Part shown: positions 1-64,000 of the stretch, in pieces
How positions within the stretch are numbered: the first letter of the stretch is position 1
How the letters are laid out: the number at the start of each line of letters is the position of its first letter
Origin: Candidatus Omnitrophota bacterium
Lineage (GTDB): Bacteria > Omnitrophota > Gorgyraeia > Tantalellales > Tantalellaceae
NCBI GenBank assembly: GCA_035403965.1
Contig: DAONGE010000003.1
Location: 17,860-81,859, forward strand
DNA length: 64,000 bases
Reading direction: 5' to 3'
The notes under the pieces: generated by a model
Seen by the model: only the letters and a program-made list of their open reading frames with translations
Databases searched by the model: none
Told to the model about the DNA's origin: nothing
Program-made: the position numbers and the translations under genes

Positions 1-9
1 CAGAGGGAT

Positions 10-2499
10 TTATTCGGAGCCTGGCCAATTTATTTTGTATATGATAATTTTTGTTTTGAGTATCGGGTTTTCGACTTCTCCGAATTTTTCAAAACATTTT
101 AAACCCGAGCCCTTCAGATAGTACAACCTAAATAACATGGATGTCAGTACGGTTCTGGGACCTACGATGCAGTTGTACCCTGCCGGGTAAGGTATCAGTA
201 TCAATGAAAGCCTGAGATTCGAGTTTTTAAGGAGTTTTTCGGTGAATTCGCCGGTATCATTTAGGTATATGATAGACTCCGGTATTCCCGACACCTTGTT
301 CTCAAGGTTATTAATGAAAGCTTCCATAAGTTTTGTGTTAAGCATGACACCGTTAGGGTAAATTATGACATCGTTTTCTTTTCGCAAAGGCGTCATCTCT
401 CCGCTTAAATAAGGCATCCCTCCTGATATAGACCAAACTGAGGACACGTTATTCTGTGATCCGCGCCACAGAAAGTTACCTTTTTTAAATTCGGTATAAC
501 GTTTTTTTTCAAGGTCCAAGGCTTTTGAAAAATCCCAGTTTTTGACATAACAAAGTCCTAGAGTTCCTTCTACGAGATCGTTGTATAGGAAACAATAAGC
601 AGGGGGAGGGGGGCCGTACATTAATGGCAGGATTTCATCCACGGTTTTATCTTCGATCAAAATGCTTTTTAGAAATTTTTTCGCGGATCCTTTATCCATT
701 TCAGACATTGCTCTGATGGTGTTCACGGTATTCGATATGTCTAAACCGTTCTCAAGCAATATCTCAGTGGCCCTGTTGCCGCTGAGATTCAGCATCCTGA
801 GTATGCGGAGGGATCTTTTTTCATTGTTATCCAGCAAGAAAAGAGACATCCAGTATGCTTGTGGAGTATTTATTGTTGCGCCGTCAAAAACTACGCGCCG
901 TTCTGCGATCGATTTTATGAAATGTCCCGGCGGCCACCAGGTGTTAATAATGCTGGCTGCCGGCGTATTGTTCTTAATGCTTTCAAGTGCCTCTTGCCAT
1001 ACAGTGTTAAAAAGCGGCAGCTGTGTGTAGGAGCTTACATGTGCGTAGGTGATGGGCATTGCAAGCGATACCAAAAGTGCGGCGGAGAGAACCTTTGTGA
1101 GATAAGACATGTGTTTTTCAGGTAGCGTCTTCAACGATTTCAAAAAATGCCAAAGTTCATTCAGCGCACAGGCGAAACACAATGAAGCCACAGGTAGCAG
1201 GAATAGAACGAATCTTTGAGCCGTTTTGCTAAATAAAAAACAAGTAGTGAAAAGTACTGCAAGAGAAAGTTCCGGAAACGCGTGCTTATCCTTGAGCGCT
1301 TTGAGGAATAAAAGTGCGGTCCCCAGGACGGAAAGAGGGAGAAGCAAAATTCCGCCAAGCAGGTGAAATATCTTGATCATTGAAGGGACATTGAGTTCGC
1401 CGACAGTAAGGAAAATATCCGGCCAAGGTGCGGATTTTAGAAATAAAAATCCTGAAAAAATATCCAGAATATCTTTTGTGGAATACATGAAACCTGACGG
1501 AGTAAGAAAAATGGCGGTTACTGTAGGTGTAATGATCCAGTAGATGAATAAATAACGCAGGAAAGGTCCCGGTTGGCGAGCGGATAGGCCCCGTATGGTC
1601 AAGCAAACAAAAACAATGGACATGAGCAGTGGGACGATCAGCCATCCTTGCCACATAAGGGAATAAACGGCGCTGGCTAATGATAACAGTACAAGATATA
1701 CGACGCTGTGCTTCTCGCCGGGCATTATTAGCTTTAACAGCAGAAAAACGGCAAGGAGCAGTAAGAAGACATTGTAGGGGTCGGTGTCAAACCATCCGAA
1801 GGCACTTCTCTGGAGAAAAATAGGTGATAACGAAAAGAAAAACGAACTTATGAACGCGATAAAATTCGGGATGTTCAAAACACGACATATCATAAAAAAC
1901 AGAAGCATCGAAAGACAGAAAAATATTACCGGTACGGTCGCAAGCGAGAAAATTATGGATACTCCGGGGCTGAATAATGAGTATAGCTTATATGTGATAT
2001 AGCCGATATAGGGGTGGAGTTCTATCAGTCTCCAATGTCCGTATGGCGCCATCATAAGGGGGTGCCAGTATTTACCGTCTTTTATTTTAGGGGATATTTT
2101 TCCGGTCGAGATGATATTTGTCGTGAGTTGGAGATAAAAATACGGGTCAGATTCGAGTAGATAAAAACGCAGAAGATCGTTTTTCTGCCCTGACCGCACT
2201 AGCCTTACGGCCTTATCTATGTCTTTTTTGTTGTTTTGAAGCACGGACTGGAATTGTTTTTCAAAGAGGGCCTTTTTTTCATCCGTCCGCGCGTTTGGGT
2301 ACATGCGTTCAATATTGCCGGCGAGTTGTTTTTGTATGTTCGAATATACCACAAAACGGTAAAGTTCGTTATTTCGTGTGTTTAGGTTATACAGGTCGGC
2401 ATAAAGCCGAAAATGGATGCCGACCGCTATACTTATCAGTATCAGCAGGGTGTATTTGACGCTTTCTTTTCGTAGCCACGACTTCAGTATGTGTTCCAT
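10..2499 (-). CDS. Polytopic membrane glycosyltransferase, STT3/PglB-like oligosaccharyltransferase family (GT39/YfhO-type alternative)
   Basis: 829-aa ORF that fills the gene with no stop. More than 10 predicted TM helices sit in the N-terminal two-thirds, followed by a soluble C-terminal domain. An acidic loop motif 'GWFDTDPY' lies after TM1. A 'TWWPPGHF' motif at about aa 505 resembles the OST WWDYG motif, and is followed by a 'LLDNNEK' (DK/DNN-like) motif. Confidence 0.45.
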   Translation of the reverse strand: MEHILKSWLRKESVKYTLLILISIAVGIHFRLYADLYNLNTRNNELYRFVVYSNIQKQLAGNIERMYPNARTDEKKALFEKQFQSVLQNNKKDIDKAVRLVRSGQKNDLLRFYLLESDPYFYLQLTTNIISTGKISPKIKDGKYWHPLMMAPYGHWRLIELHPYIGYITYKLYSLFSPGVSIIFSLATVPVIFFCLSMLLFFMICRVLNIPNFIAFISSFFFSLSPIFLQRSAFGWFDTDPYNVFLLLLAVFLLLKLIMPGEKHSVVYLVLLSLASAVYSLMWQGWLIVPLLMSIVFVCLTIRGLSARQPGPFLRYLFIYWIITPTVTAIFLTPSGFMYSTKDILDIFSGFLFLKSAPWPDIFLTVGELNVPSMIKIFHLLGGILLLPLSVLGTALLFLKALKDKHAFPELSLAVLFTTCFLFSKTAQRFVLFLLPVASLCFACALNELWHFLKSLKTLPEKHMSYLTKVLSAALLVSLAMPITYAHVSSYTQLPLFNTVWQEALESIKNNTPAASIINTWWPPGHFIKSIAERRVVFDGATINTPQAYWMSLFLLDNNEKRSLRILRMLNLSGNRATEILLENGLDISNTVNTIRAMSEMDKGSAKKFLKSILIEDKTVDEILPLMYGPPPPAYCFLYNDLVEGTLGLCYVKNWDFSKALDLEKKRYTEFKKGNFLWRGSQNNVSSVWSISGGMPYLSGEMTPLRKENDVIIYPNGVMLNTKLMEAFINNLENKVSGIPESIIYLNDTGEFTEKLLKNSNLRLSLILIPYPAGYNCIVGPRTVLTSMLFRLYYLKGSGLKCFEKFGEVENPILKTKIIIYKINWPGSE

Positions 2500-2533
2500 G
2501 GTAATTTATGCAATGTTTACAGAAAAACACGGT

Positions 2534-3820
2534 TCAAGTATTTTTTTTGACCTGTTCTATAACAAACTTAAGCGGATCTGCTATTCCCCTTGGGACGATG
2601 AGATCGGGGATGACGCCGTCTGATCCGAGCTTTTCGCCGTTGAAAAGAAAACAGGTCCCTGTGAGGAGTGCCAGCATCGAGCCATCCGGGAAATTATGTG
2701 TGCTTTTAAGGTATGCCATGCCGGCGGTAGGTTCCTGTCCGACTATAACGGCGCGTTTGTACGCCTTAAATGTTCCTGCCATTACTTCGGACGCACTGCC
2801 GCTGCCCCGGTCAATCATGATCATAAGCGGCCCCGTATAGTATGTTTTTGATCCTGCCGTTGTAAGTCCGAAAAGAGGGGTGTTCTTCTTTTGATAGTAG
2901 AAAAGTTTATATTGTGGCGGGATGAACATGGCCGCTAATTCTTTTACGGCGAGTGGTGGCCCACCGGGGTTAGAGCGCAGGTCAATTATCAGCATTTTTG
3001 CCTGGCTCTTATTGATATCGCGTATAAATTCCTCAAGATCCGGGGATGTCATCTGGTTAAATTTAGGAATGCGCAGACAAAATACGCCTGGGGTATTTGT
3101 TTCAGTCTTGAACACGGTTTCTTTAAAATATTCATTAGGTGTTATCTCGTATATTTTTACGGCATTTGATACGGGAGATATGATTTTAAGTTTTACCTTA
3201 GTATTCTCAAGAGGTTGCAGTAGGGAAACCACATCCTCGGGTTTCAGCCCTTTTACGTCCTTGTCATTGATCTCCAGCAGCATGTCGCCTGTGCGTATGC
3301 CTTGTTTAAAAGATTCGGATCTTTTCTCGACGAAGGTTATCGAATATCCTTTTGGGGTCATAGTTCCGGAGATCCCGATATCCATCTTTTTCCCGTATAT
3401 CTCTTTTGAATATTCTTTGGCTATTTTGGGAGGGATGAATGCCGTGAAATGATCTTCAGGGGTTCTTAGCCCTTCTATCATAAGGCCTGCTCCGCGCCAT
3501 GCTATCATCTGGACGAATCCGTCATTCGGGTTTAACTGTGACAGGATGGATCTTTTATACATCTCTATATACTGTTCGTACTTATACCGGTCGACCGGGG
3601 CATAATACTCCTTTTCCATTATGTCATATACCGTGGCTAAAAAATCAAGGTAGGGTTTATAGTATTCAGGATCTTTTTTCTTTGTTAGATCCGGTGATAC
3701 TGAAACGATAATGATAGCCCCGACAAGGGTTACAAGCCCTGCGGTTATCAATTTGTACTTGAAAGGTGCTTTCAGCATTATATCCTCCGTAAAAATACGT
3801 GTTTTGGAACAGTATAGCAT
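2534..3820 (-). CDS. Carboxyl-terminal processing protease (peptidase S41, PDZ-containing, CtpA-like)
   Basis: N-terminal signal/TM anchor. A PDZ-like region 'GDMLLEINDKDVKGL' is present. The S41 core carries 'LIIDLRSNPGGPPLAV' and 'GSGSASEVMAGTFK' (Ser/Lys dyad context). Confidence 0.8.
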   Translation of the reverse strand: MLYCSKTRIFTEDIMLKAPFKYKLITAGLVTLVGAIIIVSVSPDLTKKKDPEYYKPYLDFLATVYDIMEKEYYAPVDRYKYEQYIEMYKRSILSQLNPNDGFVQMIAWRGAGLMIEGLRTPEDHFTAFIPPKIAKEYSKEIYGKKMDIGISGTMTPKGYSITFVEKRSESFKQGIRTGDMLLEINDKDVKGLKPEDVVSLLQPLENTKVKLKIISPVSNAVKIYEITPNEYFKETVFKTETNTPGVFCLRIPKFNQMTSPDLEEFIRDINKSQAKMLIIDLRSNPGGPPLAVKELAAMFIPPQYKLFYYQKKNTPLFGLTTAGSKTYYTGPLMIMIDRGSGSASEVMAGTFKAYKRAVIVGQEPTAGMAYLKSTHNFPDGSMLALLTGTCFLFNGEKLGSDGVIPDLIVPRGIADPLKFVIEQVKKNT

Positions 3821-3853
3821 TACGATAGGGTGGGGACAAGGTTTTTTAAATTT

Positions 3854-6178
3854 TCATTTTCGCGCGGATCTATCCAGTATCACTATGATCAGAGCTAACA
3901 GAGATATTCCTGCTATGGGCAGCGAGGCGGTGTATAGAAATGCTCCAGTTCCGAATATGGCGAAGGACATTACAAAAATTTTTTTATCCCGAAAAAAAGA
4001 TATTATCTGGTTTTGTTCGGTCGGAATAAATCCTATGCATGCGGAGATAGATGTCATTCCGCCGAAAGCCATCAGGATGAGCCCGGCCATTTCGCATGGC
4101 TGGTTTCGGAAGGGTGTGAAAACTAAGGAATTGTTGAGAGACGGGTAAAAAATCCCTAAAGTTATGATAGATATGCCAAAAATAAAAAAAAGTGATGGCA
4201 ATGTCCCGACGTATAAAAGACTTTTTTGCTTGAAGCGTATTTGTGACAATATTTTTGCCAATATAAGCCCAAAAAGGAATAGGATGGCTTCGATCTTGGC
4301 TATTACGGTAGAGTAGGCGGAGGTGTCTTTTTTTGATGTAAACGTATCAATCGAAGAGTTTTGTACCTGAGAAGTTATATCCTGGATTATGCCGAAGATC
4401 CGTTTTTTGATCCTATCCAGACCCAATGTATCGGCCTCCGGGGTTGCCGCGGTTTTTGTATCAGTGATATTTGGCATAAAGAAAGGTAATGCCATGTTTT
4501 CCGAGGCTTCCTTCATTGTAGAAGTATTTTTGTTACGGGTTTCTTTGACCGCCAGTGAGCCGGATTCTATATCTGTGCCATTGTCGTCGGATGTGCTCCC
4601 CTCGTCTAATTCCATACGGTCTATGTGAGGGGAGAACAAGGTCGGTTCGAATATTATCCATCCTTTTTGTGTTCCCAGAAACAAGGTCGCATGCATCTCT
4701 TCGATACTGAGTGTTTTTTCGCCGTTCTTATCCAATGGGAAAAAACCGACCAGCATTACTGGCGAAAGATCGAGGTAAGAAAGATATATGAAAGAATATG
4801 TGGTGAGTATATCACAGTCGCATATGAACGGTTCTCCTGTGCTGATCTTTTCTGATAACATTGAGTTCCATGTTTTTTGGTGTTCCAGATATATGTCGGT
4901 GCCGCCAGCCTGATAGGCAAAAAATTTATTCATTATTGTGGCGACCGCGAATAGCTTGTTGTCCTCGGTGGAATTTTTGTTTTTCCAAAGGATCTCCTGT
5001 ATTTCTGCGGGGATATCGGCGAATTCTTTTTCAAGCCATCCCGTCGGATCATGTTGTATATTTATGAATTTGCCGCAGCCGTTCTTTTTTGAGATTTTAT
5101 ATTCGTACGTTCTGGGAGCTGTATTGGTCAACGCGGACAAAATGCCGTTCGGTGTGATGTCGAAATCCCGGAGAATTGACTCGTCTTGTGATGTTATGCC
5201 GTTAAGGAGAAACGGCAACTGTATGGACTGGTCGGTAGATAAAGAGGGGATCTGCATTTGGATTGATATTGTTTTTGCTCCGCTAAGAGAGATTGGTTGC
5301 GAAGATGAGCCTGTTATGAGAGGTGGGACGAATGAAAGGCTTTCTGAACGCGCAAAACGTCCATCCGTAAGATGGTCGAAAAAAGAATAAACAAAATAAT
5401 CGGTTATTTGGGCGTTTGAGACCTTGGCGATCGCGCCGGATATGCTGATCTCTTCATTCTTTTTGACCGGTGTAGGTGCCGTTAATTTTTCGGATTCCGG
5501 GACAAACACATTGCTGATAGGTTTTATGTCGATTATTGATTCCTGGGCCCGGGATGATCCTTCAACAGTTCCTTTATCTTGCAGCGGAATATTTTTCTTG
5601 TTGTCCTGGAACGGGGATAATAGTGCCGAACCGTCTTCGGACAGATTGGGTTCATCTTTTTCATCGGTCTTTTTGTCTGCACCGGAAGCTCCACTGATCC
5701 CTCCCCCGGAATTTGAACCGCCGGATACCGGGACCGTAGCGGGTCGGGTCGGGCTTTCAGTTAATGCTGATGGAGGAGTTTGGCCGGTGTTCATAAACGG
5801 ATTTTTCTGTCCGGCCGTTATTCCTCCTTTTGCGTCATGTACATTTGTTGTTTTTGGAGGCAGGTTAATAGATTTCCCTATTTCGGCAGGGATGTTTTTT
5901 TTGTGCACGGTAAGGTTGCTTTTTTTGTCGGAATCTTTAGAAGGGTTTGCCGATTTGTACACGATTATTATTGATATCAGAGATACCGTTAATACGACCA
6001 TAACTACCTGTATGATGTCCTGTATTATGATTTTTGGCAGGGGAGGAAGGATGGCTTTGTCAGAGATCTGTTTACGCAGAGATTCTCTTGGACCAAAAAA
6101 ACGTACAGCTAATGGCAGAAAAAGTATAGCCAGAAGTAAGATAATGAGACCCATGAAAAAAAGTAAAATTATGGCCAT
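3854..6178 (-). CDS. Membrane protein with transglutaminase-like cysteine-protease core and low-complexity Ser/Thr/Pro/Gly linker
   Basis: 774 aa. TM helices at the N-terminus and a cluster of about 6 TM helices at the C-terminus. The central region has 'GEPFICDCDILTTYSF' (Cys nucleophile context) and 'HATLFLGTQKGWIIFEPT' (His ... W..xxPT), matching the transglutaminase-like C/H/D(E) arrangement. There are long S/T/P/G-rich stretches. Confidence 0.5.
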   Translation of the reverse strand: MAIILLFFMGLIILLLAILFLPLAVRFFGPRESLRKQISDKAILPPLPKIIIQDIIQVVMVVLTVSLISIIIVYKSANPSKDSDKKSNLTVHKKNIPAEIGKSINLPPKTTNVHDAKGGITAGQKNPFMNTGQTPPSALTESPTRPATVPVSGGSNSGGGISGASGADKKTDEKDEPNLSEDGSALLSPFQDNKKNIPLQDKGTVEGSSRAQESIIDIKPISNVFVPESEKLTAPTPVKKNEEISISGAIAKVSNAQITDYFVYSFFDHLTDGRFARSESLSFVPPLITGSSSQPISLSGAKTISIQMQIPSLSTDQSIQLPFLLNGITSQDESILRDFDITPNGILSALTNTAPRTYEYKISKKNGCGKFINIQHDPTGWLEKEFADIPAEIQEILWKNKNSTEDNKLFAVATIMNKFFAYQAGGTDIYLEHQKTWNSMLSEKISTGEPFICDCDILTTYSFIYLSYLDLSPVMLVGFFPLDKNGEKTLSIEEMHATLFLGTQKGWIIFEPTLFSPHIDRMELDEGSTSDDNGTDIESGSLAVKETRNKNTSTMKEASENMALPFFMPNITDTKTAATPEADTLGLDRIKKRIFGIIQDITSQVQNSSIDTFTSKKDTSAYSTVIAKIEAILFLFGLILAKILSQIRFKQKSLLYVGTLPSLFFIFGISIITLGIFYPSLNNSLVFTPFRNQPCEMAGLILMAFGGMTSISACIGFIPTEQNQIISFFRDKKIFVMSFAIFGTGAFLYTASLPIAGISLLALIIVILDRSARK

Positions 6179-6411
6179 TTTTAGTCCAGGTAAACCAATT
6201 AATTTTTTTGGATACGATCGTTGCTATATGAAGAAGTATATACAAAAAATGTCGCTTTTCCAATGGAGATGTGTGTCATCTTCGATAGCCACTGCGATTC
6301 CCTCGACAGAACGCTTTGCTCTGATCTTTACCGCATGGTAGTGGTGCGCATGTCTAGGCTCGATTTTTAGACATTTATTTTTGGATTTGGTATAATACTT
6401 AAGATGGTAAT

Positions 6412-7581
6412 ATGAAAAATCCGACGATCGTATTTATATTTATTCTGTGCCTGATTTTGAAGAACACAAGTGCCTTTTCTGATGAACAGGCTGCCTATCA
6501 GTATAATCAAAAAGGTATAGAATGCATGCAAGCCGGCAGATTTGAGGAGGCTATTGAGGCCCTTAAAACGGCGCACCGATATCTTCCGTCGAATGAAACC
6601 GTAAAGAGGAATCTTTGTATCGCCTATAATAATTATGGCTTTTCTCTGATGAAAAAAGGGGACTATTCGTCCGCTATTGAACAATATGAAAATGCCATTT
6701 ATTATGGGGTCGATATCGCTTATACCTATTATAATCTCGGACAGGCGTATTATATGACACAGGATATGTCGAAGGCCAGAGACGCTTTGGAAAAGGCTTA
6801 CAGCTTGAATCCTAAAATAAACGGTTTAAATGAGTTGTTACGCAAGGCCCGAGGCGAGGAAAAAGTCGAGAATCGTCTTGAAACCGTAGAAACAATGCAT
6901 TTTGTCCTAGCTTGTCCGCCGGATACTGATAGAGACGCTATATCGTTTGTTCAGACGCAGATAGAGGAGGCATATGGAAAGATAGCGATGTTCCTTGATC
7001 ATGCGCCGCGAAATAAAACCGTTGTGATCATTTATCCTGAAGAAGCGTACGCGAGATTATTGGGAGGAAGACCTTCCTGGGGGTTGGCTACGTTTGATGG
7101 CAAGGTCAGGATACCCGCCAGGCGCATTAAATATTCCGGAGAAGATGTCCTAAAGATGATATATCATGAATACGCGCACGCGGTAATTTTAGATATGGCT
7201 CGAGGAAGATGCCCTAATTGGTTCAGTGAAGGTGTGGCCAGTAAAGCGGAAGATTTTGGCGCGGCCAAAGACAGGGATGTGATACGTAAGTATATAGAAA
7301 GATACGGTATCATTCCGATCGATGGGTTTCCGGCGGATTTTTCCAGGGTTCGGGATATGAACCGGGCCGTTTTGATGTACATCGAAGCTTATCTGGTAGT
7401 TGATTTTCTTCAGCGGACTTCAGGGAACTCGGGAGTTCGCGATGTCTTGATAAAAGTCGGGCAGGGTATGGGGCTTAAACAGGCGATAGAGTCGGTGACG
7501 GGTGATAGTTTCGCCGGTTTTGAGCAAAAATGGAAGGCCTATGTTATAGACGAATATCGGATCAGTATGGACGGCAGATGA
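6412..7581 (+). CDS. Exported TPR-repeat protein with C-terminal HExxH zinc-peptidase-like domain
   Basis: Signal peptide 'MKNPTIVFIFILCLILKNTSAFS'. Several TPR-like repeats follow (AY.N.G...G.YEEAI). 'MIYHEYAHAVILDM' is an HExxH motif. Confidence 0.6.
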   Translation: MKNPTIVFIFILCLILKNTSAFSDEQAAYQYNQKGIECMQAGRFEEAIEALKTAHRYLPSNETVKRNLCIAYNNYGFSLMKKGDYSSAIEQYENAIYYGVDIAYTYYNLGQAYYMTQDMSKARDALEKAYSLNPKINGLNELLRKARGEEKVENRLETVETMHFVLACPPDTDRDAISFVQTQIEEAYGKIAMFLDHAPRNKTVVIIYPEEAYARLLGGRPSWGLATFDGKVRIPARRIKYSGEDVLKMIYHEYAHAVILDMARGRCPNWFSEGVASKAEDFGAAKDRDVIRKYIERYGIIPIDGFPADFSRVRDMNRAVLMYIEAYLVVDFLQRTSGNSGVRDVLIKVGQGMGLKQAIESVTGDSFAGFEQKWKAYVIDEYRISMDGR

Positions 7582-7668
7582 GAGTTGTGCCGGATCCAAA
7601 AAATAATGTTTCATTTGCGTGAAAGAAACGGTTCTGCAATTGTTGTCTCACTCGGCGAAGCGTGAAGA

Positions 7669-7717
7669 TCTGCCATGGACGATTTCCTTATTCGGAGAAG
7701 TTTGTGTTCTTTCTACC
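7669..7717 (+). repeat. Repeat family A copy 1 ('acgatttcc..ttcggagaagtttgtgttctttctaccgtggacgctc')
   Basis: Matches 33605..33653 with about 3 mismatches. A reverse-complement partial copy lies at 7928..7955, and diverged relatives at 13163.. and 55205... Confidence 0.7.
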
Positions 7718-7927
7718 GTGGACGCTCGAAATCCCCGGCGACCGAGGACGAAATGTCCGAGGGAGTGCCGAGGCCTCCGGACGAGGCCGACTCACTTCGC
7801 TCAGCGTTCGGCCTCGCTCTCCGGCTTTGCCAAAAAAGTCATCCCCGCATGCTTTAGGCGGGGATCCATAAAATTAAAAAAATGTGTCGCTCCGCCGGAT
7901 ACATGCCCGCTCGGCCTCACGATGCTA

Positions 7928-7955
7928 CGTCCGAAAGAACACAAACTTCTCCGAG
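7928..7955 (-). repeat. Inverted partial copy of repeat A
   Basis: 'cgtccgaaagaacacaaacttctccgag' is the reverse complement of 'ctcggagaagtttgtgttctttcggacg'. Together with 7669..7717 it forms an inverted pair flanking about 210 bp. Confidence 0.65.
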
Positions 7956-8045
7956 AAAAAAGTATTCATTCCATACCTTCTCGTTCCGCCTGTGTAACAA
8001 CAGGGGATCGTGAGTTTTTCCCATTCTCCTCCACAATAATCGGAT

Positions 8046-8171
8046 ACATAGCTACGGTGGGCATGTCAGATTTGCCGTTATCCGATTAAAAATAATTTAC
8101 GCATCAGCGCGAGTCAAACGCCGGGAGATCAGAAATAAAAAGGCGAATCGGACATGCCCGCCGTAGCTATG
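8046..8171. repeat. Long imperfect inverted repeat (21-nt arms, about 80-nt loop)
   Basis: 'catagctacggtgggcatgtc' at 8046..8066 pairs with 'gacatgcccgccgtagctatg' at 8150..8170 with one mismatch. The loop segment 'aaataatttacgcatc...gcgagtcaaacgccgggagatcagaaataaaaag' recurs at 13720..13775. Confidence 0.6.
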
Positions 8172-8325
8172 CAGTGAGATGCTTTTACTCGAATATTTAC
8201 TGGCGAGAAACGGTGCGTGCGGTAGAGCTTGTTTTGAGAGAGGATCGCTTTGTGAAGAAAATAGCTTGTTCGGCTATAAGATGTGATATAATAATTTCGT
8301 TCAACGATCGATAAAGGGGGTAAAT

Positions 8326-8664
8326 ATGCAGTACGAACCGAAAAAGACTTTAAAAGAGTTCAATGCGCTTATGACGGATATTAGAAAAACGATCCCGGCT
8401 GAGTATAAAGCCTTTATTGATCAGAAGGAACAGCTTACTAAGTCGGGTAAACTGCCGGGGAAAACGAAATGGCTTCTTCTTTTGGTATCCAGCGTGACGA
8501 ATAAGTGCCCCGTATGTATACCTAAGGCCGTTCAGCATTGTCTGGATTCCGGCTGGACGAAGCAAGAGATGCTCGAAGCGTGTATGGTGGCCGTTTTGGT
8601 GGGCGGATCAAGCGTTATGACATTTGTAACATTGGTTGATAAAGCTATAGAAGAACTGTCGTAA
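8326..8664 (+). CDS. Carboxymuconolactone decarboxylase / AhpD-like family protein
   Basis: 112 aa with a CxxC-containing AhpD-like core 'NKCPVCIPKAVQHCLDSGWTKQEML'. A GGGG-rich RBS 'aaagggggtaaat' precedes the ATG. Confidence 0.65.
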   Translation: MQYEPKKTLKEFNALMTDIRKTIPAEYKAFIDQKEQLTKSGKLPGKTKWLLLLVSSVTNKCPVCIPKAVQHCLDSGWTKQEMLEACMVAVLVGGSSVMTFVTLVDKAIEELS

Positions 8665-8795
8665 AAAGTTTTAGTACATACCTGCGGTGAGGAGCCTGGC
8701 TCTGAAGCTAAGGGGAAAGAAAAACAGGTTGTTTTTATTTTTCCCGACTTCATCGCAGAGATGGGGCCGGGATTTTTGTTTTTAAGGAGGATAAA

Positions 8796-9050
8796 ATGGA
8801 TAAACGATTGGGTTTTGTGGGGATAATAGTGGAGGATAGGAAAAACGCCGCGCCAAAGGTTAACGAAGTTTTGACGGAATACGGCGATATGATCCTTGCC
8901 CGTACAGGTATACCATGCGCGGAAAAGAAATGTTCTATTATAACGCTTGTGGTGAACGCCGATACGGATGTGCTTGGGGCCATGACCGGTAAACTGGGGA
9001 AAATAAACTCGGTATCCGTGAAATCGGCGCTGCAAAAAGGTAAGGAATGA
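8796..9050 (+). CDS. TM1266-family small ACT-like protein (putative [FeFe]-hydrogenase system regulator)
   Basis: 84 aa, 'GFVGIIVEDRKNAAPKVNEVLTEYGDMILARTGIP...ITLVVNADTDVLGAMTGKLGKINSVSVKSA'. The RBS is 'aaggagga', and the gene sits immediately upstream of hydF/hydG/hydE. Confidence 0.6.
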   Translation: MDKRLGFVGIIVEDRKNAAPKVNEVLTEYGDMILARTGIPCAEKKCSIITLVVNADTDVLGAMTGKLGKINSVSVKSALQKGKE

Positions 9051-9057
9051 GGGCAAT

Positions 9058-10332
9058 ATGAAAGACACGCCTAAATCTTTAAGGCTACAGATCGGGCTGT
9101 TCGGCAGGACAAATGTAGGGAAGTCGAGTTTTCTCAATATGGTCCTCGGACAGGATTTTGCTATTACGTCGCATATCCCGGGGACGACGACGGATATTGT
9201 TGAAAAGACCATGGAATTACTGCCGGTGGGTCCTGTGGTGTTTTTGGATACCGGAGGGATAGACGATAGCACCGAACTTTCGGAAAAGAGGATCGGAAAA
9301 ACAAAAAAGATATTTGATCGGGCCGATGTAATGGTCCTGATAACCGAGCCGGATATATGGGGAGAATATGAGGAAACCTTGGCTAAAGAGGCAGAAAAAC
9401 GGAAAACCCCGGTCATTGTAGTGGTTAATAAGGCTGATATCAGGACGCCATCGGCGTCATTTATCGGGAGTATAGCGCGTGTGACGAAAAGGATCATAAT
9501 ATGTTCCAGCGCCGATAAGAAAAATCGGGATAGGCATGTTAATGAGCTTAAAAAATATCTTCTCGAAGTATGTCCTGAGGATTTTCTCAGCGTGAAGGCT
9601 TTAGTCGGGGACCTTTTGGGCCCGAGCGGTATCTCCGTGTTGATAGTCCCTATCGATTTTGAGGCGCCGAAGGGGAGGATCATACTCCCGCAGGTTCAGG
9701 CTATCCGCGATATTTTAGATCATAACGGTATATGTATTGTGGTCAAGGAGGATAAATATCTGGCGGCGTTAAAAGAACTCAAGAATAAGCCTGATATAGT
9801 TGTTTGTGATTCCCAGGTGGTTGACAAAATGGTGAAAAATACGCCGGTCGATATAAAATGCACGACATTCTCTATTTTGTTCACGCGATTCAAAAGCGAT
9901 CTTGTTTCTTCTGTCAAAGCGGCCGTTAAGATCGGTGAACTCGTGCCGGGGGATAGGATATTGATAGCCGAATCATGCAGTCATCACGCGATAGAGGACG
10001 ATATCGGACGAGTGAAGATCCCAAAATGGTTGAATGATTATGTAGGGGGCGAGCTAAGGGTGGATGTTTCTTCCGGCAGGGATTATCCCGAAGACCTTGC
10101 GAAATATAAACTGATCATACATTGCGGGTCTTGCATGCTGACTCGGAGAGAGACCCTTGCCAGGATAGAAAAAGCAAATAACGCCGGAGTGCCTGTCACG
10201 AACTATGGGTTGTGTATCGCGTTTACGCAGGACGTGCTTGGGAGGGTTCTTGAGCCTTTCCCGGCGGCATTGGAAGCGTATCATGACGAAGTGAAAAAAA
10301 AGGAAGGAATATATGGAAATCGGAAGAGTTGA
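9058..10332 (+). CDS. hydF: [FeFe]-hydrogenase maturation GTPase HydF
   Basis: G1 P-loop 'GRTNVGKSS' and G3 'DTGG' are present, with a C-terminal Cys-containing [4Fe-4S]-binding region (CSHH...CGSC). The length, 424 aa, fits HydF. Confidence 0.85.
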   Translation: MKDTPKSLRLQIGLFGRTNVGKSSFLNMVLGQDFAITSHIPGTTTDIVEKTMELLPVGPVVFLDTGGIDDSTELSEKRIGKTKKIFDRADVMVLITEPDIWGEYEETLAKEAEKRKTPVIVVVNKADIRTPSASFIGSIARVTKRIIICSSADKKNRDRHVNELKKYLLEVCPEDFLSVKALVGDLLGPSGISVLIVPIDFEAPKGRIILPQVQAIRDILDHNGICIVVKEDKYLAALKELKNKPDIVVCDSQVVDKMVKNTPVDIKCTTFSILFTRFKSDLVSSVKAAVKIGELVPGDRILIAESCSHHAIEDDIGRVKIPKWLNDYVGGELRVDVSSGRDYPEDLAKYKLIIHCGSCMLTRRETLARIEKANNAGVPVTNYGLCIAFTQDVLGRVLEPFPAALEAYHDEVKKKEGIYGNRKS

Positions 10333-11800
10333 GCGGTGGGTAAAAGAACGCGTTAAACAGGATGAAATAGATAAATATCTTGATCAGGGGAATGATTTTA
10401 TCCCCGACGTTGATATCGAACGGGAGATCGCGAGCGCTAAACCTGATCCAAAGAAGGTGAAAGACATTTTGCAGAAATCCATGGCTGTCGAAACTTTGAC
10501 GCTTCAGGAAACGGCAGCGCTACTTAATGTTAGAGACCCTGAGGTATGGGAAGAAATGGAGCACACTGCGGGGCTTGTTAAAAAGAAAGTATATGATAAT
10601 CGCATTGTTACTTTCGCTCCGTTATATCTTGGTAATCTATGCGTGAACAATTGCGTTTATTGCGGGTTCAGGAGTTCTAATGACGGGGCAAAACGGCAGA
10701 TACTTACTTTAGATGAAGTGAAAAAAGAGACTGAAACGCTGGCGGGGAAAATAGGCCACAAACGGCTGATCGTCGTCTATGGCGAGCACCCCGATACTGG
10801 CGTAGAATATATGGAAGATACGATACGCGCGATCTATTCTACAAAGGTCAAAACTAAAAACGGTGAGGGGGCTATTCGCAGGGTCAATGTCAATGCCGCA
10901 CCTATGCCTGTCGCGGAACTGCGAAGGTTACATGAAGTCGGGATAGGTACTTATCAGGTCTTTCAAGAAACTTATCACCGCGATACATATAAAAGGCTGC
11001 ATCCGAAAGGGACTTTAAAGGCCGATTACAGGTGGCGGCTGTATTGCATGCACAGGGCTATAGAAGCGGGGATCGATGACGTTGGGTTAGGAGTTTTGTT
11101 CGGCTTGTATGACTGGCGTTTCGAGGTCATGGGGCTTGTGGCGCATTCGATGGAACTTGAGAAAAAATTCGGGATAGGAGCGCATACTGTGTCATTCCCC
11201 CGGTTAGAGCCCGCACATAATACGCCGTTTCTGCAAAAACTGAAATACGCCGTGAGCGATGAGGATTTTAGGAAGATACTTATCGCGATACGGCTTGCGG
11301 TCCCGCACGCGGGAATGATACTTACGGCAAGAGAATCCGCGGATATAAGGCGTAAGTTCATGCCGTTGGGTATCACTCAGATTGATGCGTCCAGTAAAAT
11401 AGGTATTGGCGCGTATAGTGACGGGGGCGAAGCGCAAAAGGGCGAAAAACAGCAGTTCTTTCTTGGCGATACGCGAAGCCTTGATGAAGTGATTCGAGAA
11501 CTTGCCGAAAAAGGCATGATAACGTCGTTCTGTACGGCCGGTTATAGGTGCGGGCGTACCGGCGAATGCATTATGGAACTTTTGCGGTCTGGCAGAGAAG
11601 GGCAGTTCTGTAAACTGAACGCCGTTCTTACGTTCAGGGAATGGCTGGATGATTTCGCGTCTCCCGAGACTCGCGAGGCCGGAGAAAAGGTCATAAATAA
11701 AGAGCTTGAGGAAGTCTGTTTTAAAATGCCGGAGATATATCCGGAACTTGTGAAAAATTACAACAGGATAAAAAGTGGCGAAAGAGATCTTTACTTCTAA
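10313..11800 (+). CDS. hydG: [FeFe]-hydrogenase maturase HydG (radical SAM tyrosine lyase, ThiH-like)
   Basis: Radical SAM motif 'CVNNCVYCGF'. A C-terminal auxiliary cluster motif 'CTAGYRCGRTGEC' is also present. The start overlaps the end of hydF by 20 nt. Confidence 0.85.
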   Translation: MEIGRVERWVKERVKQDEIDKYLDQGNDFIPDVDIEREIASAKPDPKKVKDILQKSMAVETLTLQETAALLNVRDPEVWEEMEHTAGLVKKKVYDNRIVTFAPLYLGNLCVNNCVYCGFRSSNDGAKRQILTLDEVKKETETLAGKIGHKRLIVVYGEHPDTGVEYMEDTIRAIYSTKVKTKNGEGAIRRVNVNAAPMPVAELRRLHEVGIGTYQVFQETYHRDTYKRLHPKGTLKADYRWRLYCMHRAIEAGIDDVGLGVLFGLYDWRFEVMGLVAHSMELEKKFGIGAHTVSFPRLEPAHNTPFLQKLKYAVSDEDFRKILIAIRLAVPHAGMILTARESADIRRKFMPLGITQIDASSKIGIGAYSDGGEAQKGEKQQFFLGDTRSLDEVIRELAEKGMITSFCTAGYRCGRTGECIMELLRSGREGQFCKLNAVLTFREWLDDFASPETREAGEKVINKELEEVCFKMPEIYPELVKNYNRIKSGERDLYF

Positions 11801-12023
11801 CGTGATGGGGGTTTTCAGGCAGGTGTCCGATACCGCAGCGAGGTACGGCGCTTGTCTGCAGCTTGTGCGAATATTGGGGCCCAGGTGGTCGTATGTGGCC
11901 GGAGAAAAACCGTCTTCCGCCGGAGTTTCTCCGGTAGCTCGTGTCGTCATCCATGACGGCGCGGGGCTTGTGATATATAACCCTTCGAAGATCCCGGATG
12001 TAGATCGAGAGGTGATCATTGAG

Positions 12024-13079
12024 TCCATGAAGTCATCGTTTGCTGATGAAAATGTTTTTAAAGAGGATGAACTGCACATCCCGCAAATCGTTAAGATCCT
12101 TTCCAGTAACGATGATCGTGCTGACGCGGTTTTATTTTCCCGGGCCGATAGCGTTCGGAAAAAATATATGGGCGATGAAGTCCATCTTCGCGGTATAGTG
12201 GAATTTTCGAATTTTTGCGCTAAAGATTGTCTGTATTGTGGTTTGCGTGTAAGTAATAAAAAACTTACACGTTATAAGATGGAAGAAGGAGAAATTATTG
12301 ACTCGTGCCGGATAGCCAAAGATATGGGGTGCGGGACCGTAGTATTACAGTCGGGTGAAGCGGCAGGCAATGATGTCGATGGGTTGTGTCGTATTGTGGG
12401 AAAAATTAAAAAAGATCTCGCCCTTGCTGTAACGGTCAGTATAGGGGAACTTTCCAAGAGGGAGTACCTGTCTTTAAAAAGTTCCGGGGCGGACAGATAT
12501 CTGCTGAAGTTTGAGACATCGGACCGGGGATTATTTAAACGCCTAAAACCGGACGGGGAGTATGACAAAAGGTTTGAGTCTTTACGTATACTAAAGGATA
12601 TTGGTTTTCAAGTCGGTTCGGGCATTATGATAGGATTGCCGGGGCAGACCCCTGAAAATATAGCTGAAGACATCATGATGTTTAAAAAACTGGATCTGGA
12701 TATGATCGGGATAGGCCCGTTTATCCCGCATCCGGACACACCCCTGAACAAAAGCGGTGAAGGGGATTTGATGCTTGTTCTAAAGGTTATCGCGCTTACC
12801 CGCATAATTACGCGAAATGCGCATATTCCGGCGACAACGGCCATAGGAAGCCTTGCTCCAGACGGTCGCAAAAAAGCCCTGCAATGCGGGGCAAATGTTA
12901 TTATGCCCAATATGACGCCGCGGAAATACCGTAAATTATATCAGCTATATCCGAATAAGATCTGCACCGATGAAAACCCATCCGATTGCGTTCCCTGTAT
13001 CGGCTCAATGTTATCAGATATAGGCCGTACTATCGCACGCGGGCATGGGCACAGCCTTAAAAGAACAGCGTCGCTCTAA
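12024..13079 (+). CDS. hydE: [FeFe]-hydrogenase maturase HydE (radical SAM, BioB-like)
   Basis: Radical SAM motif 'CAKDCLYCGL'. BioB-like 'GSGIMIGLPGQT' and 'IPATTA' motifs follow. The open frame extends upstream to 11775, but alignment to HydE N-termini favours the internal Met at 12024 (MKSSFADENVF...). The alternative start is 11775 or 11804. Confidence 0.78.
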   Translation, partial: SMKSSFADENVFKEDELHIPQIVKILSSNDDRADAVLFSRADSVRKKYMGDEVHLRGIVEFSNFCAKDCLYCGLRVSNKKLTRYKMEEGEIIDSCRIAKDMGCGTVVLQSGEAAGNDVDGLCRIVGKIKKDLALAVTVSIGELSKREYLSLKSSGADRYLLKFETSDRGLFKRLKPDGEYDKRFESLRILKDIGFQVGSGIMIGLPGQTPENIAEDIMMFKKLDLDMIGIGPFIPHPDTPLNKSGEGDLMLVLKVIALTRIITRNAHIPATTAIGSLAPDGRKKALQCGANVIMPNMTPRKYRKLYQLYPNKICTDENPSDCVPCIGSMLSDIGRTIARGHGHSLKRTASL

Positions 13080-13560
13080 ACACTAAGCAAGGCCGAGGCC
13101 GATCCTCCTTCGTCCGGTACTCGGGCATCCCCGGCCTTGCTTCTATCACATATTCGGAGAATTCCGCTTGCGGATTCGCCTCAGCCTGTTCGGAAGTTCT
13201 GCGCGCTTCAGAAAAATACCCTGTTATTTTTGATCTCCAGGCGTTTGATACTTCGCTGAAGCGTAAAATATTTTTATCTTTTGCGGGTATTTTTCTTAAG
13301 TGCTCGAACATTCCGAACAGGCGGATCGAGGGAAAAGTGTTTTAAGGTTCATGTGTTTTTCTATTTTTTTCAAAATAGTCATGGAGCTCGCAGGGCGTAA
13401 TCCCGCACCGAACACATAGTGTTCTGGTGCGGGATAAAATTCTCTGGGAAATCGTATCCACTCCATAACTTCTCGTTTCGCCAATTCAACCGAATGTGGA
13501 TCGTGTGCGAGGCAAATGAATGTGAACTCGTGAATGATGTACAGCAATGACATCAACCTT

Positions 13561-13652
13561 GTCATGCCCGAATGTTTTTATCGGGCATCCATAACATAAA
13601 AATCATCTCATTTTTATATCATAGATTCCCGCTTAATGCGTGCGGGAATGAC
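13561..13652. mobile_element. MITE-like hairpin element (family B), copy 1, about 92 bp with about 10-bp terminal inverted repeats 'gtcatgcccg'/'cgggaatgac'
   Basis: Copies at 33661..33752 and 57434..57530 align nearly base for base. An internal hairpin 'atgcccgaatg..atcgggcat' and a second hairpin 'tcccgcttaatgcgtgcggga' are present. Confidence 0.7.
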
Positions 13653-13821
13653 AGTGGTGGATTGTGTTGAAGATGTCGTGCGAAAATCCGAGCATTGGAG
13701 AGAAAAGCCCACAATAGATAAAAGTAAATTACGCATCCATGCTAGGCGAACGCCGGGAGAATAAAAATAACAGGGCTTTTCTCGAAACGCGCAGGATGAC
13801 GCGCGACATTTAAGAGGAAGT

Positions 13822-15288
13822 GTGATAGAATGCAACGGTCGTAGTATCTTTCGCCTATTACCATCAAAAGGAGGACATGTGAGCGGCATATTCGGTGTGA
13901 TCTCAAAATCGGATTGTACGGAAACTTTGTTTTACGGGACGGACTATCATTCTCATCTGGGTACCGAATATGGCGGGATCGCCGTTCTTGGTGAAGGATT
14001 CGAAAGGCACATACATAACATAAGCCAGAGCCAGTTTAAGTCCAAATTCTACGAAAATCGCAAACAGATGTCCGGCAAAAAAGGGATCGGTGTCATATCG
14101 GATAATCATGAACAGCCGATATACCTTAACTGCAAATTCGGGCCGTTTTGTATCGTAACAAGCGGGTTAATAGAGAATAGCGAGAAGCTCGCTAAAGAAT
14201 TCATGTCAAAAGGTGTTTCCTTCAGCGAGATGAGCAGGGGAGAGATCAACGTAACCGAACTTATCGCCAAGATCATAAGTCAGGGAAAAGATCTTATCGA
14301 CGGGATAGAAAAGATGTTCGATGTTATCGAAGGATCATGTTCTCTTTTGATCCTACATAAAGACGGTATATACGCCGCTCGGGATAGGATGGGATATACA
14401 CCGCTTATCGTGGGTAAAAGTGATAACGCCTGGGCCGTGACGTCGGAAACAAGCGCGTTCCCGAATAATAAGATCAAACTGGATAAATATCTCGGGCCGG
14501 GGGAGATCGTGTTGCTTACGGCTGATGGGATGACGCAGAAGATGGCTCCGGGCAAGAAAAAACAGATATGCACTTTTTTGTGGATATATACGGGTTTTCC
14601 GGCGTCTGATTATGAAGAAGTGAATACCGAGATAGTCAGGGAGAAGTGTGGCAGGGCGCTGGCCAAGCATGATAAAGACATTGAGGTGGATGTAGTAGCC
14701 GGTATCCCCGATTCGGGGCTCGCTCACGGCCTGGGATACGCTATGGAGTCAGGCAAACCATTCAGAAGGCCTCTTGTAAAATACACCCCCGGGTACGGGC
14801 GCAGTTATACGCCGTCGTCACAGGAAACAAGGGATCTTATCGCTACAATGAAGCTGGTTCCGATCAAAGAAATAATAAACGGCAACAGGATAGTTCTATG
14901 CGAGGATTCGATCGTACGGGGCACGCAGCTGAAAAACTATACCATGAGTAAATTGTGGGATTCGGGGGCGAAAGAGGTGCATATACGTTCGGCATGCCCT
15001 CCGCTTATGTATCCGTGCAAGTTCTGTCTTTCTACACGTAGCATACACGAGCTTGCCGCGCGCAGGGCAATACGGGCGCTGGAAGGGCATGATGTGGATG
15101 AGGTTTCGGAATATATAGATCATAAAAGCGCGAAATATAAGAAAATGGTGGAATTTATACGCAAAGATCTCGGAGCCACTACATTGCGTTATCTGTCCCT
15201 TGATGATATGGTGAAGGCCGTTGGGTTACCTAAAGAGAATCTTTGCACATATTGCTGGACGGGTGAGTGCCCGAATAAAGGGAAATAG
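13822..15288 (+). CDS. Amidophosphoribosyltransferase-family protein (PurF-like; class-II glutamine amidotransferase fold plus type-I PRTase domain) with Ser at the nucleophile position
   Basis: PRTase motif 'IVLCEDSIVRGTQLKN', plus 'VAGIPDSGLAHGLGYA'. The N-terminal Ntn-type region 'HVSGIFGVISKSD' aligns to PurF '..CGIVGI..' with Ser in place of Cys. C-terminal Cys cluster 'CPPLMYPCKFC'/'CTYCWTGEC'. The start is GTG at 13822 (propeptide-like 19 aa) or GTG at 13879 after 'aaaggagga'. Confidence 0.7.
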   Translation: MIECNGRSIFRLLPSKGGHVSGIFGVISKSDCTETLFYGTDYHSHLGTEYGGIAVLGEGFERHIHNISQSQFKSKFYENRKQMSGKKGIGVISDNHEQPIYLNCKFGPFCIVTSGLIENSEKLAKEFMSKGVSFSEMSRGEINVTELIAKIISQGKDLIDGIEKMFDVIEGSCSLLILHKDGIYAARDRMGYTPLIVGKSDNAWAVTSETSAFPNNKIKLDKYLGPGEIVLLTADGMTQKMAPGKKKQICTFLWIYTGFPASDYEEVNTEIVREKCGRALAKHDKDIEVDVVAGIPDSGLAHGLGYAMESGKPFRRPLVKYTPGYGRSYTPSSQETRDLIATMKLVPIKEIINGNRIVLCEDSIVRGTQLKNYTMSKLWDSGAKEVHIRSACPPLMYPCKFCLSTRSIHELAARRAIRALEGHDVDEVSEYIDHKSAKYKKMVEFIRKDLGATTLRYLSLDDMVKAVGLPKENLCTYCWTGECPNKGK

Positions 15289-15310
15289 GGTGGGGAAAGA
15301 AGGAGGAGAA

Positions 15311-15979
15311 ATGAAGAAAAGTTTTTTCATGATCTTGGTGGTCATACTTGTGATGTCGAGTCGATATGTTAATGCGGATACAATTTCAAATTGGGATGAT
15401 CCATCTCTCGGTTTTGACGGTTGGAGTAAAGCTTCGACAAATGCAACGATGGAATATTTTTCTACAGGCGGTAATCCTGACGGGTATCTAAGGGTTTCGG
15501 CGAACTTGAACATGGGGTTCAAAGCGAGCAGTATTTTTAATGGAAATTATGCGAATCTGGGGTACGATCATTTTGGGTTCGATCTAAAAGTCTTTTTACA
15601 GCAGCTTCCGGCCTATAAGCCGTATGTTCTGATCCGTTACAGTTCTTCCTATAACGGCTGGGCATATACGCTTAACGATTTTGATATAGCGGATACTTCA
15701 TGGTGTCATTATGAGGTTTACTTTGATCCATTGTGGACCGATGAGGAAGCTATATTAAACGGGTGGGAAGCGGGAGAGACCCCCGTTAAAAGTTTTAGCG
15801 AGACCATGTCGCATGTGGGGGTATTATCCATCAGTCAGAATTATCCGTCTATTGCCGGGCGGACGTTAGGATTAGATAATTTTTCGGTAGGTTCTTCCAC
15901 TACTCCGGAACCATCCGCATTGTTGCTTTTTGGAATCGGCGGCGCCTTGATACGGTTTGCCAAAAGGCGGGATAAATAG
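15311..15979 (+). CDS. PEP-CTERM sorting-domain exported protein
   Basis: RBS 'gaaggaggagaa' followed by ATG at 15311. Signal peptide 'MKKSFFMILVVILVMSSRYVNA'. C-terminal 'TPEPSALLLFGIGGALIRFAKRRDK' is a PEP motif, TM helix and basic tail. Confidence 0.7.
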   Translation: MKKSFFMILVVILVMSSRYVNADTISNWDDPSLGFDGWSKASTNATMEYFSTGGNPDGYLRVSANLNMGFKASSIFNGNYANLGYDHFGFDLKVFLQQLPAYKPYVLIRYSSSYNGWAYTLNDFDIADTSWCHYEVYFDPLWTDEEAILNGWEAGETPVKSFSETMSHVGVLSISQNYPSIAGRTLGLDNFSVGSSTTPEPSALLLFGIGGALIRFAKRRDK

Positions 15980-16007
15980 GTGTCTGTACCTATTAATAAA
16001 AAAACAG

Positions 16008-16036
16008 TTGACTTTCGATGTCAAATGTGGGATAAT
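16008..16036 (+). promoter_or_regulatory. Sigma70-like promoter (TTGACT - 17 nt - GATAAT)
   Basis: Read directly: ttgact(16008-13), ttcgatgtcaaatgtgg (17 nt), gataat(16031-36). Confidence 0.4.
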
Positions 16037-16078
16037 GATTCTTGCACGAGGTAGTGCTAAAAAGCAAAGAGGCGTTCT

Positions 16079-16110
16079 GAATAAGAGCGCCTTTTTTATT
16101 TGGTACACGG
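16079..16110 (+). terminator. Intrinsic terminator-like hairpin plus U-tract
   Basis: 'aggcgttctgaataagagcgcc' followed by 'ttttttat'. It lies about 45 nt downstream of the putative promoter. Confidence 0.5.
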
Positions 16111-16142
16111 TTTTAACGGAAAATCCGGAACTATAGATTAAA

Positions 16143-16186
16143 GGGATAACGAAGTCCTTTCAGGCCAGAGGTGGCTTGGGAGGACT
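16143..16186 (+). terminator. Second terminator-like hairpin plus U-tract in the glnN leader
   Basis: 'agtcctttcaggccagaggtggcttgggaggact' followed by 'tttttatttt'. Confidence 0.45.
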
Positions 16187-16267
16187 TTTTTATTTTGATA
16201 TAGCTGAAAATAATGTTTGATTTGGGGCGGTTTGGGATTTACAATTAGATAAAAATAAGGAGATAAA

Positions 16268-18382
16268 ATGAACTTGAAAAACAGAACTACCGATGTGAAG
16301 ATGTTCGCCGATGTCTATGGCGAGGATGTGTTCAATCTCAAGACGATGAAACAGTATCTTTCGGATAAGGCGTTTAAGTCTATAAGCGCCACCATAAAAG
16401 ACCATAAGCCCCTTGATCCGACTATAGCTGATGAAATCGCCGATGCGATGAAAACATGGGCCGTCGGTAAAGGCGCCACTCATTTCTGTCACTGGTTCCA
16501 GCCTCTTACCGGCACTACCGCCGAAAAACATGATTCGTTTATCGTTCCGGATGAGGAAGGTGGGGTCATTGTTAAGTTCTCAGGTAAAGAACTTATTCAG
16601 GGAGAACCTGACGCGTCCAGTTTTCCGTCCGGCGGTTTGAGGGCGACATTTGAAGCGCGAGGTTATACAGCGTGGGATCCGACCAGCCCCGCTTTTATAC
16701 GCAGAGGGGAGAATAGCGCGACTTTGTGTATCCCGTCGGCTTTTTGCGGATATCACGGACATGCGCTTGATAAAAAAACCCCGCTTTTAAGATCAATGGA
16801 AGCGCTTTCGAAACAAGTGTGCCGTTTAGCGGATCTTTTCGGAATAGATACCAAGGGTAAAATGGCATATGCCACATTAGGCGCCGAACAGGAATATTTT
16901 CTGATAGATAAACATATGTATTACCCCAGGTTGGATCTTTTGCAGACCGGAAGAACGTTATTCGGCCGCAAACCTGCTAAACATCAGCAGATGGAAGATC
17001 ATTATTTCGGCGCGATAAAGCCCAGGATAATAGCTTTTATGGAGGATCTTGATACGGCGCTCTGGAAATTGGGGATACCCGCGAAGACAAGGCATAACGA
17101 AGTATGCCCCGCGCAATTTGAGATAGCGCCGGTTTTTGAGGAACTTAATCTCGCGGTAGATCACAATATGCTTGTCATGCAGGCGTTGAAAGAGATCGCC
17201 GAAAAACATGATCTTGTATGCCTTTTACATGAAAAACCGTTCGCCGGCGTGAATGGTTCCGGTAAACATAATAACTGGGCCATATGCGGTCCTGACGGAA
17301 AAAACTGGCTGACGCCCGGTGATACTCCACATGAGAACGCCAAGTTTCTTACCGTTATCGCGGCTCTTATAAAAGCGGTAGATACGTACGCTTCGATGCT
17401 TCGCGCGACTGTGGCCAGCGCTGGTAATGACCACAGACTTGGTGCTAATGAGGCTCCTCCGGCGATCATATCGATATTTCTGGGTGAGCAGCTTACAGAT
17501 ATAATCGAGCAGATCGAAAAAGGTGGCGCGAAAAGTTCCAAAAAAGGCGGATTTCTGGAGATCGGGGCTTCATCTCTGCCGAAATTACCGAAAGATGTCA
17601 CGGATCGTAACCGTACTTCGCCGTTCGCTTTTACGGGGAATAAATTTGAGTTCCGCGCGGTCGGTTCGAACCAGTCCTGTTCCGGCGCGAATATCGTGTT
17701 GAATACGATAGTGGCGGAAGTCTTAGACGAGATCTGTACTGAGTTGGAAGCGGCGGTTAAAGCGAAAAAGAATTTTAACAAAACGCTCCAGTCTCTTTTG
17801 CAGGATATTATTAAGAAACATAAAAGAATACTGTTTAACGGAGACAACTATACTGACGAATGGAAAAAAGAAGCGAAAAAACGCGGGCTGCCGAATTTGT
17901 TGACCACGCCCGAGGCTATAGCGGCTATTGAACATGACGCGGATATCGCTAAGATGTTCGTTAAACATAAAGTCCTCTCAAGAGAGGAATTCAAGTCCAG
18001 GAATGAGGTTTATAAAGAGGCATACGAGAGAACAGTGCACATTGAAGCTAATTGCGCTCTCACCATGGCAAAAACCATGATCATGCCGGTAGCGATGGAG
18101 TATCAGAAACATCTCGCGGAAAATATCAATGTGGTGGGTGCTGTGTGTAAATCCGAGGATGTTAAATGCACGAAAGAGATCTTGAATTCCTTGAATTCAT
18201 ATATCTCTGATGGATGGAACGCCATTCAGCGTATGGAAAAAGCCATAGAAAATGACAGGCCCTGCTCGGATATACTCGCGATGATGGGAGAGTTAAGGAC
18301 GGCCGTGGATGCGCTTGAAGGCCTTTTGCCCGATGATATGTGGCCACTTCCCAGTTATGTGGAAATGTTATTCATGATGTAA
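16268..18382 (+). CDS. glnN: Glutamine synthetase type III (GlnN)
   Basis: 704 aa. N-terminus 'MNLKNRTTDVKMFADVYGEDVF...KGATHFCHWFQPLTG' and the length typical of GSIII. RBS 'aaggaga'. Confidence 0.85.
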   Translation: MNLKNRTTDVKMFADVYGEDVFNLKTMKQYLSDKAFKSISATIKDHKPLDPTIADEIADAMKTWAVGKGATHFCHWFQPLTGTTAEKHDSFIVPDEEGGVIVKFSGKELIQGEPDASSFPSGGLRATFEARGYTAWDPTSPAFIRRGENSATLCIPSAFCGYHGHALDKKTPLLRSMEALSKQVCRLADLFGIDTKGKMAYATLGAEQEYFLIDKHMYYPRLDLLQTGRTLFGRKPAKHQQMEDHYFGAIKPRIIAFMEDLDTALWKLGIPAKTRHNEVCPAQFEIAPVFEELNLAVDHNMLVMQALKEIAEKHDLVCLLHEKPFAGVNGSGKHNNWAICGPDGKNWLTPGDTPHENAKFLTVIAALIKAVDTYASMLRATVASAGNDHRLGANEAPPAIISIFLGEQLTDIIEQIEKGGAKSSKKGGFLEIGASSLPKLPKDVTDRNRTSPFAFTGNKFEFRAVGSNQSCSGANIVLNTIVAEVLDEICTELEAAVKAKKNFNKTLQSLLQDIIKKHKRILFNGDNYTDEWKKEAKKRGLPNLLTTPEAIAAIEHDADIAKMFVKHKVLSREEFKSRNEVYKEAYERTVHIEANCALTMAKTMIMPVAMEYQKHLAENINVVGAVCKSEDVKCTKEILNSLNSYISDGWNAIQRMEKAIENDRPCSDILAMMGELRTAVDALEGLLPDDMWPLPSYVEMLFMM

Positions 18383-18400
18383 TAGAACGGAGACGAAAAA

Positions 18401-19111
18401 GTGGAAACTACCGGAAAAACTACAGGGTCCGAGTATCTGGAAATACTGAGCAAGATCAGTAAAGCCATTACTTCCGATCTTTATCTGGAAGATATACTGA
18501 AACTTGTGGTCAGTCTGGCCGCGAATGTCATGAACGCTAAAATATGCGCGTTGTGGCTTATCGATGAAAACACAGGCGAGCTTAAAATAAGGGCTACACA
18601 GGCCATGAGCCAGGATTATCTGAAAGAAAGAAGTATAAAGGTCGGAGAAGGGATAGTCGGGCTTGTAGCCAGAGAGGGTAAACCGATAGCGATATTGAAT
18701 GTTCTTAAGGACGAGCGGTATAGGGAAAAGGAACTGGCGAAAAAGGAAAAACTGGTTTCGATGCTGAACGTTCCGATGGTCGTGAAGGACAAAATAACGG
18801 GTGTGATAAGTTGCTATACTACCGCGGAGTATAAGTTCACGAAGAATGATATCGCACTTATGAGCACTATCGCGAACCAGGCTGCCGTGGCTATATTGAA
18901 CACTGAGCTTATGGTAAGGACCAAGGTCATCCAGGAAGAGCTTGAATCCCGGAAAAAGATAGAGCGAGCGAAGGGAATACTGATGAAGCAACAGGGTATA
19001 ACCGAGGAAGAGGCGTATAAAGTCCTTCGTAAGGCAAGTATGGATAAACGCGTGAATATGAAAGATATCGCTGAGGCGATAATCCTGGCGTATGATATAA
19101 ACAAGAAATGA
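18401..19111 (+). CDS. GAF-ANTAR RNA-binding antiterminator-type regulator
   Basis: N-terminal GAF-like region. C-terminal ANTAR signature 'ELESRKKIERAKGILMKQQGITEEEAYKVLRKASMDKRVNMKDIAEAII'. Confidence 0.8.
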   Translation: METTGKTTGSEYLEILSKISKAITSDLYLEDILKLVVSLAANVMNAKICALWLIDENTGELKIRATQAMSQDYLKERSIKVGEGIVGLVAREGKPIAILNVLKDERYREKELAKKEKLVSMLNVPMVVKDKITGVISCYTTAEYKFTKNDIALMSTIANQAAVAILNTELMVRTKVIQEELESRKKIERAKGILMKQQGITEEEAYKVLRKASMDKRVNMKDIAEAIILAYDINKK

Positions 19112-19140
19112 TCTAATTGCGGACGATGTGGCTTTGCCGC

Positions 19141-19188
19141 GAATTTTGATGCCCCGGCATTACTTTGCTGAATAAGCATGTGTTGTGC
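19141..19188 (+). terminator. Intrinsic terminator (9-bp GC stem 'gccccggca..tgccggggc' plus tttt)
   Basis: Read directly. The loop contains 'ctgaataag', identical to the loop of the 16079 hairpin. Confidence 0.7.
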
Positions 19189-19291
19189 CGGGGCTTTTCA
19201 CATGCTACAATATTTATCCTTGATACATGAAACTTGATGCATGATACTTCGACACATGACACATGATACATTAAAAAGGTAACCATAAGGC

Positions 19292-21031
19292 GTGGATCAT
19301 ATGTTTTTGAGATTGGCTATAGCTCAGGTGAATCCTGTGGTGGGGGATATAAAAGGGAACACATTCAAAGTTCTTTCTTATATCGAACGAGCTGCGAAAA
19401 ATGAAGCTGATATCGTGGTGTTCCCCGAACTTGTTATAAGCGGATATCCGCCGGAAGATTTGCTGCTTAAACCTCATTTTGTTCAGAATAATATTAAAGC
19501 GATAGAATATCTCAAAAAACACACGAAAGGTATAACTGCCATAGTCGGTTTTGCCGATAAAGATAAGCAAGGCAATGTCTATAACGCTGCAGCGGTATTG
19601 TCTGACGGTAAGATAACGGGTGCGTATCATAAAAGAGAACTTCCGAATTATTCTGTTTTTGACGAGCAAAGATATTTTGTGCCTCAAAACAAGAATCTTA
19701 TTTTTCGGACAGGGAAGATGCTCTTCGGTGTCACGATATGCGAGGATATATGGAAAACGAACGGTCCATACCTGGAACAGGTCAATGCTGGCGTGGGACT
19801 TGTGATCAATATATCCGCTTCGCCATATCACGCGGGTAAAATGAACGAACGCGCGAAGTTGATAAAAGATGTCGCGGTGAAGAACAGGGTTTTTGTCTGC
19901 TATGTAAATACCGTGGGGGGGCAGGATGATCTGGTTTTTGACGGGGCGAGTTTTATTATGTCTCCTGACGGAAAGATCATATCCGCCGGCAAGGAATTTG
20001 AAGAAGACCTGATATTCGCGGATATACCGCTCAACGCGATAAGCCGGGAGACCGGTTCGAATAAGAAAAAAGATCTGAGAACGATCAATTTGCCTTTGTC
20101 CCCAAAAAACAAAGTCGCTAAAATAACGCCGAGACCCATAAAGAAACTTGATCGAACGGCGGAAATATACGCGGCGCTTGTTACGGGGACCAGGGATTAT
20201 TTCGCCAAGAATGGTTTTAAACACGCCGTTCTCGGCCTGAGCGGCGGAATAGATTCAGCGCTTGTAGCCGCTATCGCCGTGGACGCTATAGGGAAGGATA
20301 ACGTCGCGGGGGTTTCCATGCCTTCGAAATATTCTTCAGGTGAGACCATGTCGGACGCGGAAAAACTTGCGAATAATTTAGGGATAAAATACATAAATGT
20401 GCCGATAAAAGATATTCATAAATCCTACATGGCGTTATTGGATCATATTCTGGAAGGTGGAACGAGAGGTGTGACTGAGGAGAATATCCAGGCACGCATA
20501 AGAGGGAATATCCTTATGGCGTTCTCGAATAAATACGGATGGCTGGTCCTTACTACGGGGAATAAAAGTGAAACCGCCGTAGGGTACTGTACTCTTTATG
20601 GGGATATGGCCGGCGGATTTGCCGTGATAAAAGATGTTCCTAAAACTCTGGTATACGAATTGGCGGACCATGTGAATAGTAAAGCCGGAAAGAATATAAT
20701 ACCGGAAAGTATAATAGAACGGGCGCCTACTGCGGAGCTTAAACCAGGGCAGAAGGATTCGGATTCCTTGCCGGAGTATGACCTTTTGGATCCGGTGCTC
20801 AAAGATTACATCGAAGAGGACATGAGCTTTGAATCTTTGCGTCGCAAATATCCTAAGGCTGGTTTTATCGAAAAAGTCATGAAAATGGTGGATAAAAACG
20901 AGTATAAAAGGCGTCAGGCGGCACCTGGGATACGCATAACGTCAAGGGCCTTTGGTAGGGACAGGCGGTTGCCTATAACGAATAAATATGACGATACTTC
21001 AAAACTCGATCTTGATGATAGCCGTGGTTAA
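19292..21031 (+). CDS. nadE: Glutamine-dependent NAD+ synthetase (N-terminal CN-hydrolase domain plus C-terminal NAD synthetase)
   Basis: 579 aa. The nitrilase-like N-terminal half has 'VVFPEL' and a catalytic Cys region 'GVTICED'. The PP-loop is 'LGLSGGIDSALVAAIAV'. Confidence 0.9.
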   Translation: MDHMFLRLAIAQVNPVVGDIKGNTFKVLSYIERAAKNEADIVVFPELVISGYPPEDLLLKPHFVQNNIKAIEYLKKHTKGITAIVGFADKDKQGNVYNAAAVLSDGKITGAYHKRELPNYSVFDEQRYFVPQNKNLIFRTGKMLFGVTICEDIWKTNGPYLEQVNAGVGLVINISASPYHAGKMNERAKLIKDVAVKNRVFVCYVNTVGGQDDLVFDGASFIMSPDGKIISAGKEFEEDLIFADIPLNAISRETGSNKKKDLRTINLPLSPKNKVAKITPRPIKKLDRTAEIYAALVTGTRDYFAKNGFKHAVLGLSGGIDSALVAAIAVDAIGKDNVAGVSMPSKYSSGETMSDAEKLANNLGIKYINVPIKDIHKSYMALLDHILEGGTRGVTEENIQARIRGNILMAFSNKYGWLVLTTGNKSETAVGYCTLYGDMAGGFAVIKDVPKTLVYELADHVNSKAGKNIIPESIIERAPTAELKPGQKDSDSLPEYDLLDPVLKDYIEEDMSFESLRRKYPKAGFIEKVMKMVDKNEYKRRQAAPGIRITSRAFGRDRRLPITNKYDDTSKLDLDDSRG

Positions 21032-21153
21032 AGCCGATAATGGCGTATATTTAGGCAAAAATTAATTGATGTTAGGCCTGATAGTTGTTGACAAACAGAT
21101 CTTTTTATGATACACTTAGTCTGAATGACAAAGATGTTGTTTTAGGCAATGAC

Positions 21154-21187
21154 GCCCTTGGACAGAGATAGCCCAAGGGCTTTTTTA
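21154..21187 (+). terminator. Intrinsic terminator ('gcccttgg..ccaagggc' plus ttttttatt)
   Basis: Read directly. It is the first of two tandem paralogous terminator units. Confidence 0.8.
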
Positions 21188-21220
21188 TTTACACATAATG
21201 TGGTGTTTTTAGGCAAAGAT

Positions 21221-21263
21221 GCCCTTCCAAAGAGAGAGATCTCTTTGGAAGGGTTTTTTTTTT
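21221..21263 (+). terminator. Intrinsic terminator ('cccttccaaagagagagatctctttggaaggg' plus t10)
   Basis: Near-perfect 14-bp palindrome centred on agatct, followed by 10 T residues. It is the second tandem unit. Confidence 0.85.
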
Positions 21264-21279
21264 GAGCCAAGGAGGGAAA

Positions 21280-21510
21280 ATGAAGAAAGAAGCGTGTATT
21301 GACAGGATTGACAGGCTATTTCTTACCATCGGCAATGGTGGGGTCTATGACGAAATTATATCGGAGACGGAACAGGTCCTTATAGAAAAGGCGCTGAAGA
21401 GGTCTTTCGGTAATCAGAGCATCGCAGCAAAACTTCTTGGAATAAACAGAAATACTTTAAGAATGAAAATAAAAAAACTGAATATCGACGTTAGAAAACA
21501 TCGTATATAG
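21280..21510 (+). CDS. Small Fis-family HTH DNA-binding protein
   Basis: C-terminal 'QSIAAKLLGINRNTLRMKIKKLNI' is a Fis/NtrC-type HTH. The ATG at 21280 follows the RBS 'aaggaggg'. The ORF track's TTG at 21262 is less likely. Confidence 0.55.
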   Translation: MKKEACIDRIDRLFLTIGNGGVYDEIISETEQVLIEKALKRSFGNQSIAAKLLGINRNTLRMKIKKLNIDVRKHRI

Positions 21511-21513
21511 CGA

Positions 21514-24500
21514 GTGGGGTGCAAAATGAATAACGGAGTGCCTAAAAAACAGGGATTATATGATCCGGCGTACGAGCATGACAGCTGCGGGGTCGGGTTT
21601 GTATGCAATGTGGACGGTTCTCGGACCAATGATATAGTGGCAAAAGGGATAAGTGTACTTGAAAGGATGAGTCATCGCGGGGCGGTAGGATCGGATCCAA
21701 AGACAGGTGACGGCGCGGGTATTCTTATGCAGATCCCGCACGAATTTTTGAAGAAAGTATGCGACGAAAGTAAAATAATCATTCCATGCAGCGGTAAATA
21801 TGGCGCGGGCATGGTGTTCCTGCCGACTGACAGGGCCGACCGTGAATTTTGTACGAATTTGTTTGAAAGAATAGCTATAAAAGAAGGGCTGTCCGTTTTG
21901 GGGTGGAGAAATGTTCCTGTAAATGACAATATGTTGGGTAAGGGGGCGAAAGAAACTCAGCCCGTAATATGCCAGGTTCTTGTAGGATGCGGGGACGAGG
22001 GGTGGGCTTCCCCGTTGGATTTTGAAAGAAAATTGTACATCGTAAGACGCCAAGTCGAGAAATATGTAAGAGAATCCGCTATAAAACAAAAAAACATATT
22101 TTATATCACAGGATTGTCGTCGCGCACTTTAAGCTATAAAGGACTTTTAATGCCCGAACAGGTCCGGAACTACTTTGTAGATCTTGCGGATACTGATATG
22201 AAAAGCGCCATGCTTTTGGTCCATTCGCGTTATAGTACGAATACGTTCCCCACTTGGGATCTTGCGCAGCCGTTCAGATTTCTTGCGCATAACGGTGAGA
22301 TAAACACCGTGAGGGGAAATATCAATTGGTTTAGGGCGCGTGAGCGTCTTATGTCCAGTCCTCTCTTTGGAACGGATATAGAAAAAATAAAACCGGTTAT
22401 AGTCGAGGGGGGGAGTGATTCCGCCACCTTGGACAATGTTTTTGAGATATTAACCCTTGCCGGCCGGCCGATAGAGCATGTAATGATGATGCTGATCCCT
22501 AACGCGTGGCATAACGATAAGAACATGGATGCTTCGGTGAAGGAATTCTACAAATATCACGCCTGTATTATGGAACCGTGGGATGGTCCGGCGGCTGTGG
22601 CGTTTACGGATGGGACAAATATCGGGGCCGTTTTGGATAGAAACGGTTTAAGGCCCGCAAGGTACATAGTTACGAAAAACGGATTTGTCGTTATGTCTTC
22701 GGAGGCAGGGGTATTGGATGTTCCCGCCTCGGATATCCTTAGGTCCGGCAGACTCGAACCCGGCAAAATGTTCTTTATCGATACGAAAGAAAAAAGGATT
22801 ATTGACGACAAAGAGATAAAGGAACGGGTAGCTAAACAGGCGCCGTACGCAGAGTGGAACAAAAAATATTCTTTGAGCATGTCTGATCTAAGACGTGTGT
22901 CTGCGGTAGAGGATGTGTCCGGTAATGTTCTGGAGCTTATGAAAAATTTCGGATACACGAGGGAAGACCTTAAAATTATACTTAAGCCTATGGCGGCGGA
23001 CGGCGAAGAACCGATAGGGTCGATGGGGAATGATACCCCACATGCCGTACTTTCAAAAAAATGTCAGATGTTTTACGATTATTTTAAGCAGCTGTTCGCA
23101 CAGGTCACTAATCCGCCGATTGATCCGATACGTGAAGAAATAGTTATGAGCCTCGATACCTATATCGGACAAGGAAAAAATGTTCTGGATGAAACGTCGG
23201 AGCATTGCCATAAAATATGCGTTAAGTCCCCGATACTCGATAACGAAGAGCTGGAGGCCATTAGAAATATCAACATAAACGGTTTCAAAACTAAAACCAT
23301 CTACACACATTTTAAGGCTTCCTGCGAGGAAGACCTTTTGAACGCTATAGACCGCATCTGTTTTGAGGCGGAATTCGCCGTCGAAAAAGGTTTTACGTTT
23401 ATAATCCTCAGTGACAGGGGGGTGAACGTCGGGAACGCCGCGCTTCCGGCCCTTTTGGCCACCGGAGCCGTTCATCAGCATCTTGTCAGGAAAACCGTGC
23501 GTTCGCAGATAAGTATCCTTGTGGAAAGCGGCGAACCCAGAGAAGTGAACCATTTTGCACTGTTGTTTGGATACGGGGCAGATTGCGTGAATCCGTATCT
23601 GGCATACGAAGCGGTAAAGCACATCGTTAAAGAAGACGGACTTGGTATCGATGGGGAAACGGCTGTAAAGAATTACAAAAAAGCTGTCAGCAAAGGGATC
23701 ATGAAAATACTGTCCAAAATGGGGATATCTACACTGCAAAGCTATAAAGGCGCACAGATATTTGAAGCCCTTGGTCTTAACGGAGAAGTGGTGGATAGAT
23801 GTTTTACCGGTACGGCCTCACGTATAAGCGGTGCGGATTTTTCGGTGATAGCTAAGGAGACTATTCTGCGGCATAATGAGGCGTATGCGCCGGCGCAGGC
23901 AAATGTTCCGTATTTGCAAACCGGAGGAAGATATCAGTGGAAAAAAGACGGGGAGTTTCATCTCTGGAATCCCGAAAGTATCGCCGCACTTCAGGATGCC
24001 GTCAGGAAGAATGATTACGGATTGTACAAAAAATTCGCGGCGCTTATAAGCGATCAGTCAAAGAATCCTACAACGCTCAGAAGCCTCCTAAAATCCAGGC
24101 AGAACGCATCCGTCCCGATATCCGAGGTCGAGCCCGTGGATGAAATAGTTAAACGGTTCGTGACCGGTGCGATGAGTTTTGGGTCGATATCAAAAGGGGC
24201 GCATGAAAGTATCGCGATCGCGATGAACCGCTTGGGAGGTAAGTCGAATACCGGAGAAGGAGGAGAGGATCCCGTAAGATTTAAAACTTTTCTTAACGGG
24301 GATTCCGCGAGAAGTGCTATAAAACAGGTCGCGTCAGGGCGGTTCGGTGTAACGACCAATTATCTTGTGAACGCGAACGAACTTCAGATAAAGATCGCCC
24401 AAGGGGCAAAACCCGGGGAAGGCGGACAGCTTCCCGGCCATAAGGTCAGCGCGATAATCGCGAAGACCAGGTATACGACGGCCGGGGTCACTTTGATATC

Positions 24501-26055
24501 GCCGCCGCCGCATCATGATATATATTCGATAGAAGATCTGGCGCAGCTTATATTCGATCTTAAGAATGTGAACCCGCGCGCCAGAATAAGCGTTAAGTTA
24601 GTCTCGGAGATAGGGGTAGGGACTATTGCCGCGGGTGTGGCTAAAGGACACGCGGATATGATACTTATTTCCGGGGGTGACGGAGGAACAGGAGCTTCTC
24701 CCAGGAGTTCTATTATGTACGCTGGGCTTCCCTGGGAATTGGGTTTATCCGAAACACATCAGACCTTGGTGTTGAACGACCTTCGCGGGCGTGTCAGACT
24801 TCAGACCGACGGGCAGATGAGGACTGGCAGAGATGTCGCTATGGCAGCGCTTCTCGGGGCTGAAGAATACGGGTTTTGCAGTGCAGTTCTTGTTACGTTG
24901 GGATGTGTAATGCTGAGACATTGTCATTTGAATAATTGTTCGCTCGGGGTAGCTACTCAGGACGAATGTCTGGAAAAGCGTTTTGCCGGTAAACCGGAAT
25001 ATGTTGTTAACTACATGAGATTTGTAGCGCAGGAATTAAGGGAGATAATGTCGGAACTGGGCGTCAGGACCGTGCATGAACTTGTCGGACGTAGCGAACT
25101 TCTAGAAATGAATAAAGAGATATTACCGTGGAAAGCCGAAGGATTGGATTACTCGAGGCTTTTGTATAAGCCGCAGGTTTCACCGGATGTGTGTACGCGT
25201 TGTGCCACACAGCAGACCCATAATATCGAACATGTTTTGGACCGGGAGATCATCGACAAAGCTAAAGACGCGCTTGAAAAAGCGGAACCCGTGACGCTAG
25301 AGTTTGGTATAAAGAATACAGACAGGACGGTCGGGGCGATGTTGAGTGGCGGAATATGCCGAAGGTACGGCGAAGGTGTTCTGCCGGAAGATACGATCCG
25401 GTGCAAATTCAGGGGTGTAGCAGGGCAGAGTTTCGGCGCTTTTCTTACAAAAGGGATTACCTTTGAAATGGAGGGCCTCGCGAACGACTACGTTGGTAAA
25501 GGGATGTCTGGTGGAAAGATCATGATCTATCCCGACAGGTCGGCTACATATCGTTCTGACGAGAACATCATAATCGGAAATACGGCTTTTTACGGCGCGA
25601 CGTCGGGAGAAGCTTATATCCGCGGTGTGGCCGGGGAGAGGTTCTGCGTGAGGAATTCCGGAGTATATGCCGTGGTAGAAGGTGTAGGGGATCACGGGTG
25701 CGAATATATGACCGGAGGGCGTGTTGTTATACTTGGCCGCACCGGAAGGAACTTTGCGGCCGGAATGTCGGGTGGGATAGCCTATGTCTATGATGAATCC
25801 GGGGATTTTGCATCAAAGTGTAATGTCGGCATGGTGCGGATCGAGGAGTTGACCCCGATAGACAAGGAAACGGTAAAATATCTTCTGGCGAGGCATCATA
25901 AATTTACCGACAGCGCGCGTGCGAAAGAGATATTGGAGGATTTTGAAAATAAAAAAGGACGTTTTGTCCGTGTAATGCCTGTTGAGTATAAACGCATCCT
26001 TGAAATTCAGAAAACAGATGGAAGTCTTAATCTTGCGGGGGTGCTCAATGGCTAA
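21514..26055 (+). CDS. gltB: Glutamate synthase large subunit
   Basis: 1513 aa. N-terminal amidotransferase 'DSCGVGFVCN' (Cys1-type). FMN/Fe-S central domain. C-terminal GXGXG beta-helix repeats 'GMSGGKIMIYP...GMSGGIAYVY'. The start may be the internal Met at 21526. Confidence 0.95.
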   Translation: MGCKMNNGVPKKQGLYDPAYEHDSCGVGFVCNVDGSRTNDIVAKGISVLERMSHRGAVGSDPKTGDGAGILMQIPHEFLKKVCDESKIIIPCSGKYGAGMVFLPTDRADREFCTNLFERIAIKEGLSVLGWRNVPVNDNMLGKGAKETQPVICQVLVGCGDEGWASPLDFERKLYIVRRQVEKYVRESAIKQKNIFYITGLSSRTLSYKGLLMPEQVRNYFVDLADTDMKSAMLLVHSRYSTNTFPTWDLAQPFRFLAHNGEINTVRGNINWFRARERLMSSPLFGTDIEKIKPVIVEGGSDSATLDNVFEILTLAGRPIEHVMMMLIPNAWHNDKNMDASVKEFYKYHACIMEPWDGPAAVAFTDGTNIGAVLDRNGLRPARYIVTKNGFVVMSSEAGVLDVPASDILRSGRLEPGKMFFIDTKEKRIIDDKEIKERVAKQAPYAEWNKKYSLSMSDLRRVSAVEDVSGNVLELMKNFGYTREDLKIILKPMAADGEEPIGSMGNDTPHAVLSKKCQMFYDYFKQLFAQVTNPPIDPIREEIVMSLDTYIGQGKNVLDETSEHCHKICVKSPILDNEELEAIRNININGFKTKTIYTHFKASCEEDLLNAIDRICFEAEFAVEKGFTFIILSDRGVNVGNAALPALLATGAVHQHLVRKTVRSQISILVESGEPREVNHFALLFGYGADCVNPYLAYEAVKHIVKEDGLGIDGETAVKNYKKAVSKGIMKILSKMGISTLQSYKGAQIFEALGLNGEVVDRCFTGTASRISGADFSVIAKETILRHNEAYAPAQANVPYLQTGGRYQWKKDGEFHLWNPESIAALQDAVRKNDYGLYKKFAALISDQSKNPTTLRSLLKSRQNASVPISEVEPVDEIVKRFVTGAMSFGSISKGAHESIAIAMNRLGGKSNTGEGGEDPVRFKTFLNGDSARSAIKQVASGRFGVTTNYLVNANELQIKIAQGAKPGEGGQLPGHKVSAIIAKTRYTTAGVTLISPPPHHDIYSIEDLAQLIFDLKNVNPRARISVKLVSEIGVGTIAAGVAKGHADMILISGGDGGTGASPRSSIMYAGLPWELGLSETHQTLVLNDLRGRVRLQTDGQMRTGRDVAMAALLGAEEYGFCSAVLVTLGCVMLRHCHLNNCSLGVATQDECLEKRFAGKPEYVVNYMRFVAQELREIMSELGVRTVHELVGRSELLEMNKEILPWKAEGLDYSRLLYKPQVSPDVCTRCATQQTHNIEHVLDREIIDKAKDALEKAEPVTLEFGIKNTDRTVGAMLSGGICRRYGEGVLPEDTIRCKFRGVAGQSFGAFLTKGITFEMEGLANDYVGKGMSGGKIMIYPDRSATYRSDENIIIGNTAFYGATSGEAYIRGVAGERFCVRNSGVYAVVEGVGDHGCEYMTGGRVVILGRTGRNFAAGMSGGIAYVYDESGDFASKCNVGMVRIEELTPIDKETVKYLLARHHKFTDSARAKEILEDFENKKGRFVRVMPVEYKRILEIQKTDGSLNLAGVLNG

Positions 26056-27475
26056 AGACGTTAAGGCATTTTTAAAAACAGCACGAAGATCTTCGGAGTA
26101 CAGGCCGGTCACGGAAAGAGTTTCGGACTATAAAGACGTGGTTATCGCGCGGCCGGATGATTCTTCAAAGGAACAGGCATCCCGATGTATGGACTGTGGT
26201 ACGCCGTTTTGCCACTGGGGATGTCCGTTAGGGAATGTTATCCCGGAATGGAACGATCTTGTTATGTCCGGGAAATGGCAGAAAGCTTTTGATCTGCTCC
26301 GTGCTACGAATAATTTCCCCGAGATAACCGGCAGGGTTTGTCCGGCGTTGTGTGAAGCGGCGTGTGTTTTGGGTCTTAACGATGAACCGGTGACGGTCCG
26401 GGAGAACGAACTGGCCGTTATTGAATATGCGTTCAAGACAGGATATATCAAGCCGCGTAATATCAATAACAGAACTGGTAAAAAAGTGGCCGTTGTTGGA
26501 TCGGGGCCGGCGGGGCTCGCATGTGCGGATGAACTGAATGCAATGGGACACTCTGTTACCGTATTCGAAAGGGATGCGAAGGCCGGCGGCTTTATGAGAT
26601 ATGGTATTCCGGATTTTAAACTGGAAAAATGGATACTGGATAGGCGCGTTGATCTTATGGAAAAAGAAGGCGTTGAGTTTGTCTTCGGTACTAGTGTAGG
26701 TAGCGATAAATATAAAACCGAAAAATTGCTAAAAGGTTTTGACGCTGTATGTCTTGCCTGTGGATCACGAACTCCGAGGGATATCAATATCGACGGGAGA
26801 AATTCCAAAGGTATATATTTTGCGGTCGATTATCTTTCGCAGTCTAACCGGAAAGTATCGGGAGAAAATATTAGCGGAGAAATCATTGACGCGAAAGACA
26901 AAAAGGTCGTTGTGATAGGTGGGGGCGATACCGGATCGGATTGCGTGGGCACCGCAAATAGGCAAGGAGCGAAGTCTGTGCTGCAGATAGAAGTTATGCC
27001 TCAGCCGTCAGAATCCAGGGCATGCGATTATCCGTGGCCGTTGTATCCTTTGATACTCAGAACATCATCGAGCCATAAAGAGGGTGTTGAGCGGAAATGG
27101 TCCGTACTTACAAAACGTTTTTTTGCCGAGAATGGACATGTAAAAAAATTACAATGTGCGAATGTGCGGTTTATAAAAAACAGTACAACCGGTAATCTTG
27201 AAATGAAAGAAGTTCCGGGGACTGAATTCGATGTCGAAGCGGATCTTGTTGTGATCGCCGCTGGGTTTTTGCACACGGAAAAAACAGCTCTGATTTCAGA
27301 GATGAATTTGGCCCTTGATGCCAGGGGTAACGTGAAAACCGACGATAAATATAAAACCAGCTGCGATAAGGTGTTTTCTGCGGGGGATATGCGCCGGGGT
27401 CAGTCGCTTGTGGTCTGGGGCATATATGAAGGGCGTCAGGCGGCTAAGCGTATAGGCGAATATCTTGGGGAATGA
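26048..27475 (+). CDS. gltD: Glutamate synthase small subunit (NAD(P)H-dependent)
   Basis: The ATG at 26048 overlaps the gltB stop in an 'ATGGCTAA' arrangement. Two Fe-S Cys motifs 'CMDCGTPFCHWGCP' and 'CPALCEAAC' are present. FAD/NAD Rossmann motifs 'VAVVGSGPAGLACA' and 'VVVIGGGDTGSDC'. Confidence 0.9.
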   Translation: MAKDVKAFLKTARRSSEYRPVTERVSDYKDVVIARPDDSSKEQASRCMDCGTPFCHWGCPLGNVIPEWNDLVMSGKWQKAFDLLRATNNFPEITGRVCPALCEAACVLGLNDEPVTVRENELAVIEYAFKTGYIKPRNINNRTGKKVAVVGSGPAGLACADELNAMGHSVTVFERDAKAGGFMRYGIPDFKLEKWILDRRVDLMEKEGVEFVFGTSVGSDKYKTEKLLKGFDAVCLACGSRTPRDINIDGRNSKGIYFAVDYLSQSNRKVSGENISGEIIDAKDKKVVVIGGGDTGSDCVGTANRQGAKSVLQIEVMPQPSESRACDYPWPLYPLILRTSSSHKEGVERKWSVLTKRFFAENGHVKKLQCANVRFIKNSTTGNLEMKEVPGTEFDVEADLVVIAAGFLHTEKTALISEMNLALDARGNVKTDDKYKTSCDKVFSAGDMRRGQSLVVWGIYEGRQAAKRIGEYLGE

Positions 27476-27574
27476 TTTGTAAAATGTAACGATTTTTATT
27501 GTATTTTTTTGTGAATATGCTAACATTACAACAATTTTGCCGGAACATTTCTATGTGTATAGATGAGGAAATAA

Positions 27575-28671
27575 TGTATAGTGGGACAAGAGCTAAAATA
27601 GCGTTTGAGGATGGCAGGGTATTTGAGGGTTTTTCTTTCGGCGCCGATGGAGAGAAAAGCGGTGAGATAGTTTTTAACACAAGTATTTCCGGTTATCAGG
27701 AGATCCTTACTGATCCTTCATATAAAGGGCAGATCGTGACTATGACATATCCTCTTATCGGCAATTATGGTGTTAATGCCGAGGATGTGGAATCTAGGGG
27801 TATCTCGGCCGAGGGTTTTGTTGTCCGCGAATATAGTAAGGTCAGGTCTAACTGGCGTTCCTCCGAAAGTCTTTCAGATTATCTAAAACGAAATAACATT
27901 ATGGGGATCGAGGACGTGGATACACGCGCGATAACCCGTCATCTGCGTATAAAGGGTTCGTTGAAGGCCGTACTTTCCACTGTTGATCTGGATGACGCGA
28001 GCCTTGTAAAGAAAGCTAAAAATTCTGTTTCTCTTGTAGGCCGGGATCTCGTCAGGGACGTCACGTGTACGAAAAACTATAAATGGAGCGATACCGGAAA
28101 ATACAAAATAGCCGTTCTGGATTGCGGAGTGAAATATAATATGCTCAGGGAACTGGCCGCCAGGGATTGTCAGGTTACGGTGTTTCCGGCCGGGGTGCAG
28201 ATGTCGGATATAAAAGACTATAACCCCGATGGGATACTTCTTTCCAACGGTCCCGGTGATCCGGAAGGCGCGCCGTATGTTTTCAATATGGTACGTGAAT
28301 TTCTTGGGAAAGTTCCGATATTCGGTATTTGTCTTGGACATCAGATGCTGGGATTAGCGCTTGGCGGGAAAACATATAAATTGAAATTTGGGCATCATGG
28401 AGGGAATCACCCTGTGAAGGATATGCGGACCGGAAAGGTGAGCATAACTTCACAGAACCATAATTTTTGTGTCGATGTGGATTCTGTAAAAGACAAAGGT
28501 GTCGAGATAACGCATATAAACCTGAACGATAATACGGTGGAAGGGATGGAAAGCGAAAAACTCGGATTTTTCAGCGTTCAGTTCCATCCGGAAGCGGCTC
28601 CGGGGCCGAATGACGCGAATTATCTTTTTGATAGATTTGTTGATAACGTAAAAAAGAAGAAATATGCCTAA
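27575..28671 (+). CDS. carA: Carbamoyl-phosphate synthase small (glutaminase) subunit
   Basis: Aligns to CarA from '[36 protein letters not shown]'. Catalytic 'GICLGHQ' is present. The start is ATG at 27575 after 'gatgaggaa'. The ORF track's upstream extension to 27499 has no counterpart in CarA. Confidence 0.88.
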
Positions 28672-31600
28672 ACGAACAGATATAAAAAGTGTGTTGGTGA
28701 TTGGAGCAGGTCCGATAATAATCGGTCAGGCCTGCGAATTCGACTATTCCGGCGCCCAGGCTTGTAAAGCTTTGCGCCAGGAAGGGTATAAGGTCATACT
28801 GGTTAACTCAAATCCCGCGACTATCATGACCGATCCCGAAATGGCCGATAGAACCTATATTGAGCCAGTAACCCCTGAAACGGTGGAAAAGATAATCGAG
28901 AAAGAAAGACCGGATGCGGTCCTTCCTACACTTGGGGGACAGACCGGACTTAATACGGCGATGAAGCTCTGCGAAATGGGCGTTTTTGAAAAATATAACG
29001 TGAAGATGCTGGCCGCGAACTATGATGTGATCAAAAAAGCCGAGGACCGGGAATGTTTCAAGAAGGCCATGCTGAAGATCGGGCTTGATGTGCCGAAAAG
29101 TGATCGCGCGAATACGATAGATGAGGCGGTCGGTGTGGCGAAAGCTATAGGATTTCCGCTTATTATCAGACCGAGCTATACACTTGGCGGTACCGGCGGC
29201 GGGATAGCTACGAATATGGAAGAATTTCTTGATATCGCTTCGAACGGTCTTAGAAGTAGTATGGTAAGCGAGATCCTGATAGAGGAATCTATCGTCGGTT
29301 GGAAAGAGTATGAACTTGAGGTAATGCGTGATAAAAAAGATAATGTTGTGATAGTCTGTTCGATCGAGAATTTAGACCCAATGGGAGTGCATACAGGCGA
29401 CAGCATAACGGTCGCGCCGCAGCAGACGCTCTCCGACAGGGAATATCAGAAAATGCGCGACGCATCGATCGCGATCATGCGCGAGATAGGCGTTGAGACC
29501 GGCGGATCGAACGTGCAATTCGCGGTGAACCCGGTTGACGGTCGCATGGTGATCATAGAAATGAATCCGAGGGTGTCGCGCAGCTCGGCTCTCGCGAGTA
29601 AAGCGACAGGTTTTCCGATAGCGAAGTTCGCGGCGAAATTAGCCGTGGGATATACGCTGGACGAACTTTTTAACGATATTACCAGAAAAACACCGGCATG
29701 TTTTGAGCCGACCATAGATTATTGTGTCGTAAAGATCCCGCGTTTTACATTTGAAAAATTTCCGAAGGCTGATCCTACGCTTGGGATATCCATGAAGTCT
29801 GTAGGAGAGACGATGGCCATAGGCCGGACTTTCAAAGAAGCGCTGCAGAAAGGTCTTAGAGGACTTGAGACCGGTAAATCGGGTTTTGATGATATAAAAA
29901 AATACGCAGTGCTTACGGACGGCGAGCTTGACGGTTTTCTGAAAAGACCGAACGCCGACAGGATGTTCTATCTTAAAGAAGCAATGCGCCGGGAATATAA
30001 GCTTAGCAGAATATTCGAGCTTACAAAGATCGATAGTTGGTTCCTGTATAATCTGAAAGAGATCGTTGATTTCGAGGGGATACTTTCGTCCGGATTGAAA
30101 AATAAAACCGTTGATGATCTTCGCAAGGATCCGGAAACGCGAACGCTCTTAAGGCAGGCTAAACGTATGGGGTTCAGCGATGCGCAGATCGCGAGAATGA
30201 CGAATGTAGACGAAACGGAGATAAGGGCGCTCAGAAAATCCATGGGGATCCGTGCCGCGTATAAGCTGGTTGATACCTGCGCCGCTGAATTTGAGGCGTA
30301 TACGCCGTATTATTACTCGACATATGAAGACGAATGCGAAGCCGTACCATCGGAGAAAAAGAAGATTATGATACTGGGCGGCGGGCCGAACAGAATAGGA
30401 CAGGGGATTGAGTTCGATTACTGCTGTTGTCACGCCTCGTTCGCGTTGAAAGAACTGGGTTATGAAACTATCATGGTGAATTCTAACCCGGAAACGGTCA
30501 GTACTGATTACGATACGTCCGATAAACTGTATTTTGAGCCACTTACGTTTGAGGACGTAATGAATATCGTGGACAAGGAAAATCCCGACGGGGTTATTGT
30601 GCAGTTCGGCGGACAGACGCCGCTTAATCTTTCGGCTAAGCTTAAAAAAGCCGGAGTGCCTATAATCGGGACATCAGTAGAATCTATCGCGCTTGCCGAA
30701 GACAGGGAACTTTTTAAACAGATGCTGAATAAATTAAAACTGAAACAGCCGTCTAACGATACGGCCACTGGCGTAGAAGAAGCGGCACGCAAAGCGGAGA
30801 TCATAGGTTATCCGGTGGTTGTGCGTCCGTCGTTCGTTCTGGGCGGTCGCGCGATGAGGATAGTATACGATAGAGCTTCGCTTGATAAATTCATCGAAAT
30901 CGCCGTCGAAGTGTCTCCGGGGCACCCGATACTGTTGGATAAATTTCTGCAAAACGCGATAGAAGTGGATGTCGATGCGATAGCCGACGGTGAAGATGTG
31001 ATAGTCAGTGGCATAATGGAACATATCGAAGAAGCCGGAATACATTCCGGAGACTCAGCTTGTGTTCTTCCGCCGCACACTTTGGGTGAGAGTATTGTCG
31101 AAGAGATCAGACGCCAGACCGTGCTTCTTGCGAAGGCCCTGGATACAAAGGGTCTTATGAACATACAGTTCGCCGTGCAGGGGAGCGATATCTATATACT
31201 TGAAGTGAATCCCCGTGCGTCGAGGACCGTTCCGTTTGTTTCAAAAGCTACCGGTGTGCCGCTTGCCAAAATAGCGGCGAAGATAATGGCGGGGAAGAAG
31301 ATAAAAGAGCTTAATGTGAAAGACCCGATGAAAGGGCTTAATTATACAAGTGTTAAGGAATCGGTCCTTCCGTTTAATCGTTTTTCCGGAGTCGATATTC
31401 TTTTGGGCCCGGAGATGATGTCTACCGGTGAGGTTATGGGGATCTCCGGTAATTTCAGCAACGCGTTTTATAAAGCCGAGGACGGTGCTGGACAGAAACT
31501 TCCGCTTAAAGGTAAAGTGTTCATATCCGTTCAGGACAGTGACAAACGGAATATTCTATTCATCGCGAAGGAACTTCATGATATGGGTTTTGAACTTGTC

Positions 31601-31918
31601 GCCACCGCGGGAACGGCGAAGATACTTAAAAATAACAACATGAAGGTTATTGTGGTAAAAAAGATGCATGAGGGCGGAGAAAGCGTTATGGATATGGTTA
31701 TGAAGGGCGAGATAGCGCTTATAATCAATACGACGGCGCCGAATAATCCTCCTTATTATGAGGATGCGGCGGCGATACGCAGTAAAGCTATCATGAGGGG
31801 AATACCCTGCATAACCACGCTTTTCGGAGCCCAGGCTTCGGTCAGCGGCATCGGAGCACGACTTAAATCGGATATTACCGTTAAATCTATTCAGGAGTAT
31901 TACGCAGAACGGGCATAA
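28664..31918 (+). CDS. carB: Carbamoyl-phosphate synthase large subunit
   Basis: 1084 aa, with duplicated ATP-grasp halves. '[21 protein letters not shown]' and the second copy '[20 protein letters not shown]' are present. An MGS-like C-terminal domain follows. Confidence 0.95.
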
Positions 31919-31935
31919 TGCCCGGGAGGGGAAGT

Positions 31936-33555
31936 ATGGCAAAGTCCGGAAAACCTAAATATATTTTTGTTACGGGCGGGGTTGTGTCCAGCCTCGGCAA
32001 AGGGATAGCTTCGGCGTGCATCGGGCGGCTCATGGAGTGGAACGGATACAAAATAGCTATCTTGAAATGCGATCCTTATATAAACGTTGATCCGGGAACA
32101 ATGAACCCATTTCAGCACGGCGAAGTGTATGTTACGGATGACGGCGCCGAGACAGATCTCGATCTGGGACATTACTACCGTTATACGAATTCAAATCTTT
32201 CTAAGAACAGTAACATCACTACCGGAAAAGTCTATCTGAACGTTATCCAGAAAGAACGTCGCGGTGACTTCTTGGGGAATACAGTTCAGGTCATCCCGCA
32301 TATTACGAATGAAATCAAAGACCAGATACGTCTTCTTGAAAAAGACCGTATGGTCGATATCATCATCGTCGAAGTCGGCGGTACCGTTGGGGATATCGAA
32401 GGCCTGCCTTATCTGGAAGCGATAAGACAGATGAAGAACGAGGAAGGTTGGGGCAACGCTATTAATGTCCACCTAACCCTTATCCCATATGTTGCGGCGG
32501 CTGGAGAGATAAAGACGAAACCTACGCAGCATTCCGTCGGCAAACTGAGGGAGATCGGTATACAGCCCGAAATACTTCTGGTGAGGACGCAGAAGCCTGT
32601 CGAAGATAAGGAAAAAGCCAAGATCGCGTTATTCTGCAATGTCCAGAAAGAATGCGTTATCGAGGCGCGGGATGTGGACGATATTTACAAGATCCCGCTT
32701 ATGTTCAAAGAGAACGGTCTCGATAAAACTATTCTTGCTCATTTGCATCTTAAACCTGCAAAAAAAATGAATACGTCCGGATGGGAAAAGATAATAAATA
32801 TACGCAAGTCGGCTAAAAAGATCGTTCGGATCGCCGTTGTGGGGAAGTATATCACGTTGCAGGACGCCTACAAATCCATCGACGAATCGCTTTCTCATGC
32901 CGCGATAGCGAATAACGTAAAACTTGAAGTAGTTAAGATGGAATCGGATAAACTTGAAAATATGAGTGAAGGCGAAATAAAAAAGGCCTTCAAAGGCATA
33001 TCCGGTATCCTTGTTCCAGGCGGTTTCGGTGTGAGGGGAATAGAGGGGAAAGTGCGCGCGGTAAAATATGCCCGTGAAAATAAGATCCCGTTCTTCGGTA
33101 TTTGTCTTGGGATGCAGATCGCGGTGATAGAGTTTGCCAGAAATATCTGTGGTTTTAAAGAGGCGAATTCGACTGAATTTGAGCCAAAAACGGCGTATCC
33201 GGTGATATCGCTTTTGAGCGAGCAGAAAAATGTTAAGGATATGGGCGGGACCATGCGCCTCGGGCAGTATGCCTGTAAGCTTAAATCGGGATCGCTTGCC
33301 AGAAAGGCATACGGTGCCGAAATAATATTTGAACGGCACAGACATAGATATGAATTCAACAGTGAGTTTGAACCGGAACTTTCCAAAAACGGCCTTACGA
33401 TAACCGGATTTAATCCCGGGCCGGATCTTGTTGAAATAGTGGAAATAAAGGATCATCCGTGGTTTGTGGCTTGTCAATTCCATCCGGAATTCAAGTCAAA
33501 ACCGGACAACGTCCATCCTCTTTTCAGGGATTTTGTCAAAGCCGCGTCGCGCTGA
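31936..33555 (+). CDS. pyrG: CTP synthase
   Basis: 'KYIFVTGGVVSSLGKGIASA' at the N-terminus. The C-terminal GATase carries 'GICLGMQ'. ATG at 31936 follows 'gggagggg'. Confidence 0.95.
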   Translation: MAKSGKPKYIFVTGGVVSSLGKGIASACIGRLMEWNGYKIAILKCDPYINVDPGTMNPFQHGEVYVTDDGAETDLDLGHYYRYTNSNLSKNSNITTGKVYLNVIQKERRGDFLGNTVQVIPHITNEIKDQIRLLEKDRMVDIIIVEVGGTVGDIEGLPYLEAIRQMKNEEGWGNAINVHLTLIPYVAAAGEIKTKPTQHSVGKLREIGIQPEILLVRTQKPVEDKEKAKIALFCNVQKECVIEARDVDDIYKIPLMFKENGLDKTILAHLHLKPAKKMNTSGWEKIINIRKSAKKIVRIAVVGKYITLQDAYKSIDESLSHAAIANNVKLEVVKMESDKLENMSEGEIKKAFKGISGILVPGGFGVRGIEGKVRAVKYARENKIPFFGICLGMQIAVIEFARNICGFKEANSTEFEPKTAYPVISLLSEQKNVKDMGGTMRLGQYACKLKSGSLARKAYGAEIIFERHRHRYEFNSEFEPELSKNGLTITGFNPGPDLVEIVEIKDHPWFVACQFHPEFKSKPDNVHPLFRDFVKAASR

Positions 33556-33604
33556 GGATCTAAGGGGAAAATTTTTTTTGAGTGTGAAGTCTTCTGTTGT
33601 TCAT

Positions 33605-33653
33605 ACGATTTCTTCATTCGGAGAAGCTTGTGTTCTTTCTACCGTGGACGCTC
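33605..33653 (+). repeat. Repeat family A copy 2
   Basis: 'acgatttcttcattcggagaagcttgtgttctttctaccgtggacgctc' matches 7669..7717. It lies directly upstream of MITE-like copy 2. Confidence 0.7.
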
Positions 33654-33660
33654 AATTCAT

Positions 33661-33752
33661 GTCATGCCCGAATGCTTCTATCGGGCATCCATAACATTAA
33701 AATCATCTCATTTTTATTTCATAGATTCCCGCTAAAAGCATGCGGGAATGAC
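33661..33752. mobile_element. MITE-like hairpin element (family B), copy 2
   Basis: Matches copy 1 (13561..13652) with about 8 substitutions. The loop substitutions keep both hairpins intact. Confidence 0.7.
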
Positions 33753-33766
33753 ATTACATGTTTTTT

Positions 33767-33787
33767 GGGGCGGGGAAACCCCGCCCC
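33767..33787. repeat. Perfect GC palindrome 'ggggcgggg aaa ccccgcccc'
   Basis: Read directly. It abuts the end of MITE-like copy 2. Confidence 0.6.
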
Positions 33788-34048
33788 TACGTAATCATCG
33801 AATTTCGAATCTCTACACATTTGTTATTGCAATGACGCTGTATATTCCCGCTTCCGCTATCGCTTTTTCTACAAAAGCCTACATATCTACGGCTGACTTT
33901 CTCCCCACCTGCAGGAAATTTACTCAAAAACTCGTTTGGAAGGGGAAGTGAGGATGCGCTTATGTTAGTATTTCAAAAATCCAGATATTCTGATTTGAAA
34001 CGTTGCATAATAATAGGCATATTTGTTAGTGTAACAAAAATATATATG

Positions 34049-34090
34049 CGCTTGCCCGAGAGATATGTCCGTAGTGGGCAAGATTTTTTA
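34049..34090 (+). terminator. Terminator-like hairpin plus U-tract about 30 nt upstream of the giant ORF
   Basis: 'cttgcccgagagatatgtccgtagtgggcaag' followed by 'atttttta'. Confidence 0.4.
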
Positions 34091-34115
34091 TGCCCCATTA
34101 TTTAAAAGATTATAA

Positions 34116-37100
34116 ATGAGAGTAGATATGGGAAGATTAAGCAGGATGATAGACAGCGGGAAGGTGAAAACACTGTTCAAAAAGACGGTGTCTTCTATTG
34201 TGGCGTTTACTTTTCTTGCTACTAGTTTCTATTACGATAATGCCCAGGCTTCAAATATCAGTATGCCAGTCGTAGCGGTCGACAGTAACCCGGTAAATTC
34301 TTCAACAAATAATATACAGAGAATCCTTGATCCCAAAACATTTACTTTGCCGGAGAACTTGGGAAAGGTTGTCGATTCATGGGCAGTGAAAGATGCCCTT
34401 AAGAACGGCGACGCGAAACTTGTTATCTACATTCAGGACGCGCATTGTAACTACGGCGCGCAGAATTCCATTTCCGAGATCATCGATCTGCTCAATAAAG
34501 AATATTCCGTGAACATGGTCAATCTTGAAGGAGGAACAGGCGATTATGATCTTTCGGTTTTTACGGATATCAAGGATAAGGCGATCCGCGCCAAGGTAGC
34601 GGATTATTTTGAGAAAGAGGGGATACTGAGCGGCGCGGAATCGTTCGCCGCAAATAATCCCGAAAAGGTATCGCTCTGGGGGCTGGAAAACACCGAACTT
34701 TATATCAAAAATCTAAATGTCTATCGCGATTCGCTTACATATAAAAACGAGGCTGAAGGCTATATAAAAGCGATAAGTCGCGATCTTTCTGCGCTGAAAA
34801 CGAAGATTTACTCGCCGGAATTGCTGTCTCTGGATATGAAATACACGGCGTATAAAGCGGGGAATGCGGATCTAAAGACATATCTTCTTGGGTTAACTGA
34901 GACGGCTAAGAATGAGGGTATAAACCTTAAGTCCTATCCGAATATTTTCTTTATGATCCAGACTCTGGCTCTTGAGAACACTATCAATTTCAAAAGGGCC
35001 GAGACCGAACGAAGTATCCTGGTGGATGAATTGAGCAAAAAACTGCCGAAAAGCAGGATGGAAGACCTCGCCGCTAAAACTATTGAGTTCAGGTCAGGAA
35101 AAGTGTCGCAAAGGTATTTTTATGCGTATCTGCTGGACGAAGCGAAGATGATAAATCTTGAGATCGACACCTTCGGCGAACTCAAGAAATATATGCTTTA
35201 TATCGAGATCTTCGATGCCGTGGATAAGTCGAGAATCATGGATGAGATGGAAGGACTTGAGAACGCGGTGCGTGCAAGTATCTACACGAACGATGATGAA
35301 CGCTCTCTTAATACGCTTTCAAAGAACCTTATCCTTCTTAAGAATATGTTCAATATCTCGTTCACCCGGAGCGATCACAAATATTACAAGGACAACGCCA
35401 AGGGTTTCGCCGCGGAAGGGTTCATCTCGTTCATAAAAACGGAATCCCCGAAGTACGGGATAACCCCGTCGGCGGACGAAAAAGCCCTCGCGCTCGATAA
35501 ATTCCGCGAAGAGATATCCTGTTTTTATGAATATTCGTTCGCGAGGGACGAGGTGTTCATAAAAAACATAAAGATGAACGCTACTCCCTCCGCTAATGCT
35601 AAATGCGCGGTTATGGTAAGCGGCGGTTTCCATTCCGAGAACATGTATGAACTTTTCCGGAAGAACAATATATCGTACATATCGATAATGCCTAATTTTA
35701 AGAATTGCGACGGGTATGAATGCCCGTATTTCGATCTCTTGGGCGGTAAATACGGTAAGGTGCTGAACGCCCTTTCCGGTAGTGCGACATCGAATTTGGC
35801 GTTGTTTAGTTTCTTCTGTAAAGATGCATCGACGGTGGTCAACGGGGAGATGACGGAGGCTGGGGTTAAGACATGGTCGGTTCTTGTAAGGGCTATGTTT
35901 GAGTCCGATCTTTCAAAGGGACCGGTCGAGGTCAAAGGTGAAGGGGATAATGTTGGATACGTTATCGGTGGAGAGCCTGACCCTAATAACGAAAGCATTA
36001 CTCTCGATATGGACGGGAGACGAGTTCTGGTTCAGCGCGTAAAAACAGCCGAAAATATTTTATCTGCAACCGTCGCTGGAGATGTGGGAGCGAATGCTAA
36101 AAATGTTGGTATGAAGTCTGTCGCAACCCCGGATGATACGGAATTTTTATCATATTCTAAAATGACGCCAGAGGAATTGGATCGTGTCGAATCGGATCTT
36201 GTACAGAAAGTGCGTGGGTTATGTATGCGTCATGCCGGGCTGGCAGCTAGCGCATCCGATATTGACAATATTGCGGATATCTGTCGTAGCGTTTTATGGC
36301 TTGATGTTTATTTGACAGACAGGAAAGAGGTCGAGCGGGAGTTTTTAGAATCGTTTGATCTCATTACCCAGATATTTCATGGGAATCAGATATTAGAGCT
36401 TTTGGTGTCAGTGCTTCGTTTTGCCGATGAAGCGGAAAGAGGCAACGAGGATGCGGTGGAATTTGTGAAGAGTGTGGCAAAATTACAAGCGATCAACGAT
36501 GTTCCCAGTCAGGATGGCCGTTCGCAGACATTGCCATATTGTAAAAGTCGGAAGCCATATCTGGACATGGCGAGCGGACCGAATATTATATATTTCACAG
36601 CAGATATAAAGCAAAATGCCCAGGTTGAACACTATCTGGTGGATACTTCCTTGTTCGCGAATACATATCTCAAAATGGTCATGGCATTGAGAAATATTCA
36701 TAACGTAGAAGTGAAACAAGAAGATGTGCTGAATTTAAATTTCAAAGAGGGGAGTTTGGGCGCAGTTCGTCTGAAAAATTTATATACATATGTGCGAGAA
36801 CAGGTTTTAAAACAAATTGTCCAAAAATATGGCGAGGTGGATCTTGACTTCCACCTAAAAGAATATTGGGATGAATATTGGGATCGGGTGGCGGCTTGGC
36901 TTGAACCGGCGGCTATGGTCGATGGACATGTCCAAATCCGTGGACAGATATTTGTGCAGTCCGATTTGTCGGTGGGGCACCGGGCTAACATGGCTGAGAT
37001 CGTGCATGATATGTACGATGTGCTGGTTTCCCAAAAAGGCTGGGCGTTTGATTTTAAACTGGGGATTGATAAAGGTGGTTTTAGATATGATGTGCTTGAT

Positions 37101-40100
37101 ACAGTAATATTCACAAAACCGCCGGTTGGAGGCAGATTGGATTCTCCGCATACGTTTGAGGATTTCTTAGCGGCGATAGAAAGTGATAACGTACATTTTG
37201 AGACGGATTCGGATGAGATCCAGTCTTTCTTGGCGAATTCTTTCGGTAATATTTTTGGTAAAAAGTACGCATGGCTCGATAACGGATTAAGGATGTTATT
37301 GTTGGCCGCGACGCCGGTACATGAATTAGGCCATATTCTTGCGGCAAAATTATCCGGGCTAAGTGCGAAATGGACATTTAAAAATCTTTTTACCGGCAGT
37401 GTCGAGATAGGAAGGGCTCCGCCGAAGGTTCTCTTTGCGGGTTTGGTATCAAATCTTGTTGGTGCAGTGCTTTCCGCATCGATTTTCGCCGCGTTAAAAA
37501 TATGTTCAGACCAGCCGATTCTGTCCGTAACCGGTATTATTCTTTGCTATACCGCGGTTACAAACTTCGCGTCGTTTTTAGCGGAACTTATAGCTCTTCC
37601 GTTCGGGAAGGGGGATTTGGCCCGGGCAACAAAAAGCCCGAATGTTGAAAATATTTCGGTGCAATCTTTGACAAAATCTTATGTGGACGAGCATGGCGAA
37701 CAGCTTGCTCATGAAAGAGCGCAAAGAATGAAGGGAATGATGGGGATATACGCCGCTATGGCGATATCCGCCATCGGGGCTGTGATAACATCCTTATTGG
37801 CCTATTTTGGTTTAGATATCGTTTCACCCGCGCAATTCGCGTCTTTGATGGTGCTTTCTTTTACCGCGGTGCCGGCGGGAATGAATGTGCTTTCTCATGC
37901 CGCGTACAACCTGCTGACTTTGTCGCTCCGATCAAAAGGGGCCATGCGCGCGCTCGGAGAACAAGGTGATACGAAGCCGCTTGTTGAGTCTGTGGCCGCG
38001 CGGTATGCCATGAAACATATGGGTTCATACGAATCTACGATCGATGAGGTCGATATTTTAAAATTGCGGCATAACGAAATTTGGAACATACCCGACATAG
38101 ATATCGATGCTAAGACAGGATTACCGCGTAGTTTTGAAAGTGATGTTTGGAAGTTGGCTAAAAAGATCCCGGGTATTAAGTATGCCAAGGTTGTAAGGGC
38201 GGACCTCGGCGGTATCCCGAGCTATCATTTTGTCAGAGGGCAGACCCTGATAATAGTTCTTGATTCGGGGATAGACAGCGATCTTGTGAACGAAGCTGTG
38301 TACCATGAATTAAGAGAAACCTTCTGGCTTACACAAAAAGATCTTATGTATGAATTGTCACAAACGTCTGGTTTCCCGCCGGAACGCATAGCCCATATAA
38401 TCGCTTCCGCTGAACAGGTCACGAGGTTCGGGAAGGATGGGAATCTGACCCCATATCACGCCCGTGAGATCGCGCGTATGGATAGAAAGGCGCTTTCGGG
38501 GCTTATTGATGAAAGAACCACGGGCGGAAGGGAAAACCATATTTTTATACTTGATGAAGTGGCTAAACGTTATCCGGATGTAAAAATAGATCTTAATTAT
38601 GAGGATCTGGTAATAAGGCAAGCTGAAGCCGAATTAGGACTTGGTGAGCCGATTTTCAGGATCAAGGCCGAGAACGCGGAAGTGGCGACGGACGAGATAG
38701 ATCTGGCAGGGTTAGTGGCTTATCTGCATACCAGGGATGGGGAAAATGTGAATACCGTAGCCGGTAGCATAAAAGCCAACGATTTAGCGTCCAAAGTCAA
38801 CGGGATGTCGGGGCCCCAGTACGATAACTTTATGTCCAAGATCAGAAAAGTGAGGGAACATCAGTTCAGCGGTGCGAATCGGCCTATAGTCGAGATTATC
38901 GCTAACGCGATAGATTCTTATGTTGAAGATGACAGAAGAGCATCTGGGAGTGTCGCGGTAAATGTGGATGATAGAGGTTTTGAGGTGATCGATCAGGGTA
39001 AAGGGATGAGTCTTGACCAGGTGCTTTTGTATCTGCTCATCCCCTCATGGTCTTCCAAAAGGGGTGAAGGGGAGCTTGATATCGGTCGTTTTGGCGTGGG
39101 ATTTTATTCCGTGCTTAATTATTTGAAACATGAAGGAGATAAACTGGTCGTTGAGACTTCGAACGGCCAAGAAGGCACGAGAATAGTGTTTTATATCGCA
39201 GAGGGAGACGGTAAACAGCTGGTAAAAGTACGTTTTGAAAGCATCCCTACCACGCCGAAAGGCACGGCGGTCAGATTGATCCTTCCCGGGAAGAATTTTA
39301 GATCCATGGAACATTCCAACGTGATTGAACAATATCTAAGGTTTAATGGTAACGCACCTATATATGTCAACGGCAAACCTATCAATGCCGGGATAATGGG
39401 TGAACACGAAGGGTATAAAGTCGTTGATGTCGGCAAGAACGATCTGAGCTATTCTGAAAAAAGAGCGTCAAAAGGGAAGGCGTATATCCTGGTCAATGGC
39501 GTGACTATATTTGACGTGGATCTTGTGTGCAGTAATTCCCCGGAGACGATATTGATAAATTTCCCCAAAGACGCCAAACTCACAAAAAGCAGGGATCGCG
39601 TTATCTGCGGGGCTAATGAACGTGAATTTATTAAAGAGATGTTGTCCGTGCTTTCCAAGGATGCGAAGAACATTGATATTTTAAATGCGCTATATCCTGT
39701 GATAAGGGAACTTCAGCGCAACAACAATGATCGCGGGGATAACCTTGAACATTTTTATATAAATACAATAAAAGGCCTTGTTACATCATCGCATATTAGG
39801 GTTCTGCCGGATGTGCCATACATGGGGCAGGTAAGGTTGCAAGAGCGATATGTATTGATCCGACCGGAGTTGTTTAGACAACTCAAGAATTATAGGCCAA
39901 TTTTGCAGGAGTTCAACGGACATTCGGGTGGTTATCAGGTGTTTGTAGCGGAGTTTATGTCGGATGACATTGTTTTTGTGCACGATAATATGGTTGTCAT
40001 CCTTAACAGTAAGTATATCCCACACAACGTTGAAGAAGTGGCTGCTTTGGAGATGTTAATGGGTTTTGATGACGTCAATATCCAGTTTACGGGCGCAGAT

Positions 40101-43100
40101 GTTAAAGGCGGATCTAATTCTAAGATAATTGGTGAGAATATTGGTTCTGAAAAAAACACGTCGATGCTTAATAATATGAAAAAATGGGCGGGGAATTTTC
40201 CGGGTATAGTTAGTTTCCCTCTTGTGATATTAATGAAAGTAGTCGAGGGAATAGGTTTATTCATATCAAAGATACCTTACCTCGATGTTTTTATGCCGAG
40301 GACGGCCAATATAGGGCCGTACAAAGGGCGAGATTACACTTTCTTCCGTCACATGCTTAGCAGTGTGGAAAGCCGAATCCTTCCTAATGATGATATGTCA
40401 AAAGACCCTGCATATGTTAAAGCCTTAGAGGAGCGTATTAAGAAAGATGTTTTGGGTAAGGGGAAAAAGCGGGTAGATCTGTGGAAAGATTTCCTTAAAC
40501 GTTATAATATTGAGAGTTTCGATTTTGCCAAAACAGTCGAGAACATATTGGACTTAACAAGGAAAAGATCCGAGAGTATGCGGGAAGGGAAGTCCCGTGT
40601 GGGAGAGTCAGGGGAGCATCAATTGGGCTCTGAAGAATATAAGGGTATGGATAAGTTGATGGATGATCCTGTTTTTATGGCGGATGTTGTAGCGTTAGAA
40701 TTTATTAATAAGATCAGCATGAATCTGTTGGCATTCTTTTCCAGTGACAAAGAAATGAGAAATTGTTTTGACCAGATGGTCAAAGGCCTGAGGGCGGTTG
40801 GTATGGGTTACGGAGAATGTCTGGCTCTATTTGAAGGCATTGTAAAAAATTCAAGTAGGAACCAGCGAATGAATAGCCACGACGTGTTGGTCAGGATGAA
40901 GGGGATTGTGAGCTGTATCGATCGGTTGAAAAATGTGAATTTTGCCGACGGCGAAGAGATGGAAACCTTCCTTTCAAAACTTGCAACTCGAAGATGGTTG
41001 GCCCGTATAACTTATCCTAAATTCGACCGCAATAGCCATACATACTTGGTTTTTGATGCCAAAAATTCTTCACCCATGACATGGGATCTGAGTAATTTCT
41101 ATAGCGGGAATGATCTCGATGACATTGATTCGCCGTCTGGATCATATCGCGAATCTTTGGTTAGAGGGATCTTACTGTTGACGGAGATCCTCGCCGGAGA
41201 TAAGTTTGATCAGCGTTATAAGGATAAGTATTTTGACATTCTTGGTAAGAAGTTTCTGTCGGCAGAACGCGGAGAAATCGCCCCTGGAGAGTTGGCCCAA
41301 TTTGTCATGTATTTCTCAGGTATTGTATCCGTGGAGGAAAATAAGGATGAGCGTTTTCTGGATGTTTTAGAAAAAGAACTTACAAAATTGATCCGTTTAT
41401 GTAAAAACACGATTGATAGTGATGGTAGAAGTCAGTATCCTCGCGTATCTGATATCGCTGTCAAAGGGCATTCGCTGGATATAGTAAGCACTTTCACGGA
41501 CGCCGGTGACGCGAAGTATCTATTTGATTATCTGCAGGTGTTCTCTGATACTGTAAGGTTTAAGGATGTCGATGTGTCACTACGACTGAGCCTGTGGAAG
41601 ACGATAATGGCGAGGCATATTGGTAGATCTGAAGGCTTTCAAGAATGGTCTTATACCTATAGCAGTACCGACAAGGAAGGAGAAATAAGAATTTGGAAAA
41701 CTGCGCAAGACGAGTACGAGTACATTGTGAACGTATTATGCAAATTAACGGATCATGGCGTCACATCGTCAAAAGACGTACATCGTATCGCCAGGCCATA
41801 TGTGTTTTGTCTCGATTCAGGTACGGACATCCTGAAAAAAGATGTCAGCCCTGATTCCGCCAGGATCGGAGGAGAGCTGAACACACCTTATTCATTAAAG
41901 TTATCAACGCTGGTGGCTTTATATCTCGGCGGCGCGATGAAAGATAAAAACGCCATGGAAAAAGATAAAACCGCCATGGAACTTTTGGACATGGCCCGTT
42001 CCGGGGCCGATACCGCCGGTTTGATCACGGAGGTCAGCCGCGAAACGGCCAAAAATTCGATAATAGAAAGTATAAACTATGAAAGTTCTGACGAATATAT
42101 TTTTATACGCGAGATAATACAGAACGTGCTTGACGCTAAGGGCAAGGAGCTCGACGTGTCCGCTATCAACGGACGCGATTGGTGCCAACTGGGCTTTACG
42201 GATAATGTCGGGATGAGCATTGAACGCGTAGTTAAATTTTTGCTTATTCCGGACAGTACGACGAAATTAGAGGATAAAGAGGCCAGGGGCAAATTTGGAC
42301 AGGGATTTTTTACCGTTCTTAAAGATGCGCGGATGGTGCGTGTTAAAACATCCGATGGCACGGGAAAGCTTGTTATTGTCCAGATGACGCCGGTGCGTAA
42401 AGGCGAGTTGATCGTGGATGTGGATATTTCCGTGGAGATCAAGGACGACGCTTCCTTTAAAGGAACAAACATAGAATGGTTGAGAGATTCCGATATCCCT
42501 CAGCTCGAGACGGCTATAGTGAGATCAAAATTGTTGACATATGGTTGTTTGATCGATGATGCGGAACTTAAGATAAACTGGACAGTGAATAACACGACGG
42601 CGGTGATCAATAAAAACAAGGAGCTGATGGGCCAAATTGAAACCGAATATGGGAAAGTGGGGCTTTATCATTCAGGGGACAAAGAGAACGTTGTGACGCA
42701 TAGGGGGTTGTATGTAAGGGAGATCGACAAATATTTTTGGGATACCATACCGGTGCATATAAGGGAACAATTGTCCGACTATGGGATTATAATAGACCTT
42801 CCGGCCGGGGTTGAACTTATAAGCGACAGGTCAGATGTGACCAATAAAGAAGAAATATTGTCAAAATTACAACCTCATTTGGCCAAACTCAGTATTATCG
42901 CCATTCTTGATCTTTTCGCCAGCAATAAAGTCAAGCTTGGTTTTATGCCATATGATTTTATGAAGGATGGCAGGAACTGGATCATCCCCAATAGTGTGAA
43001 AGATGACGCGGCCGCCCTGAAAAATGGGCAACAGATAAATGTAGCCCCATATGTGGCCAGCGGCACGCTTTTTGGACAGCTTATAGCATCGATCCCATTT

Positions 43101-46100
43101 ATATCGCTTAAAGGGAAAGATGAGCATTTCTCTCTTGTGTATGTTTTAGAAGGTATAGAGAACGGTTCGATATTCTTGGATGACATAGTGAACGAGAATA
43201 TCGTCGAATGTATAACCACTGTAATGAAAAGAAAAGCACAGTCACGCCGGCAGGCCGAAGAAAGGAGAGAAAAAGGATATAAAGAATTCTATGATATTAC
43301 GCTTCCAATCGAAGGAAGACGTGACGATGCGGATGTATATTGGGCTTTTTCAGAGTTTATGAAAGAAGTATCAGTGATGTTAATCGCTGGTCAAAGAGAG
43401 AATTTGGGATCGGCCGAGGTTATGTTCTATGGATCTGTAGGGAATGATAAGGCACATGCTTTCCAGAACAGTTCCGCGATGGGGTGGAATATCTATTCCA
43501 ATATGGAGTTATTTGATCAATTCTCAAAATATCTGCGTGATGAGATACCTCCGGACCAGGCGATATACACGATAAGAGATATGTTCAGTACGCAGCTTCA
43601 TGAGCTTGCCCATATGCTAGAAAATACCGGGGAGACCACTCATAATGATGAATTCTTTGCCAGGCAAAAAGCCCTGACAAAGTCTTTTCTCATGAGTATA
43701 GGGGAGATCAGTAAAATAGCCGAGAAGATCAAACATGAATATAAAGGTACGGTTATAGATGTAAAATCATTCGCCAATTATTTGTTGGAATATAGAGACA
43801 AGGGTGTTTCACCTGTTACGTTGCGTGATTTCCCCGCAAAGGATATACGATCGCCTAAACAGATGTCTGTGCTAACATTGACAAAGACCTACGCGCAAGA
43901 TCATGCCGAAGAGTTGCTAAAGCTCCACCATCTGATCGAAGGGCAAAAGTGGACAACAGATCAGTTGCTTGCCGATATGTGGAAGCAGGGAGAATATGGA
44001 TCGTCGAAGGATAGACCTTTTGCCGGTAAATGGGAGCATAGCTTTGTAGCCACATCCGCCGATGGCAAACCCATTGGAGTCCTGATCGCGTACGAAAGAC
44101 CTGCTAATGAAATGCAGGGTGTGGATGGCGCGGCCTTGTATGTTCATGCGATAGCCGTGGACCCGATGTATCAAGGTAGCGGTGTCGGAAAGCGCCTCAT
44201 GCTCGAGTTGGCGGAGCAATTGAAATTAAGGGGGCTACAGTATCTTACTGCCTCACGCGGAGAAACGCGTATAGCGCTTCAAACAGGCGATGATAATCTC
44301 GCTGCGCAGAAATTCTATTTTAACTTGGGTTTTGAAGAAGTAGGGAGAAAGTATTATCCCGCGTCCGGAGATGGTGAGGCACATTCGGATCTTGTCCTTA
44401 GCGCTTCTTGCGAAGATGTTATAAAAAATATCATAGGGGCCCCGGCGTCGGTCGCTGTAAACAATATGGATGCATTTAAGCTGACCCATCCATGGAAAGA
44501 TTTTCCTGATCAAAACGGTCGGTATATCGCGGATATGATAGCGGATCATTTGAGCGATAGGGTATATATCGCGCGGCAAATACAGGCTTTGTTCCCAGGC
44601 GTAGCTATAAGGCCGGCCGATCTTGTAAGTGTATCTGTCGAGCCCGGCAGCCACCGGTCGGGTTCGTATAAAGATTACAACATCGTGAATGTAACGGCAG
44701 GTGATAAACAATACCGGTTCGGTATTCTGGCGGGTGTTCTATTTAAGAACGAATATTCTGAGAAAAAACTATTTGCGGATAATGGTATAGGTCCGCGTGT
44801 GGGGGATATGGGTGACAATGAGATCTTCAAACGGTTGAATAAACTTGAAGTCGGGATGGTGGCGGTGCAGCATGTGGAAGGCGAGACTGTAAGTGAACTG
44901 ATAGATAGGGGTGATTGGAAAGAAGCATCAGATATTTATGCGGAAATATTGCGTAAATTCAACACGATCGGATTCTTTGGATTGGATATTTTTAATAACG
45001 GCGATAACGTTATTAAGGGAAATGACGGGAACCTTTATATCATAGATCACTGTGTGTCTGAGGATAAAACCGACAATTTGAAATATCCGTTACATGTCTT
45101 ATTTGCGCTGATGTTGCAAGCTAATTCGCGAGGTGAGACGGAAGTGCTCGATACATTAGACCATGAAAAGATCGACGAGATCGTACAGATGTGGTACCGG
45201 GATTTTTATATGGATAAACCGGACTCTGAGATAGAAGATGAAATTGATAAGATTTTATTAGCAGCGGGAGATTTTTCTTATTTAGCCCAAAACCCCAGAG
45301 ATGTTATAAAAACCGGAATACTGGGATATTTAGCCGAAAGTCTTAAAAAGACAGCTTTCACTGATACTAAAGGCTATGAAGCAGGGTTCGCTCCGTTGAA
45401 AGATGCACGTTTTATTGCCGGATCTTTGGCTATGGGCGTGGTTTTTGCGGCTACTAGTCTTTTATCCGGCAGTTTAGGGGTGGGTATAGCCTTTGGGATT
45501 GCCGCGGCGGCGATAAGCGTATCTTCGATCAGTTATTTTACGCGTTCTGAATCCGGAGTAAGATCTTCTGGCAATGAGGGGATGTCCAGACGCGAATGGC
45601 TTACGGCCGCGGGGATCGGCATTATTAGTTTGTCGCCAGTAATAGCCGAAACGGTAAATTCGTTCATTAAACAAAATAACGCAGGTATGGAGATGCCGGA
45701 CATTGTTATGTCAGACGAACAGATAAGGGATCTTGTCGCGACCCTGAAAGGCATGGGATTTGAGATCGATGCGGAAATGGTGCGGAGTTCTATTAGAAAT
45801 TCCAACAAAGAAAAAAATAAAACAATGGTAAAAGAGATCTATGAAGGCATGCGCGCGGATGCAAATATTCCATGGAATAGGGACGATGTTTATCCGGTGC
45901 TTTTTGTCGACGGTTTAAAAGAAGAAGGGTTCGCTATGGCTATTACAGACATACCGTTGATAATAGTCCCGGCGGAAAACATTCCTAAAGACAAAAAACA
46001 AAGAGAAGCCTGGCTTGGAGAAAAGATCGCGCATGAAGGGACGCATATAGCTAATCGAGAGCTGGTCGAACTTGGCGCCATGACTCGATTGGAAGACGAA

Positions 46101-49100
46101 GCGGCGGCGTATAGAGTGACAGCCGCGGCGGTTGAAAAATATGAGCCATTGAATAAGGAAGGGATAATTACGCAGCGCATGGTAAGCAGCGCGTTCGATG
46201 TGATCATCAGCCCCTCAGGTCAGGCTAAACTGAAAGAACTGGTGAATATCCCGTTCGATCGTATGTATTACGATAATATTAAGATCCTCGGGAATTATGT
46301 GGGGATACGTATTTATCAAGATGCGCCGGAAGGGTCTAAAGTAAAAAAGGTCGTATGGGTTGATGTTTCAGAAGGAGAAATAAAAGGTATCGATCTTGAT
46401 CTGAAGATGGAATTATCCTCGGCCGGGAAGGGGCTTACTTCTGTAGTGCTCGCCGCTTCTCTGCTTCCCGGATCAAACCGGGAACAGGCGGATAGGATCA
46501 GCCTTAATGTGTATAAGCTCATTTTGAAACGGGGACTGGAAAAACACGTTGGGGCGTTAAGGCGTGAAGGAGTCATAGATAAAGGTTTGTTGGATGTATT
46601 TGAGCGGGCGTTGAACGATATGTTCGACAAAGACCTTAAGGATAAAGATGTGGTCACATGGCATGATTATACGCATGCGGCGAATATGGCGCTACGGGCC
46701 ATGGAAGCAATGGAAAACGTGCTTAAAGAAAATCCGGGGATGTCCGCTAACGCGCTTTTGTTAACGGCCATAGCCGCGATGTACCATGACGTGGGATATT
46801 ATTCGGCTGATCCGTTCTCGGGCGCCAGAAAGTTTGGGCATGAGGACAGAAGTATGGCATATGTCAGGGATCATGAGAGAGATCTTGGGATCTTATCGCG
46901 TGACGCGGCGCGGATCAATCTGATGATATCGGCTACAAAAGTGGAAATGGGCAGCGTTTTTAGGGATCTTGATCCTTTGGTGAATAAGATCTCAAGTGGA
47001 AAAGCCTCCGCTGATGAGATAGCTCGGGTAAAGACATTATTGGGGCAGAACGGTTTTTCTGTTGATACATTGGGATTGGACCTCTCGGATCACAGGGACG
47101 TTGAATATTTGTTGGCGCTAATTTATGGCGGCGAAATACTGGCAACCCTTGACGTATATGATACAAGGCCGGACGTCGCCGAAAGGATAGATGATCTCCA
47201 TAACGAATTTAATTTTGATCGTGACACCATTAATCAGAAATTGGCGGATGAAAAAGATAGTAACGTTAGAGCAAAATTGGAGATGTTGGTCAGTACTCTT
47301 GAAATGTCAAAAGATCATCTCGACGCGATAGGGAAAACACGTGAATTTTATAAAAAATATGCCGACGATAGGGTCGCCGGTTTTGGCGTATGGGGAAAGT
47401 ATATAAAGGGTGAGATAATCGATGATTTTGACGCCAAACGAGCCGGTATATATGCGATAGGTGAGGCCGCGGCTAATCCTGATCTTGCTAGTTCAGCGCA
47501 ATATGCCGATAGACATTTATCAAGAGCCGATCTGGAATTTATATCACGATTTTCCGTGATGGTCGAGCTGGAACGTAAAGGGATGCCGAATTTTGGATCT
47601 TTGAGAGATATTATCCCGCGCGCACCGCCGATATTGTCTCTGGAAACGATTATTGACGTGTTTAACGGGATTTGGAACGCGTATATTTATGCGAATGTGC
47701 CCAGTGATGAACTTGCCGCGGTGGGACGTTTTAAAGCAGATACGATACGGCATTCCATCCTTACGGCGGAACTTATCGGATTGGTTATCCGGCGAATGGA
47801 AAAAGACGGTCAGGTCTTTAGTGATCAAGACGTACGGGATATCATGATAGCCGCTATATTCCATGATATCGGCAAATATATTACGGCGCGTGAAATGGCA
47901 TCCAACAGGATCTTTGCGAAAGAAGAACGTCCCGCTATTGTTCATAAACATGTGGATATCTTGCATGGGAACCCTGATAAAGGGGATTATAAAAAGTTTC
48001 GGGATGTGTTGGCTTCTTATGGTATATCCATAAGGGGCAGCAGCATAACTGCTATTCAGGGCATGATGGGCGAGCATTATGTCACAGCTATGCCAGGCCA
48101 GAATGAGCGTCATCGTACCGTGGAAATGGGATATCTCTTGTATATGTGCGACGATCTTTTAGGCAGGTTTGACGGCGCCAGGGAGCATAAAAAACCGTTA
48201 GAGGGTTTTTCCTCGGTAGTGAATATGGCATATGACCGTGTCCAGAAAGTGAAAACCGATGCTGAACTATCCCGGGATAAATTCTATATCGCCTGCACTA
48301 ACGCGCTTTCTGAAATAATGCCTGCCGATATGATGGAAGCGGACGACGTCGATAAAAAAACATTCACTGGACTTCTTTATGAAAATGCGTTCCTGTCTTT
48401 TAGGCCATTGGTGACGTCCTCAAGCTGGGCGGGCATAGCTAACGATAAAGTGGCGCAGGCTAGGGTAAAGCAAGGTTTAGAGAGAAAAATAATCACGATG
48501 TACGCAGAGCATGATCCAAGTACGAGCAAAAGTATAATTGGATATAAAGGGGAAAAATACCTTTTAGAAGTTATCAGAGAAGTGCTGGAATTAGATGTAT
48601 TTGCCCCGGATAGAAACTATGTGGTTAGTGGGTTAAACGAGGAATTCAGGATACCCGGGATACGGGCAAAGGATATAGCGCGATCGATATTCGCCTTGGC
48701 TGATGGATCAGATGCGGCCGCCAAGGAATTTGTCAGGGCGGTGGCCGAATTAGCGGCGTTAAATGAGATAGATTTCGTGAAAGAATTTAAACAGAAGCTG
48801 CCGAAAGACGATAGTGATAAACCTTATTTGGATCTTGCTTCAGGGCCTAATATAGCATATTTTTCGAATGATCTGGGGGCTTCGCGAAAATATTATTTTG
48901 TCGATAGATCTTATTATGTGAGCACATTCCTTGAACGGATGATGGAACTGACTGGACATAATAATGTCGAGATCATGCAGAAGGACATATTAGATCTTGA
49001 TTTCGGTGATGAAAGCTTAGGTACGGTCAGGGTTAAGAATCTGCTTTTGTACGCTAAAGTTCCCGACACGTATTGGGATAAAGCCGCGAAATGGATAACT

Positions 49101-52100
49101 CCCGGCGGGCAATTGACCGTTCAGGCCGATCCAACATTTAAAGGAAGAAAAGATTGTGCGGAGATGGTACGGGTGTTGTATGAAAAACTTGTTGTTAAAG
49201 ACGGGTGGTCGTTTAATGTTATTTTAGGCGTGGAAGCGCAGCAACCATTTGATTCCACTTTAGATACGGTTACTTTTGTTAAACCGAAGTCCGGACAGAG
49301 GTTAACTTCAAATAAAAATTTGGATGAATATCTCGCTTCTACAGGGCAGAAAATAGCCGTTAAAAAAGTAGAAGAACCGGCTAAGCCGATAACTCCCGCA
49401 TCACGGGAAGAAGCGTATTGGCACGGATCGATGGTTTCTTTTGATAAGTTCGATGAAAACCGGATAGGTTTTGGTACCGGGGCCAATCAGGAGGGGTGGG
49501 GTTTTTCAGTAACCCCAGGCAAAGAAAACGCGAAGGAATATGCCTCCGGTGCCGCGGGTAAATTACAGCCGGGGCAGAAACCCATATCCATTAAAATTAA
49601 AATAAATGGCCAGGAAGTGAATAGTTTTGCGGGGCATGAGAAATATTACGCGAAAAGGCTTTTTAATATTATCAGTGCAGGCGGAACGGTGGAAGACGCG
49701 CGGGAAGCATTGCTGTCGGAGGTCCGTGAAGCCGGAGATGCGGAAATGGAAAAGTTTATTGCGAATGCGGATATCACCGTAAATATAGAAAGATATTTAT
49801 ACAGGATCGATGTCGGCGAAGATCCTGTTTGGCTGGAGCTGAATGGAAAGCCTGATAAGTCCGTATGGACTATGATACAGGCGCAGGCTTCAAAAGAAGG
49901 GGTATCTTTCGGGAAGTATTTTAATATCGTTGATGGCGAGCCGCAAGTTAACATGGGCAGGGAAATATATGCCGCGCTTATCAATATCCTTGGTTCGGAT
50001 AAAGAGGCGTCTTTGTTTCTGGATAGATCCGGTATCACCGGGAACAAGTCCGGACATTTTTATACGGTTTTTCCGTCAAGGATCAAGATGCGGGAACGAA
50101 TAGATATGAACGAAAATATCAAAAAGGGTGGAGCTATAGTCCCCGAGGCGGAAGCTGGAAAAGGTGCTGAAAAGAGGATGACGAAAGAAGAACTGCGTGA
50201 AAGGGTTAACAGGATACAAGAAGAAATATCTACGGTAGGATCGTTCCCGTCTGTTAAGGAGGCGATAAAACGTGTTTCGGAGATCATCCGGTCGGTACAC
50301 GCAAAAGACGCGAAAAGGCCGGTCATTGTCGTTCTTGACGGGCCGCATATCGGCAAATCTACCACGGCGGACGCTATTATGGGTAAAAATACGGTGTTAG
50401 GCGAGAATTTCGCGGCTGAGACAAATATGGATTCACGTGAAATTTATTTTATCAGGGGAGACTATTTCCATGAATTTTATGCGAGTAGCAATACGCAGGG
50501 ATACGATTATCTGAATAGACTGGATGAACTGCCGGAGAAAGAAAAGAACCGTTATCTGCATCTTCAAAATTTGAAAACTGACAAAGCGGATGCACAAAAG
50601 GGTAAAATAGTGCTGAAAAACGCGATGAAAGATTATGGCTCGTATTTACAATATTTTGTTAATACGTATCTTTCAAAAATATTGGCAGAGTCCGGAAAAC
50701 GTGTGGTTCTTTGGGACGAAGCCGGAGGTGAGGGGTATTTCACAGGTGGCGCTATTTCGCAAGGGGACGTGGATAATCCGGTTGCGATGATATTTGTTAC
50801 ACTTCAGCAGCCTTTGGGGAGCGGCTCGGTAGGAGCGACTGTAAAAACATGGGATTGGGGCGATGTCAAACCGATCTCCGCGGCCCCAGCGGCGGAGGCG
50901 GGGAAAGGGACCATACCCGCAAAAACCGAAATAATTACTGCCCTAATATCAAAACGGACAGGCAGTATAGTGGACATAATGGCAGGTGTAAAAGAAGATG
51001 TTTTGGATAAGTATTCCGGAATACATCATGTGCCAGTCTCTGAATTGGACACGATAGAAATAAACGTTCCGGATGGTGTGTATCATGGCGTGCATGCGTC
51101 TTCGATTATAAGCGCCCATGCGACGGACAAATATACAAAAGGAAAAGAGGGATTAAAAGTTCTGGTCATCGGAACAGGGATGGGACTTGAAGCTTATATC
51201 GCGGCAAAGAACGGCGCGACCGTGACAGCGGTCGATATTAACAAAGACGCCGTGAAATGCACCAGAGATCTTTGCGATAGGTTGGGTGTGGGAGAAAGAG
51301 TCACCTGCATGGTCAGTGATCTTTTCAGCGCGCTTGGGAATAATACGTATGATCTTATTGTGTTCAATATGCCACATCCGAAACTGGGGGATGATAATCG
51401 TATCACGAAAGATGGGGATATAAATGTTGTTGATGTGGGTGAAAGACTTTTAAATGTCACTGCGTCCGAGGTGGACAAATATTTGAACTCGCAAGGGATA
51501 GCCGTACTTGTTGATTCAGAGCAGACACGAATAGAGAAAATATTCGCTCAAAATCCGAATGTGAACGTTACACACGATTTTTTTGATGTTGAAGGGCCGT
51601 CAGTGGCATATATACTTACGAAGAAAGATATGGCCCCTGCGCCGGGGATTGGTGGATATTCGGTGGATGGAAGAGAAATGTTGTGGAATGTTGATAACGC
51701 CATGCATGTGCCGTGGAAAGAAACCGTGCGAGATGTTGTCCAAGAGCCCGAGTCAAAAACAAAAACCCTGAATCAGAAAAATTATCTTAATAATCAGCTC
51801 GAGGTGAGGAAGATGTTTCTTGATCTCTTAGGGCGCATGAAATCTGCGGAAAAAATTGATTTTGCCGCGGAACTAAAGAAATTGCACGATGTACTATTAT
51901 TGGGCAGAAACGGGGATTCGCCATATATTCCAGAGCTTCAAACCGATGATGATATGGTTATTGCAGACGAAACCGGAAATGTTCAAAAAAAGAGAATATC
52001 GAAATTGCAGGAATATGGTACGGAGTATACCGATTGGGGCAGGGGAAGAGCAAGTACTGATGGGCCAATACACAACGCGTTGCGGGAATTTCTGAATTTG

Positions 52101-55097
52101 GATCCAGAAAAAACGAGCGTGAACGAAATGATCAAATGTGTGGCAGAGTTCTATAACGCTTTTATACAAAAAGACACAAAAGACTATATCTTTCAGTCCG
52201 GAAATAATTCTTTGGGGATGAATATGGTCAATGGGATGTTGCGGCTATGGTTACCGGAAGGGATCGCGCATGGTATGCGGGATTATGATTCGTTTAAGGA
52301 CACATTGAAAGATTCGCTGTTCAGCGCGGTGGTTACAGCCAACAAACAGATAAATGGTGAAACAAAATTGGCCGCGCTTAGACGACAAATACCGCCCGCC
52401 CCCGGGCCGGTTTCTGTGGATAGTGGTGCGAATAAGGAGGGGAATGATATAAAAGAATATCTAAATATCGAAAATAAAGATTGCCCGAATGATGATGTTT
52501 CTAAAGCAATCAAGATTATCTCTGGCAAGGAGAGCTATGATCAAGTTGTGCTTGAGCTGGGTTGCGGGGAGGCTATAGCGGCGGGGTTTATTGCTAAGGA
52601 TAACCGCCGGGTTGGGGTGATCGCGACCGATTTGTACCCGATTGAAGCACGGGGGTCATATGGAGATGTCGCCCGGGAATGGCAAACGGGGGGATTGGAT
52701 GCACAAAATCAAAGGCTTCCCAATCTTGCAATAGTTAGAGCGACCGCAGAGATATTCTCAAAGTTACCCGACAATTCTGTGGATTATATCATTTTTAATA
52801 ACCCGGCTTCGCCCGTAATGTTTGATATTATTAGGGCTTTAATGAATGGTGAAATTGAAAGGGTTCTTAAACCGGGCGGGAAACTATTCGTTAAACCACA
52901 AACGATGGATATCGTTGAACATTACAGACCAGGGGAGAGATATTCCGGTGATTCCGAAGTTGATGGTTTTATAGCGGAACTTAAAAAGTTTGTGTCTGGG
53001 GATAGGGCCTCTTTTTACCAGCTTTTACAGGGCGGGATGGGCGGTTTAAAGATCGAGATGAGAGAAGAAGAGGAAGGAAATTTTGTTGTTTTTGGAGTTG
53101 ATTTTAACGAAAAGGCAGAATGGGCGGAACATGCAGTAAATAAAAATGTTCTCGAATGGACAAAAACTGCCGTCGCCGCGGCTGAGTCGGATAAGATTTC
53201 AGCTCCGTCCGCCGTAGCGACAAAGACTGAAGATGTGGAAAACAAAAACTTGCCGTCAACGGTTCATGGCCCAGAGACAGAACCTCAGTTGCGCGGATTA
53301 AAAGAGGCTGAAATACGGTGGAGCGAAGCACTGGAAGTTTGTAAAAATGCCGCGCTGGAAGCTGATAAGGCAATAGAGAGAATGAGAAAAACTTCCACAG
53401 CTGAAAATCGGGAGAAATTGGAGCTGGCTGTCGGGGAATTGTTTGATGCCAGGAAATCATTTAAAGTCGTGGAGACGGGCTTTTCGGGAAAAGTAACCGA
53501 ATTTTATGAGACCGGAGCGATCAATACGGAAAGATATAACGCGTATTTAAAAGATATCGAAGGTACGAAGGTTTCAAATCTAGTTGCATTAGAGGGGCGA
53601 AGGGCGCTACTTTTCAGCGATGGGGACTATGACTACTATAAAGAGCAGCTGGAAGTTTTGGTGGTAGGTTATGACCCAAATCGACCGGTTGATCCGTTTG
53701 TCAAAAAAGTCTTGGGCGTACTTAAAAAACCGTCGGCGGCTGAATTCAATGACATGTTACAGCTTAGCATACCGTCGGAGATAGGATTTAAGTTTAACGG
53801 TCATGGTATGTGGCACAGTTACAATTTTGGCGGCGCTATAAGGGATCTGATCGATATGTTGCGAAAAGGTATCGACCCGGCAAGAGCAATAAATGAGATG
53901 CCTCTTAGCGCCACTGAGGGAAGCGGTTCCGGATTTGGGGCTACGAGCCCGATCGATAGCGTTAACGGTATTACCATTGTGAGCCCTATGGGTACGTCTT
54001 TGAACGAAGGCGGTATTAAGTATGTTATCATGAGCGAATTTTATAGTGAAATAATTCCTGACCTGCAAAGGGAATTTCCAAACGTCAAATTTGTTACAGC
54101 TTTACAAGCCGTGGAAGTTTTGCGGGAAGAAATATCTAAAGGTTCTGTGACCCCAGCGGCTGAGGCGGATGAGGTTTCAGCAGTTGTCGGAAAAACCACT
54201 ATTTATGATATTTTGGGGGAGCAGGATAAGGTGCTTGGGCAGACATTAGACACTCCATGGGGGACTTATGCCGGTGGTGCGGGTGAAAAACTTTATGCCG
54301 GGGATCTAGCGGGGCAAATGAAACGTGATCCGGACGGTAATGTGGAATTTACAAATTATATAAAAGCGCTAACGGACGACTTGAACAGGGGAGTGCTGAA
54401 CATTCACCTTCTCCCGGCGTTCAATATCGAGGCGGCGGCGGTGCAAGTCAGCGGCGGGAAAAAGGCCGCGAAGGAATTTAGAAAGAAAATGGGTGTAAAC
54501 ACGTTATTGCTGCATTTTAACAACGGCGCGGGGACCACGCTCCGTGACCAGTTGAAAGCTGCGATAGATGAGGCTGAAAAAACCGTCAATAAAGATCTAT
54601 GCGTAAAGATAGGCGTTAATGTGGTCGGACAACAGCAAGAGGAACTGGAAAAAATTATGACGGAGATGCAGTTGTCCGACGCTCAGCGTAGAATGATTGT
54701 TATTGAGAGTGAAGCATTGCCGGACGGAGCGACGCTTGATAATTTTACCATGGATGAGGTAAAAGCCGTTATTGTCGGCAGCGCGATACTTAATGATAAC
54801 CGCCTGTGTGTCGATTTCGGCCTTCCGGCCGAACGGCTTATGGAGAATAGGCGCCGTATGCTTACCGCGTTTTCTGAATCCGGGATAATTGATATAGGTG
54901 AGGCGATAAACGCGGTGAACGATGACGCGCCTGGGACGATAATAAACACGGAAGTAGGTCAGATGACGGCGAATGAGCTGGACGCGATCATGAGAGAAGT
55001 CTATAAAGGAAAGGTAACTCTCCGTATAAACAAGGTCAACTGGGAAGAACTCCGCGATTACGAGGACTCAATGGCCGCCGTGCTTAAATCTCTATAA
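34116..55097 (+). CDS. Giant (6,993 aa) membrane-anchored multi-module protein. Modules recognised: TraB/Tiki-like, 2x Rossmann MTase-like, HExxH segments, 2x sacsin/Hsp90-like GHKL ATPase, GNAT, kinase-like, 2x HD phosphohydrolase, P-loop NTPase, HemK-like and class-I methyltransferases.
   Basis: A single stop-free frame runs for 20,982 nt in roughly 45%-GC DNA, which is impossible by chance. Paralogous modules repeat inside it, and a paralogous gene start is found at 63339. Two starts are possible: ATG at 34116, or ATG at 34128 with a weak 'gagag' RBS. The individual motifs are listed under the module features. Confidence 0.9.
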   Translation: MRVDMGRLSRMIDSGKVKTLFKKTVSSIVAFTFLATSFYYDNAQASNISMPVVAVDSNPVNSSTNNIQRILDPKTFTLPENLGKVVDSWAVKDALKNGDAKLVIYIQDAHCNYGAQNSISEIIDLLNKEYSVNMVNLEGGTGDYDLSVFTDIKDKAIRAKVADYFEKEGILSGAESFAANNPEKVSLWGLENTELYIKNLNVYRDSLTYKNEAEGYIKAISRDLSALKTKIYSPELLSLDMKYTAYKAGNADLKTYLLGLTETAKNEGINLKSYPNIFFMIQTLALENTINFKRAETERSILVDELSKKLPKSRMEDLAAKTIEFRSGKVSQRYFYAYLLDEAKMINLEIDTFGELKKYMLYIEIFDAVDKSRIMDEMEGLENAVRASIYTNDDERSLNTLSKNLILLKNMFNISFTRSDHKYYKDNAKGFAAEGFISFIKTESPKYGITPSADEKALALDKFREEISCFYEYSFARDEVFIKNIKMNATPSANAKCAVMVSGGFHSENMYELFRKNNISYISIMPNFKNCDGYECPYFDLLGGKYGKVLNALSGSATSNLALFSFFCKDASTVVNGEMTEAGVKTWSVLVRAMFESDLSKGPVEVKGEGDNVGYVIGGEPDPNNESITLDMDGRRVLVQRVKTAENILSATVAGDVGANAKNVGMKSVATPDDTEFLSYSKMTPEELDRVESDLVQKVRGLCMRHAGLAASASDIDNIADICRSVLWLDVYLTDRKEVEREFLESFDLITQIFHGNQILELLVSVLRFADEAERGNEDAVEFVKSVAKLQAINDVPSQDGRSQTLPYCKSRKPYLDMASGPNIIYFTADIKQNAQVEHYLVDTSLFANTYLKMVMALRNIHNVEVKQEDVLNLNFKEGSLGAVRLKNLYTYVREQVLKQIVQKYGEVDLDFHLKEYWDEYWDRVAAWLEPAAMVDGHVQIRGQIFVQSDLSVGHRANMAEIVHDMYDVLVSQKGWAFDFKLGIDKGGFRYDVLDTVIFTKPPVGGRLDSPHTFEDFLAAIESDNVHFETDSDEIQSFLANSFGNIFGKKYAWLDNGLRMLLLAATPVHELGHILAAKLSGLSAKWTFKNLFTGSVEIGRAPPKVLFAGLVSNLVGAVLSASIFAALKICSDQPILSVTGIILCYTAVTNFASFLAELIALPFGKGDLARATKSPNVENISVQSLTKSYVDEHGEQLAHERAQRMKGMMGIYAAMAISAIGAVITSLLAYFGLDIVSPAQFASLMVLSFTAVPAGMNVLSHAAYNLLTLSLRSKGAMRALGEQGDTKPLVESVAARYAMKHMGSYESTIDEVDILKLRHNEIWNIPDIDIDAKTGLPRSFESDVWKLAKKIPGIKYAKVVRADLGGIPSYHFVRGQTLIIVLDSGIDSDLVNEAVYHELRETFWLTQKDLMYELSQTSGFPPERIAHIIASAEQVTRFGKDGNLTPYHAREIARMDRKALSGLIDERTTGGRENHIFILDEVAKRYPDVKIDLNYEDLVIRQAEAELGLGEPIFRIKAENAEVATDEIDLAGLVAYLHTRDGENVNTVAGSIKANDLASKVNGMSGPQYDNFMSKIRKVREHQFSGANRPIVEIIANAIDSYVEDDRRASGSVAVNVDDRGFEVIDQGKGMSLDQVLLYLLIPSWSSKRGEGELDIGRFGVGFYSVLNYLKHEGDKLVVETSNGQEGTRIVFYIAEGDGKQLVKVRFESIPTTPKGTAVRLILPGKNFRSMEHSNVIEQYLRFNGNAPIYVNGKPINAGIMGEHEGYKVVDVGKNDLSYSEKRASKGKAYILVNGVTIFDVDLVCSNSPETILINFPKDAKLTKSRDRVICGANEREFIKEMLSVLSKDAKNIDILNALYPVIRELQRNNNDRGDNLEHFYINTIKGLVTSSHIRVLPDVPYMGQVRLQERYVLIRPELFRQLKNYRPILQEFNGHSGGYQVFVAEFMSDDIVFVHDNMVVILNSKYIPHNVEEVAALEMLMGFDDVNIQFTGADVKGGSNSKIIGENIGSEKNTSMLNNMKKWAGNFPGIVSFPLVILMKVVEGIGLFISKIPYLDVFMPRTANIGPYKGRDYTFFRHMLSSVESRILPNDDMSKDPAYVKALEERIKKDVLGKGKKRVDLWKDFLKRYNIESFDFAKTVENILDLTRKRSESMREGKSRVGESGEHQLGSEEYKGMDKLMDDPVFMADVVALEFINKISMNLLAFFSSDKEMRNCFDQMVKGLRAVGMGYGECLALFEGIVKNSSRNQRMNSHDVLVRMKGIVSCIDRLKNVNFADGEEMETFLSKLATRRWLARITYPKFDRNSHTYLVFDAKNSSPMTWDLSNFYSGNDLDDIDSPSGSYRESLVRGILLLTEILAGDKFDQRYKDKYFDILGKKFLSAERGEIAPGELAQFVMYFSGIVSVEENKDERFLDVLEKELTKLIRLCKNTIDSDGRSQYPRVSDIAVKGHSLDIVSTFTDAGDAKYLFDYLQVFSDTVRFKDVDVSLRLSLWKTIMARHIGRSEGFQEWSYTYSSTDKEGEIRIWKTAQDEYEYIVNVLCKLTDHGVTSSKDVHRIARPYVFCLDSGTDILKKDVSPDSARIGGELNTPYSLKLSTLVALYLGGAMKDKNAMEKDKTAMELLDMARSGADTAGLITEVSRETAKNSIIESINYESSDEYIFIREIIQNVLDAKGKELDVSAINGRDWCQLGFTDNVGMSIERVVKFLLIPDSTTKLEDKEARGKFGQGFFTVLKDARMVRVKTSDGTGKLVIVQMTPVRKGELIVDVDISVEIKDDASFKGTNIEWLRDSDIPQLETAIVRSKLLTYGCLIDDAELKINWTVNNTTAVINKNKELMGQIETEYGKVGLYHSGDKENVVTHRGLYVREIDKYFWDTIPVHIREQLSDYGIIIDLPAGVELISDRSDVTNKEEILSKLQPHLAKLSIIAILDLFASNKVKLGFMPYDFMKDGRNWIIPNSVKDDAAALKNGQQINVAPYVASGTLFGQLIASIPFISLKGKDEHFSLVYVLEGIENGSIFLDDIVNENIVECITTVMKRKAQSRRQAEERREKGYKEFYDITLPIEGRRDDADVYWAFSEFMKEVSVMLIAGQRENLGSAEVMFYGSVGNDKAHAFQNSSAMGWNIYSNMELFDQFSKYLRDEIPPDQAIYTIRDMFSTQLHELAHMLENTGETTHNDEFFARQKALTKSFLMSIGEISKIAEKIKHEYKGTVIDVKSFANYLLEYRDKGVSPVTLRDFPAKDIRSPKQMSVLTLTKTYAQDHAEELLKLHHLIEGQKWTTDQLLADMWKQGEYGSSKDRPFAGKWEHSFVATSADGKPIGVLIAYERPANEMQGVDGAALYVHAIAVDPMYQGSGVGKRLMLELAEQLKLRGLQYLTASRGETRIALQTGDDNLAAQKFYFNLGFEEVGRKYYPASGDGEAHSDLVLSASCEDVIKNIIGAPASVAVNNMDAFKLTHPWKDFPDQNGRYIADMIADHLSDRVYIARQIQALFPGVAIRPADLVSVSVEPGSHRSGSYKDYNIVNVTAGDKQYRFGILAGVLFKNEYSEKKLFADNGIGPRVGDMGDNEIFKRLNKLEVGMVAVQHVEGETVSELIDRGDWKEASDIYAEILRKFNTIGFFGLDIFNNGDNVIKGNDGNLYIIDHCVSEDKTDNLKYPLHVLFALMLQANSRGETEVLDTLDHEKIDEIVQMWYRDFYMDKPDSEIEDEIDKILLAAGDFSYLAQNPRDVIKTGILGYLAESLKKTAFTDTKGYEAGFAPLKDARFIAGSLAMGVVFAATSLLSGSLGVGIAFGIAAAAISVSSISYFTRSESGVRSSGNEGMSRREWLTAAGIGIISLSPVIAETVNSFIKQNNAGMEMPDIVMSDEQIRDLVATLKGMGFEIDAEMVRSSIRNSNKEKNKTMVKEIYEGMRADANIPWNRDDVYPVLFVDGLKEEGFAMAITDIPLIIVPAENIPKDKKQREAWLGEKIAHEGTHIANRELVELGAMTRLEDEAAAYRVTAAAVEKYEPLNKEGIITQRMVSSAFDVIISPSGQAKLKELVNIPFDRMYYDNIKILGNYVGIRIYQDAPEGSKVKKVVWVDVSEGEIKGIDLDLKMELSSAGKGLTSVVLAASLLPGSNREQADRISLNVYKLILKRGLEKHVGALRREGVIDKGLLDVFERALNDMFDKDLKDKDVVTWHDYTHAANMALRAMEAMENVLKENPGMSANALLLTAIAAMYHDVGYYSADPFSGARKFGHEDRSMAYVRDHERDLGILSRDAARINLMISATKVEMGSVFRDLDPLVNKISSGKASADEIARVKTLLGQNGFSVDTLGLDLSDHRDVEYLLALIYGGEILATLDVYDTRPDVAERIDDLHNEFNFDRDTINQKLADEKDSNVRAKLEMLVSTLEMSKDHLDAIGKTREFYKKYADDRVAGFGVWGKYIKGEIIDDFDAKRAGIYAIGEAAANPDLASSAQYADRHLSRADLEFISRFSVMVELERKGMPNFGSLRDIIPRAPPILSLETIIDVFNGIWNAYIYANVPSDELAAVGRFKADTIRHSILTAELIGLVIRRMEKDGQVFSDQDVRDIMIAAIFHDIGKYITAREMASNRIFAKEERPAIVHKHVDILHGNPDKGDYKKFRDVLASYGISIRGSSITAIQGMMGEHYVTAMPGQNERHRTVEMGYLLYMCDDLLGRFDGAREHKKPLEGFSSVVNMAYDRVQKVKTDAELSRDKFYIACTNALSEIMPADMMEADDVDKKTFTGLLYENAFLSFRPLVTSSSWAGIANDKVAQARVKQGLERKIITMYAEHDPSTSKSIIGYKGEKYLLEVIREVLELDVFAPDRNYVVSGLNEEFRIPGIRAKDIARSIFALADGSDAAAKEFVRAVAELAALNEIDFVKEFKQKLPKDDSDKPYLDLASGPNIAYFSNDLGASRKYYFVDRSYYVSTFLERMMELTGHNNVEIMQKDILDLDFGDESLGTVRVKNLLLYAKVPDTYWDKAAKWITPGGQLTVQADPTFKGRKDCAEMVRVLYEKLVVKDGWSFNVILGVEAQQPFDSTLDTVTFVKPKSGQRLTSNKNLDEYLASTGQKIAVKKVEEPAKPITPASREEAYWHGSMVSFDKFDENRIGFGTGANQEGWGFSVTPGKENAKEYASGAAGKLQPGQKPISIKIKINGQEVNSFAGHEKYYAKRLFNIISAGGTVEDAREALLSEVREAGDAEMEKFIANADITVNIERYLYRIDVGEDPVWLELNGKPDKSVWTMIQAQASKEGVSFGKYFNIVDGEPQVNMGREIYAALINILGSDKEASLFLDRSGITGNKSGHFYTVFPSRIKMRERIDMNENIKKGGAIVPEAEAGKGAEKRMTKEELRERVNRIQEEISTVGSFPSVKEAIKRVSEIIRSVHAKDAKRPVIVVLDGPHIGKSTTADAIMGKNTVLGENFAAETNMDSREIYFIRGDYFHEFYASSNTQGYDYLNRLDELPEKEKNRYLHLQNLKTDKADAQKGKIVLKNAMKDYGSYLQYFVNTYLSKILAESGKRVVLWDEAGGEGYFTGGAISQGDVDNPVAMIFVTLQQPLGSGSVGATVKTWDWGDVKPISAAPAAEAGKGTIPAKTEIITALISKRTGSIVDIMAGVKEDVLDKYSGIHHVPVSELDTIEINVPDGVYHGVHASSIISAHATDKYTKGKEGLKVLVIGTGMGLEAYIAAKNGATVTAVDINKDAVKCTRDLCDRLGVGERVTCMVSDLFSALGNNTYDLIVFNMPHPKLGDDNRITKDGDINVVDVGERLLNVTASEVDKYLNSQGIAVLVDSEQTRIEKIFAQNPNVNVTHDFFDVEGPSVAYILTKKDMAPAPGIGGYSVDGREMLWNVDNAMHVPWKETVRDVVQEPESKTKTLNQKNYLNNQLEVRKMFLDLLGRMKSAEKIDFAAELKKLHDVLLLGRNGDSPYIPELQTDDDMVIADETGNVQKKRISKLQEYGTEYTDWGRGRASTDGPIHNALREFLNLDPEKTSVNEMIKCVAEFYNAFIQKDTKDYIFQSGNNSLGMNMVNGMLRLWLPEGIAHGMRDYDSFKDTLKDSLFSAVVTANKQINGETKLAALRRQIPPAPGPVSVDSGANKEGNDIKEYLNIENKDCPNDDVSKAIKIISGKESYDQVVLELGCGEAIAAGFIAKDNRRVGVIATDLYPIEARGSYGDVAREWQTGGLDAQNQRLPNLAIVRATAEIFSKLPDNSVDYIIFNNPASPVMFDIIRALMNGEIERVLKPGGKLFVKPQTMDIVEHYRPGERYSGDSEVDGFIAELKKFVSGDRASFYQLLQGGMGGLKIEMREEEEGNFVVFGVDFNEKAEWAEHAVNKNVLEWTKTAVAAAESDKISAPSAVATKTEDVENKNLPSTVHGPETEPQLRGLKEAEIRWSEALEVCKNAALEADKAIERMRKTSTAENREKLELAVGELFDARKSFKVVETGFSGKVTEFYETGAINTERYNAYLKDIEGTKVSNLVALEGRRALLFSDGDYDYYKEQLEVLVVGYDPNRPVDPFVKKVLGVLKKPSAAEFNDMLQLSIPSEIGFKFNGHGMWHSYNFGGAIRDLIDMLRKGIDPARAINEMPLSATEGSGSGFGATSPIDSVNGITIVSPMGTSLNEGGIKYVIMSEFYSEIIPDLQREFPNVKFVTALQAVEVLREEISKGSVTPAAEADEVSAVVGKTTIYDILGEQDKVLGQTLDTPWGTYAGGAGEKLYAGDLAGQMKRDPDGNVEFTNYIKALTDDLNRGVLNIHLLPAFNIEAAAVQVSGGKKAAKEFRKKMGVNTLLLHFNNGAGTTLRDQLKAAIDEAEKTVNKDLCVKIGVNVVGQQQEELEKIMTEMQLSDAQRRMIVIESEALPDGATLDNFTMDEVKAVIVGSAILNDNRLCVDFGLPAERLMENRRRMLTAFSESGIIDIGEAINAVNDDAPGTIINTEVGQMTANELDAIMREVYKGKVTLRINKVNWEELRDYEDSMAAVLKSL
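34410..35700 (+). other. Giant protein module 1: TraB/GumN/Tiki-like (ChaN/erythromycin-esterase superfamily) domain, following an N-terminal signal-anchor
   Basis: N-terminal hydrophobic anchor 'VSSIVAFTFLATSFYY'. 'LVIYIQDAHCNYG' and 'CAVMVSGGFHSEN' resemble the two GxxH-type motifs of the TraB/Tiki family. The assignment is tentative. Confidence 0.3.
36540..36960 (+). other. Giant protein module 2a: Rossmann SAM-methyltransferase-like domain (paralogue of 48800..49330)
   Basis: 'PYLDMASGPNIIYF' (motif I-like), 'YLVDTS' (acidic end of beta2), 'NVEVKQEDVLNLNF' and 'GAVRLKNLY'. It aligns closely with 'PYLDLASGPNIAYF..YFVDRS..NVEIMQKDILDLDF..GTVRVKNLL'. Confidence 0.5.
37300..37930 (+). other. 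Giant protein module 3: hydrophobic multi-helix segment with an HExxH embedded in a predicted TM helix (S2P/M50-like intramembrane metalloprotease-like)
   Basis: 'LLLAATPVHELGHILAAKL' is followed by three or four hydrophobic helices and then 'AELIALPFGKGDLA', which resembles the S2P LDG region. A second hydrophobic block 'MMGIYAAMAISAIGAVITSLLAYFGL...' follows. Confidence 0.35.
38850..39300 (+). other. Giant protein module 4a: sacsin/Hsp90-like GHKL ATPase domain
   Basis: N-box 'IVEIIANAIDSY', G1 'FEVIDQGKGMS', G2 'GRFGVGFYSV' (compare Hsp90 'GQFGVGFYS'). Confidence 0.65.
42090..42500 (+). other. Giant protein module 4b: second sacsin/Hsp90-like GHKL ATPase domain
   Basis: N-box 'IFIREIIQNVLDA', G1 'GFTDNVGMS', G2 'GKFGQGFFTV'. 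Confidence 0.65.
43960..44360 (+). other. Giant protein module 5: GNAT N-acetyltransferase domain
   Basis: 'IGVLIAYE', 'HAIAVDPMYQGSGVGKRLMLELAE' (motif A Q/R-x-x-G-x-G) and 'FYFNLGFEEVG' (motif B). Confidence 0.6.
44640..45110 (+). other. Giant protein module 6: protein-kinase-like fold (atypical)
   Basis: 'VTAGDKQYRF' (Lys), a hinge-like 'HVEGETVSELI', 'GLDIFNNGDNVI' (catalytic-loop-like) and 'LYIIDHCVS' (DFG-position Asp). The assignment is tentative. Confidence 0.3.
45412..45650 (+). other. Giant protein internal transmembrane helices
   Basis: 'FIAGSLAMGVVFAATSLLSGSLGVGIAFGIAAAAISVSSISYF' and 'WLTAAGIGIISLSPVIAETV'. Confidence 0.5.
46650..47200 (+). other. Giant protein module 7a: HD-domain metal-dependent phosphohydrolase
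   Basis: 'WHDYTHAANMALRA...LLLTAIAAMYHDVGYY...FGHEDRSMAYVRDH' gives the H...HD...H...D pattern. Confidence 0.65.
47740..48200 (+). other. Giant protein module 7b: second HD-domain phosphohydrolase
   Basis: 'RHSILTAELIGLV...DIMIAAIFHDIGKYIT...HKHVDILH'. Confidence 0.65.
48800..49330 (+). other. Giant protein module 2b: Rossmann SAM-methyltransferase-like domain (paralogue of module 2a)
   Basis: 'PYLDLASGPNIAYF', 'YFVDRS', 'NVEIMQKDILDLDF' and 'GTVRVKNLL'. Confidence 0.5.
50250..50800 (+). other. Giant protein module 8: P-loop NTPase / nucleoside(tide)-kinase-like
   Basis: 'PVIVVLDGPHIGKSTTADAI' is a Walker A-like motif (compare Tmk 'GxDGxGKTT'). A candidate Walker B 'RVVLWDEAGGEG' lies downstream. 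Confidence 0.45.
51100..51620 (+). other. Giant protein module 9: HemK/PrmC-like amino-methyltransferase (NPPY variant 'NMPH')
   Basis: Motif I 'LKVLVIGTGMGLEAY', 'VTAVDIN' and motif IV 'YDLIVFNMPHP'. Confidence 0.55.
52480..52960 (+). other. Giant protein module 10: class-I SAM methyltransferase (NPPY-like 'NNPA')
   Basis: 'QVVLELGCGEAIAAGF', 'VGVIATDL', 'VDYIIFNNPASP' and 'LKPGGKLFV'. Confidence 0.55.
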
Positions 55098-55100
55098 TTC

Positions 55101-55145
55101 AATGGGGACGTCCTCCGAGATGCTACCTCGGAGGACGTCCCCATT
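55101..55145 (+). terminator. Perfect 19-bp stem hairpin immediately after the giant-gene stop, with no U-tract
   Basis: 'aatggggacgtcctccgag atgctac ctcggaggacgtccccatt'. It starts 4 nt after the TAA stop. Confidence 0.45.
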
Positions 55146-55540
55146 GCCTCGCACACTATCCCCATTCAGTTGACTTGGCGAAAAGGGAGGTTCTGTCGTT
55201 CAGACGATTTCCTTTTTCGGAGAATTTTCTAACAATTTTGGCGCCTGCGGGACTCGCTTTAACGGGACATTCGTTCTTTGGCAGAACGTATGTCCCGTTA
55301 AAGCTCAAACAGTCCTCGGCGGCCTTGTCATTCACATTCCAAGTCTTCCCAAAATAGTTATAAAATTCTCCGGGAAATCGTATTCACTCCATCCCTTCCC
55401 GTTTCGCCAAGTAGACCGAAAGGGGGTATGACTCTTTTAGCGAAGACGGAGAGCTTCATTAATCTTGTCATGGCTATGTTTCGGTGGTAACATAAACTCA
55501 TATGTTTATTGTGCTTTTAGCATAAACTAAGGGGGAAGAG

Positions 55541-56437
55541 ATGAAGAAGTTAATGCTATGCGTTGCGGTTGTGCTGGCGGTATGTCTTGTTCTTTCTGTC
55601 TCAAAAAATGTTATCGCTAAGGTTGCTATCGAAAAAGGCGTGGAGACCGTTACCGGCTTGAAACTTGAGATGCAGAGCCTGAATATCGGGATACTGAACA
55701 CGCTCGTCGGAATAAAAAACCTGAAACTTTATAACCCTGACGGGTATAAAGAAAAAGTAATGGTCGATCTGCCTGAGGCGTATGTTAACTATGACCTGCC
55801 CGCGATCTTCAAAAATATGGTGCATCTGCGCGAGGTGAGGCTTGATCTTAAAACATTCGTCGTGGAGAAAAACTCGAAAGGTGAACTGAATTTGGACGCG
55901 CTGAAACCTGTGCAGTCCGGCAAAAAAGGGAAAGCCGGCGCAAAGCAGGAGCCCGCGCAAGAGGCAAAACAGGGGAAAGCTCCGGAAATAAAGATAGATC
56001 TTTTAACGTTGAAGATAGGCAAGGTCGTATATCTGGATTATTCAAAAGGCGGGACCCCGCAGATGCAGGAATTTAACTTGAACATCAACGAACAGTATCG
56101 TGATATCACCGATCCGAATGCTCTGGTAGGGGCAATAGTGGTGAAGGCCCTTATGAATACAACGATAGGGCAGTTGGCGAATTTTGATGTAAAAGGTCTT
56201 CAGGGACAATTCGGGAATACCTTGGCCGGCGCGCAAAAACTTACCGGCGAGGCGCAGACGAAACTAGTGACAGCGACACAGGGTATGCAAAAGACGCTTA
56301 CAGATTCAACTTCGACCGTAGCACAGAAAACTCAGGCTGTTACTGACGCGGCAAAGACTACTACCGAGACGGTGAAAAAGACCGCTGAGGATCTGACTAA
56401 ATCTTTTAAACTGCCGTTCGGCGGAAAAGAAGAATGA
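55541..56437 (+). CDS. Exported hypothetical protein with Thr/Gln/Lys-rich C-terminal low-complexity tail
   Basis: RBS 'aagggggaagag'. Signal peptide 'MKKLMLCVAVVLAVCLVLSVS'. No family recognised. Confidence 0.6.
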   Translation: MKKLMLCVAVVLAVCLVLSVSKNVIAKVAIEKGVETVTGLKLEMQSLNIGILNTLVGIKNLKLYNPDGYKEKVMVDLPEAYVNYDLPAIFKNMVHLREVRLDLKTFVVEKNSKGELNLDALKPVQSGKKGKAGAKQEPAQEAKQGKAPEIKIDLLTLKIGKVVYLDYSKGGTPQMQEFNLNINEQYRDITDPNALVGAIVVKALMNTTIGQLANFDVKGLQGQFGNTLAGAQKLTGEAQTKLVTATQGMQKTLTDSTSTVAQKTQAVTDAAKTTTETVKKTAEDLTKSFKLPFGGKEE

Positions 56438-56568
56438 TCAGAGATTAAATTGGATATTGAAGGTGGAGGGGCTATAATAGCCCCTCCACCTTTTTTTAGC
56501 TTGCCGGTGGAGCCGAATTTTGGTATATTTCGATTTGTTTTTATGACGTAAGAAAATGTGAGGTTAAA

Positions 56569-57390
56569 TTGGTATATCTTGAGATTCTATTGATGTTCTC
56601 TGTTTTTGCCGGAGTTTTGATCATATGGGCGCGCCGCAAGGAACAGTCTTATGTTTTTTTTCCGCACAAGGAACTAGCGTGTGATCATCATTCTTCGGGA
56701 CTTCCGTGTGATGATGTGTTTTTCAGGGCTGAGGATGGCACCCGATTGAACGGATGGTTTTTTAAAAACCCGGTCGCGAAATATACTATCATTTTTTATC
56801 ACGGCTATAAAGGGAATGTGAGTCATCATATCGGCAAAGTCGCGGTCCTGTATTTTCTTGGTTTTAACGTGCTGGAATTTGATTACAGGGGATATGGGAA
56901 AAGCGCGGGACGCCCGAGCGAAAAAGGTTTCTATCAGGACGCGGAAGCAGCATACGACTATGTGGTGAGGGACAGAAAGACTGCGCCTTTGGATGTTATA
57001 TTATTCGGAGAATCGTTCGGAGGAACTCTTGCCATACATACGGCCTCATGCCGAGAAGTTAAGGCGCTTATAACGGAAGGTGCTTTTACGTCGATAACGG
57101 ATATGGCGAAGCTTTTTTATTCGCATCTGCCGCTTTGGCTTATGTCGCTTAGATTCGACGGTCTTTCAAAAATTAAGGATGTAAAAGCCCCTAAACTTGT
57201 TATGCACAGCGTTAACGATAAACGAGTTCCATATTTTATGTCAAAAAAACTTTTTGACGAAGCCGCTCCGCCCAAGACACATGTGGAACTTAACGGTTCG
57301 CATCTTGACGCATATATTGTTTCGGAACGGAAATTCAGGGAAAACATAATCAAATTTCTTCACGAGATATCCGGCAGAAATATAATTTAA
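56569..57390 (+). CDS. Alpha/beta-fold hydrolase (serine hydrolase, GxSxG)
   Basis: 'ILFGESFGGTLAIH' is a nucleophile elbow, and an N-terminal TM anchor is present. TTG start at 56569 after 'gtgaggt'. ATG at 56593 is the alternative. Confidence 0.7.
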   Translation: MVYLEILLMFSVFAGVLIIWARRKEQSYVFFPHKELACDHHSSGLPCDDVFFRAEDGTRLNGWFFKNPVAKYTIIFYHGYKGNVSHHIGKVAVLYFLGFNVLEFDYRGYGKSAGRPSEKGFYQDAEAAYDYVVRDRKTAPLDVILFGESFGGTLAIHTASCREVKALITEGAFTSITDMAKLFYSHLPLWLMSLRFDGLSKIKDVKAPKLVMHSVNDKRVPYFMSKKLFDEAAPPKTHVELNGSHLDAYIVSERKFRENIIKFLHEISGRNII

Positions 57391-57433
57391 CGCTTCGGAC
57401 GGTTTTCGGCCGTGTAAAACTATGCTGTCCATT

Positions 57434-57530
57434 GTCACCCCCGAATGTTTTAATCGGGGGTCAATAATATTAAGTGGGAAAGAGTTGTATTTGGTTTCAT
57501 GGATGCCCGATAAAAGCGCTCGGGCATGAC
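57434..57530. mobile_element. MITE-like hairpin element (family B), copy 3 (diverged)
   Basis: The 5' hairpin is 'gtcacccccgaatgttttaatcgggggt'. Compensatory g/c stem changes distinguish it from copies 1 and 2. The 3' end 'ctcgggcatgacattg' matches the terminal inverted repeat. Confidence 0.6.
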
Positions 57531-57665
57531 ATTGATAAACATAATGTCGGCAAAGTTTGTAACAGTACCGTCGCCCGAACTGTCTTGCAAAACAAACGTC
57601 ATAAGGGTAATCTATATCTGACATATTTTTAGGTGCTTTGTACGGACCGCTATTTTGGATAAAAA

Positions 57666-58856
57666 ATGACTAAAGAAAATAAAAAAATACTGATAATATC
57701 CAACGATAAAAAGTTGAAGGATGTCCTTAAATTCTGCTTTGACGGGTGGGGGTACGACGTTTTTTTTATCGAGTCGCCCGGAGCGGATATTGCTGCTATT
57801 GTTAAGATCATGCCGGATGTAGTAGTTATCGATCTTTGCGCGGCCGCAAAGACATGCCTTGAGACCTGCGAAATGCTGAAAAACGATTTTGCCACGGCAT
57901 ATATCCCGGTCATCACGCTTATAAATAAACGCCATTTGAGGCAGCAGCTTTTGGCGCTCCGCCAGGGGGTGGACGATTATCTTATCAAACCGCCGGATCC
58001 TCTGGACCTCAGAGTTCGTATAGAGATGGCGCTGAAACGGACGCAACATAGCTTTTACGCTAATCCGCTTACCGGACTTCCGGGCGGCATAGTGATAGAA
58101 GAGACGCTTAAAGACCGCCTTAAAACAGATGAGCCGTTCGTCGTCGCCCATATCGACATAGATAATTTCAAATCGTTCAATGATAAATACGGTTATCTGA
58201 AAGGTGACCGCATAATTATGCAGACGGCGTATATGCTTAATACCGCGATCAAGAACTGGGGCAATAAAAAAGATTTTATCGGGCATATCGGCGGAGATGA
58301 TTATGTTATGATCACTACGCCGAATAAGTATAAGGAGATCGCGAAAAATTTCATATGCATGTTCGATACTATCGCGCCGTTCCATTATTCGGATGAAGAC
58401 AGGCAGCAGGGGTATCTTGTGGCGAAGGACAGGACTAATACCGTAAGAAAGATTCCTCTTATGAGCGTTACGATAGCGCTTGTGATAAAGAACAGTACGT
58501 CGGAATTCACCAGTATTATCGAACTGAATGAGCGCATCGCCGAAGTAAAACAATATCTTAAAAAGATACCCGGATCAAAATATATGGCCGATAGAAGGAT
58601 ATCAAATAAAGACGAACATCTGACATTACAGGTTTTTAGTAATGACGATTCGGTGGTGAATTTTTACAAGCCTATCGGGCAGATACTTCTGGAGAAAAAC
58701 ATAGTGACGATCGAACAGCTTGACCGAGCGCTGAAGATACATTGGAAGCGCGGTACTTTGCTCGGAGAGGTTATGAAGGATCTGGGGTATATAACGGATG
58801 CGCACCTAAAGGAAGCTTTAACCCTGCAGGAAGATAAGCTAAAAGCCGGATTATAA
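57666..58856 (+). CDS. Response-regulator receiver + GGDEF-like (GGDDY variant) + C-terminal MshEN/T2SSE_N-like domain protein
   Basis: REC 'KILIISND..DVVVIDL..DDYLIKP'. GGDEF region 'NPLTGLPG...FNDKYGYLKGDRIIM...IGHIGGDDYVMIT'. C-terminal 'IGQILLEKNIVTIEQLDRALKIHWKRGTLLGEVMKDLGYITDAHLKEAL' matches the MshEN-type c-di-GMP-binding motif pair. Confidence 0.7.
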   Translation: MTKENKKILIISNDKKLKDVLKFCFDGWGYDVFFIESPGADIAAIVKIMPDVVVIDLCAAAKTCLETCEMLKNDFATAYIPVITLINKRHLRQQLLALRQGVDDYLIKPPDPLDLRVRIEMALKRTQHSFYANPLTGLPGGIVIEETLKDRLKTDEPFVVAHIDIDNFKSFNDKYGYLKGDRIIMQTAYMLNTAIKNWGNKKDFIGHIGGDDYVMITTPNKYKEIAKNFICMFDTIAPFHYSDEDRQQGYLVAKDRTNTVRKIPLMSVTIALVIKNSTSEFTSIIELNERIAEVKQYLKKIPGSKYMADRRISNKDEHLTLQVFSNDDSVVNFYKPIGQILLEKNIVTIEQLDRALKIHWKRGTLLGEVMKDLGYITDAHLKEALTLQEDKLKAGL

Positions 58857-58872
58857 GCGGATCGGGGCGAAT

Positions 58873-59232
58873 ATGGATACCATAATGTATTTGGTCTTGG
58901 GGCTAGTTGCCGGCGTATTTAGTGGCATCATGGGAGTGGGCGGGGGTATAATACTTATACCGGCTTTGGTGTATATTTTCGGGTACACTCAGCATGAGGC
59001 GCAGGGTACGACCTTGGCGGTACTTGTTCCTCCGATAGGACTTTTGGCCGCGTGGATGTATTATAAACAAGGGTTTGTGAATATTGGTGCGGCGGCTTTG
59101 ATATGTGCGGCGTTCTTTATAGGCGGTTTTTTTGGTGCAAAAATGGCTGTAGGTACTTCGGCCGACGTTCTTAAAAGGGTTTTTGGCGCGCTTATGTTCG
59201 CGATCGGCATAAAAATGATGTTTTTTAAATGA
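58873..59232 (+). CDS. Small TSUP/DUF81 (TauE/SafE-like) membrane protein (half-size, 4 TM)
   Basis: 'GIMGVGGGIILIPALVYIFGY' and 'AVLVPPIGLLAAWMYYKQG' resemble the TauE/SafE 4-TM half. The length is 119 aa. Confidence 0.5.
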   Translation: MDTIMYLVLGLVAGVFSGIMGVGGGIILIPALVYIFGYTQHEAQGTTLAVLVPPIGLLAAWMYYKQGFVNIGAAALICAAFFIGGFFGAKMAVGTSADVLKRVFGALMFAIGIKMMFFK

Positions 59233-59573
59233 AAGCAGGTGCTATGCCGCGATCAGTTACTAATTACGCCAAGAAAAAGATAAAAGGGATACACTGCCTT
59301 TCAAAAAAAGTTAATGGAACCGGAAGAAAACGCCATGCCGCGGTGCTTTTAGATCTTATCGATAAACATGCCGTGGAGATAAGGGAACTGTACGAAAAAA
59401 AAGACGGACATTTTCTGGTAGAGACGGGTGATTTGCTGGTCTTATGTTTGGAGATGCTCGAAGAATTTAAAAGGTCTCCCGACGTTGTAATGGAAAAATG
59501 TTACGGACGCTACGAACGTAAGCTTTTCTCTCTTTTGGAACAAAAAAGAGAAAAGCGGGGAGGTTCGGTATGA
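59229..59573 (+). CDS. Hypothetical protein, possibly MazG-like nucleotide pyrophosphohydrolase fold
   Basis: The ATGA overlaps the upstream stop. 'VEIRELYEKKDGHFLVETGDLLVLCLEMLEE' is similar to the MazG 'E..GDLL' helix. The assignment is weak. Confidence 0.4.
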   Translation: MKAGAMPRSVTNYAKKKIKGIHCLSKKVNGTGRKRHAAVLLDLIDKHAVEIRELYEKKDGHFLVETGDLLVLCLEMLEEFKRSPDVVMEKCYGRYERKLFSLLEQKREKRGGSV

Positions 59574-59830
59574 AGACAGCGATATTGTATTTTGTGCTGA
59601 TGTCAGGCGTTGGTGCGGGAAGCAATCTTGTTCCATCGGATCCGGTACGGCCCGTGCCTGTTCTCGCGGCGGATGAAGGAATCGCGGATAACGGGATAAT
59701 ATCTTTTAGCGTGAAAGGCTCGGAAAGTGCGGATAGATCCGGAGATGAGGACAATATAGGTATCCCGCAGTCTTTTTGCAAGATGACGGATGTTTTGAAC
59801 GGTATGTACCAAATAGAAAGAAGTTTATGA
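59570..59830 (+). CDS. Small exported hypothetical protein
   Basis: The ATGA overlaps the upstream stop. Signal peptide 'MKTAILYFVLMSGVGAGS'. The remainder is acidic. Confidence 0.4.
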   Translation: MKTAILYFVLMSGVGAGSNLVPSDPVRPVPVLAADEGIADNGIISFSVKGSESADRSGDEDNIGIPQSFCKMTDVLNGMYQIERSL

Positions 59831-60192
59831 CAAAAATCTTTTCGGCGCGCGCGGATTTTAAAAACAAGGGTTTTACCCTGGTCGAGATAATGATAGTTGT
59901 CGCGATAATCGCTCTTATCGCGGCGGTGGCGCTTCCGAACTTCATGAAGAACGCTGATATCGCCAGACGTAATACGTGTTTGTCCAATTTAAAGCTGATA
60001 GACGGGGCTAAAACCCTTTGGGCCATAGAGACAGGCACTCCCGAGGGCGATACGGTCAGTATGGTAGATATCGTTTCGGCGTATATAAAAAAAGATCCCA
60101 TATGTCCGTCCGGCGGTACATATGATGTGGGTGAAGTAGGGACGGCTCCGACATGTACCAAATCAGGGCATGTTCTGGCGGCCAATACTTAA
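59827..60192 (+). CDS. Prepilin-type N-terminal cleavage/methylation domain protein (type IV pilin / pseudopilin)
   Basis: 'KGFTLVEIMIVVAIIALIAAVALPNF' is a class III signal with the Gly-Phe-Thr-Leu-x-Glu motif. The ATG at 59827 overlaps the upstream stop. A C-terminal Cys pair is present. Confidence 0.8.
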   Translation: MTKIFSARADFKNKGFTLVEIMIVVAIIALIAAVALPNFMKNADIARRNTCLSNLKLIDGAKTLWAIETGTPEGDTVSMVDIVSAYIKKDPICPSGGTYDVGEVGTAPTCTKSGHVLAANT

Positions 60193-60224
60193 CAAAAATC
60201 GTTCATAAACGGTCTGGAGGGAAA

Positions 60225-60407
60225 ATGGCTGACAAGGGAAAGGTGCTTCAGAAAATTTCTAAATCCCAGGTGAATGTTTTTAAGATAAAAAACAGACGAG
60301 GTTATGCTGCAGTCTGTTTTGATAATCTTACCGAAGGCAATACGGTGGAGATTGCGCTTGAACGGATGAATAAAGTTCTTAAACGTATGGGCTATACCAT
60401 AGAATAG
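60225..60407 (+). CDS. Small hypothetical protein (60 aa)
   Basis: RBS 'ggagggaaa' followed by ATG at 60225, 'MADKGKVLQKISKSQVNVFKIKNRRGYAAVCFDNL...'. The ORF track's longer frame from 60153 has no RBS. Confidence 0.4.
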   Translation: MADKGKVLQKISKSQVNVFKIKNRRGYAAVCFDNLTEGNTVEIALERMNKVLKRMGYTIE

Positions 60408-60410
60408 AAC

Positions 60411-60692
60411 GTGCCTATGAAAATAGATCCGGTTTATGTAGACATCATCGGCTGTGTTGCCGGTGTTTTGACCACGATATCTTTTATCCCGCAGATCATA
60501 AAAGTGTATAAAACCAGACATGTGAGGGATATATCCCTTATAATGTACTCCGCGTTCATGACAGGGATTATCCTCTGGGAAATATACGGATTTATGATAC
60601 ACTCGCTTCCTGTAATATTGGCTAACTTTATTACGATGTTCTTTTGTGGGGCCATAGTGGCTGCTAAAATAATGTTCGGAGAAAATAAATGA
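60411..60692 (+). CDS. SemiSWEET (PQ-loop, 3-TM sugar transporter)
   Basis: 93 aa with three TM helices. The PQ motif is 'ISFIPQIIKVYKTR'. Confidence 0.7.
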   Translation: MPMKIDPVYVDIIGCVAGVLTTISFIPQIIKVYKTRHVRDISLIMYSAFMTGIILWEIYGFMIHSLPVILANFITMFFCGAIVAAKIMFGENK

Positions 60693-61633
60693 AGATATTC
60701 ATAACCGGGGCTACGGGTTTTATCGGCGCAAAACTCGCGGAACGGCTTAAAAAGAACGGGCATCAGATAGTGTGCCTTGTGAGAACGAGTAGCAAAACCG
60801 ATCTTTTAAAGTCCATAGGAGCTACTCTTGTAACCGGTGACATTCTTGATGCCGCATCGGTCATCTCGGCTATCGATAAAGAAAGACCGGAGATAGTATT
60901 CCATTGCGCGGCTTATGTGGCGACGCATGAGCCGGAAAAGGTGTTTAAGGCTAATGTGGATGGGACGAAGAATGTGTTTGAGGCAAGTCTTGGGTGCGGA
61001 GTAAAGAGGGTTGTTTATTTAAGTTCGGTATCGGTCGTAAGTGGGAACTTGATTGCGCCTCTTACCGACGATCTTGCTTATAAAGCCAGTAATGTTTACG
61101 GAGAGTCCAAGATTGCGGCGGAGAAGATTGCTATGGAATACCGTCAGAAAGGACTTAATATCGCGATATTACGCCCCGGTATGGTGTTTGGTCCGGGAGA
61201 GCCTCATCAGCTTGATAATATACTTAAACGCATTTCTAAGGGAATAGTCCCTTATCCCGGGATCAAGGAATTGAACGACAAACTTCAGCTGGTATACATT
61301 GATAATCTGATCGATATTATGGAGATAGCTATGGAAAAAGTATCCGCGTTGTCAGGGACTTTTCTTGTTGCGGATAAGGAGATCATAACTATAAGGGAAT
61401 TTCTTGAGATATCTATGAAAGAGCTGGGGATGGGAAGGATGATAATTATACCCGGTTGGTTGATCAAGCCGGCACTTTTTATTCCTGTGCTCAGGGAAAA
61501 ATTTGGACGTATGTTTAAAGACAGATTATACGATATTAGTCGCGTAGAGAAAATTTTAGGATATCGGCCGGTAATCAGCACACAGGACGCTCTGCGGTTA
61601 ACTGTGAAAAAGTGGAAAGAGAAACATTCTTAA
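60689..61633 (+). CDS. NAD-dependent epimerase/dehydratase (extended SDR)
   Basis: 'MKIFITGATGFIGAKLAERL' and the YxxxK motif 'YGESKIAAE'. Confidence 0.85.
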   Translation: MKIFITGATGFIGAKLAERLKKNGHQIVCLVRTSSKTDLLKSIGATLVTGDILDAASVISAIDKERPEIVFHCAAYVATHEPEKVFKANVDGTKNVFEASLGCGVKRVVYLSSVSVVSGNLIAPLTDDLAYKASNVYGESKIAAEKIAMEYRQKGLNIAILRPGMVFGPGEPHQLDNILKRISKGIVPYPGIKELNDKLQLVYIDNLIDIMEIAMEKVSALSGTFLVADKEIITIREFLEISMKELGMGRMIIIPGWLIKPALFIPVLREKFGRMFKDRLYDISRVEKILGYRPVISTQDALRLTVKKWKEKHS

Positions 61634-61659
61634 AATAAGTTCGGAGCCCATAACTGTAA

Positions 61660-62196
61660 ATGGCAAACGAGGGTATGAAGATCTTACTGCATATATGTTG
61701 CGGGGTGTGTGCCGCTGGTGTCATTGAGCAATTACAAGCCGAGGGTAACGAAGTTACCGGATTTTTTTACAACCCGAATATCGCTCCAAAAGATGAATAT
61801 GAAAGGCGTTTTGCCGCTGCCCGTGTTGTTGCAGAGAGGACAGGGACGCGTCTTGTCGAAACGGGATATGATCATGATTCGTGGCTCGCGGTAACTGAAA
61901 AGTATTCAGCAGAGAGAGAAGGCGGCGCGCGTTGCTCTGAATGCTTCGCTTTCCGGCTCAAGAAAACCTATGAGTATTTTACGGCCGGCGGATTTGATCT
62001 GTTCACGACGACATTGACCGTAAGCCCAGTTAAAAAAGCCGAGGTAGTGAACAGGATAGGGAAGGATATCGCCGGAGAAAAGTTCCTTGCCGCGGATTTT
62101 AAAAAGAAAGATGGATTCAAAAAGGCCGTGGATGCCGCAAAAAAATGGGGTTTGTACCGCCAGAATTATTGCGGGTGTGAGTTCAGTAAAAGATAA
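61660..62196 (+). CDS. queH: Epoxyqueuosine reductase QueH (DUF208)
   Basis: 'KILLHICCGVCAAG...' and 'CSECFAFRL' Cys motifs. The length is 178 aa. Confidence 0.75.
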   Translation: MANEGMKILLHICCGVCAAGVIEQLQAEGNEVTGFFYNPNIAPKDEYERRFAAARVVAERTGTRLVETGYDHDSWLAVTEKYSAEREGGARCSECFAFRLKKTYEYFTAGGFDLFTTTLTVSPVKKAEVVNRIGKDIAGEKFLAADFKKKDGFKKAVDAAKKWGLYRQNYCGCEFSKR

Positions 62197-62216
62197 ACTT
62201 AAGCTAAATTATTATC

Positions 62217-63218
62217 ATGAAGAAATTATCGAGACAGGCATTTGTTAAACGGGTATGCGATACGATCAAGCATTGTGATATGCTGCATGCCGGGGATAGG
62301 GTTTTAGTCGCGGTCTCGGGCGGGCCGGATTCTGTATGCCTTCTATCCGTGCTTTTATGCATAAGGAATAAATTTGGTATAACGGTTTCCGTGGCTAACA
62401 TGGATCATTGTATCCGTGGAGAGGAATCCGCGCGTGATTCGCGGTTCGTGAAAGAGTTATGCGAAAAAATGGGCGTGGATTGTGTTTATGAAAAGATACC
62501 GATAAAGGTTCCGGAGGGGGATGACCGTTCTGTAGAGGAAGTGGCGCGCGCGAAACGTTATGATCTTTTCTTCCGCGCGGCGGGAAAGACATCTTCTAAT
62601 GTTATTGCCACTGGACATACGCTGGACGATCAGGCCGAGACCGTGCTTATGAGGTTTTTAACAGGAGCTTCTCTTAAAAGTATGGCCGGGATACCTCCCG
62701 TTCGCGACGAAAACGGGATAAAGATCATCCGACCTTTGATAAATGCCGATAAAAAAGAGGTTATTGGTTATCTTGAAACGGTGGGGTTGGATTACTGCCA
62801 TGACAGTACGAACGATGAAAAAGATTATTTAAGGAACAAGGTAAGGCTTGATATCCTGCCGTTTCTTGAAAAATATAATCCGCGTGTGAAAAGAACGATG
62901 GTTAATTTTTGCGAAGCCGTGCGTGAGGATATGGCGCTGGTAGAGATCGTGAAAAAGAAAAGTTTAAAAAATATGCCGTCAGATAAAGATAATTCTATTT
63001 TGCTCAAGGACATCCTTTTACAGCCGGTCGCTGTGCGAAAAGAAATGTTTAAGGAGCTTTTTATGAGAGCGGGAGGGGATATTAAAAAATTGACATATCG
63101 CCACTGGAAAGATATGGAGCATTTTATCCGTACTGCTCAAAAAGGTAATTCTCTCAATCTGCCAGGTAATGTCTCGGTTTCGCGAGGCCGGGATTCGATC
63201 AAATTTCAAAAACAATAG
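62217..63218 (+). CDS. tilS: tRNA(Ile)-lysidine synthetase
   Basis: PP-loop 'VLVAVSGGPDSVCLLSVL' and 'ATGHTLDDQAETVLMR'. Confidence 0.85.
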   Translation: MKKLSRQAFVKRVCDTIKHCDMLHAGDRVLVAVSGGPDSVCLLSVLLCIRNKFGITVSVANMDHCIRGEESARDSRFVKELCEKMGVDCVYEKIPIKVPEGDDRSVEEVARAKRYDLFFRAAGKTSSNVIATGHTLDDQAETVLMRFLTGASLKSMAGIPPVRDENGIKIIRPLINADKKEVIGYLETVGLDYCHDSTNDEKDYLRNKVRLDILPFLEKYNPRVKRTMVNFCEAVREDMALVEIVKKKSLKNMPSDKDNSILLKDILLQPVAVRKEMFKELFMRAGGDIKKLTYRHWKDMEHFIRTAQKGNSLNLPGNVSVSRGRDSIKFQKQ

Positions 63219-63338
63219 TTTTGTTTGAGTATTCTGCGTCCCTACTGTATAATATTGAAATTATTTTTGTTGCCCTAACAATGTTGCATTGATATAATGT
63301 TAGGCAAATAAAAACCAAAATAATCGTCAGGAGTTGAG

Positions 63339-64000
63339 TTGAGCACGGTATTCACAACATATCGACGGGCTGTTCTATATACTATATGTAAAGCTATTGG
63401 AAACGGGGATTTAACCAAATTTTTAAGGTCGGTGGTGGCAGTATCCACGATAGCGGCCTTTTTGGGGAATAGTATTGGTGTAGAACTGGCCGGCGCAATG
63501 GAAAAACCGGATATGCGTTTTCCTGCTCCGGTGGATGTCTTGTCTGTAAATAACAGCGATCGAGCCCTAACAGGTCTTTGCCTGCCCGCGAGTCTTGGCG
63601 AAATAAAAAAACAATATGCCGGCACTAACGGAAAAACCGTTATTAATATCCAAGACGCCCATTGTAATTATTCATGCCAGAAAAATATCAGTTTGATTTT
63701 TGATCTCTTGAACCAAGAGACGAATGTTAACGTCGCTCTTTTAGAAGGAGGCGCGGGTGAATACGATCTGTCTGTTTTTCAGGATATGAAAGACGTGGAG
63801 ATCCGCGAAAAAGTAGCGGATTATTTTGTGAAAGAGGGCAGGATGAACGGTGCCGAGTATTTTGCCGTTAATAATCCGGGGCGCGTAACGTTGAAGGGGC
63901 TTGAGGATGAAAATGCTTATCTGAAAAACCTTAAAATATACCGCGATAATGTCAGGTCAAAGGACAAAGCTGAATTTATCCTTAAAAGTTTATCTAATGC
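63339..64000 (+). CDS. 5' part of a second gene paralogous to the giant protein N-terminus. It is interrupted by a +1 frameshift in an A7 run and continues beyond the window edge.
   Basis: RBS 'aggag' at 63329-33, then TTG at 63339. Frame 0 gives 'DLTKFLRSVVAVSTIAAFLGNSIGV...TGLCLPASLG' and ends at 63627. Frame +1, open from 63571, gives 'EIKKQYAGTNGKTVINIQDAHCNYSCQKNISLIFDLLNQETNVNVALLEGGAGEYDLSVF...'. Both frames align to giant-protein residues about 15 to 240. The frames meet around 'ggcgaaataaaaaaacaa' (63597..63614). Confidence 0.55.
   Translation, partial: MSTVFTTYRRAVLYTICKAIGNGDLTKFLRSVVAVSTIAAFLGNSIGVELAGAMEKPDMRFPAPVDVLSVNNSDRALTGLCLPASLGEIKKQYAGTNGKTVINIQDAHCNYSCQKNISLIFDLLNQETNVNVALLEGGAGEYDLSVFQDMKDVEIREKVADYFVKEGRMNGAEYFAVNNPGRVTLKGLEDENAYLKNLKIYRDNVRSKDKAEFILKSLSN

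What the first reader, a model, noticed from the sequence alone, without database searches (positions are those of the whole stretch)
38850..42500. Two sacsin/Hsp90-like GHKL ATPase modules, about 3.2 kb apart, inside the giant ORF
Both modules carry the complete N-box, G1 and G2 triad: 'IANAIDS / DQGKGM / GRFGVGFYS' and 'IIQNVLDA / TDNVGMS / GKFGQGFFT'. The G2 box is nearly identical to Hsp90/sacsin 'GxFGVGFYS'. Sacsin-repeat-type ATPases are essentially eukaryotic or rare in bacteria. A tandem pair embedded in a bacterial giant protein is unusual and hints at a chaperone-like or nucleic-acid-handling function.
Basis: partly seen in the sequence, partly recalled or inferred. Interest (0 to 1): 0.65.

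Follow-up and report, generated by a model that had tools for sequence, protein, structure and literature searches.

The report
Paired Hsp90-like ATPases in giant protein
The two ATP-binding motif sets are real: they are two related but distinct Hsp90-type ATPase modules that always travel together, followed by a probable zinc protease, as a conserved unnamed cassette built into a 6,993-residue multi-enzyme protein of an Omnitrophota bacterium.

Summary
Both motif triads lie where stated, 3,216 nt apart, in one ORF (34116-55097, 6,993 aa).

Both modules are Bergerat-fold (GHKL) ATPases of the Hsp90 type. Each keeps the catalytic Glu, the Mg-binding Asn, the adenine-binding Asp, the G2 and G3 boxes, and an Arg that aligns with the Hsp90 middle-domain catalytic Arg. 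For both AlphaFold models, the 50 best PDB matches listed are all Hsp90-family chains.

The pair is not an oddity of this gene.
- Module 1 is an "A-type" and module 2 a "B-type" paralogue.
- They belong to a conserved cassette: A, a helical linker, B, then an invariant HExxH(x9)H..F zincin-like motif.
- An exhaustive search found 290 cluster representatives at E<=1e-30.
- These include 1.5-2 kaa proteins from Omnitrophota, Patescibacteria, Elusimicrobiota, Auribacterota and Legionellales.
- In three loci the two occur as adjacent A and B genes; a related standalone A-type protein is named from a Nanoarchaeota MAG.
- The A-B spacing has a median of 1,080 aa; here it is 1,073.

Module 2 lacks the first Gly of G1, and such ATPases are not rare in prokaryotes. 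Neither module reaches the curated cut-offs of the sacsin or HtpG models.

The likely function is inferred, not shown: an ATP-driven A/B clamp coupled to a peptidase.

The parts
34116..55097 (+). Giant ORF, 6,993 aa. It is a multi-enzyme, membrane-anchored protein of a Candidatus Omnitrophota bacterium.
   Evidence: ORF list and translation. The same gene was called as 6,983 aa on JGI contig Ga0116247_10000408. Neighbouring proteins are identical to NCBI 'Candidatus Omnitrophota bacterium' MAG proteins HPS19615-HPS19644. Hydrophobic segments are listed.
38697..40088 (+). Module 1, the A-type Hsp90-like ATPase module (aa 1528-1991): Bergerat N-domain plus a middle-domain-like part.
   Evidence: BLASTP and phmmer to A-type parts of relatives, e.g. 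P0124 E 1e-86. Pfam HATPase_c and HATPase_c_3 are above the gathering scores. AF2 model m33112d60bada: the 50 best PDB matches listed are all Hsp90 family, best E 2.4e-12.
38889..39266 (+). Module 1 ATP-binding motifs: N-box VEIIANAIDS (E1593, N1597, D1600), G1 DQGKGM, G2 GRFGVGFYS, G3 KGT (T1717).
   Evidence: Positions. These columns are near-invariant in 69 A-type relatives and invariant in the alignment with 21 HtpG sequences.
39561..39596 (+). Module 1 loop FPKDAKLTKSRD with R1826, which aligns with the Hsp90 'DLPLNxSR' catalytic-loop Arg.
   Evidence: The Pro and Arg columns are invariant across 30 sequences including HtpGs. Arg is present in 68 of 69 A-type relatives.
40089..41783 (+). 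Linker between the modules (aa 1992-2556). It is mostly helical or unassigned and contains one hydrophobic segment at aa 2031-2049.
   Evidence: No Pfam hit. Hydropathy. The equivalent linker gives an A-B spacing of 559-1,358 aa in 42 relatives.
41784..43790 (+). Module 2, the B-type module (aa 2557-3225): N-terminal helices, Bergerat domain, middle-domain-like part, helical region and a zincin-like end.
   Evidence: Aligns end to end with the C-terminal ~600 aa of 44 cluster representatives. AF2 model mfaa684dde109 has mean pLDDT 81.6, from an alignment without any HtpG. The 50 best PDB matches listed are all Hsp90 family, best E 8.7e-12.
42108..42467 (+). Module 2 ATP-binding motifs: N-box REIIQNVLDA (E2666, N2670, D2673), reduced G1 TDNVGMS (D2696, G2699), G2 GKFGQGFFT, G3 KGT (T2784).
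   Evidence: Conservation in 63 B-type relatives: E 57, N 58, D 61, G2 Gly residues 57-61, T 58. The G1 form is D-x-(V/I/L)-G-M throughout.
42798..42836 (+). Module 2 loop LPAGVELISDRSD with R2905, the counterpart of the Hsp90 catalytic-loop Arg.
   Evidence: P307 and R316 of the module are invariant in the 30-sequence alignment with HtpGs. Arg is present in 60 of 63 B-type relatives.
43599..43658 (+). HELAHMLENTGETTHNDEFF: an HExxH(x9)H..F motif, a putative zinc-binding site of a zincin-like (SprT/WLM-like) peptidase at the end of the B module.
   Evidence: H, E, H, H and F are invariant in 45 of 45 relatives that reach this region. Weak Pfam WLM hit, 16 bits, below the cut-off of 26. The model shows helix, three strands, the HExxH helix and a further helix, the zincin core as described in PMC5512222.

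Best explanation
Shown:
- The two motif sets belong to two paralogous, non-identical Hsp90-type GHKL ATPase modules.
- Each has a Bergerat ATP-binding domain with a short lid, followed by a middle-domain-like part that carries the Hsp90-type catalytic Arg.
- Module 1 is the 'A' type and module 2 the 'B' type of a conserved cassette: A, a linker that puts B a median 1,080 aa after A, B, then a terminal HExxH(x9)H..F zincin-like domain.
- This cassette exists on its own as 1.5-2 kaa proteins in several lineages, and as two adjacent genes in three loci.
- Here it is embedded in an Omnitrophota multi-enzyme giant protein, next to GNAT, HD and several methyltransferase modules.

Inferred mechanism:
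- As in other GHKL machines, ATP binding probably drives N-domain dimerisation.
- Because A and B are always co-inherited in cis or as neighbours, they probably close on each other as an intramolecular (or obligate) heterodimeric clamp. Each would hydrolyse ATP with its own Glu and Arg.
- The clamp would hold or remodel a polypeptide client and present it to the attached zincin.
- The client could be the giant protein's own segments or neighbouring enzyme modules. The cassette would then be a built-in chaperone and processing unit.

My confidence in the identity and the cassette is about 0.9. My confidence in the clamp-plus-peptidase mechanism is about 0.35.
For: Identity:
- Pfam and NCBIfam hits.
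- The B-type profile hits PDB Hsp90 N-domains at E 5.5e-14, and the best 60 shown are all Hsp90 family.
- For both models, the 50 best Foldseek PDB matches listed are all Hsp90, TRAP1, GRP94 or HtpG. The module 2 model has pLDDT 81.6 and no HtpG in its alignment.
- The catalytic-loop Arg aligns with Hsp90 'NxSR' in both modules.

Both modules look active: Glu, Asn, Asp, G2, G3 and Arg are conserved in 69 A-type and 63 B-type sequences.

Conserved pair:
- In each long relative, module 1 scores high only on the N-terminal stretch and module 2 only on the C-terminal stretch. For P0124 the scores are 297 vs 13 bits and 378 bits.
- The spacing is 559-1,358 aa, median 1,080, against 1,073 here.
- A and B are adjacent genes in L004/L005, L006 and L007.
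- 290 representatives reach E<=1e-30.
- Named members come from Omnitrophota, Patescibacteria, Legionellales, Elusimicrobiota, Auribacterota and Nanoarchaeota.

Zincin: the invariant HExxH..H..F motif and a zincin-like topology.

Host protein: Omnitrophota origin, and a domain content matching the published 'Module 1' of Omnitrophota long proteins.
Against: - No experiment or complex prediction shows that A and B contact each other.
- Foldseek TM-scores are only 0.3-0.4, so domain arrangement differs. I could not search single domains.
- The module 1 model is of modest quality (pLDDT 63.7), and its alignment contained HtpG sequences.
- There is no Hsp90 C-terminal dimerisation domain and no PF00183 hit.
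- Two loci, L004 and L006, have B proteins (1,277 and 1,224 aa) without HExxH, so the peptidase is not obligatory for the pair.
- The zincin assignment rests on a motif, a sub-threshold WLM hit and predicted topology. There is no PDB sequence match.
- The B-type G1 lacks a Gly that normally contacts the phosphates, so B could be a slower or regulatory site.
Confidence: 0.55

Rival explanations
1. The two modules act independently. Each homodimerises with the same module of a second copy of the giant protein, as Hsp90, MutL and MORC homodimers do. They would then serve mainly to oligomerise or organise the membrane-anchored giant protein.
For: GHKL ATPases with solved structures are mostly homodimers (established knowledge). 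Both modules keep full catalytic sets. Many standalone ~550-aa A-type proteins exist.
Against: A and B are clearly different paralogues that are co-inherited. They are fused at a conserved spacing in at least 42 representatives, and lie directly adjacent in all three loci with separate genes that I could inspect. That pattern is what is expected of obligate partners.
Confidence: 0.2
2. The cassette handles nucleic acid rather than protein. It would be a MORC/MutL/rIIA-like ATP-driven clamp on DNA, combined with a SprT/WLM-like protease of the kind that removes DNA-protein cross-links.
For: The only Pfam family touching the HExxH region is WLM, weakly. The giant protein also carries methyltransferase, HD and ART-like modules that could act on nucleic acids. 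Foldseek against viral models finds phage RIIA and topoisomerase GHKL proteins.
Against: No DNA-binding domain was detected. NCBIfam MutL models do not hit the window's modules at E<=0.1. All 50 listed PDB fold hits of each model and the best 60 PDB profile hits are Hsp90 family. The conserved second-domain residue is the Hsp90-type Arg, not the MutL/GyrB/MORC Lys.
Confidence: 0.12
3. The modules are histidine-kinase-type ATPase domains of a signalling or regulatory architecture, as the Pfam name HATPase_c and the published grouping of Omnitrophota long-protein domains suggest.
For: Pfam HATPase_c (PF02518) is the hit reported in surveys. The 2026 preprint places it in a 'signal-transduction / regulatory' module.
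Against: No HisKA/DHp or receiver domain sits next to either module. The G2 box is GxFGxGF, and the Arg loop is of the Hsp90 type. The sequence and fold neighbours listed are all Hsp90.
Confidence: 0.03
4. One or both modules are degenerate pseudo-ATPases kept only as structural scaffolds.
For: Module 2 alone is below the Pfam cut-off, and its G1 box is reduced.
Against: The catalytic Glu, Mg-binding Asn, adenine-binding Asp, G2, G3 and Arg are conserved in about 90-100% of 63 B-type and 69 A-type sequences, including both modules here.
Confidence: 0.08

Closest known systems
Hsp90 family (HtpG, Hsp90, TRAP1, GRP94)
   Same: Both have a Bergerat ATP-binding domain with ExxxNxxD, DxGxG, GxFGxGF and GT boxes. 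Both have a following domain whose loop Arg aligns with the Hsp90 catalytic Arg ('NxSR'). Hsp90 gives the best PDB sequence and fold matches for both modules.
   Different: The ATP lid is about 9-13 residues shorter. There is no Hsp90 C-terminal dimerisation domain and no PF00183 hit. NCBIfam HtpG scores 24.8 bits against a cut-off of 371. Two different paralogues sit in one chain. A zincin-like domain is attached. The B type has DxxGM in place of DxGxGM.
Sacsin repeat region (SRR) and the prokaryotic 'sacsin N-terminal ATP-binding-like' domain (NCBIfam NF047352; Pfam SACS PF25794)
   Same: Sacsin also has several Hsp90-like ATPase modules repeated about a kilo-residue apart in one giant polypeptide (three Hsp90-like modules; PMC3710099). 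NF047352 is the best NCBIfam model for both modules (E 9e-9 and 1.7e-5). The N-box to G2 region is short.
   Different: Scores of 35.7 and 25.2 bits are below the cut-off of 50. Pfam SACS does not hit the window's modules, and hits only 3 of 11 B-type relatives weakly (best E 2.3e-4). Sacsin repeats are copies of one unit joined to DnaJ and HEPN domains. Here there are two distinct paralogues joined to a zincin.
Multi-enzyme giant and long proteins of Omnitrophota (West-Roberts et al. 2023, bioRxiv 10.1101/2023.11.21.568195; bioRxiv 10.64898/2026.06.07.730766)
   Same: Same phylum, membrane anchoring, and the same co-occurring domain set: methyltransferase, HATPase_c, GNAT and HD. HATPase_c is listed among the top-20 domains.
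   Different: Those surveys list HATPase_c only as a Pfam hit, grouped under 'signal-transduction / regulatory'. In the passages I read, the Hsp90-type nature, the A/B pairing and the attached zincin are not described. This protein (6,993 aa) is below their 10-kaa threshold.
Polyvalent proteins of phages and conjugative elements (Iyer et al. 2017, PMC5512222)
   Same: Many unrelated enzyme domains are strung in one polypeptide, with embedded zincin-like metallopeptidases proposed to process it. There is a weak ART-PolyVal hit at aa 5102-5217.
   Different: The context here is chromosomal, beside glutamine synthetase, GOGAT, CarAB and PyrG, with no phage or conjugation genes in the window. GHKL and Hsp90 domains are not mentioned in that paper. 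ART-PolyVal is below its cut-off (21 vs 31.2 bits).
Tiamat defence protein TmtA (PADLOC) and phage RIIA / giant-virus 'histidine kinase-like ATPase' proteins
   Same: Weak local matches of the N-box to G2 region to TmtA models (23 and 15 bits). The GHKL part shows fold similarity to RIIA and to Orpheovirus A0A2I2L6C7 (E 3e-13).
   Different: Only the ATP-binding core matches. There is no defence-island context here, and the remaining architecture is unrelated.

Membership tests
GHKL (Bergerat-fold) ATPase superfamily | N-box with catalytic Glu and Mg-binding Asn (ExxxNxxD) | tested here: met
   E1593/N1597/D1600 and E2666/N2670/D2673. These columns are invariant in alignments with relatives and HtpGs.
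GHKL (Bergerat-fold) ATPase superfamily | G1 box DxGxG, with the adenine-binding Asp | tested here: inconclusive
   Module 1 has DQGKGM, which is canonical. Module 2 has D-N-V-G-M: the Asp and second Gly are kept, but the first Gly is absent and the box is one residue shorter. This holds across the whole B type.
GHKL (Bergerat-fold) ATPase superfamily | G2 box GxxGxG and G3 'GT' | tested here: met
   GRFGVGF and GKFGQGF, with KGT in both. Conserved in 57-69 of the 63-69 relatives.
GHKL (Bergerat-fold) ATPase superfamily | Alpha/beta sandwich fold | tested here: met
   AF2 models have pLDDT 80-94 over the ATP-binding domains. Foldseek probability is 1.00 to Hsp90 N-domains.
Hsp90 family | Middle domain with a catalytic-loop Arg contacting the ATP site | tested here: met
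   R1826 and R2905 fall in the column of the HtpG 'NxSR' Arg, which is invariant in 30 sequences. Fold alignments extend over the N and M domains of TRAP1 and GRP94. Contact with ATP itself was not examined.
Hsp90 family | Full-length family signature (Pfam HSP90 PF00183; NCBIfam HtpG cut-off), including the C-terminal dimerisation domain | tested here: not met
   No PF00183 hit. HtpG PRK05218 scores 24.8 bits against a cut-off of 371, and PRK14083 scores 26.5 against 455.
Hsp90 family | Long ATP lid between G1 and G2 | tested here: not met
   About 24 residues here against about 33 in HtpG sequences of the same alignment.
Sacsin SRR / sacsin-like ATP-binding domain | Score at or above the curated cut-off of NCBIfam NF047352 or Pfam SACS PF25794 | tested here: not met
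   NF047352 scores 35.7 bits (module 1) and 25.2 bits (module 2) against a cut-off of 50. PF25794 gives no hit in the window's modules at E<=10. It hits 3 of 11 B-type relatives weakly.
MutL / MORC / GyrB-type GHKL | S5-fold transducer domain with conserved Lys; family profile match | tested here: not met
   No MutL NCBIfam hit for the window's modules at E<=0.1. None appears among the 50 listed PDB fold hits of either model. The conserved residue is Arg in an Hsp90-like loop.
Sensor histidine kinase | HisKA/DHp dimerisation domain directly upstream of the HATPase_c domain | tested here: not met
   No HisKA or related Pfam hit anywhere in the ORF at E<=0.05.
A-linker-B-zincin cassette (unnamed family defined here) | A-type module N-terminal and B-type module C-terminal in one chain, at about 0.6-1.4 kaa spacing | tested here: met
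   Module 1 and module 2 match the A and B parts of relatives reciprocally. The spacing is 1,073 aa against a family median of 1,080.
A-linker-B-zincin cassette (unnamed family defined here) | Terminal HExxH(x9)H..F motif after the B module | tested here: met
   HELAHMLENTGETTHNDEFF at aa 3162-3181. The motif is invariant in 45 of 45 relatives that reach the region.
SprT/WLM-type zincin peptidase | Family profile match and zincin fold with three metal ligands | tested here: inconclusive
   Pfam WLM scores 16 bits against a cut-off of 26. There is no PDB sequence match. The predicted topology of helix, three strands, HExxH helix and a further helix is compatible. Metal binding is not testable here.
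Omnitrophota multi-enzyme long proteins | Omnitrophota origin; many unrelated enzyme domains (MTase, HATPase_c, GNAT, HD) in one membrane-anchored chain | tested here: met
   Neighbouring proteins are identical to Candidatus Omnitrophota MAG proteins. Domains. Hydrophobic segments. Published domain set. The length of 6,993 aa is below that study's 10-kaa limit.
Polyvalent proteins of mobile elements | Encoded on a phage, prophage or conjugative element | tested here: not met
   The upstream genes are GS III, NadE, GltB/D, CarA/B and PyrG. Downstream are a hydrolase and a GGDEF response regulator. No phage or conjugation genes are present.

The most novel reading that the evidence does not exclude
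The A-linker-B-zincin cassette may be a so-far undescribed type of ATP-driven machine. It would be an intramolecular heterodimeric Hsp90-type clamp coupled to a metallopeptidase. The named members so far come from lineages, several of them known as host-dependent, episymbiotic or predatory: Omnitrophota, Patescibacteria, Nanoarchaeota (DPANN) and Legionellales, plus Elusimicrobiota and Auribacterota. It could serve as the built-in folding and processing engine of giant multi-enzyme proteins, or as an effector acting on host or prey proteins.
Probability: 0.2. Interest if true: 0.75.

Novelty: new variant of a known kind. Interest (0 to 1): 0.5.

Why it matters
Giant multi-enzyme proteins of Omnitrophota are a recognised puzzle. 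How chains of thousands to over 100,000 residues are folded, kept soluble and possibly processed is unknown.

This analysis shows that the 'HATPase_c' hit in this protein is not a signalling domain. It is one half of a conserved pair of Hsp90-type ATPases with an attached putative peptidase. That gives a concrete, testable candidate for an in-built chaperone and processing unit. Surveys report HATPase_c hits in many Omnitrophota giant proteins (136 in one study), and the same reading may apply there, which I did not test.

The same cassette occurs as a stand-alone 1.5-2 kaa protein in several other lineages, where it is annotated only as 'ATP-binding protein'. That version is of tractable size for biochemistry. 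It would also be a natural example of a cis-heterodimeric GHKL enzyme.

Tried and rejected
- Word-index homologue searches badly under-reported the family. Module 1 gave 4 hits and module 2 gave none. Only the exhaustive profile search revealed the family.
- P0105, the third-best hit of that search at 5,263 aa, is the same protein truncated on another contig. It is not independent evidence.
- I tested whether the other genes of the L004/L006 operon (532, 279 and 705 aa) are fused into the giant protein or into the 1.5-2 kaa relatives. There is no significant similarity.
- The search for related loci on genome contigs with the B-type alignment failed because no stretch was conserved enough. Taxonomy therefore rests on about 10 named cluster members.
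- A single-sequence PDB search of the HExxH region gave only noise.
- I rejected the polyvalent (mobile-element) reading on context. I rejected the histidine-kinase and MutL/MORC readings on motifs and neighbours.
- Literature searches for prokaryotic sacsin-like GHKL proteins and for Tiamat TmtA found nothing describing this cassette.
- There are no tRNA or Rfam features in the window.

Full report
**1. Observation**

The window holds one very long ORF, 34116-55097 on the + strand, of 6,993 aa.
- IANAIDS / DQGKGM / GRFGVGFYS lie at aa 1595 / 1626 / 1657 (nt 38898-39110).
- IIQNVLDA / TDNVGMS / GKFGQGFFT lie at aa 2667 / 2695 / 2725 (nt 42114-42314).

The two sets are 3,216 nt apart. No competing ORF of 150 aa or more overlaps the region on other frames. 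G+C is even across the gene. The same gene is called on independent assemblies: a JGI 87.5-kb contig, ENA, and NCBI TPA. The ORF is therefore not an assembly artefact.

**2. Are they GHKL ATPases?**

Module 1 passes the Pfam gathering scores for HATPase_c (27.2 vs 26.4 bits) and HATPase_c_3 (25-40 vs 25).

Module 2 alone stays below the cut-off (HATPase_c_3 20.8 bits, E 4e-4). It is nevertheless homologous to module 1 (BLASTP E 2e-6).

Both carry ExxxNxxD with the catalytic Glu (E1593, E2666), the Mg-binding Asn, the adenine-binding Asp, GxFGxGF and a later 'KGT'. The one deviation is that module 2's G1 box is D-N-V-G-M, one residue shorter than DxGxGM and lacking the first Gly.

**3. Which kind of GHKL?**

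- The best NCBIfam model for both modules is NF047352, 'sacsin N-terminal ATP-binding-like' (E 9e-9 and 1.7e-5), followed for module 1 by HSP90-family and HtpG models. All are far below their curated cut-offs.
- PADLOC gives only weak local matches to Tiamat TmtA.
- In an alignment with 21 HtpG sequences, the family motif FPxxxxLxxxR (R1826; R2905 in module 2) falls exactly on the Hsp90 'DLPLNxSR' loop. The Pro and Arg columns are invariant in all 30 rows. This is the loop that carries the catalytic Arg of the Hsp90 middle domain (established knowledge: R380 in yeast Hsp82).
- The segment between G1 and G2, the ATP lid, is about 9-13 residues shorter than in HtpG.
- A profile built only from B-type relatives, with no Hsp90 sequence in it, hits PDB Hsp90-family N-domains at E 5.5e-14. 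The best 60 matches shown are all Hsp90, TRAP1, GRP94 or HtpG.
- AlphaFold models: module 1 has pLDDT 63.7, with 80-94 over the ATP domain, but its alignment contained HtpGs. Module 2 has pLDDT 81.6, from an alignment without HtpG.
- Against the PDB, the 50 matches listed for each model are exclusively Hsp90-family chains, including N+M fragments. Best E-values are 2.4e-12 and 8.7e-12.
- There is no HisKA domain, no MutL or MORC signal and no Hsp90 C-terminal domain.

The conclusion is that these are Hsp90-type ATPase modules (N-domain plus M-like domain) with a short lid. They are not members of the curated HtpG or sacsin families.

**4. The pair is a conserved cassette**

Word-index searches found only four relatives of module 1 and none of module 2. 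Their loci were nevertheless informative. In L004/L005, L006 and L007, a GHKL gene (637, 370+199 and 749 aa) is directly followed by a second, different GHKL gene (1,277, 1,224 and 665 aa). Module 1 groups with the first ('A') and module 2 with the second ('B'). The B grouping includes B-specific N-terminal helices and an insertion before the Arg loop.

The exhaustive profile search gave 5,116 proteins at E<=1e-3, which includes ordinary Hsp90s, and 290 cluster representatives at E<=1e-30. The latter comprise ~550-aa A-type proteins and many 1.5-2 kaa proteins (some up to 4.8 kaa) with two matched stretches.

In each long relative, module 1 scores high only on the N-terminal stretch and module 2 only on the C-terminal ~600 aa. 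For P0124 the scores are 297 vs 13 bits, and 378 bits.

The distance between the two catalytic Glu residues in 42 such proteins is 559-1,358 aa, with a median of 1,080. In the giant ORF it is 1,073. The '3.2 kb apart' is therefore a family constant, not a coincidence.

The key residues are conserved in both types (n=69 A, n=63 B): Glu 65 and 57, Asn 67 and 58, adenine-binding Asp 69 and 61, G2 glycines 57-69, Thr 68 and 58, Arg 68 and 60. The B-type G1 is D-x-(V/I/L)-G-M throughout. Both sites look catalytically competent.

**5. The end of the B module**

All 45 relatives that reach it share HExxH(x9)H..F. Here it is HELAHMLENTGETTHNDEFF at aa 3162-3181. Pfam WLM touches it weakly (16 bits against a cut-off of 26).

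The model shows a helix, three strands, the HExxH helix and a further helix. That is the zincin core as described in PMC5512222. A single-sequence PDB search found nothing.

I therefore call it a putative zincin-like peptidase. The L004 and L006 B proteins lack the motif.

**6. Host protein and organism**

Neighbouring proteins are identical to NCBI proteins of a 'Candidatus Omnitrophota bacterium' MAG (HPS19615-HPS19644). The context is chromosomal: GS III, NadE, GltB/D, CarA/B and PyrG lie upstream.

The giant ORF also contains the following:
- an N-terminal hydrophobic segment (seen in the translation);
- an HELGH motif with predicted hydrophobic (TM-like) segments at aa 1069-1229;
- a GNAT domain at aa 3299-3412;
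- an HD domain at aa 4544-4602;
- a duplicated methyltransferase-like block (aa 719-1020 and 4816-5075);
- two further methyltransferases;
- a weak ART-PolyVal match.

The closest relative of the cassette, P0124 (Omnitrophota, 2,590 aa), is collinear with the giant ORF at its N-terminal domain, A, B and its C-terminal domain. The giant looks like the same scaffold with extra enzyme blocks inserted.

Named family members come from Omnitrophota, Patescibacteria, Legionellales, Elusimicrobiota, Auribacterota and Nanoarchaeota. All are annotated 'ATP-binding protein', 'hypothetical', 'site-2 protease family' or 'Bud32'.

**7. What is already known**

Surveys of Omnitrophota giant proteins list HATPase_c among the commonest domains. 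They group PF02518 with methyltransferase, GNAT, HAD and HD domains as a 'signal-transduction / regulatory' module.

In the texts I could search and read, I found no description of the Hsp90-type nature, the A/B pairing or the attached zincin. Searches for prokaryotic sacsin-like proteins also found none. Sacsin itself is described as a giant protein with three Hsp90-like modules. That is a functional analogy, not membership.

**8. Mechanism (inferred)**

GHKL enzymes work as ATP-operated dimeric clamps (established knowledge for Hsp90, MutL, GyrB and MORC). Two distinct paralogues that are always fused or adjacent point to an obligate A-B partnership, here within one chain. Each half would contribute its own Glu and Arg. 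The attached zincin suggests coupling of clamp action to proteolysis, either of the giant protein itself or of client proteins.

None of this is shown. The rival readings are independent homodimers, a nucleic-acid clamp with an SprT-like protease, a signalling ATPase, and pseudo-enzymes. They are listed with the tests that would separate them.

**9. Verdict**

It is wrong on rarity and on the completeness of module 2's G1 box.

The added value is the recognition of a conserved, unnamed A-linker-B-zincin cassette. I rate it a new variant of a known kind, of moderate interest.

Noticed in passing
window 36270-37175 and 48561-49340 (aa 719-1020 and 4816-5075 of the giant ORF): An internal duplication of a ~260-300 aa block (35-37% identity, E 5e-44). 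The second copy weakly matches Methyltransf_11/25, so both are probably divergent SAM methyltransferase modules.
   Followed up: partly
window 35076-36110 and 54261-55094 (aa 321-665 and 6716-6993): The N-terminal and C-terminal domains of the giant ORF are shared, in the same order, with the 2,590-aa Omnitrophota protein P0124 (MBF0215357.1), which has only the A and B modules between them. The giant appears to be the same scaffold with enzyme blocks inserted at aa 665-1509 and aa 3225-6716.
   Followed up: partly
relatives P0218, P0221, P0225, P0230, P0234, P0237, P0243, P0246 (~2,000 aa; not in the window): In this subgroup the A-type domain seems to have a permuted motif order. The N-box is followed directly by G2 (IGRFGVGF) and G3, and the strand with G1 (DGGVGM) and the lid piece comes about 100-150 residues later. 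This may be a rearrangement within the Bergerat fold. I read the order in the P0218 sequence; the split matched stretches of the others suggest the same.
   Followed up: no
L004 1520-13786; L006 3542-13390: The two loci share an operon of three unannotated genes (532, 279 and 705 aa) followed by the A and B GHKL genes. These three partners have no detectable counterpart in the giant ORF or in the fused relatives. The L004 neighbours include Nre_N/Nre_C, which suggests an archaeon. In L006 the A gene is split into 370 and 199 aa.
   Followed up: partly
window 37320-37802 (aa 1069-1229): An HELGH motif is followed by at least two strongly hydrophobic segments. A relative with the same arrangement (P0156) is annotated 'site-2 protease family protein'. 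This may be an intramembrane metalloprotease module upstream of the A module. A third HExxH (HEGTH) lies at aa 3973.
   Followed up: no
window ~44450-45300 (aa ~3450-3730): The sequence after the GNAT domain contains kinase-like strings (GLDIFNNGDN..., NLYIIDHCV). The longer relative P0190 is named 'Bud32' by JGI. No Pfam hit at E<=0.05, so this remains an unverified impression of a protein-kinase-like module.
   Followed up: no
window 49419-49766 (aa 5102-5217): A weak match to Pfam ART-PolyVal, the ADP-ribosyltransferase of polyvalent proteins (21 bits, below the cut-off of 31.2). This hints at a toxin or effector-type domain in a chromosomal giant protein.
   Followed up: no
model of window 41883-43805 compared with BFVD: The module 2 model resembles giant-virus 'histidine kinase-like ATPase' proteins (Orpheovirus A0A2I2L6C7, 1,433 aa, E 3e-13) and many phage RIIA proteins. 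These viral GHKL proteins may be structurally nearer to this family than their names suggest.
   Followed up: no

Follow-up and report, generated by a model that had tools for sequence, protein, structure and literature searches.

The 3′-terminal 662 nt of the 64,000-nt stretch of Candidatus Omnitrophota DNA analysed here (the window), positions 63339-64000, are very probably the intact 5′ end of an ordinary gene, p1, which contains no frameshift and has only an N-terminal module in common with the giant gene lying ~8 kb upstream. We further found that p1 is intact, that selection maintains it and that it belongs to a large unnamed family of Omnitrophota proteins. An earlier sequence-only reading of this region had placed a +1 frameshift in an A7 homopolymer near the start of the gene and had explained it as a sequencing error, a phase-variable slippery tract or a fresh pseudogene. 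No frameshift exists in the sequence, which leaves neither a phase switch nor a sequencing error nor a pseudogene to account for.

A single reading frame crosses the A7 tract

Forward three-frame translation of positions 63100-64000 revealed that the first 220 codons of p1 (63339-64000, + strand) form a single open frame, running from the TTG start codon at 63339-63341 to the end of the window without any stop. This is the frame of position 63324, which opens after the TAA at 63321-63323 and is stop-free from 63324 to 64000; the remaining two forward frames contain 18 stops each between 63340 and 63995. The two overlapping frames reported earlier, 63324..63627 and 63571..end, do not exist; there is no stop at 63627, and the frame named from 63571 is not open, with 18 stops between 63340 and 63922. 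An antisense ORF of 116 aa (63275..63625) faces a conserved coding frame and was for that reason considered spurious.

The A7 homopolymer does exist, at 63605-63611 (+ strand), one base to the right of the position first assigned to it (63604-63610), and it is read in frame. The sequence GAA ATA AAA AAA CAA encodes Glu88-Ile89-Lys90-Lys91-Gln92, with ATA AAA AAA giving Ile-Lys-Lys. When the 220 residues encoded in the window were compared by BLASTP with the first 500 residues of the giant protein, one alignment crossed the A-tract without a break (p1 residues 16-219 with giant residues 8-221, 43% identity, E 3e-49), taking in the IQDAHCNY and LEGGxGxYDLSVF blocks. The similarity to the giant N-terminus that had been noticed around the IQDAHCNY block is therefore real, but it consists of one single-frame alignment and not of two frames. 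Deletion of one A, which had been expected to restore a single frame, has the reverse effect, shifting translation into a frame that stops at 63694. The supposed frameshift arose from losing track of the reading frame.

The gene next to p1 (62217-63218) was matched on seven public contigs, with the places listed for five of the seven. Over all 11,784 of the 11,784 overlapping bases, the window is identical to L001 (NCBI GCA_964457255.1, contig CAYWFL010000005.1, 92.9 kb, a Candidatus Omnitrophota MAG). The tract itself is covered by four independent assemblies, namely L001, two JGI metagenomes, 3300010352 and 3300025858 (L002 and L003), and the Logan assembly of SRR5007244 (L005). All four carry A7, always in frame, and agree with the window at every one of the 662 nt of 63339-64000; matches to the p1 of L001 in the other assemblies extend over 1,635-1,745 nt, again with no mismatches. 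A tract length that differs between assemblies, as would be expected of a contingency gene, was looked for in the four covering assemblies and not found, these lengths being read from consensus assemblies, which minority A6 or A8 variants in the population could escape. The tract is also unremarkable in its surroundings, as the window contains 57 A7 tracts compared to 46 ± 9 in shuffled sequences, and p1 holds further in-frame A8, A7 and T8 runs.

p1 continues beyond the window and has a tandem copy

The possibility had been raised that the ORF would not continue past the window edge. A continuation was found in L001, where p1 extends to 1,827 aa in one frame and is followed on its 3′ side, after a 470-nt spacer, by a tandem copy of 1,834 aa (p2) with 68% identity to p1 over 1,313 aa. 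The p1-p2 region includes a 450-nt stretch of about 100% identity, which may reflect gene conversion or else an assembly collapse. At the tract site p2 reads GAA ATT AAA AAA CTA, which also encodes Ile-Lys-Lys; the tract is A6 and not A7 owing to the use of ATT for Ile in place of ATA. Comparison of the tract elsewhere, as had been proposed, thus yielded Ile-Lys-Lys in every case, with A7 in the four assemblies and A6 in p2, and no frame switch. The dN/dS ratio between p1 and p2 (Nei-Gojobori) was 0.28 overall and 0.11-0.15 in the head domain described below, which places both genes under purifying selection; neither is a pseudogene. Neither a disrupted frame nor relaxed selection, the marks of a pseudogene, was detected in p1, given its 1,827 open codons and the dN/dS of 0.28.

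A +1 frameshift splitting p1 at the A7 tract, be it a sequencing error, a phase-variable contingency tract or a recent pseudogene, is extremely improbable in the light of these data. The tract does sit in the 5′ part of the p1 coding region, and homopolymers as long as A7 can slip. Neisseria, Haemophilus and Campylobacter are well known for contingency genes whose phase variation involves a homopolymer tract in the 5′ part of the coding sequence, and p1 resembles such genes in having a 5′ homopolymer, in being a probable surface protein and in belonging to a multi-copy family. However, it differs from them in that its tract is only 7 nt long, occurs at background frequency, lies in frame and is identical in four assemblies, and also in that p2 has not kept it as a tract, retaining Ile-Lys-Lys with A6 by means of a synonymous Ile codon. 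Moreover, the absence of stops in the p1 frame compared to 18 in the alleged second frame, the continuous protein alignment to the giant protein across the tract, the concordance of the assemblies, the 1,827 open codons, the other in-frame homopolymers and the dN/dS ratio all speak against a frameshift. As error, phase switch and pseudogene all presuppose a frameshift that is absent, the three were set aside for the assembled sequence. No evidence contrary to the reading of p1 as an intact gene was found in this analysis.

Start site and expression signals of p1

The TTG-started ORF with an AGGAG ribosome-binding site, proposed earlier for the window edge, was confirmed (Shine-Dalgarno AGGAG at 63329-63333, + strand, separated by a 5-nt spacer from the TTG at 63339-63341), and p2 has AGGGG at the same place. 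Between the stop at 63321 and the GTG at 63432, no other canonical start codon than this TTG is in frame, and a gene caller run on the identical contig (L001:11123-16606) selected the same TTG, giving 1,827 aa. In contrast, P0001, as the identical protein is recorded at NCBI, has 1,796 aa and begins 31 residues further on, at GTG 63432. The 31 residues between both codons are conserved in p2 (LSTVFTTYRRAVLY... in p1 and LSTIFTTYRQAVLY... in p2), and p1 residues 16-31 align with the N-terminus of the giant protein, so that the TTG at 63339 is the better supported start. The NCBI start at GTG 63432 probably cuts off 31 conserved residues, and the likely correction of this annotation is a first, modest result of practical value.

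A consensus scan detected a sigma-70-like, promoter-like site ahead of p1 (63270-63298, + strand) with 10 of 12 matches, consisting of TTGCCC, a 17-nt spacer and TG-n-TATAAT (extended -10). If this site is used, the transcript would start ~30-35 nt ahead of the p1 start codon. A site of this layout with TTGAAC, 17 nt and TATAAT precedes p2 as well, together with a nearly identical 52-nt leader, and this common layout suggests that each copy probably has its own promoter. An Rfam scan of positions 62800-64000 found no RNA family and thus no known leader or riboswitch, and no site resembling an intrinsic terminator was found between the upstream gene and p1.

p1 and the giant protein share an N-terminal module

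The giant paralogue is encoded at 34116-55097 (+ strand) and is 6,993 aa long from the first ATG; its NCBI record gives 6,989 aa, which implies a start at ATG 34128. Full-length p1 matched it with an E value of 2e-83 over 569 aa, and the homologous region (34137-35798) covers only its first ~560 aa. Both p1 and p2 are 34-36% identical to the giant protein across these first ~560 residues, whereas their later ~1,260 residues are unlike it. The earlier description of p1 as a giant-protein paralogue is consequently valid for the N-terminal ~560 aa, while the other ~1,260 aa of p1 are unrelated to the giant protein. The accompanying proposal that the giant gene belongs to a multi-copy family holds, as p1, p2 and the database and genomic relatives described below demonstrate. 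Downstream of the common module, the giant protein contains Pfam domains HATPase_c_3 (PF13589), GNAT, HD and two methyltransferase regions, plus a sub-threshold match to ART-PolyVal.

The surroundings of both genes add no functional clue. The genes preceding the giant gene have housekeeping functions and encode glutamine synthetase III, NAD synthase, glutamate synthase, carbamoyl-phosphate synthase and CTP synthase, and the interval between the giant gene and p1 encodes an AsmA/DUF748-like protein, a hydrolase, a GGDEF regulator, a pilin-like protein, an epimerase, QueH and a PP-loop ATPase. No dedicated transporter gene adjoins p1 within the window.

The module common to p1, p2 and the giant protein is composed of a basic stretch, one hydrophobic segment and a head domain of ~490 residues. 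In p1, a Kyte-Doolittle scan located the segment, a signal or signal anchor, at aa 32-50 (63432-63488, + strand; VVAVSTIAAFLGNSIGVEL, followed by AGA), with the basic stretch ahead of it and a net positive charge on its N-side. The equivalent segment of the giant protein is KK-TVSSIVAFTFLATSFYY-DNAQA, and in both proteins an A-x-A motif follows the hydrophobic residues, as in a cleavable signal peptide. A hydrophobic segment precedes the DAHC motif in 79 of 120 homologues. Additional hydrophobic clusters are present at aa 1091-1184 of p1 and 1105-1259 of the giant protein. Judging from the hydropathy scan and the charge bias, and following the positive-inside rule, the N-terminus would stay in the cytoplasm and the head would be exported, with the segment either being cleaved off as a signal peptide or remaining as a signal anchor.

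A head domain unites a large family of Omnitrophota proteins

According to phmmer boundaries, alignments and an AlphaFold model, the whole head domain spans aa ~77-563 of p1, and its N-terminal third is encoded in the window (63567-64000, + strand), which ends at aa 220. A database search with full-length p1 retrieved 129 proteins, with E values down to 1e-35, nearly all of them named Omnitrophota or Omnitrophica. Among the matches listed (120 of the 129), lengths ranged from 1,000 to 3,200 aa and the head was N-terminal in every one, starting at residue ~1-175 by phmmer boundaries. Except for p1 itself and a p2-like sequence, the matches share only the first 24-33% of the query. In these relatives the downstream part carries diverse Pfam domains, including protein kinase, GNAT, methyltransferases, HATPase_c, radical SAM, metallophosphatase, SpoIIE, patatin, M20 peptidase and PEP-utilising domains.

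In species-representative genomes we found 463 coding relatives, several per genome and sometimes in tandem, located in Omnitrophota MAGs or in MAGs auto-labelled Planctomycetia. A profile of the head part encoded in the window matched at least 8,012 cluster representatives at E <= 1e-3, of which 6,451 remained at E <= 1e-10; among the best 150 of the 8,012, the head starts at residue 13-170 in proteins of 188-6,489 aa. All named matches found for the head come from Omnitrophota or from MAGs auto-labelled Planctomycetia, and the family appears to be confined to Omnitrophota. Homology to the head, by which the family is defined here, the N-terminal position of the head after a hydrophobic segment and the invariant motifs are all found in p1. 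The window-encoded fragment, full-length p1 and p2 gave no Pfam match even at E <= 1, and NCBIfam contained nothing relevant to the head. A second modest result of value is that an unannotated head unites at least 8,012 clusters of long multi-enzyme Omnitrophota proteins into one very large subfamily.

Conserved motifs and predicted fold of the head domain

In an alignment of 40 sequences, the motif Q-D-A-H-C-N (p1 Q105-N110, 63651-63668, + strand) has invariant D, A, H and C, with Q and N conserved in at least 90%. It is followed by L-E-G-G (p1 L135-G138, 63741-63752, + strand), in which E and the first G are invariant and E136 lies 28 residues after H108. Further invariant motifs of p1 fall beyond the window in L001, and correspond to R476-D477 and to G499-G-F-H502, the family form of which is (T/S)GGFH. 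An AlphaFold model of p1 aa 59-600, built with the 40-sequence alignment (pLDDT 87.6, pTM 0.80), predicts an alpha/beta core with parallel strands, in which six beta-strands are flanked by helices and an all-helical insert of ~300 residues separates strands 4 and 5.

These motifs recall the TIKI superfamily, which has a parallel beta-sheet core and a 2His/2Glu site and includes Tiki, Ere, Bcr135 and the MARTX effector RRSP (PMC6254334). In its site, E-x-H is followed by a Glu 28 residues past the His and by a later His, the 28-residue spacing corresponding to His85/Glu113 in Bcr135 and to His3902/Glu3930 in VvRRSP (PMC6254334). The head of p1 matches this pattern, in sequence and in spacing along the chain only, through D106-A-H108, E136 and G499-G-F-H502. 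The likeness lies in an acid-x-His, a Glu 28 residues on and a C-terminal G-x-x-His, together with the parallel-stranded alpha/beta core that the model predicts. The p1 head differs from the superfamily, however, in having Asp in place of the first Glu (QDAH, and not E-x-H or GxxH), an invariant Cys after the His and a core split by the ~300-residue helical insert, and in that heads of this family are fused to very long variable tails. If the comparison is correct, D106 and H108 are candidates for the acid and the His of a TIKI-type active site.

Sequence and structure searches gave leads below significance. Matches were obtained for PF04187 (ChaN) in 6 of 21 members (best E 9.6e-4; listed members at 15-16 bits compared to a 27.7-bit cutoff), for PF18950 (best E 8.3e-4, 20.2 bits compared to a 27.5 cutoff) and for PF01963 (TraB/PrgY/GumN; 12 bits compared to a 26.8 cutoff). 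All of them came only from core-only constructs without the helical insert, and they were colinear, aligning at the G-x-x-H end of the models. No head-family member searched matched a TIKI family above the curated Pfam threshold, and PDB sequence searches, whether with a profile of the full alignment, with one restricted to the core or with the p1 tail, produced noise only and nothing relevant. When the full head model was compared with the PDB by Foldseek, no match fell below E 0.085; EreC and Bcr135 were among the weak, non-significant matches, and the pore-forming toxins and chemoreceptors heading the list were discounted. Helical-bundle proteins top that list because of the helical insert of the head. 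With a separate model of the N-subdomain (63564-63998; pLDDT 87, first 35 residues unstructured), Foldseek returned only generic Rossmann-like noise, and a literature search found no link of Omnitrophota to TIKI, TraB, ChaN or Ere. As no single test was significant, we lean just slightly towards considering the head a divergent form of the TIKI/TraB/ChaN/erythromycin-esterase fold. The motif pattern being present and the sequence threshold not being reached, p1 may work like a TIKI hydrolase, and we do not file it as a member of the superfamily.

Possible roles of the head domain

As the likeliest mechanism, it can be proposed that the hydrophobic segment would carry the head across the cytoplasmic membrane. 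There, the head would be a divergent hydrolase of the TIKI/TraB/ChaN/erythromycin-esterase fold, with Asp106-x-His108, Glu136 and His502 as the candidate catalytic set and the ~300-residue helical insert within the fold, and, tethered to the membrane outside the cytoplasm, would work as a protease or esterase whose target is either the cell surface or the variable cargo of the same protein. We regard such a membrane-tethered extracytoplasmic hydrolase role, possibly directed at its own cargo or at the surface of a partner cell, as conceivable but doubtful. Equally tentative is any enzymatic or host-interaction role. The export of enzyme cargo is countered by the many relatives that carry kinase, GNAT, methyltransferase or radical-SAM domains, as such tails need cytoplasmic cofactors.

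A non-catalytic head, in which the conserved polar residues would bind a metal or ligand instead of catalysing hydrolysis, is a rather unlikely alternative; it would make the head a ChaN-like ligand or haem binder, or else a recognition or anchoring domain for export or surface attachment. The best Pfam lead, ChaN (PF04187), is indeed a haem-binding member of the superfamily, some proteins of the TIKI fold such as PMT lack activity (PMC6254334), and proteins with export-targeting domains are usually built in this way, with a conserved N-terminus preceding a hypervariable C-terminus. Yet the acid-His-Glu-His set, the Cys and the Arg-Asp pair are invariant across sequences 30-41% identical to p1, which fits a catalytic site better than a binding surface, and export targeting finds no dedicated transporter gene adjoining p1 within the window. 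It is less likely still that the hydrophobic segment merely anchors a protein whose bulk is cytoplasmic, so that the family would be made of membrane-tethered cytoplasmic multi-enzyme scaffolds. This would agree with the use of ATP, SAM or acetyl-CoA by the C-terminal domains of the relatives, and the accessible part of a 2026 preprint takes many long Omnitrophota proteins to be membrane-anchored with a cytoplasmic bulk (10.64898/2026.06.07.730766). Against this, the distribution of charges flanking the segment points to N-in, C-out in both p1 and the giant protein, and in both an A-x-A motif follows it. Tiki, TraB/PrgY and ChaN, moreover, are typically extracytoplasmic.

Going further, the head could represent an undescribed, catalytically active branch of the TIKI/Ere/ChaN group and serve as the common export or processing module of an exported, phylum-wide family, which on present data is improbable. 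If true, the family would comprise at least 8,000 clusters (50% identity) of Omnitrophota proteins that are exported and whose enzyme-rich tails are interchangeable. Their head might, for example, cleave the variable cargo or release it, at the surface of the cell or into a host, and ultra-small bacteria with a predatory or episymbiotic life would then have a parallel, in architecture, to MARTX and polymorphic toxins. Should the head be a TIKI-type hydrolase, residues D106, H108, E136 and H502 would offer a testable entry to the export or processing of these proteins.

Comparison with known large proteins

The family shares with MARTX and polymorphic toxins a constant N-terminal module combined with interchangeable enzymatic C-termini and the presence of several copies per genome (PMC6254334). 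Unlike them, the proteins analysed here had no detectable RTX repeats, TPS domain, Rhs/YD repeats or cysteine-protease processing domain, and no adjoining immunity or transporter genes were detected; the analogy is architectural only.

A closer comparison is provided by the long proteins of Omnitrophota themselves. In their accessible parts, Seymour et al. 2023, West-Roberts et al. 2023 and Nielsen & Lui 2026 (PMC10066038; 10.1101/2023.11.21.568195; 10.64898/2026.06.07.730766) deal with proteins that reach 10,000 aa or more, or with ORFs exceeding 20 kb, in classes set by their C39 peptidase, SecA-DEAD or dockerin content. By contrast, p1 is 1,827 aa long; together with p2 (1,834 aa) and the giant protein (6,993 aa) it remains below 10,000 aa and outside the Archaeovorin/dockerin-type classes, and Pfam detected no Dockerin/TSP3, C39 peptidase or SecA-DEAD domain in any of the three. 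A common N-terminal head of ~490 aa in proteins of ~1,000 to ~6,500 aa is not described in those parts of the literature on long Omnitrophota proteins that were available. With "module 1" of the 2026 preprint, as far as its accessible text defines it, the giant protein shares a methyltransferase, an HSP90/histidine-kinase-type ATPase, GNAT and HD, although its ATPase is the related PF13589 and not PF02518 (10.64898/2026.06.07.730766). The long proteins covered by these sources also belong to the same phylum as p1 and the giant protein, and resemble them in their signal peptide or transmembrane segments and in their poor conservation outside a few domains. The p1 family falls within this recognised phenomenon of long, membrane-associated, enzyme-rich Omnitrophota proteins.

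Tandem paralogues p1 and p2 form a mosaic

The intact paralogue p1, which starts at a TTG codon at window position 63339 and continues beyond the window edge to a length of 1,827 aa, is followed by a tandem sister copy, p2 (1,834 aa). Comparison of the two copies showed a nucleotide identity of 0.53–0.86 across most of their length, with two tracts of much higher identity, both outside the window. The first, of about 450 nt (p1 nt ~1627–2076; 12749–13198 in L001, the NCBI assembly GCA_964457255.1 contig CAYWFL010000005.1, which matches the window), is 0.99–1.00 identical, and the second, of 150 nt (L001:14099–14248 in p1), is 0.96 identical. The dS between the copies was 1.3–1.9 in the head domain and 0.37–0.58 elsewhere. 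The tandem copies are a mosaic, and this uneven identity and dS suggests either recent gene conversion between them or a collapse of the assembly.

Five assemblies from different samples were almost identical across 5.8–12.9 kb, the sole differences from L001 being two mismatches, at positions 3049 and 3051, in L002 (JGI metagenome 3300010352, contig Ga0116247_10000408). The source population appears, from these sequences, to be highly clonal and widespread. The giant protein is called as 6,983 aa in the L002 record versus 6,989 aa.

Upstream regions and start codon of p1

The -10 box, leader and ribosome-binding site all fall within the ~52 nt that precede the TTG starts of p1 (window 63287–63338) and p2 (L001:17026–17077), a stretch that is nearly identical in the two copies; upstream of it, their identity drops to about 35–50%. 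By eye, several GC-rich hairpin-like palindromes were seen in the p1–p2 spacer (L001:16607–17077, outside the window), namely CCCCGGACTTGTCCGGGG; TTCCCGC...GCGGGAA; and ATCCCCGC...GCGGGGAT, which may be terminators or REP-like elements.

The NCBI annotation of P0001 (1,796 aa), the record of the protein identical to p1, implies that translation begins at the GTG at 63432, which lies 31 codons after the TTG. As the 31 residues encoded by window 63339–63431 are kept in p2, and residues 16–31 of p1 align with the N-terminus of the giant protein, the deposited start is probably too short. A 116-aa ORF with a GTG start on the minus strand (window 63275–63625), antisense to the promoter region and to the beginning of p1, is probably spurious.

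Across the whole window (1–64000), GC skew was positive in all 2-kb bins (0.08–0.25) and, from ~6.4 kb onwards, nearly every long ORF lies on the plus strand, consistent with the entire window belonging to one leading-strand replichore.

The head-domain family and the giant protein

The family defined by the head domain is very large, with at least 8,012 clusters at 50% identity, and has no model in Pfam or NCBIfam. Within this MAG series (locus-tag prefix PKY78) there is at least one additional copy, P0073 (1,461 aa), bringing the paralogues of this organism to at least four.

In the giant protein (window 34116–55097, plus strand; 6,993 aa), the head domain is accompanied by several Pfam domains: HATPase_c_3 (aa ~1590–1671), GNAT (~3299–3408), HD (~4544–4602), a sub-threshold ART-PolyVal match (~5102–5217) and two methyltransferase regions (~5675–5810 and ~6120–6260). 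Hydrophobic clusters are located at aa 1105–1259, ~2031 and 3766–3847, the first of them being roughly as far from the N-terminus as its counterpart in p1.
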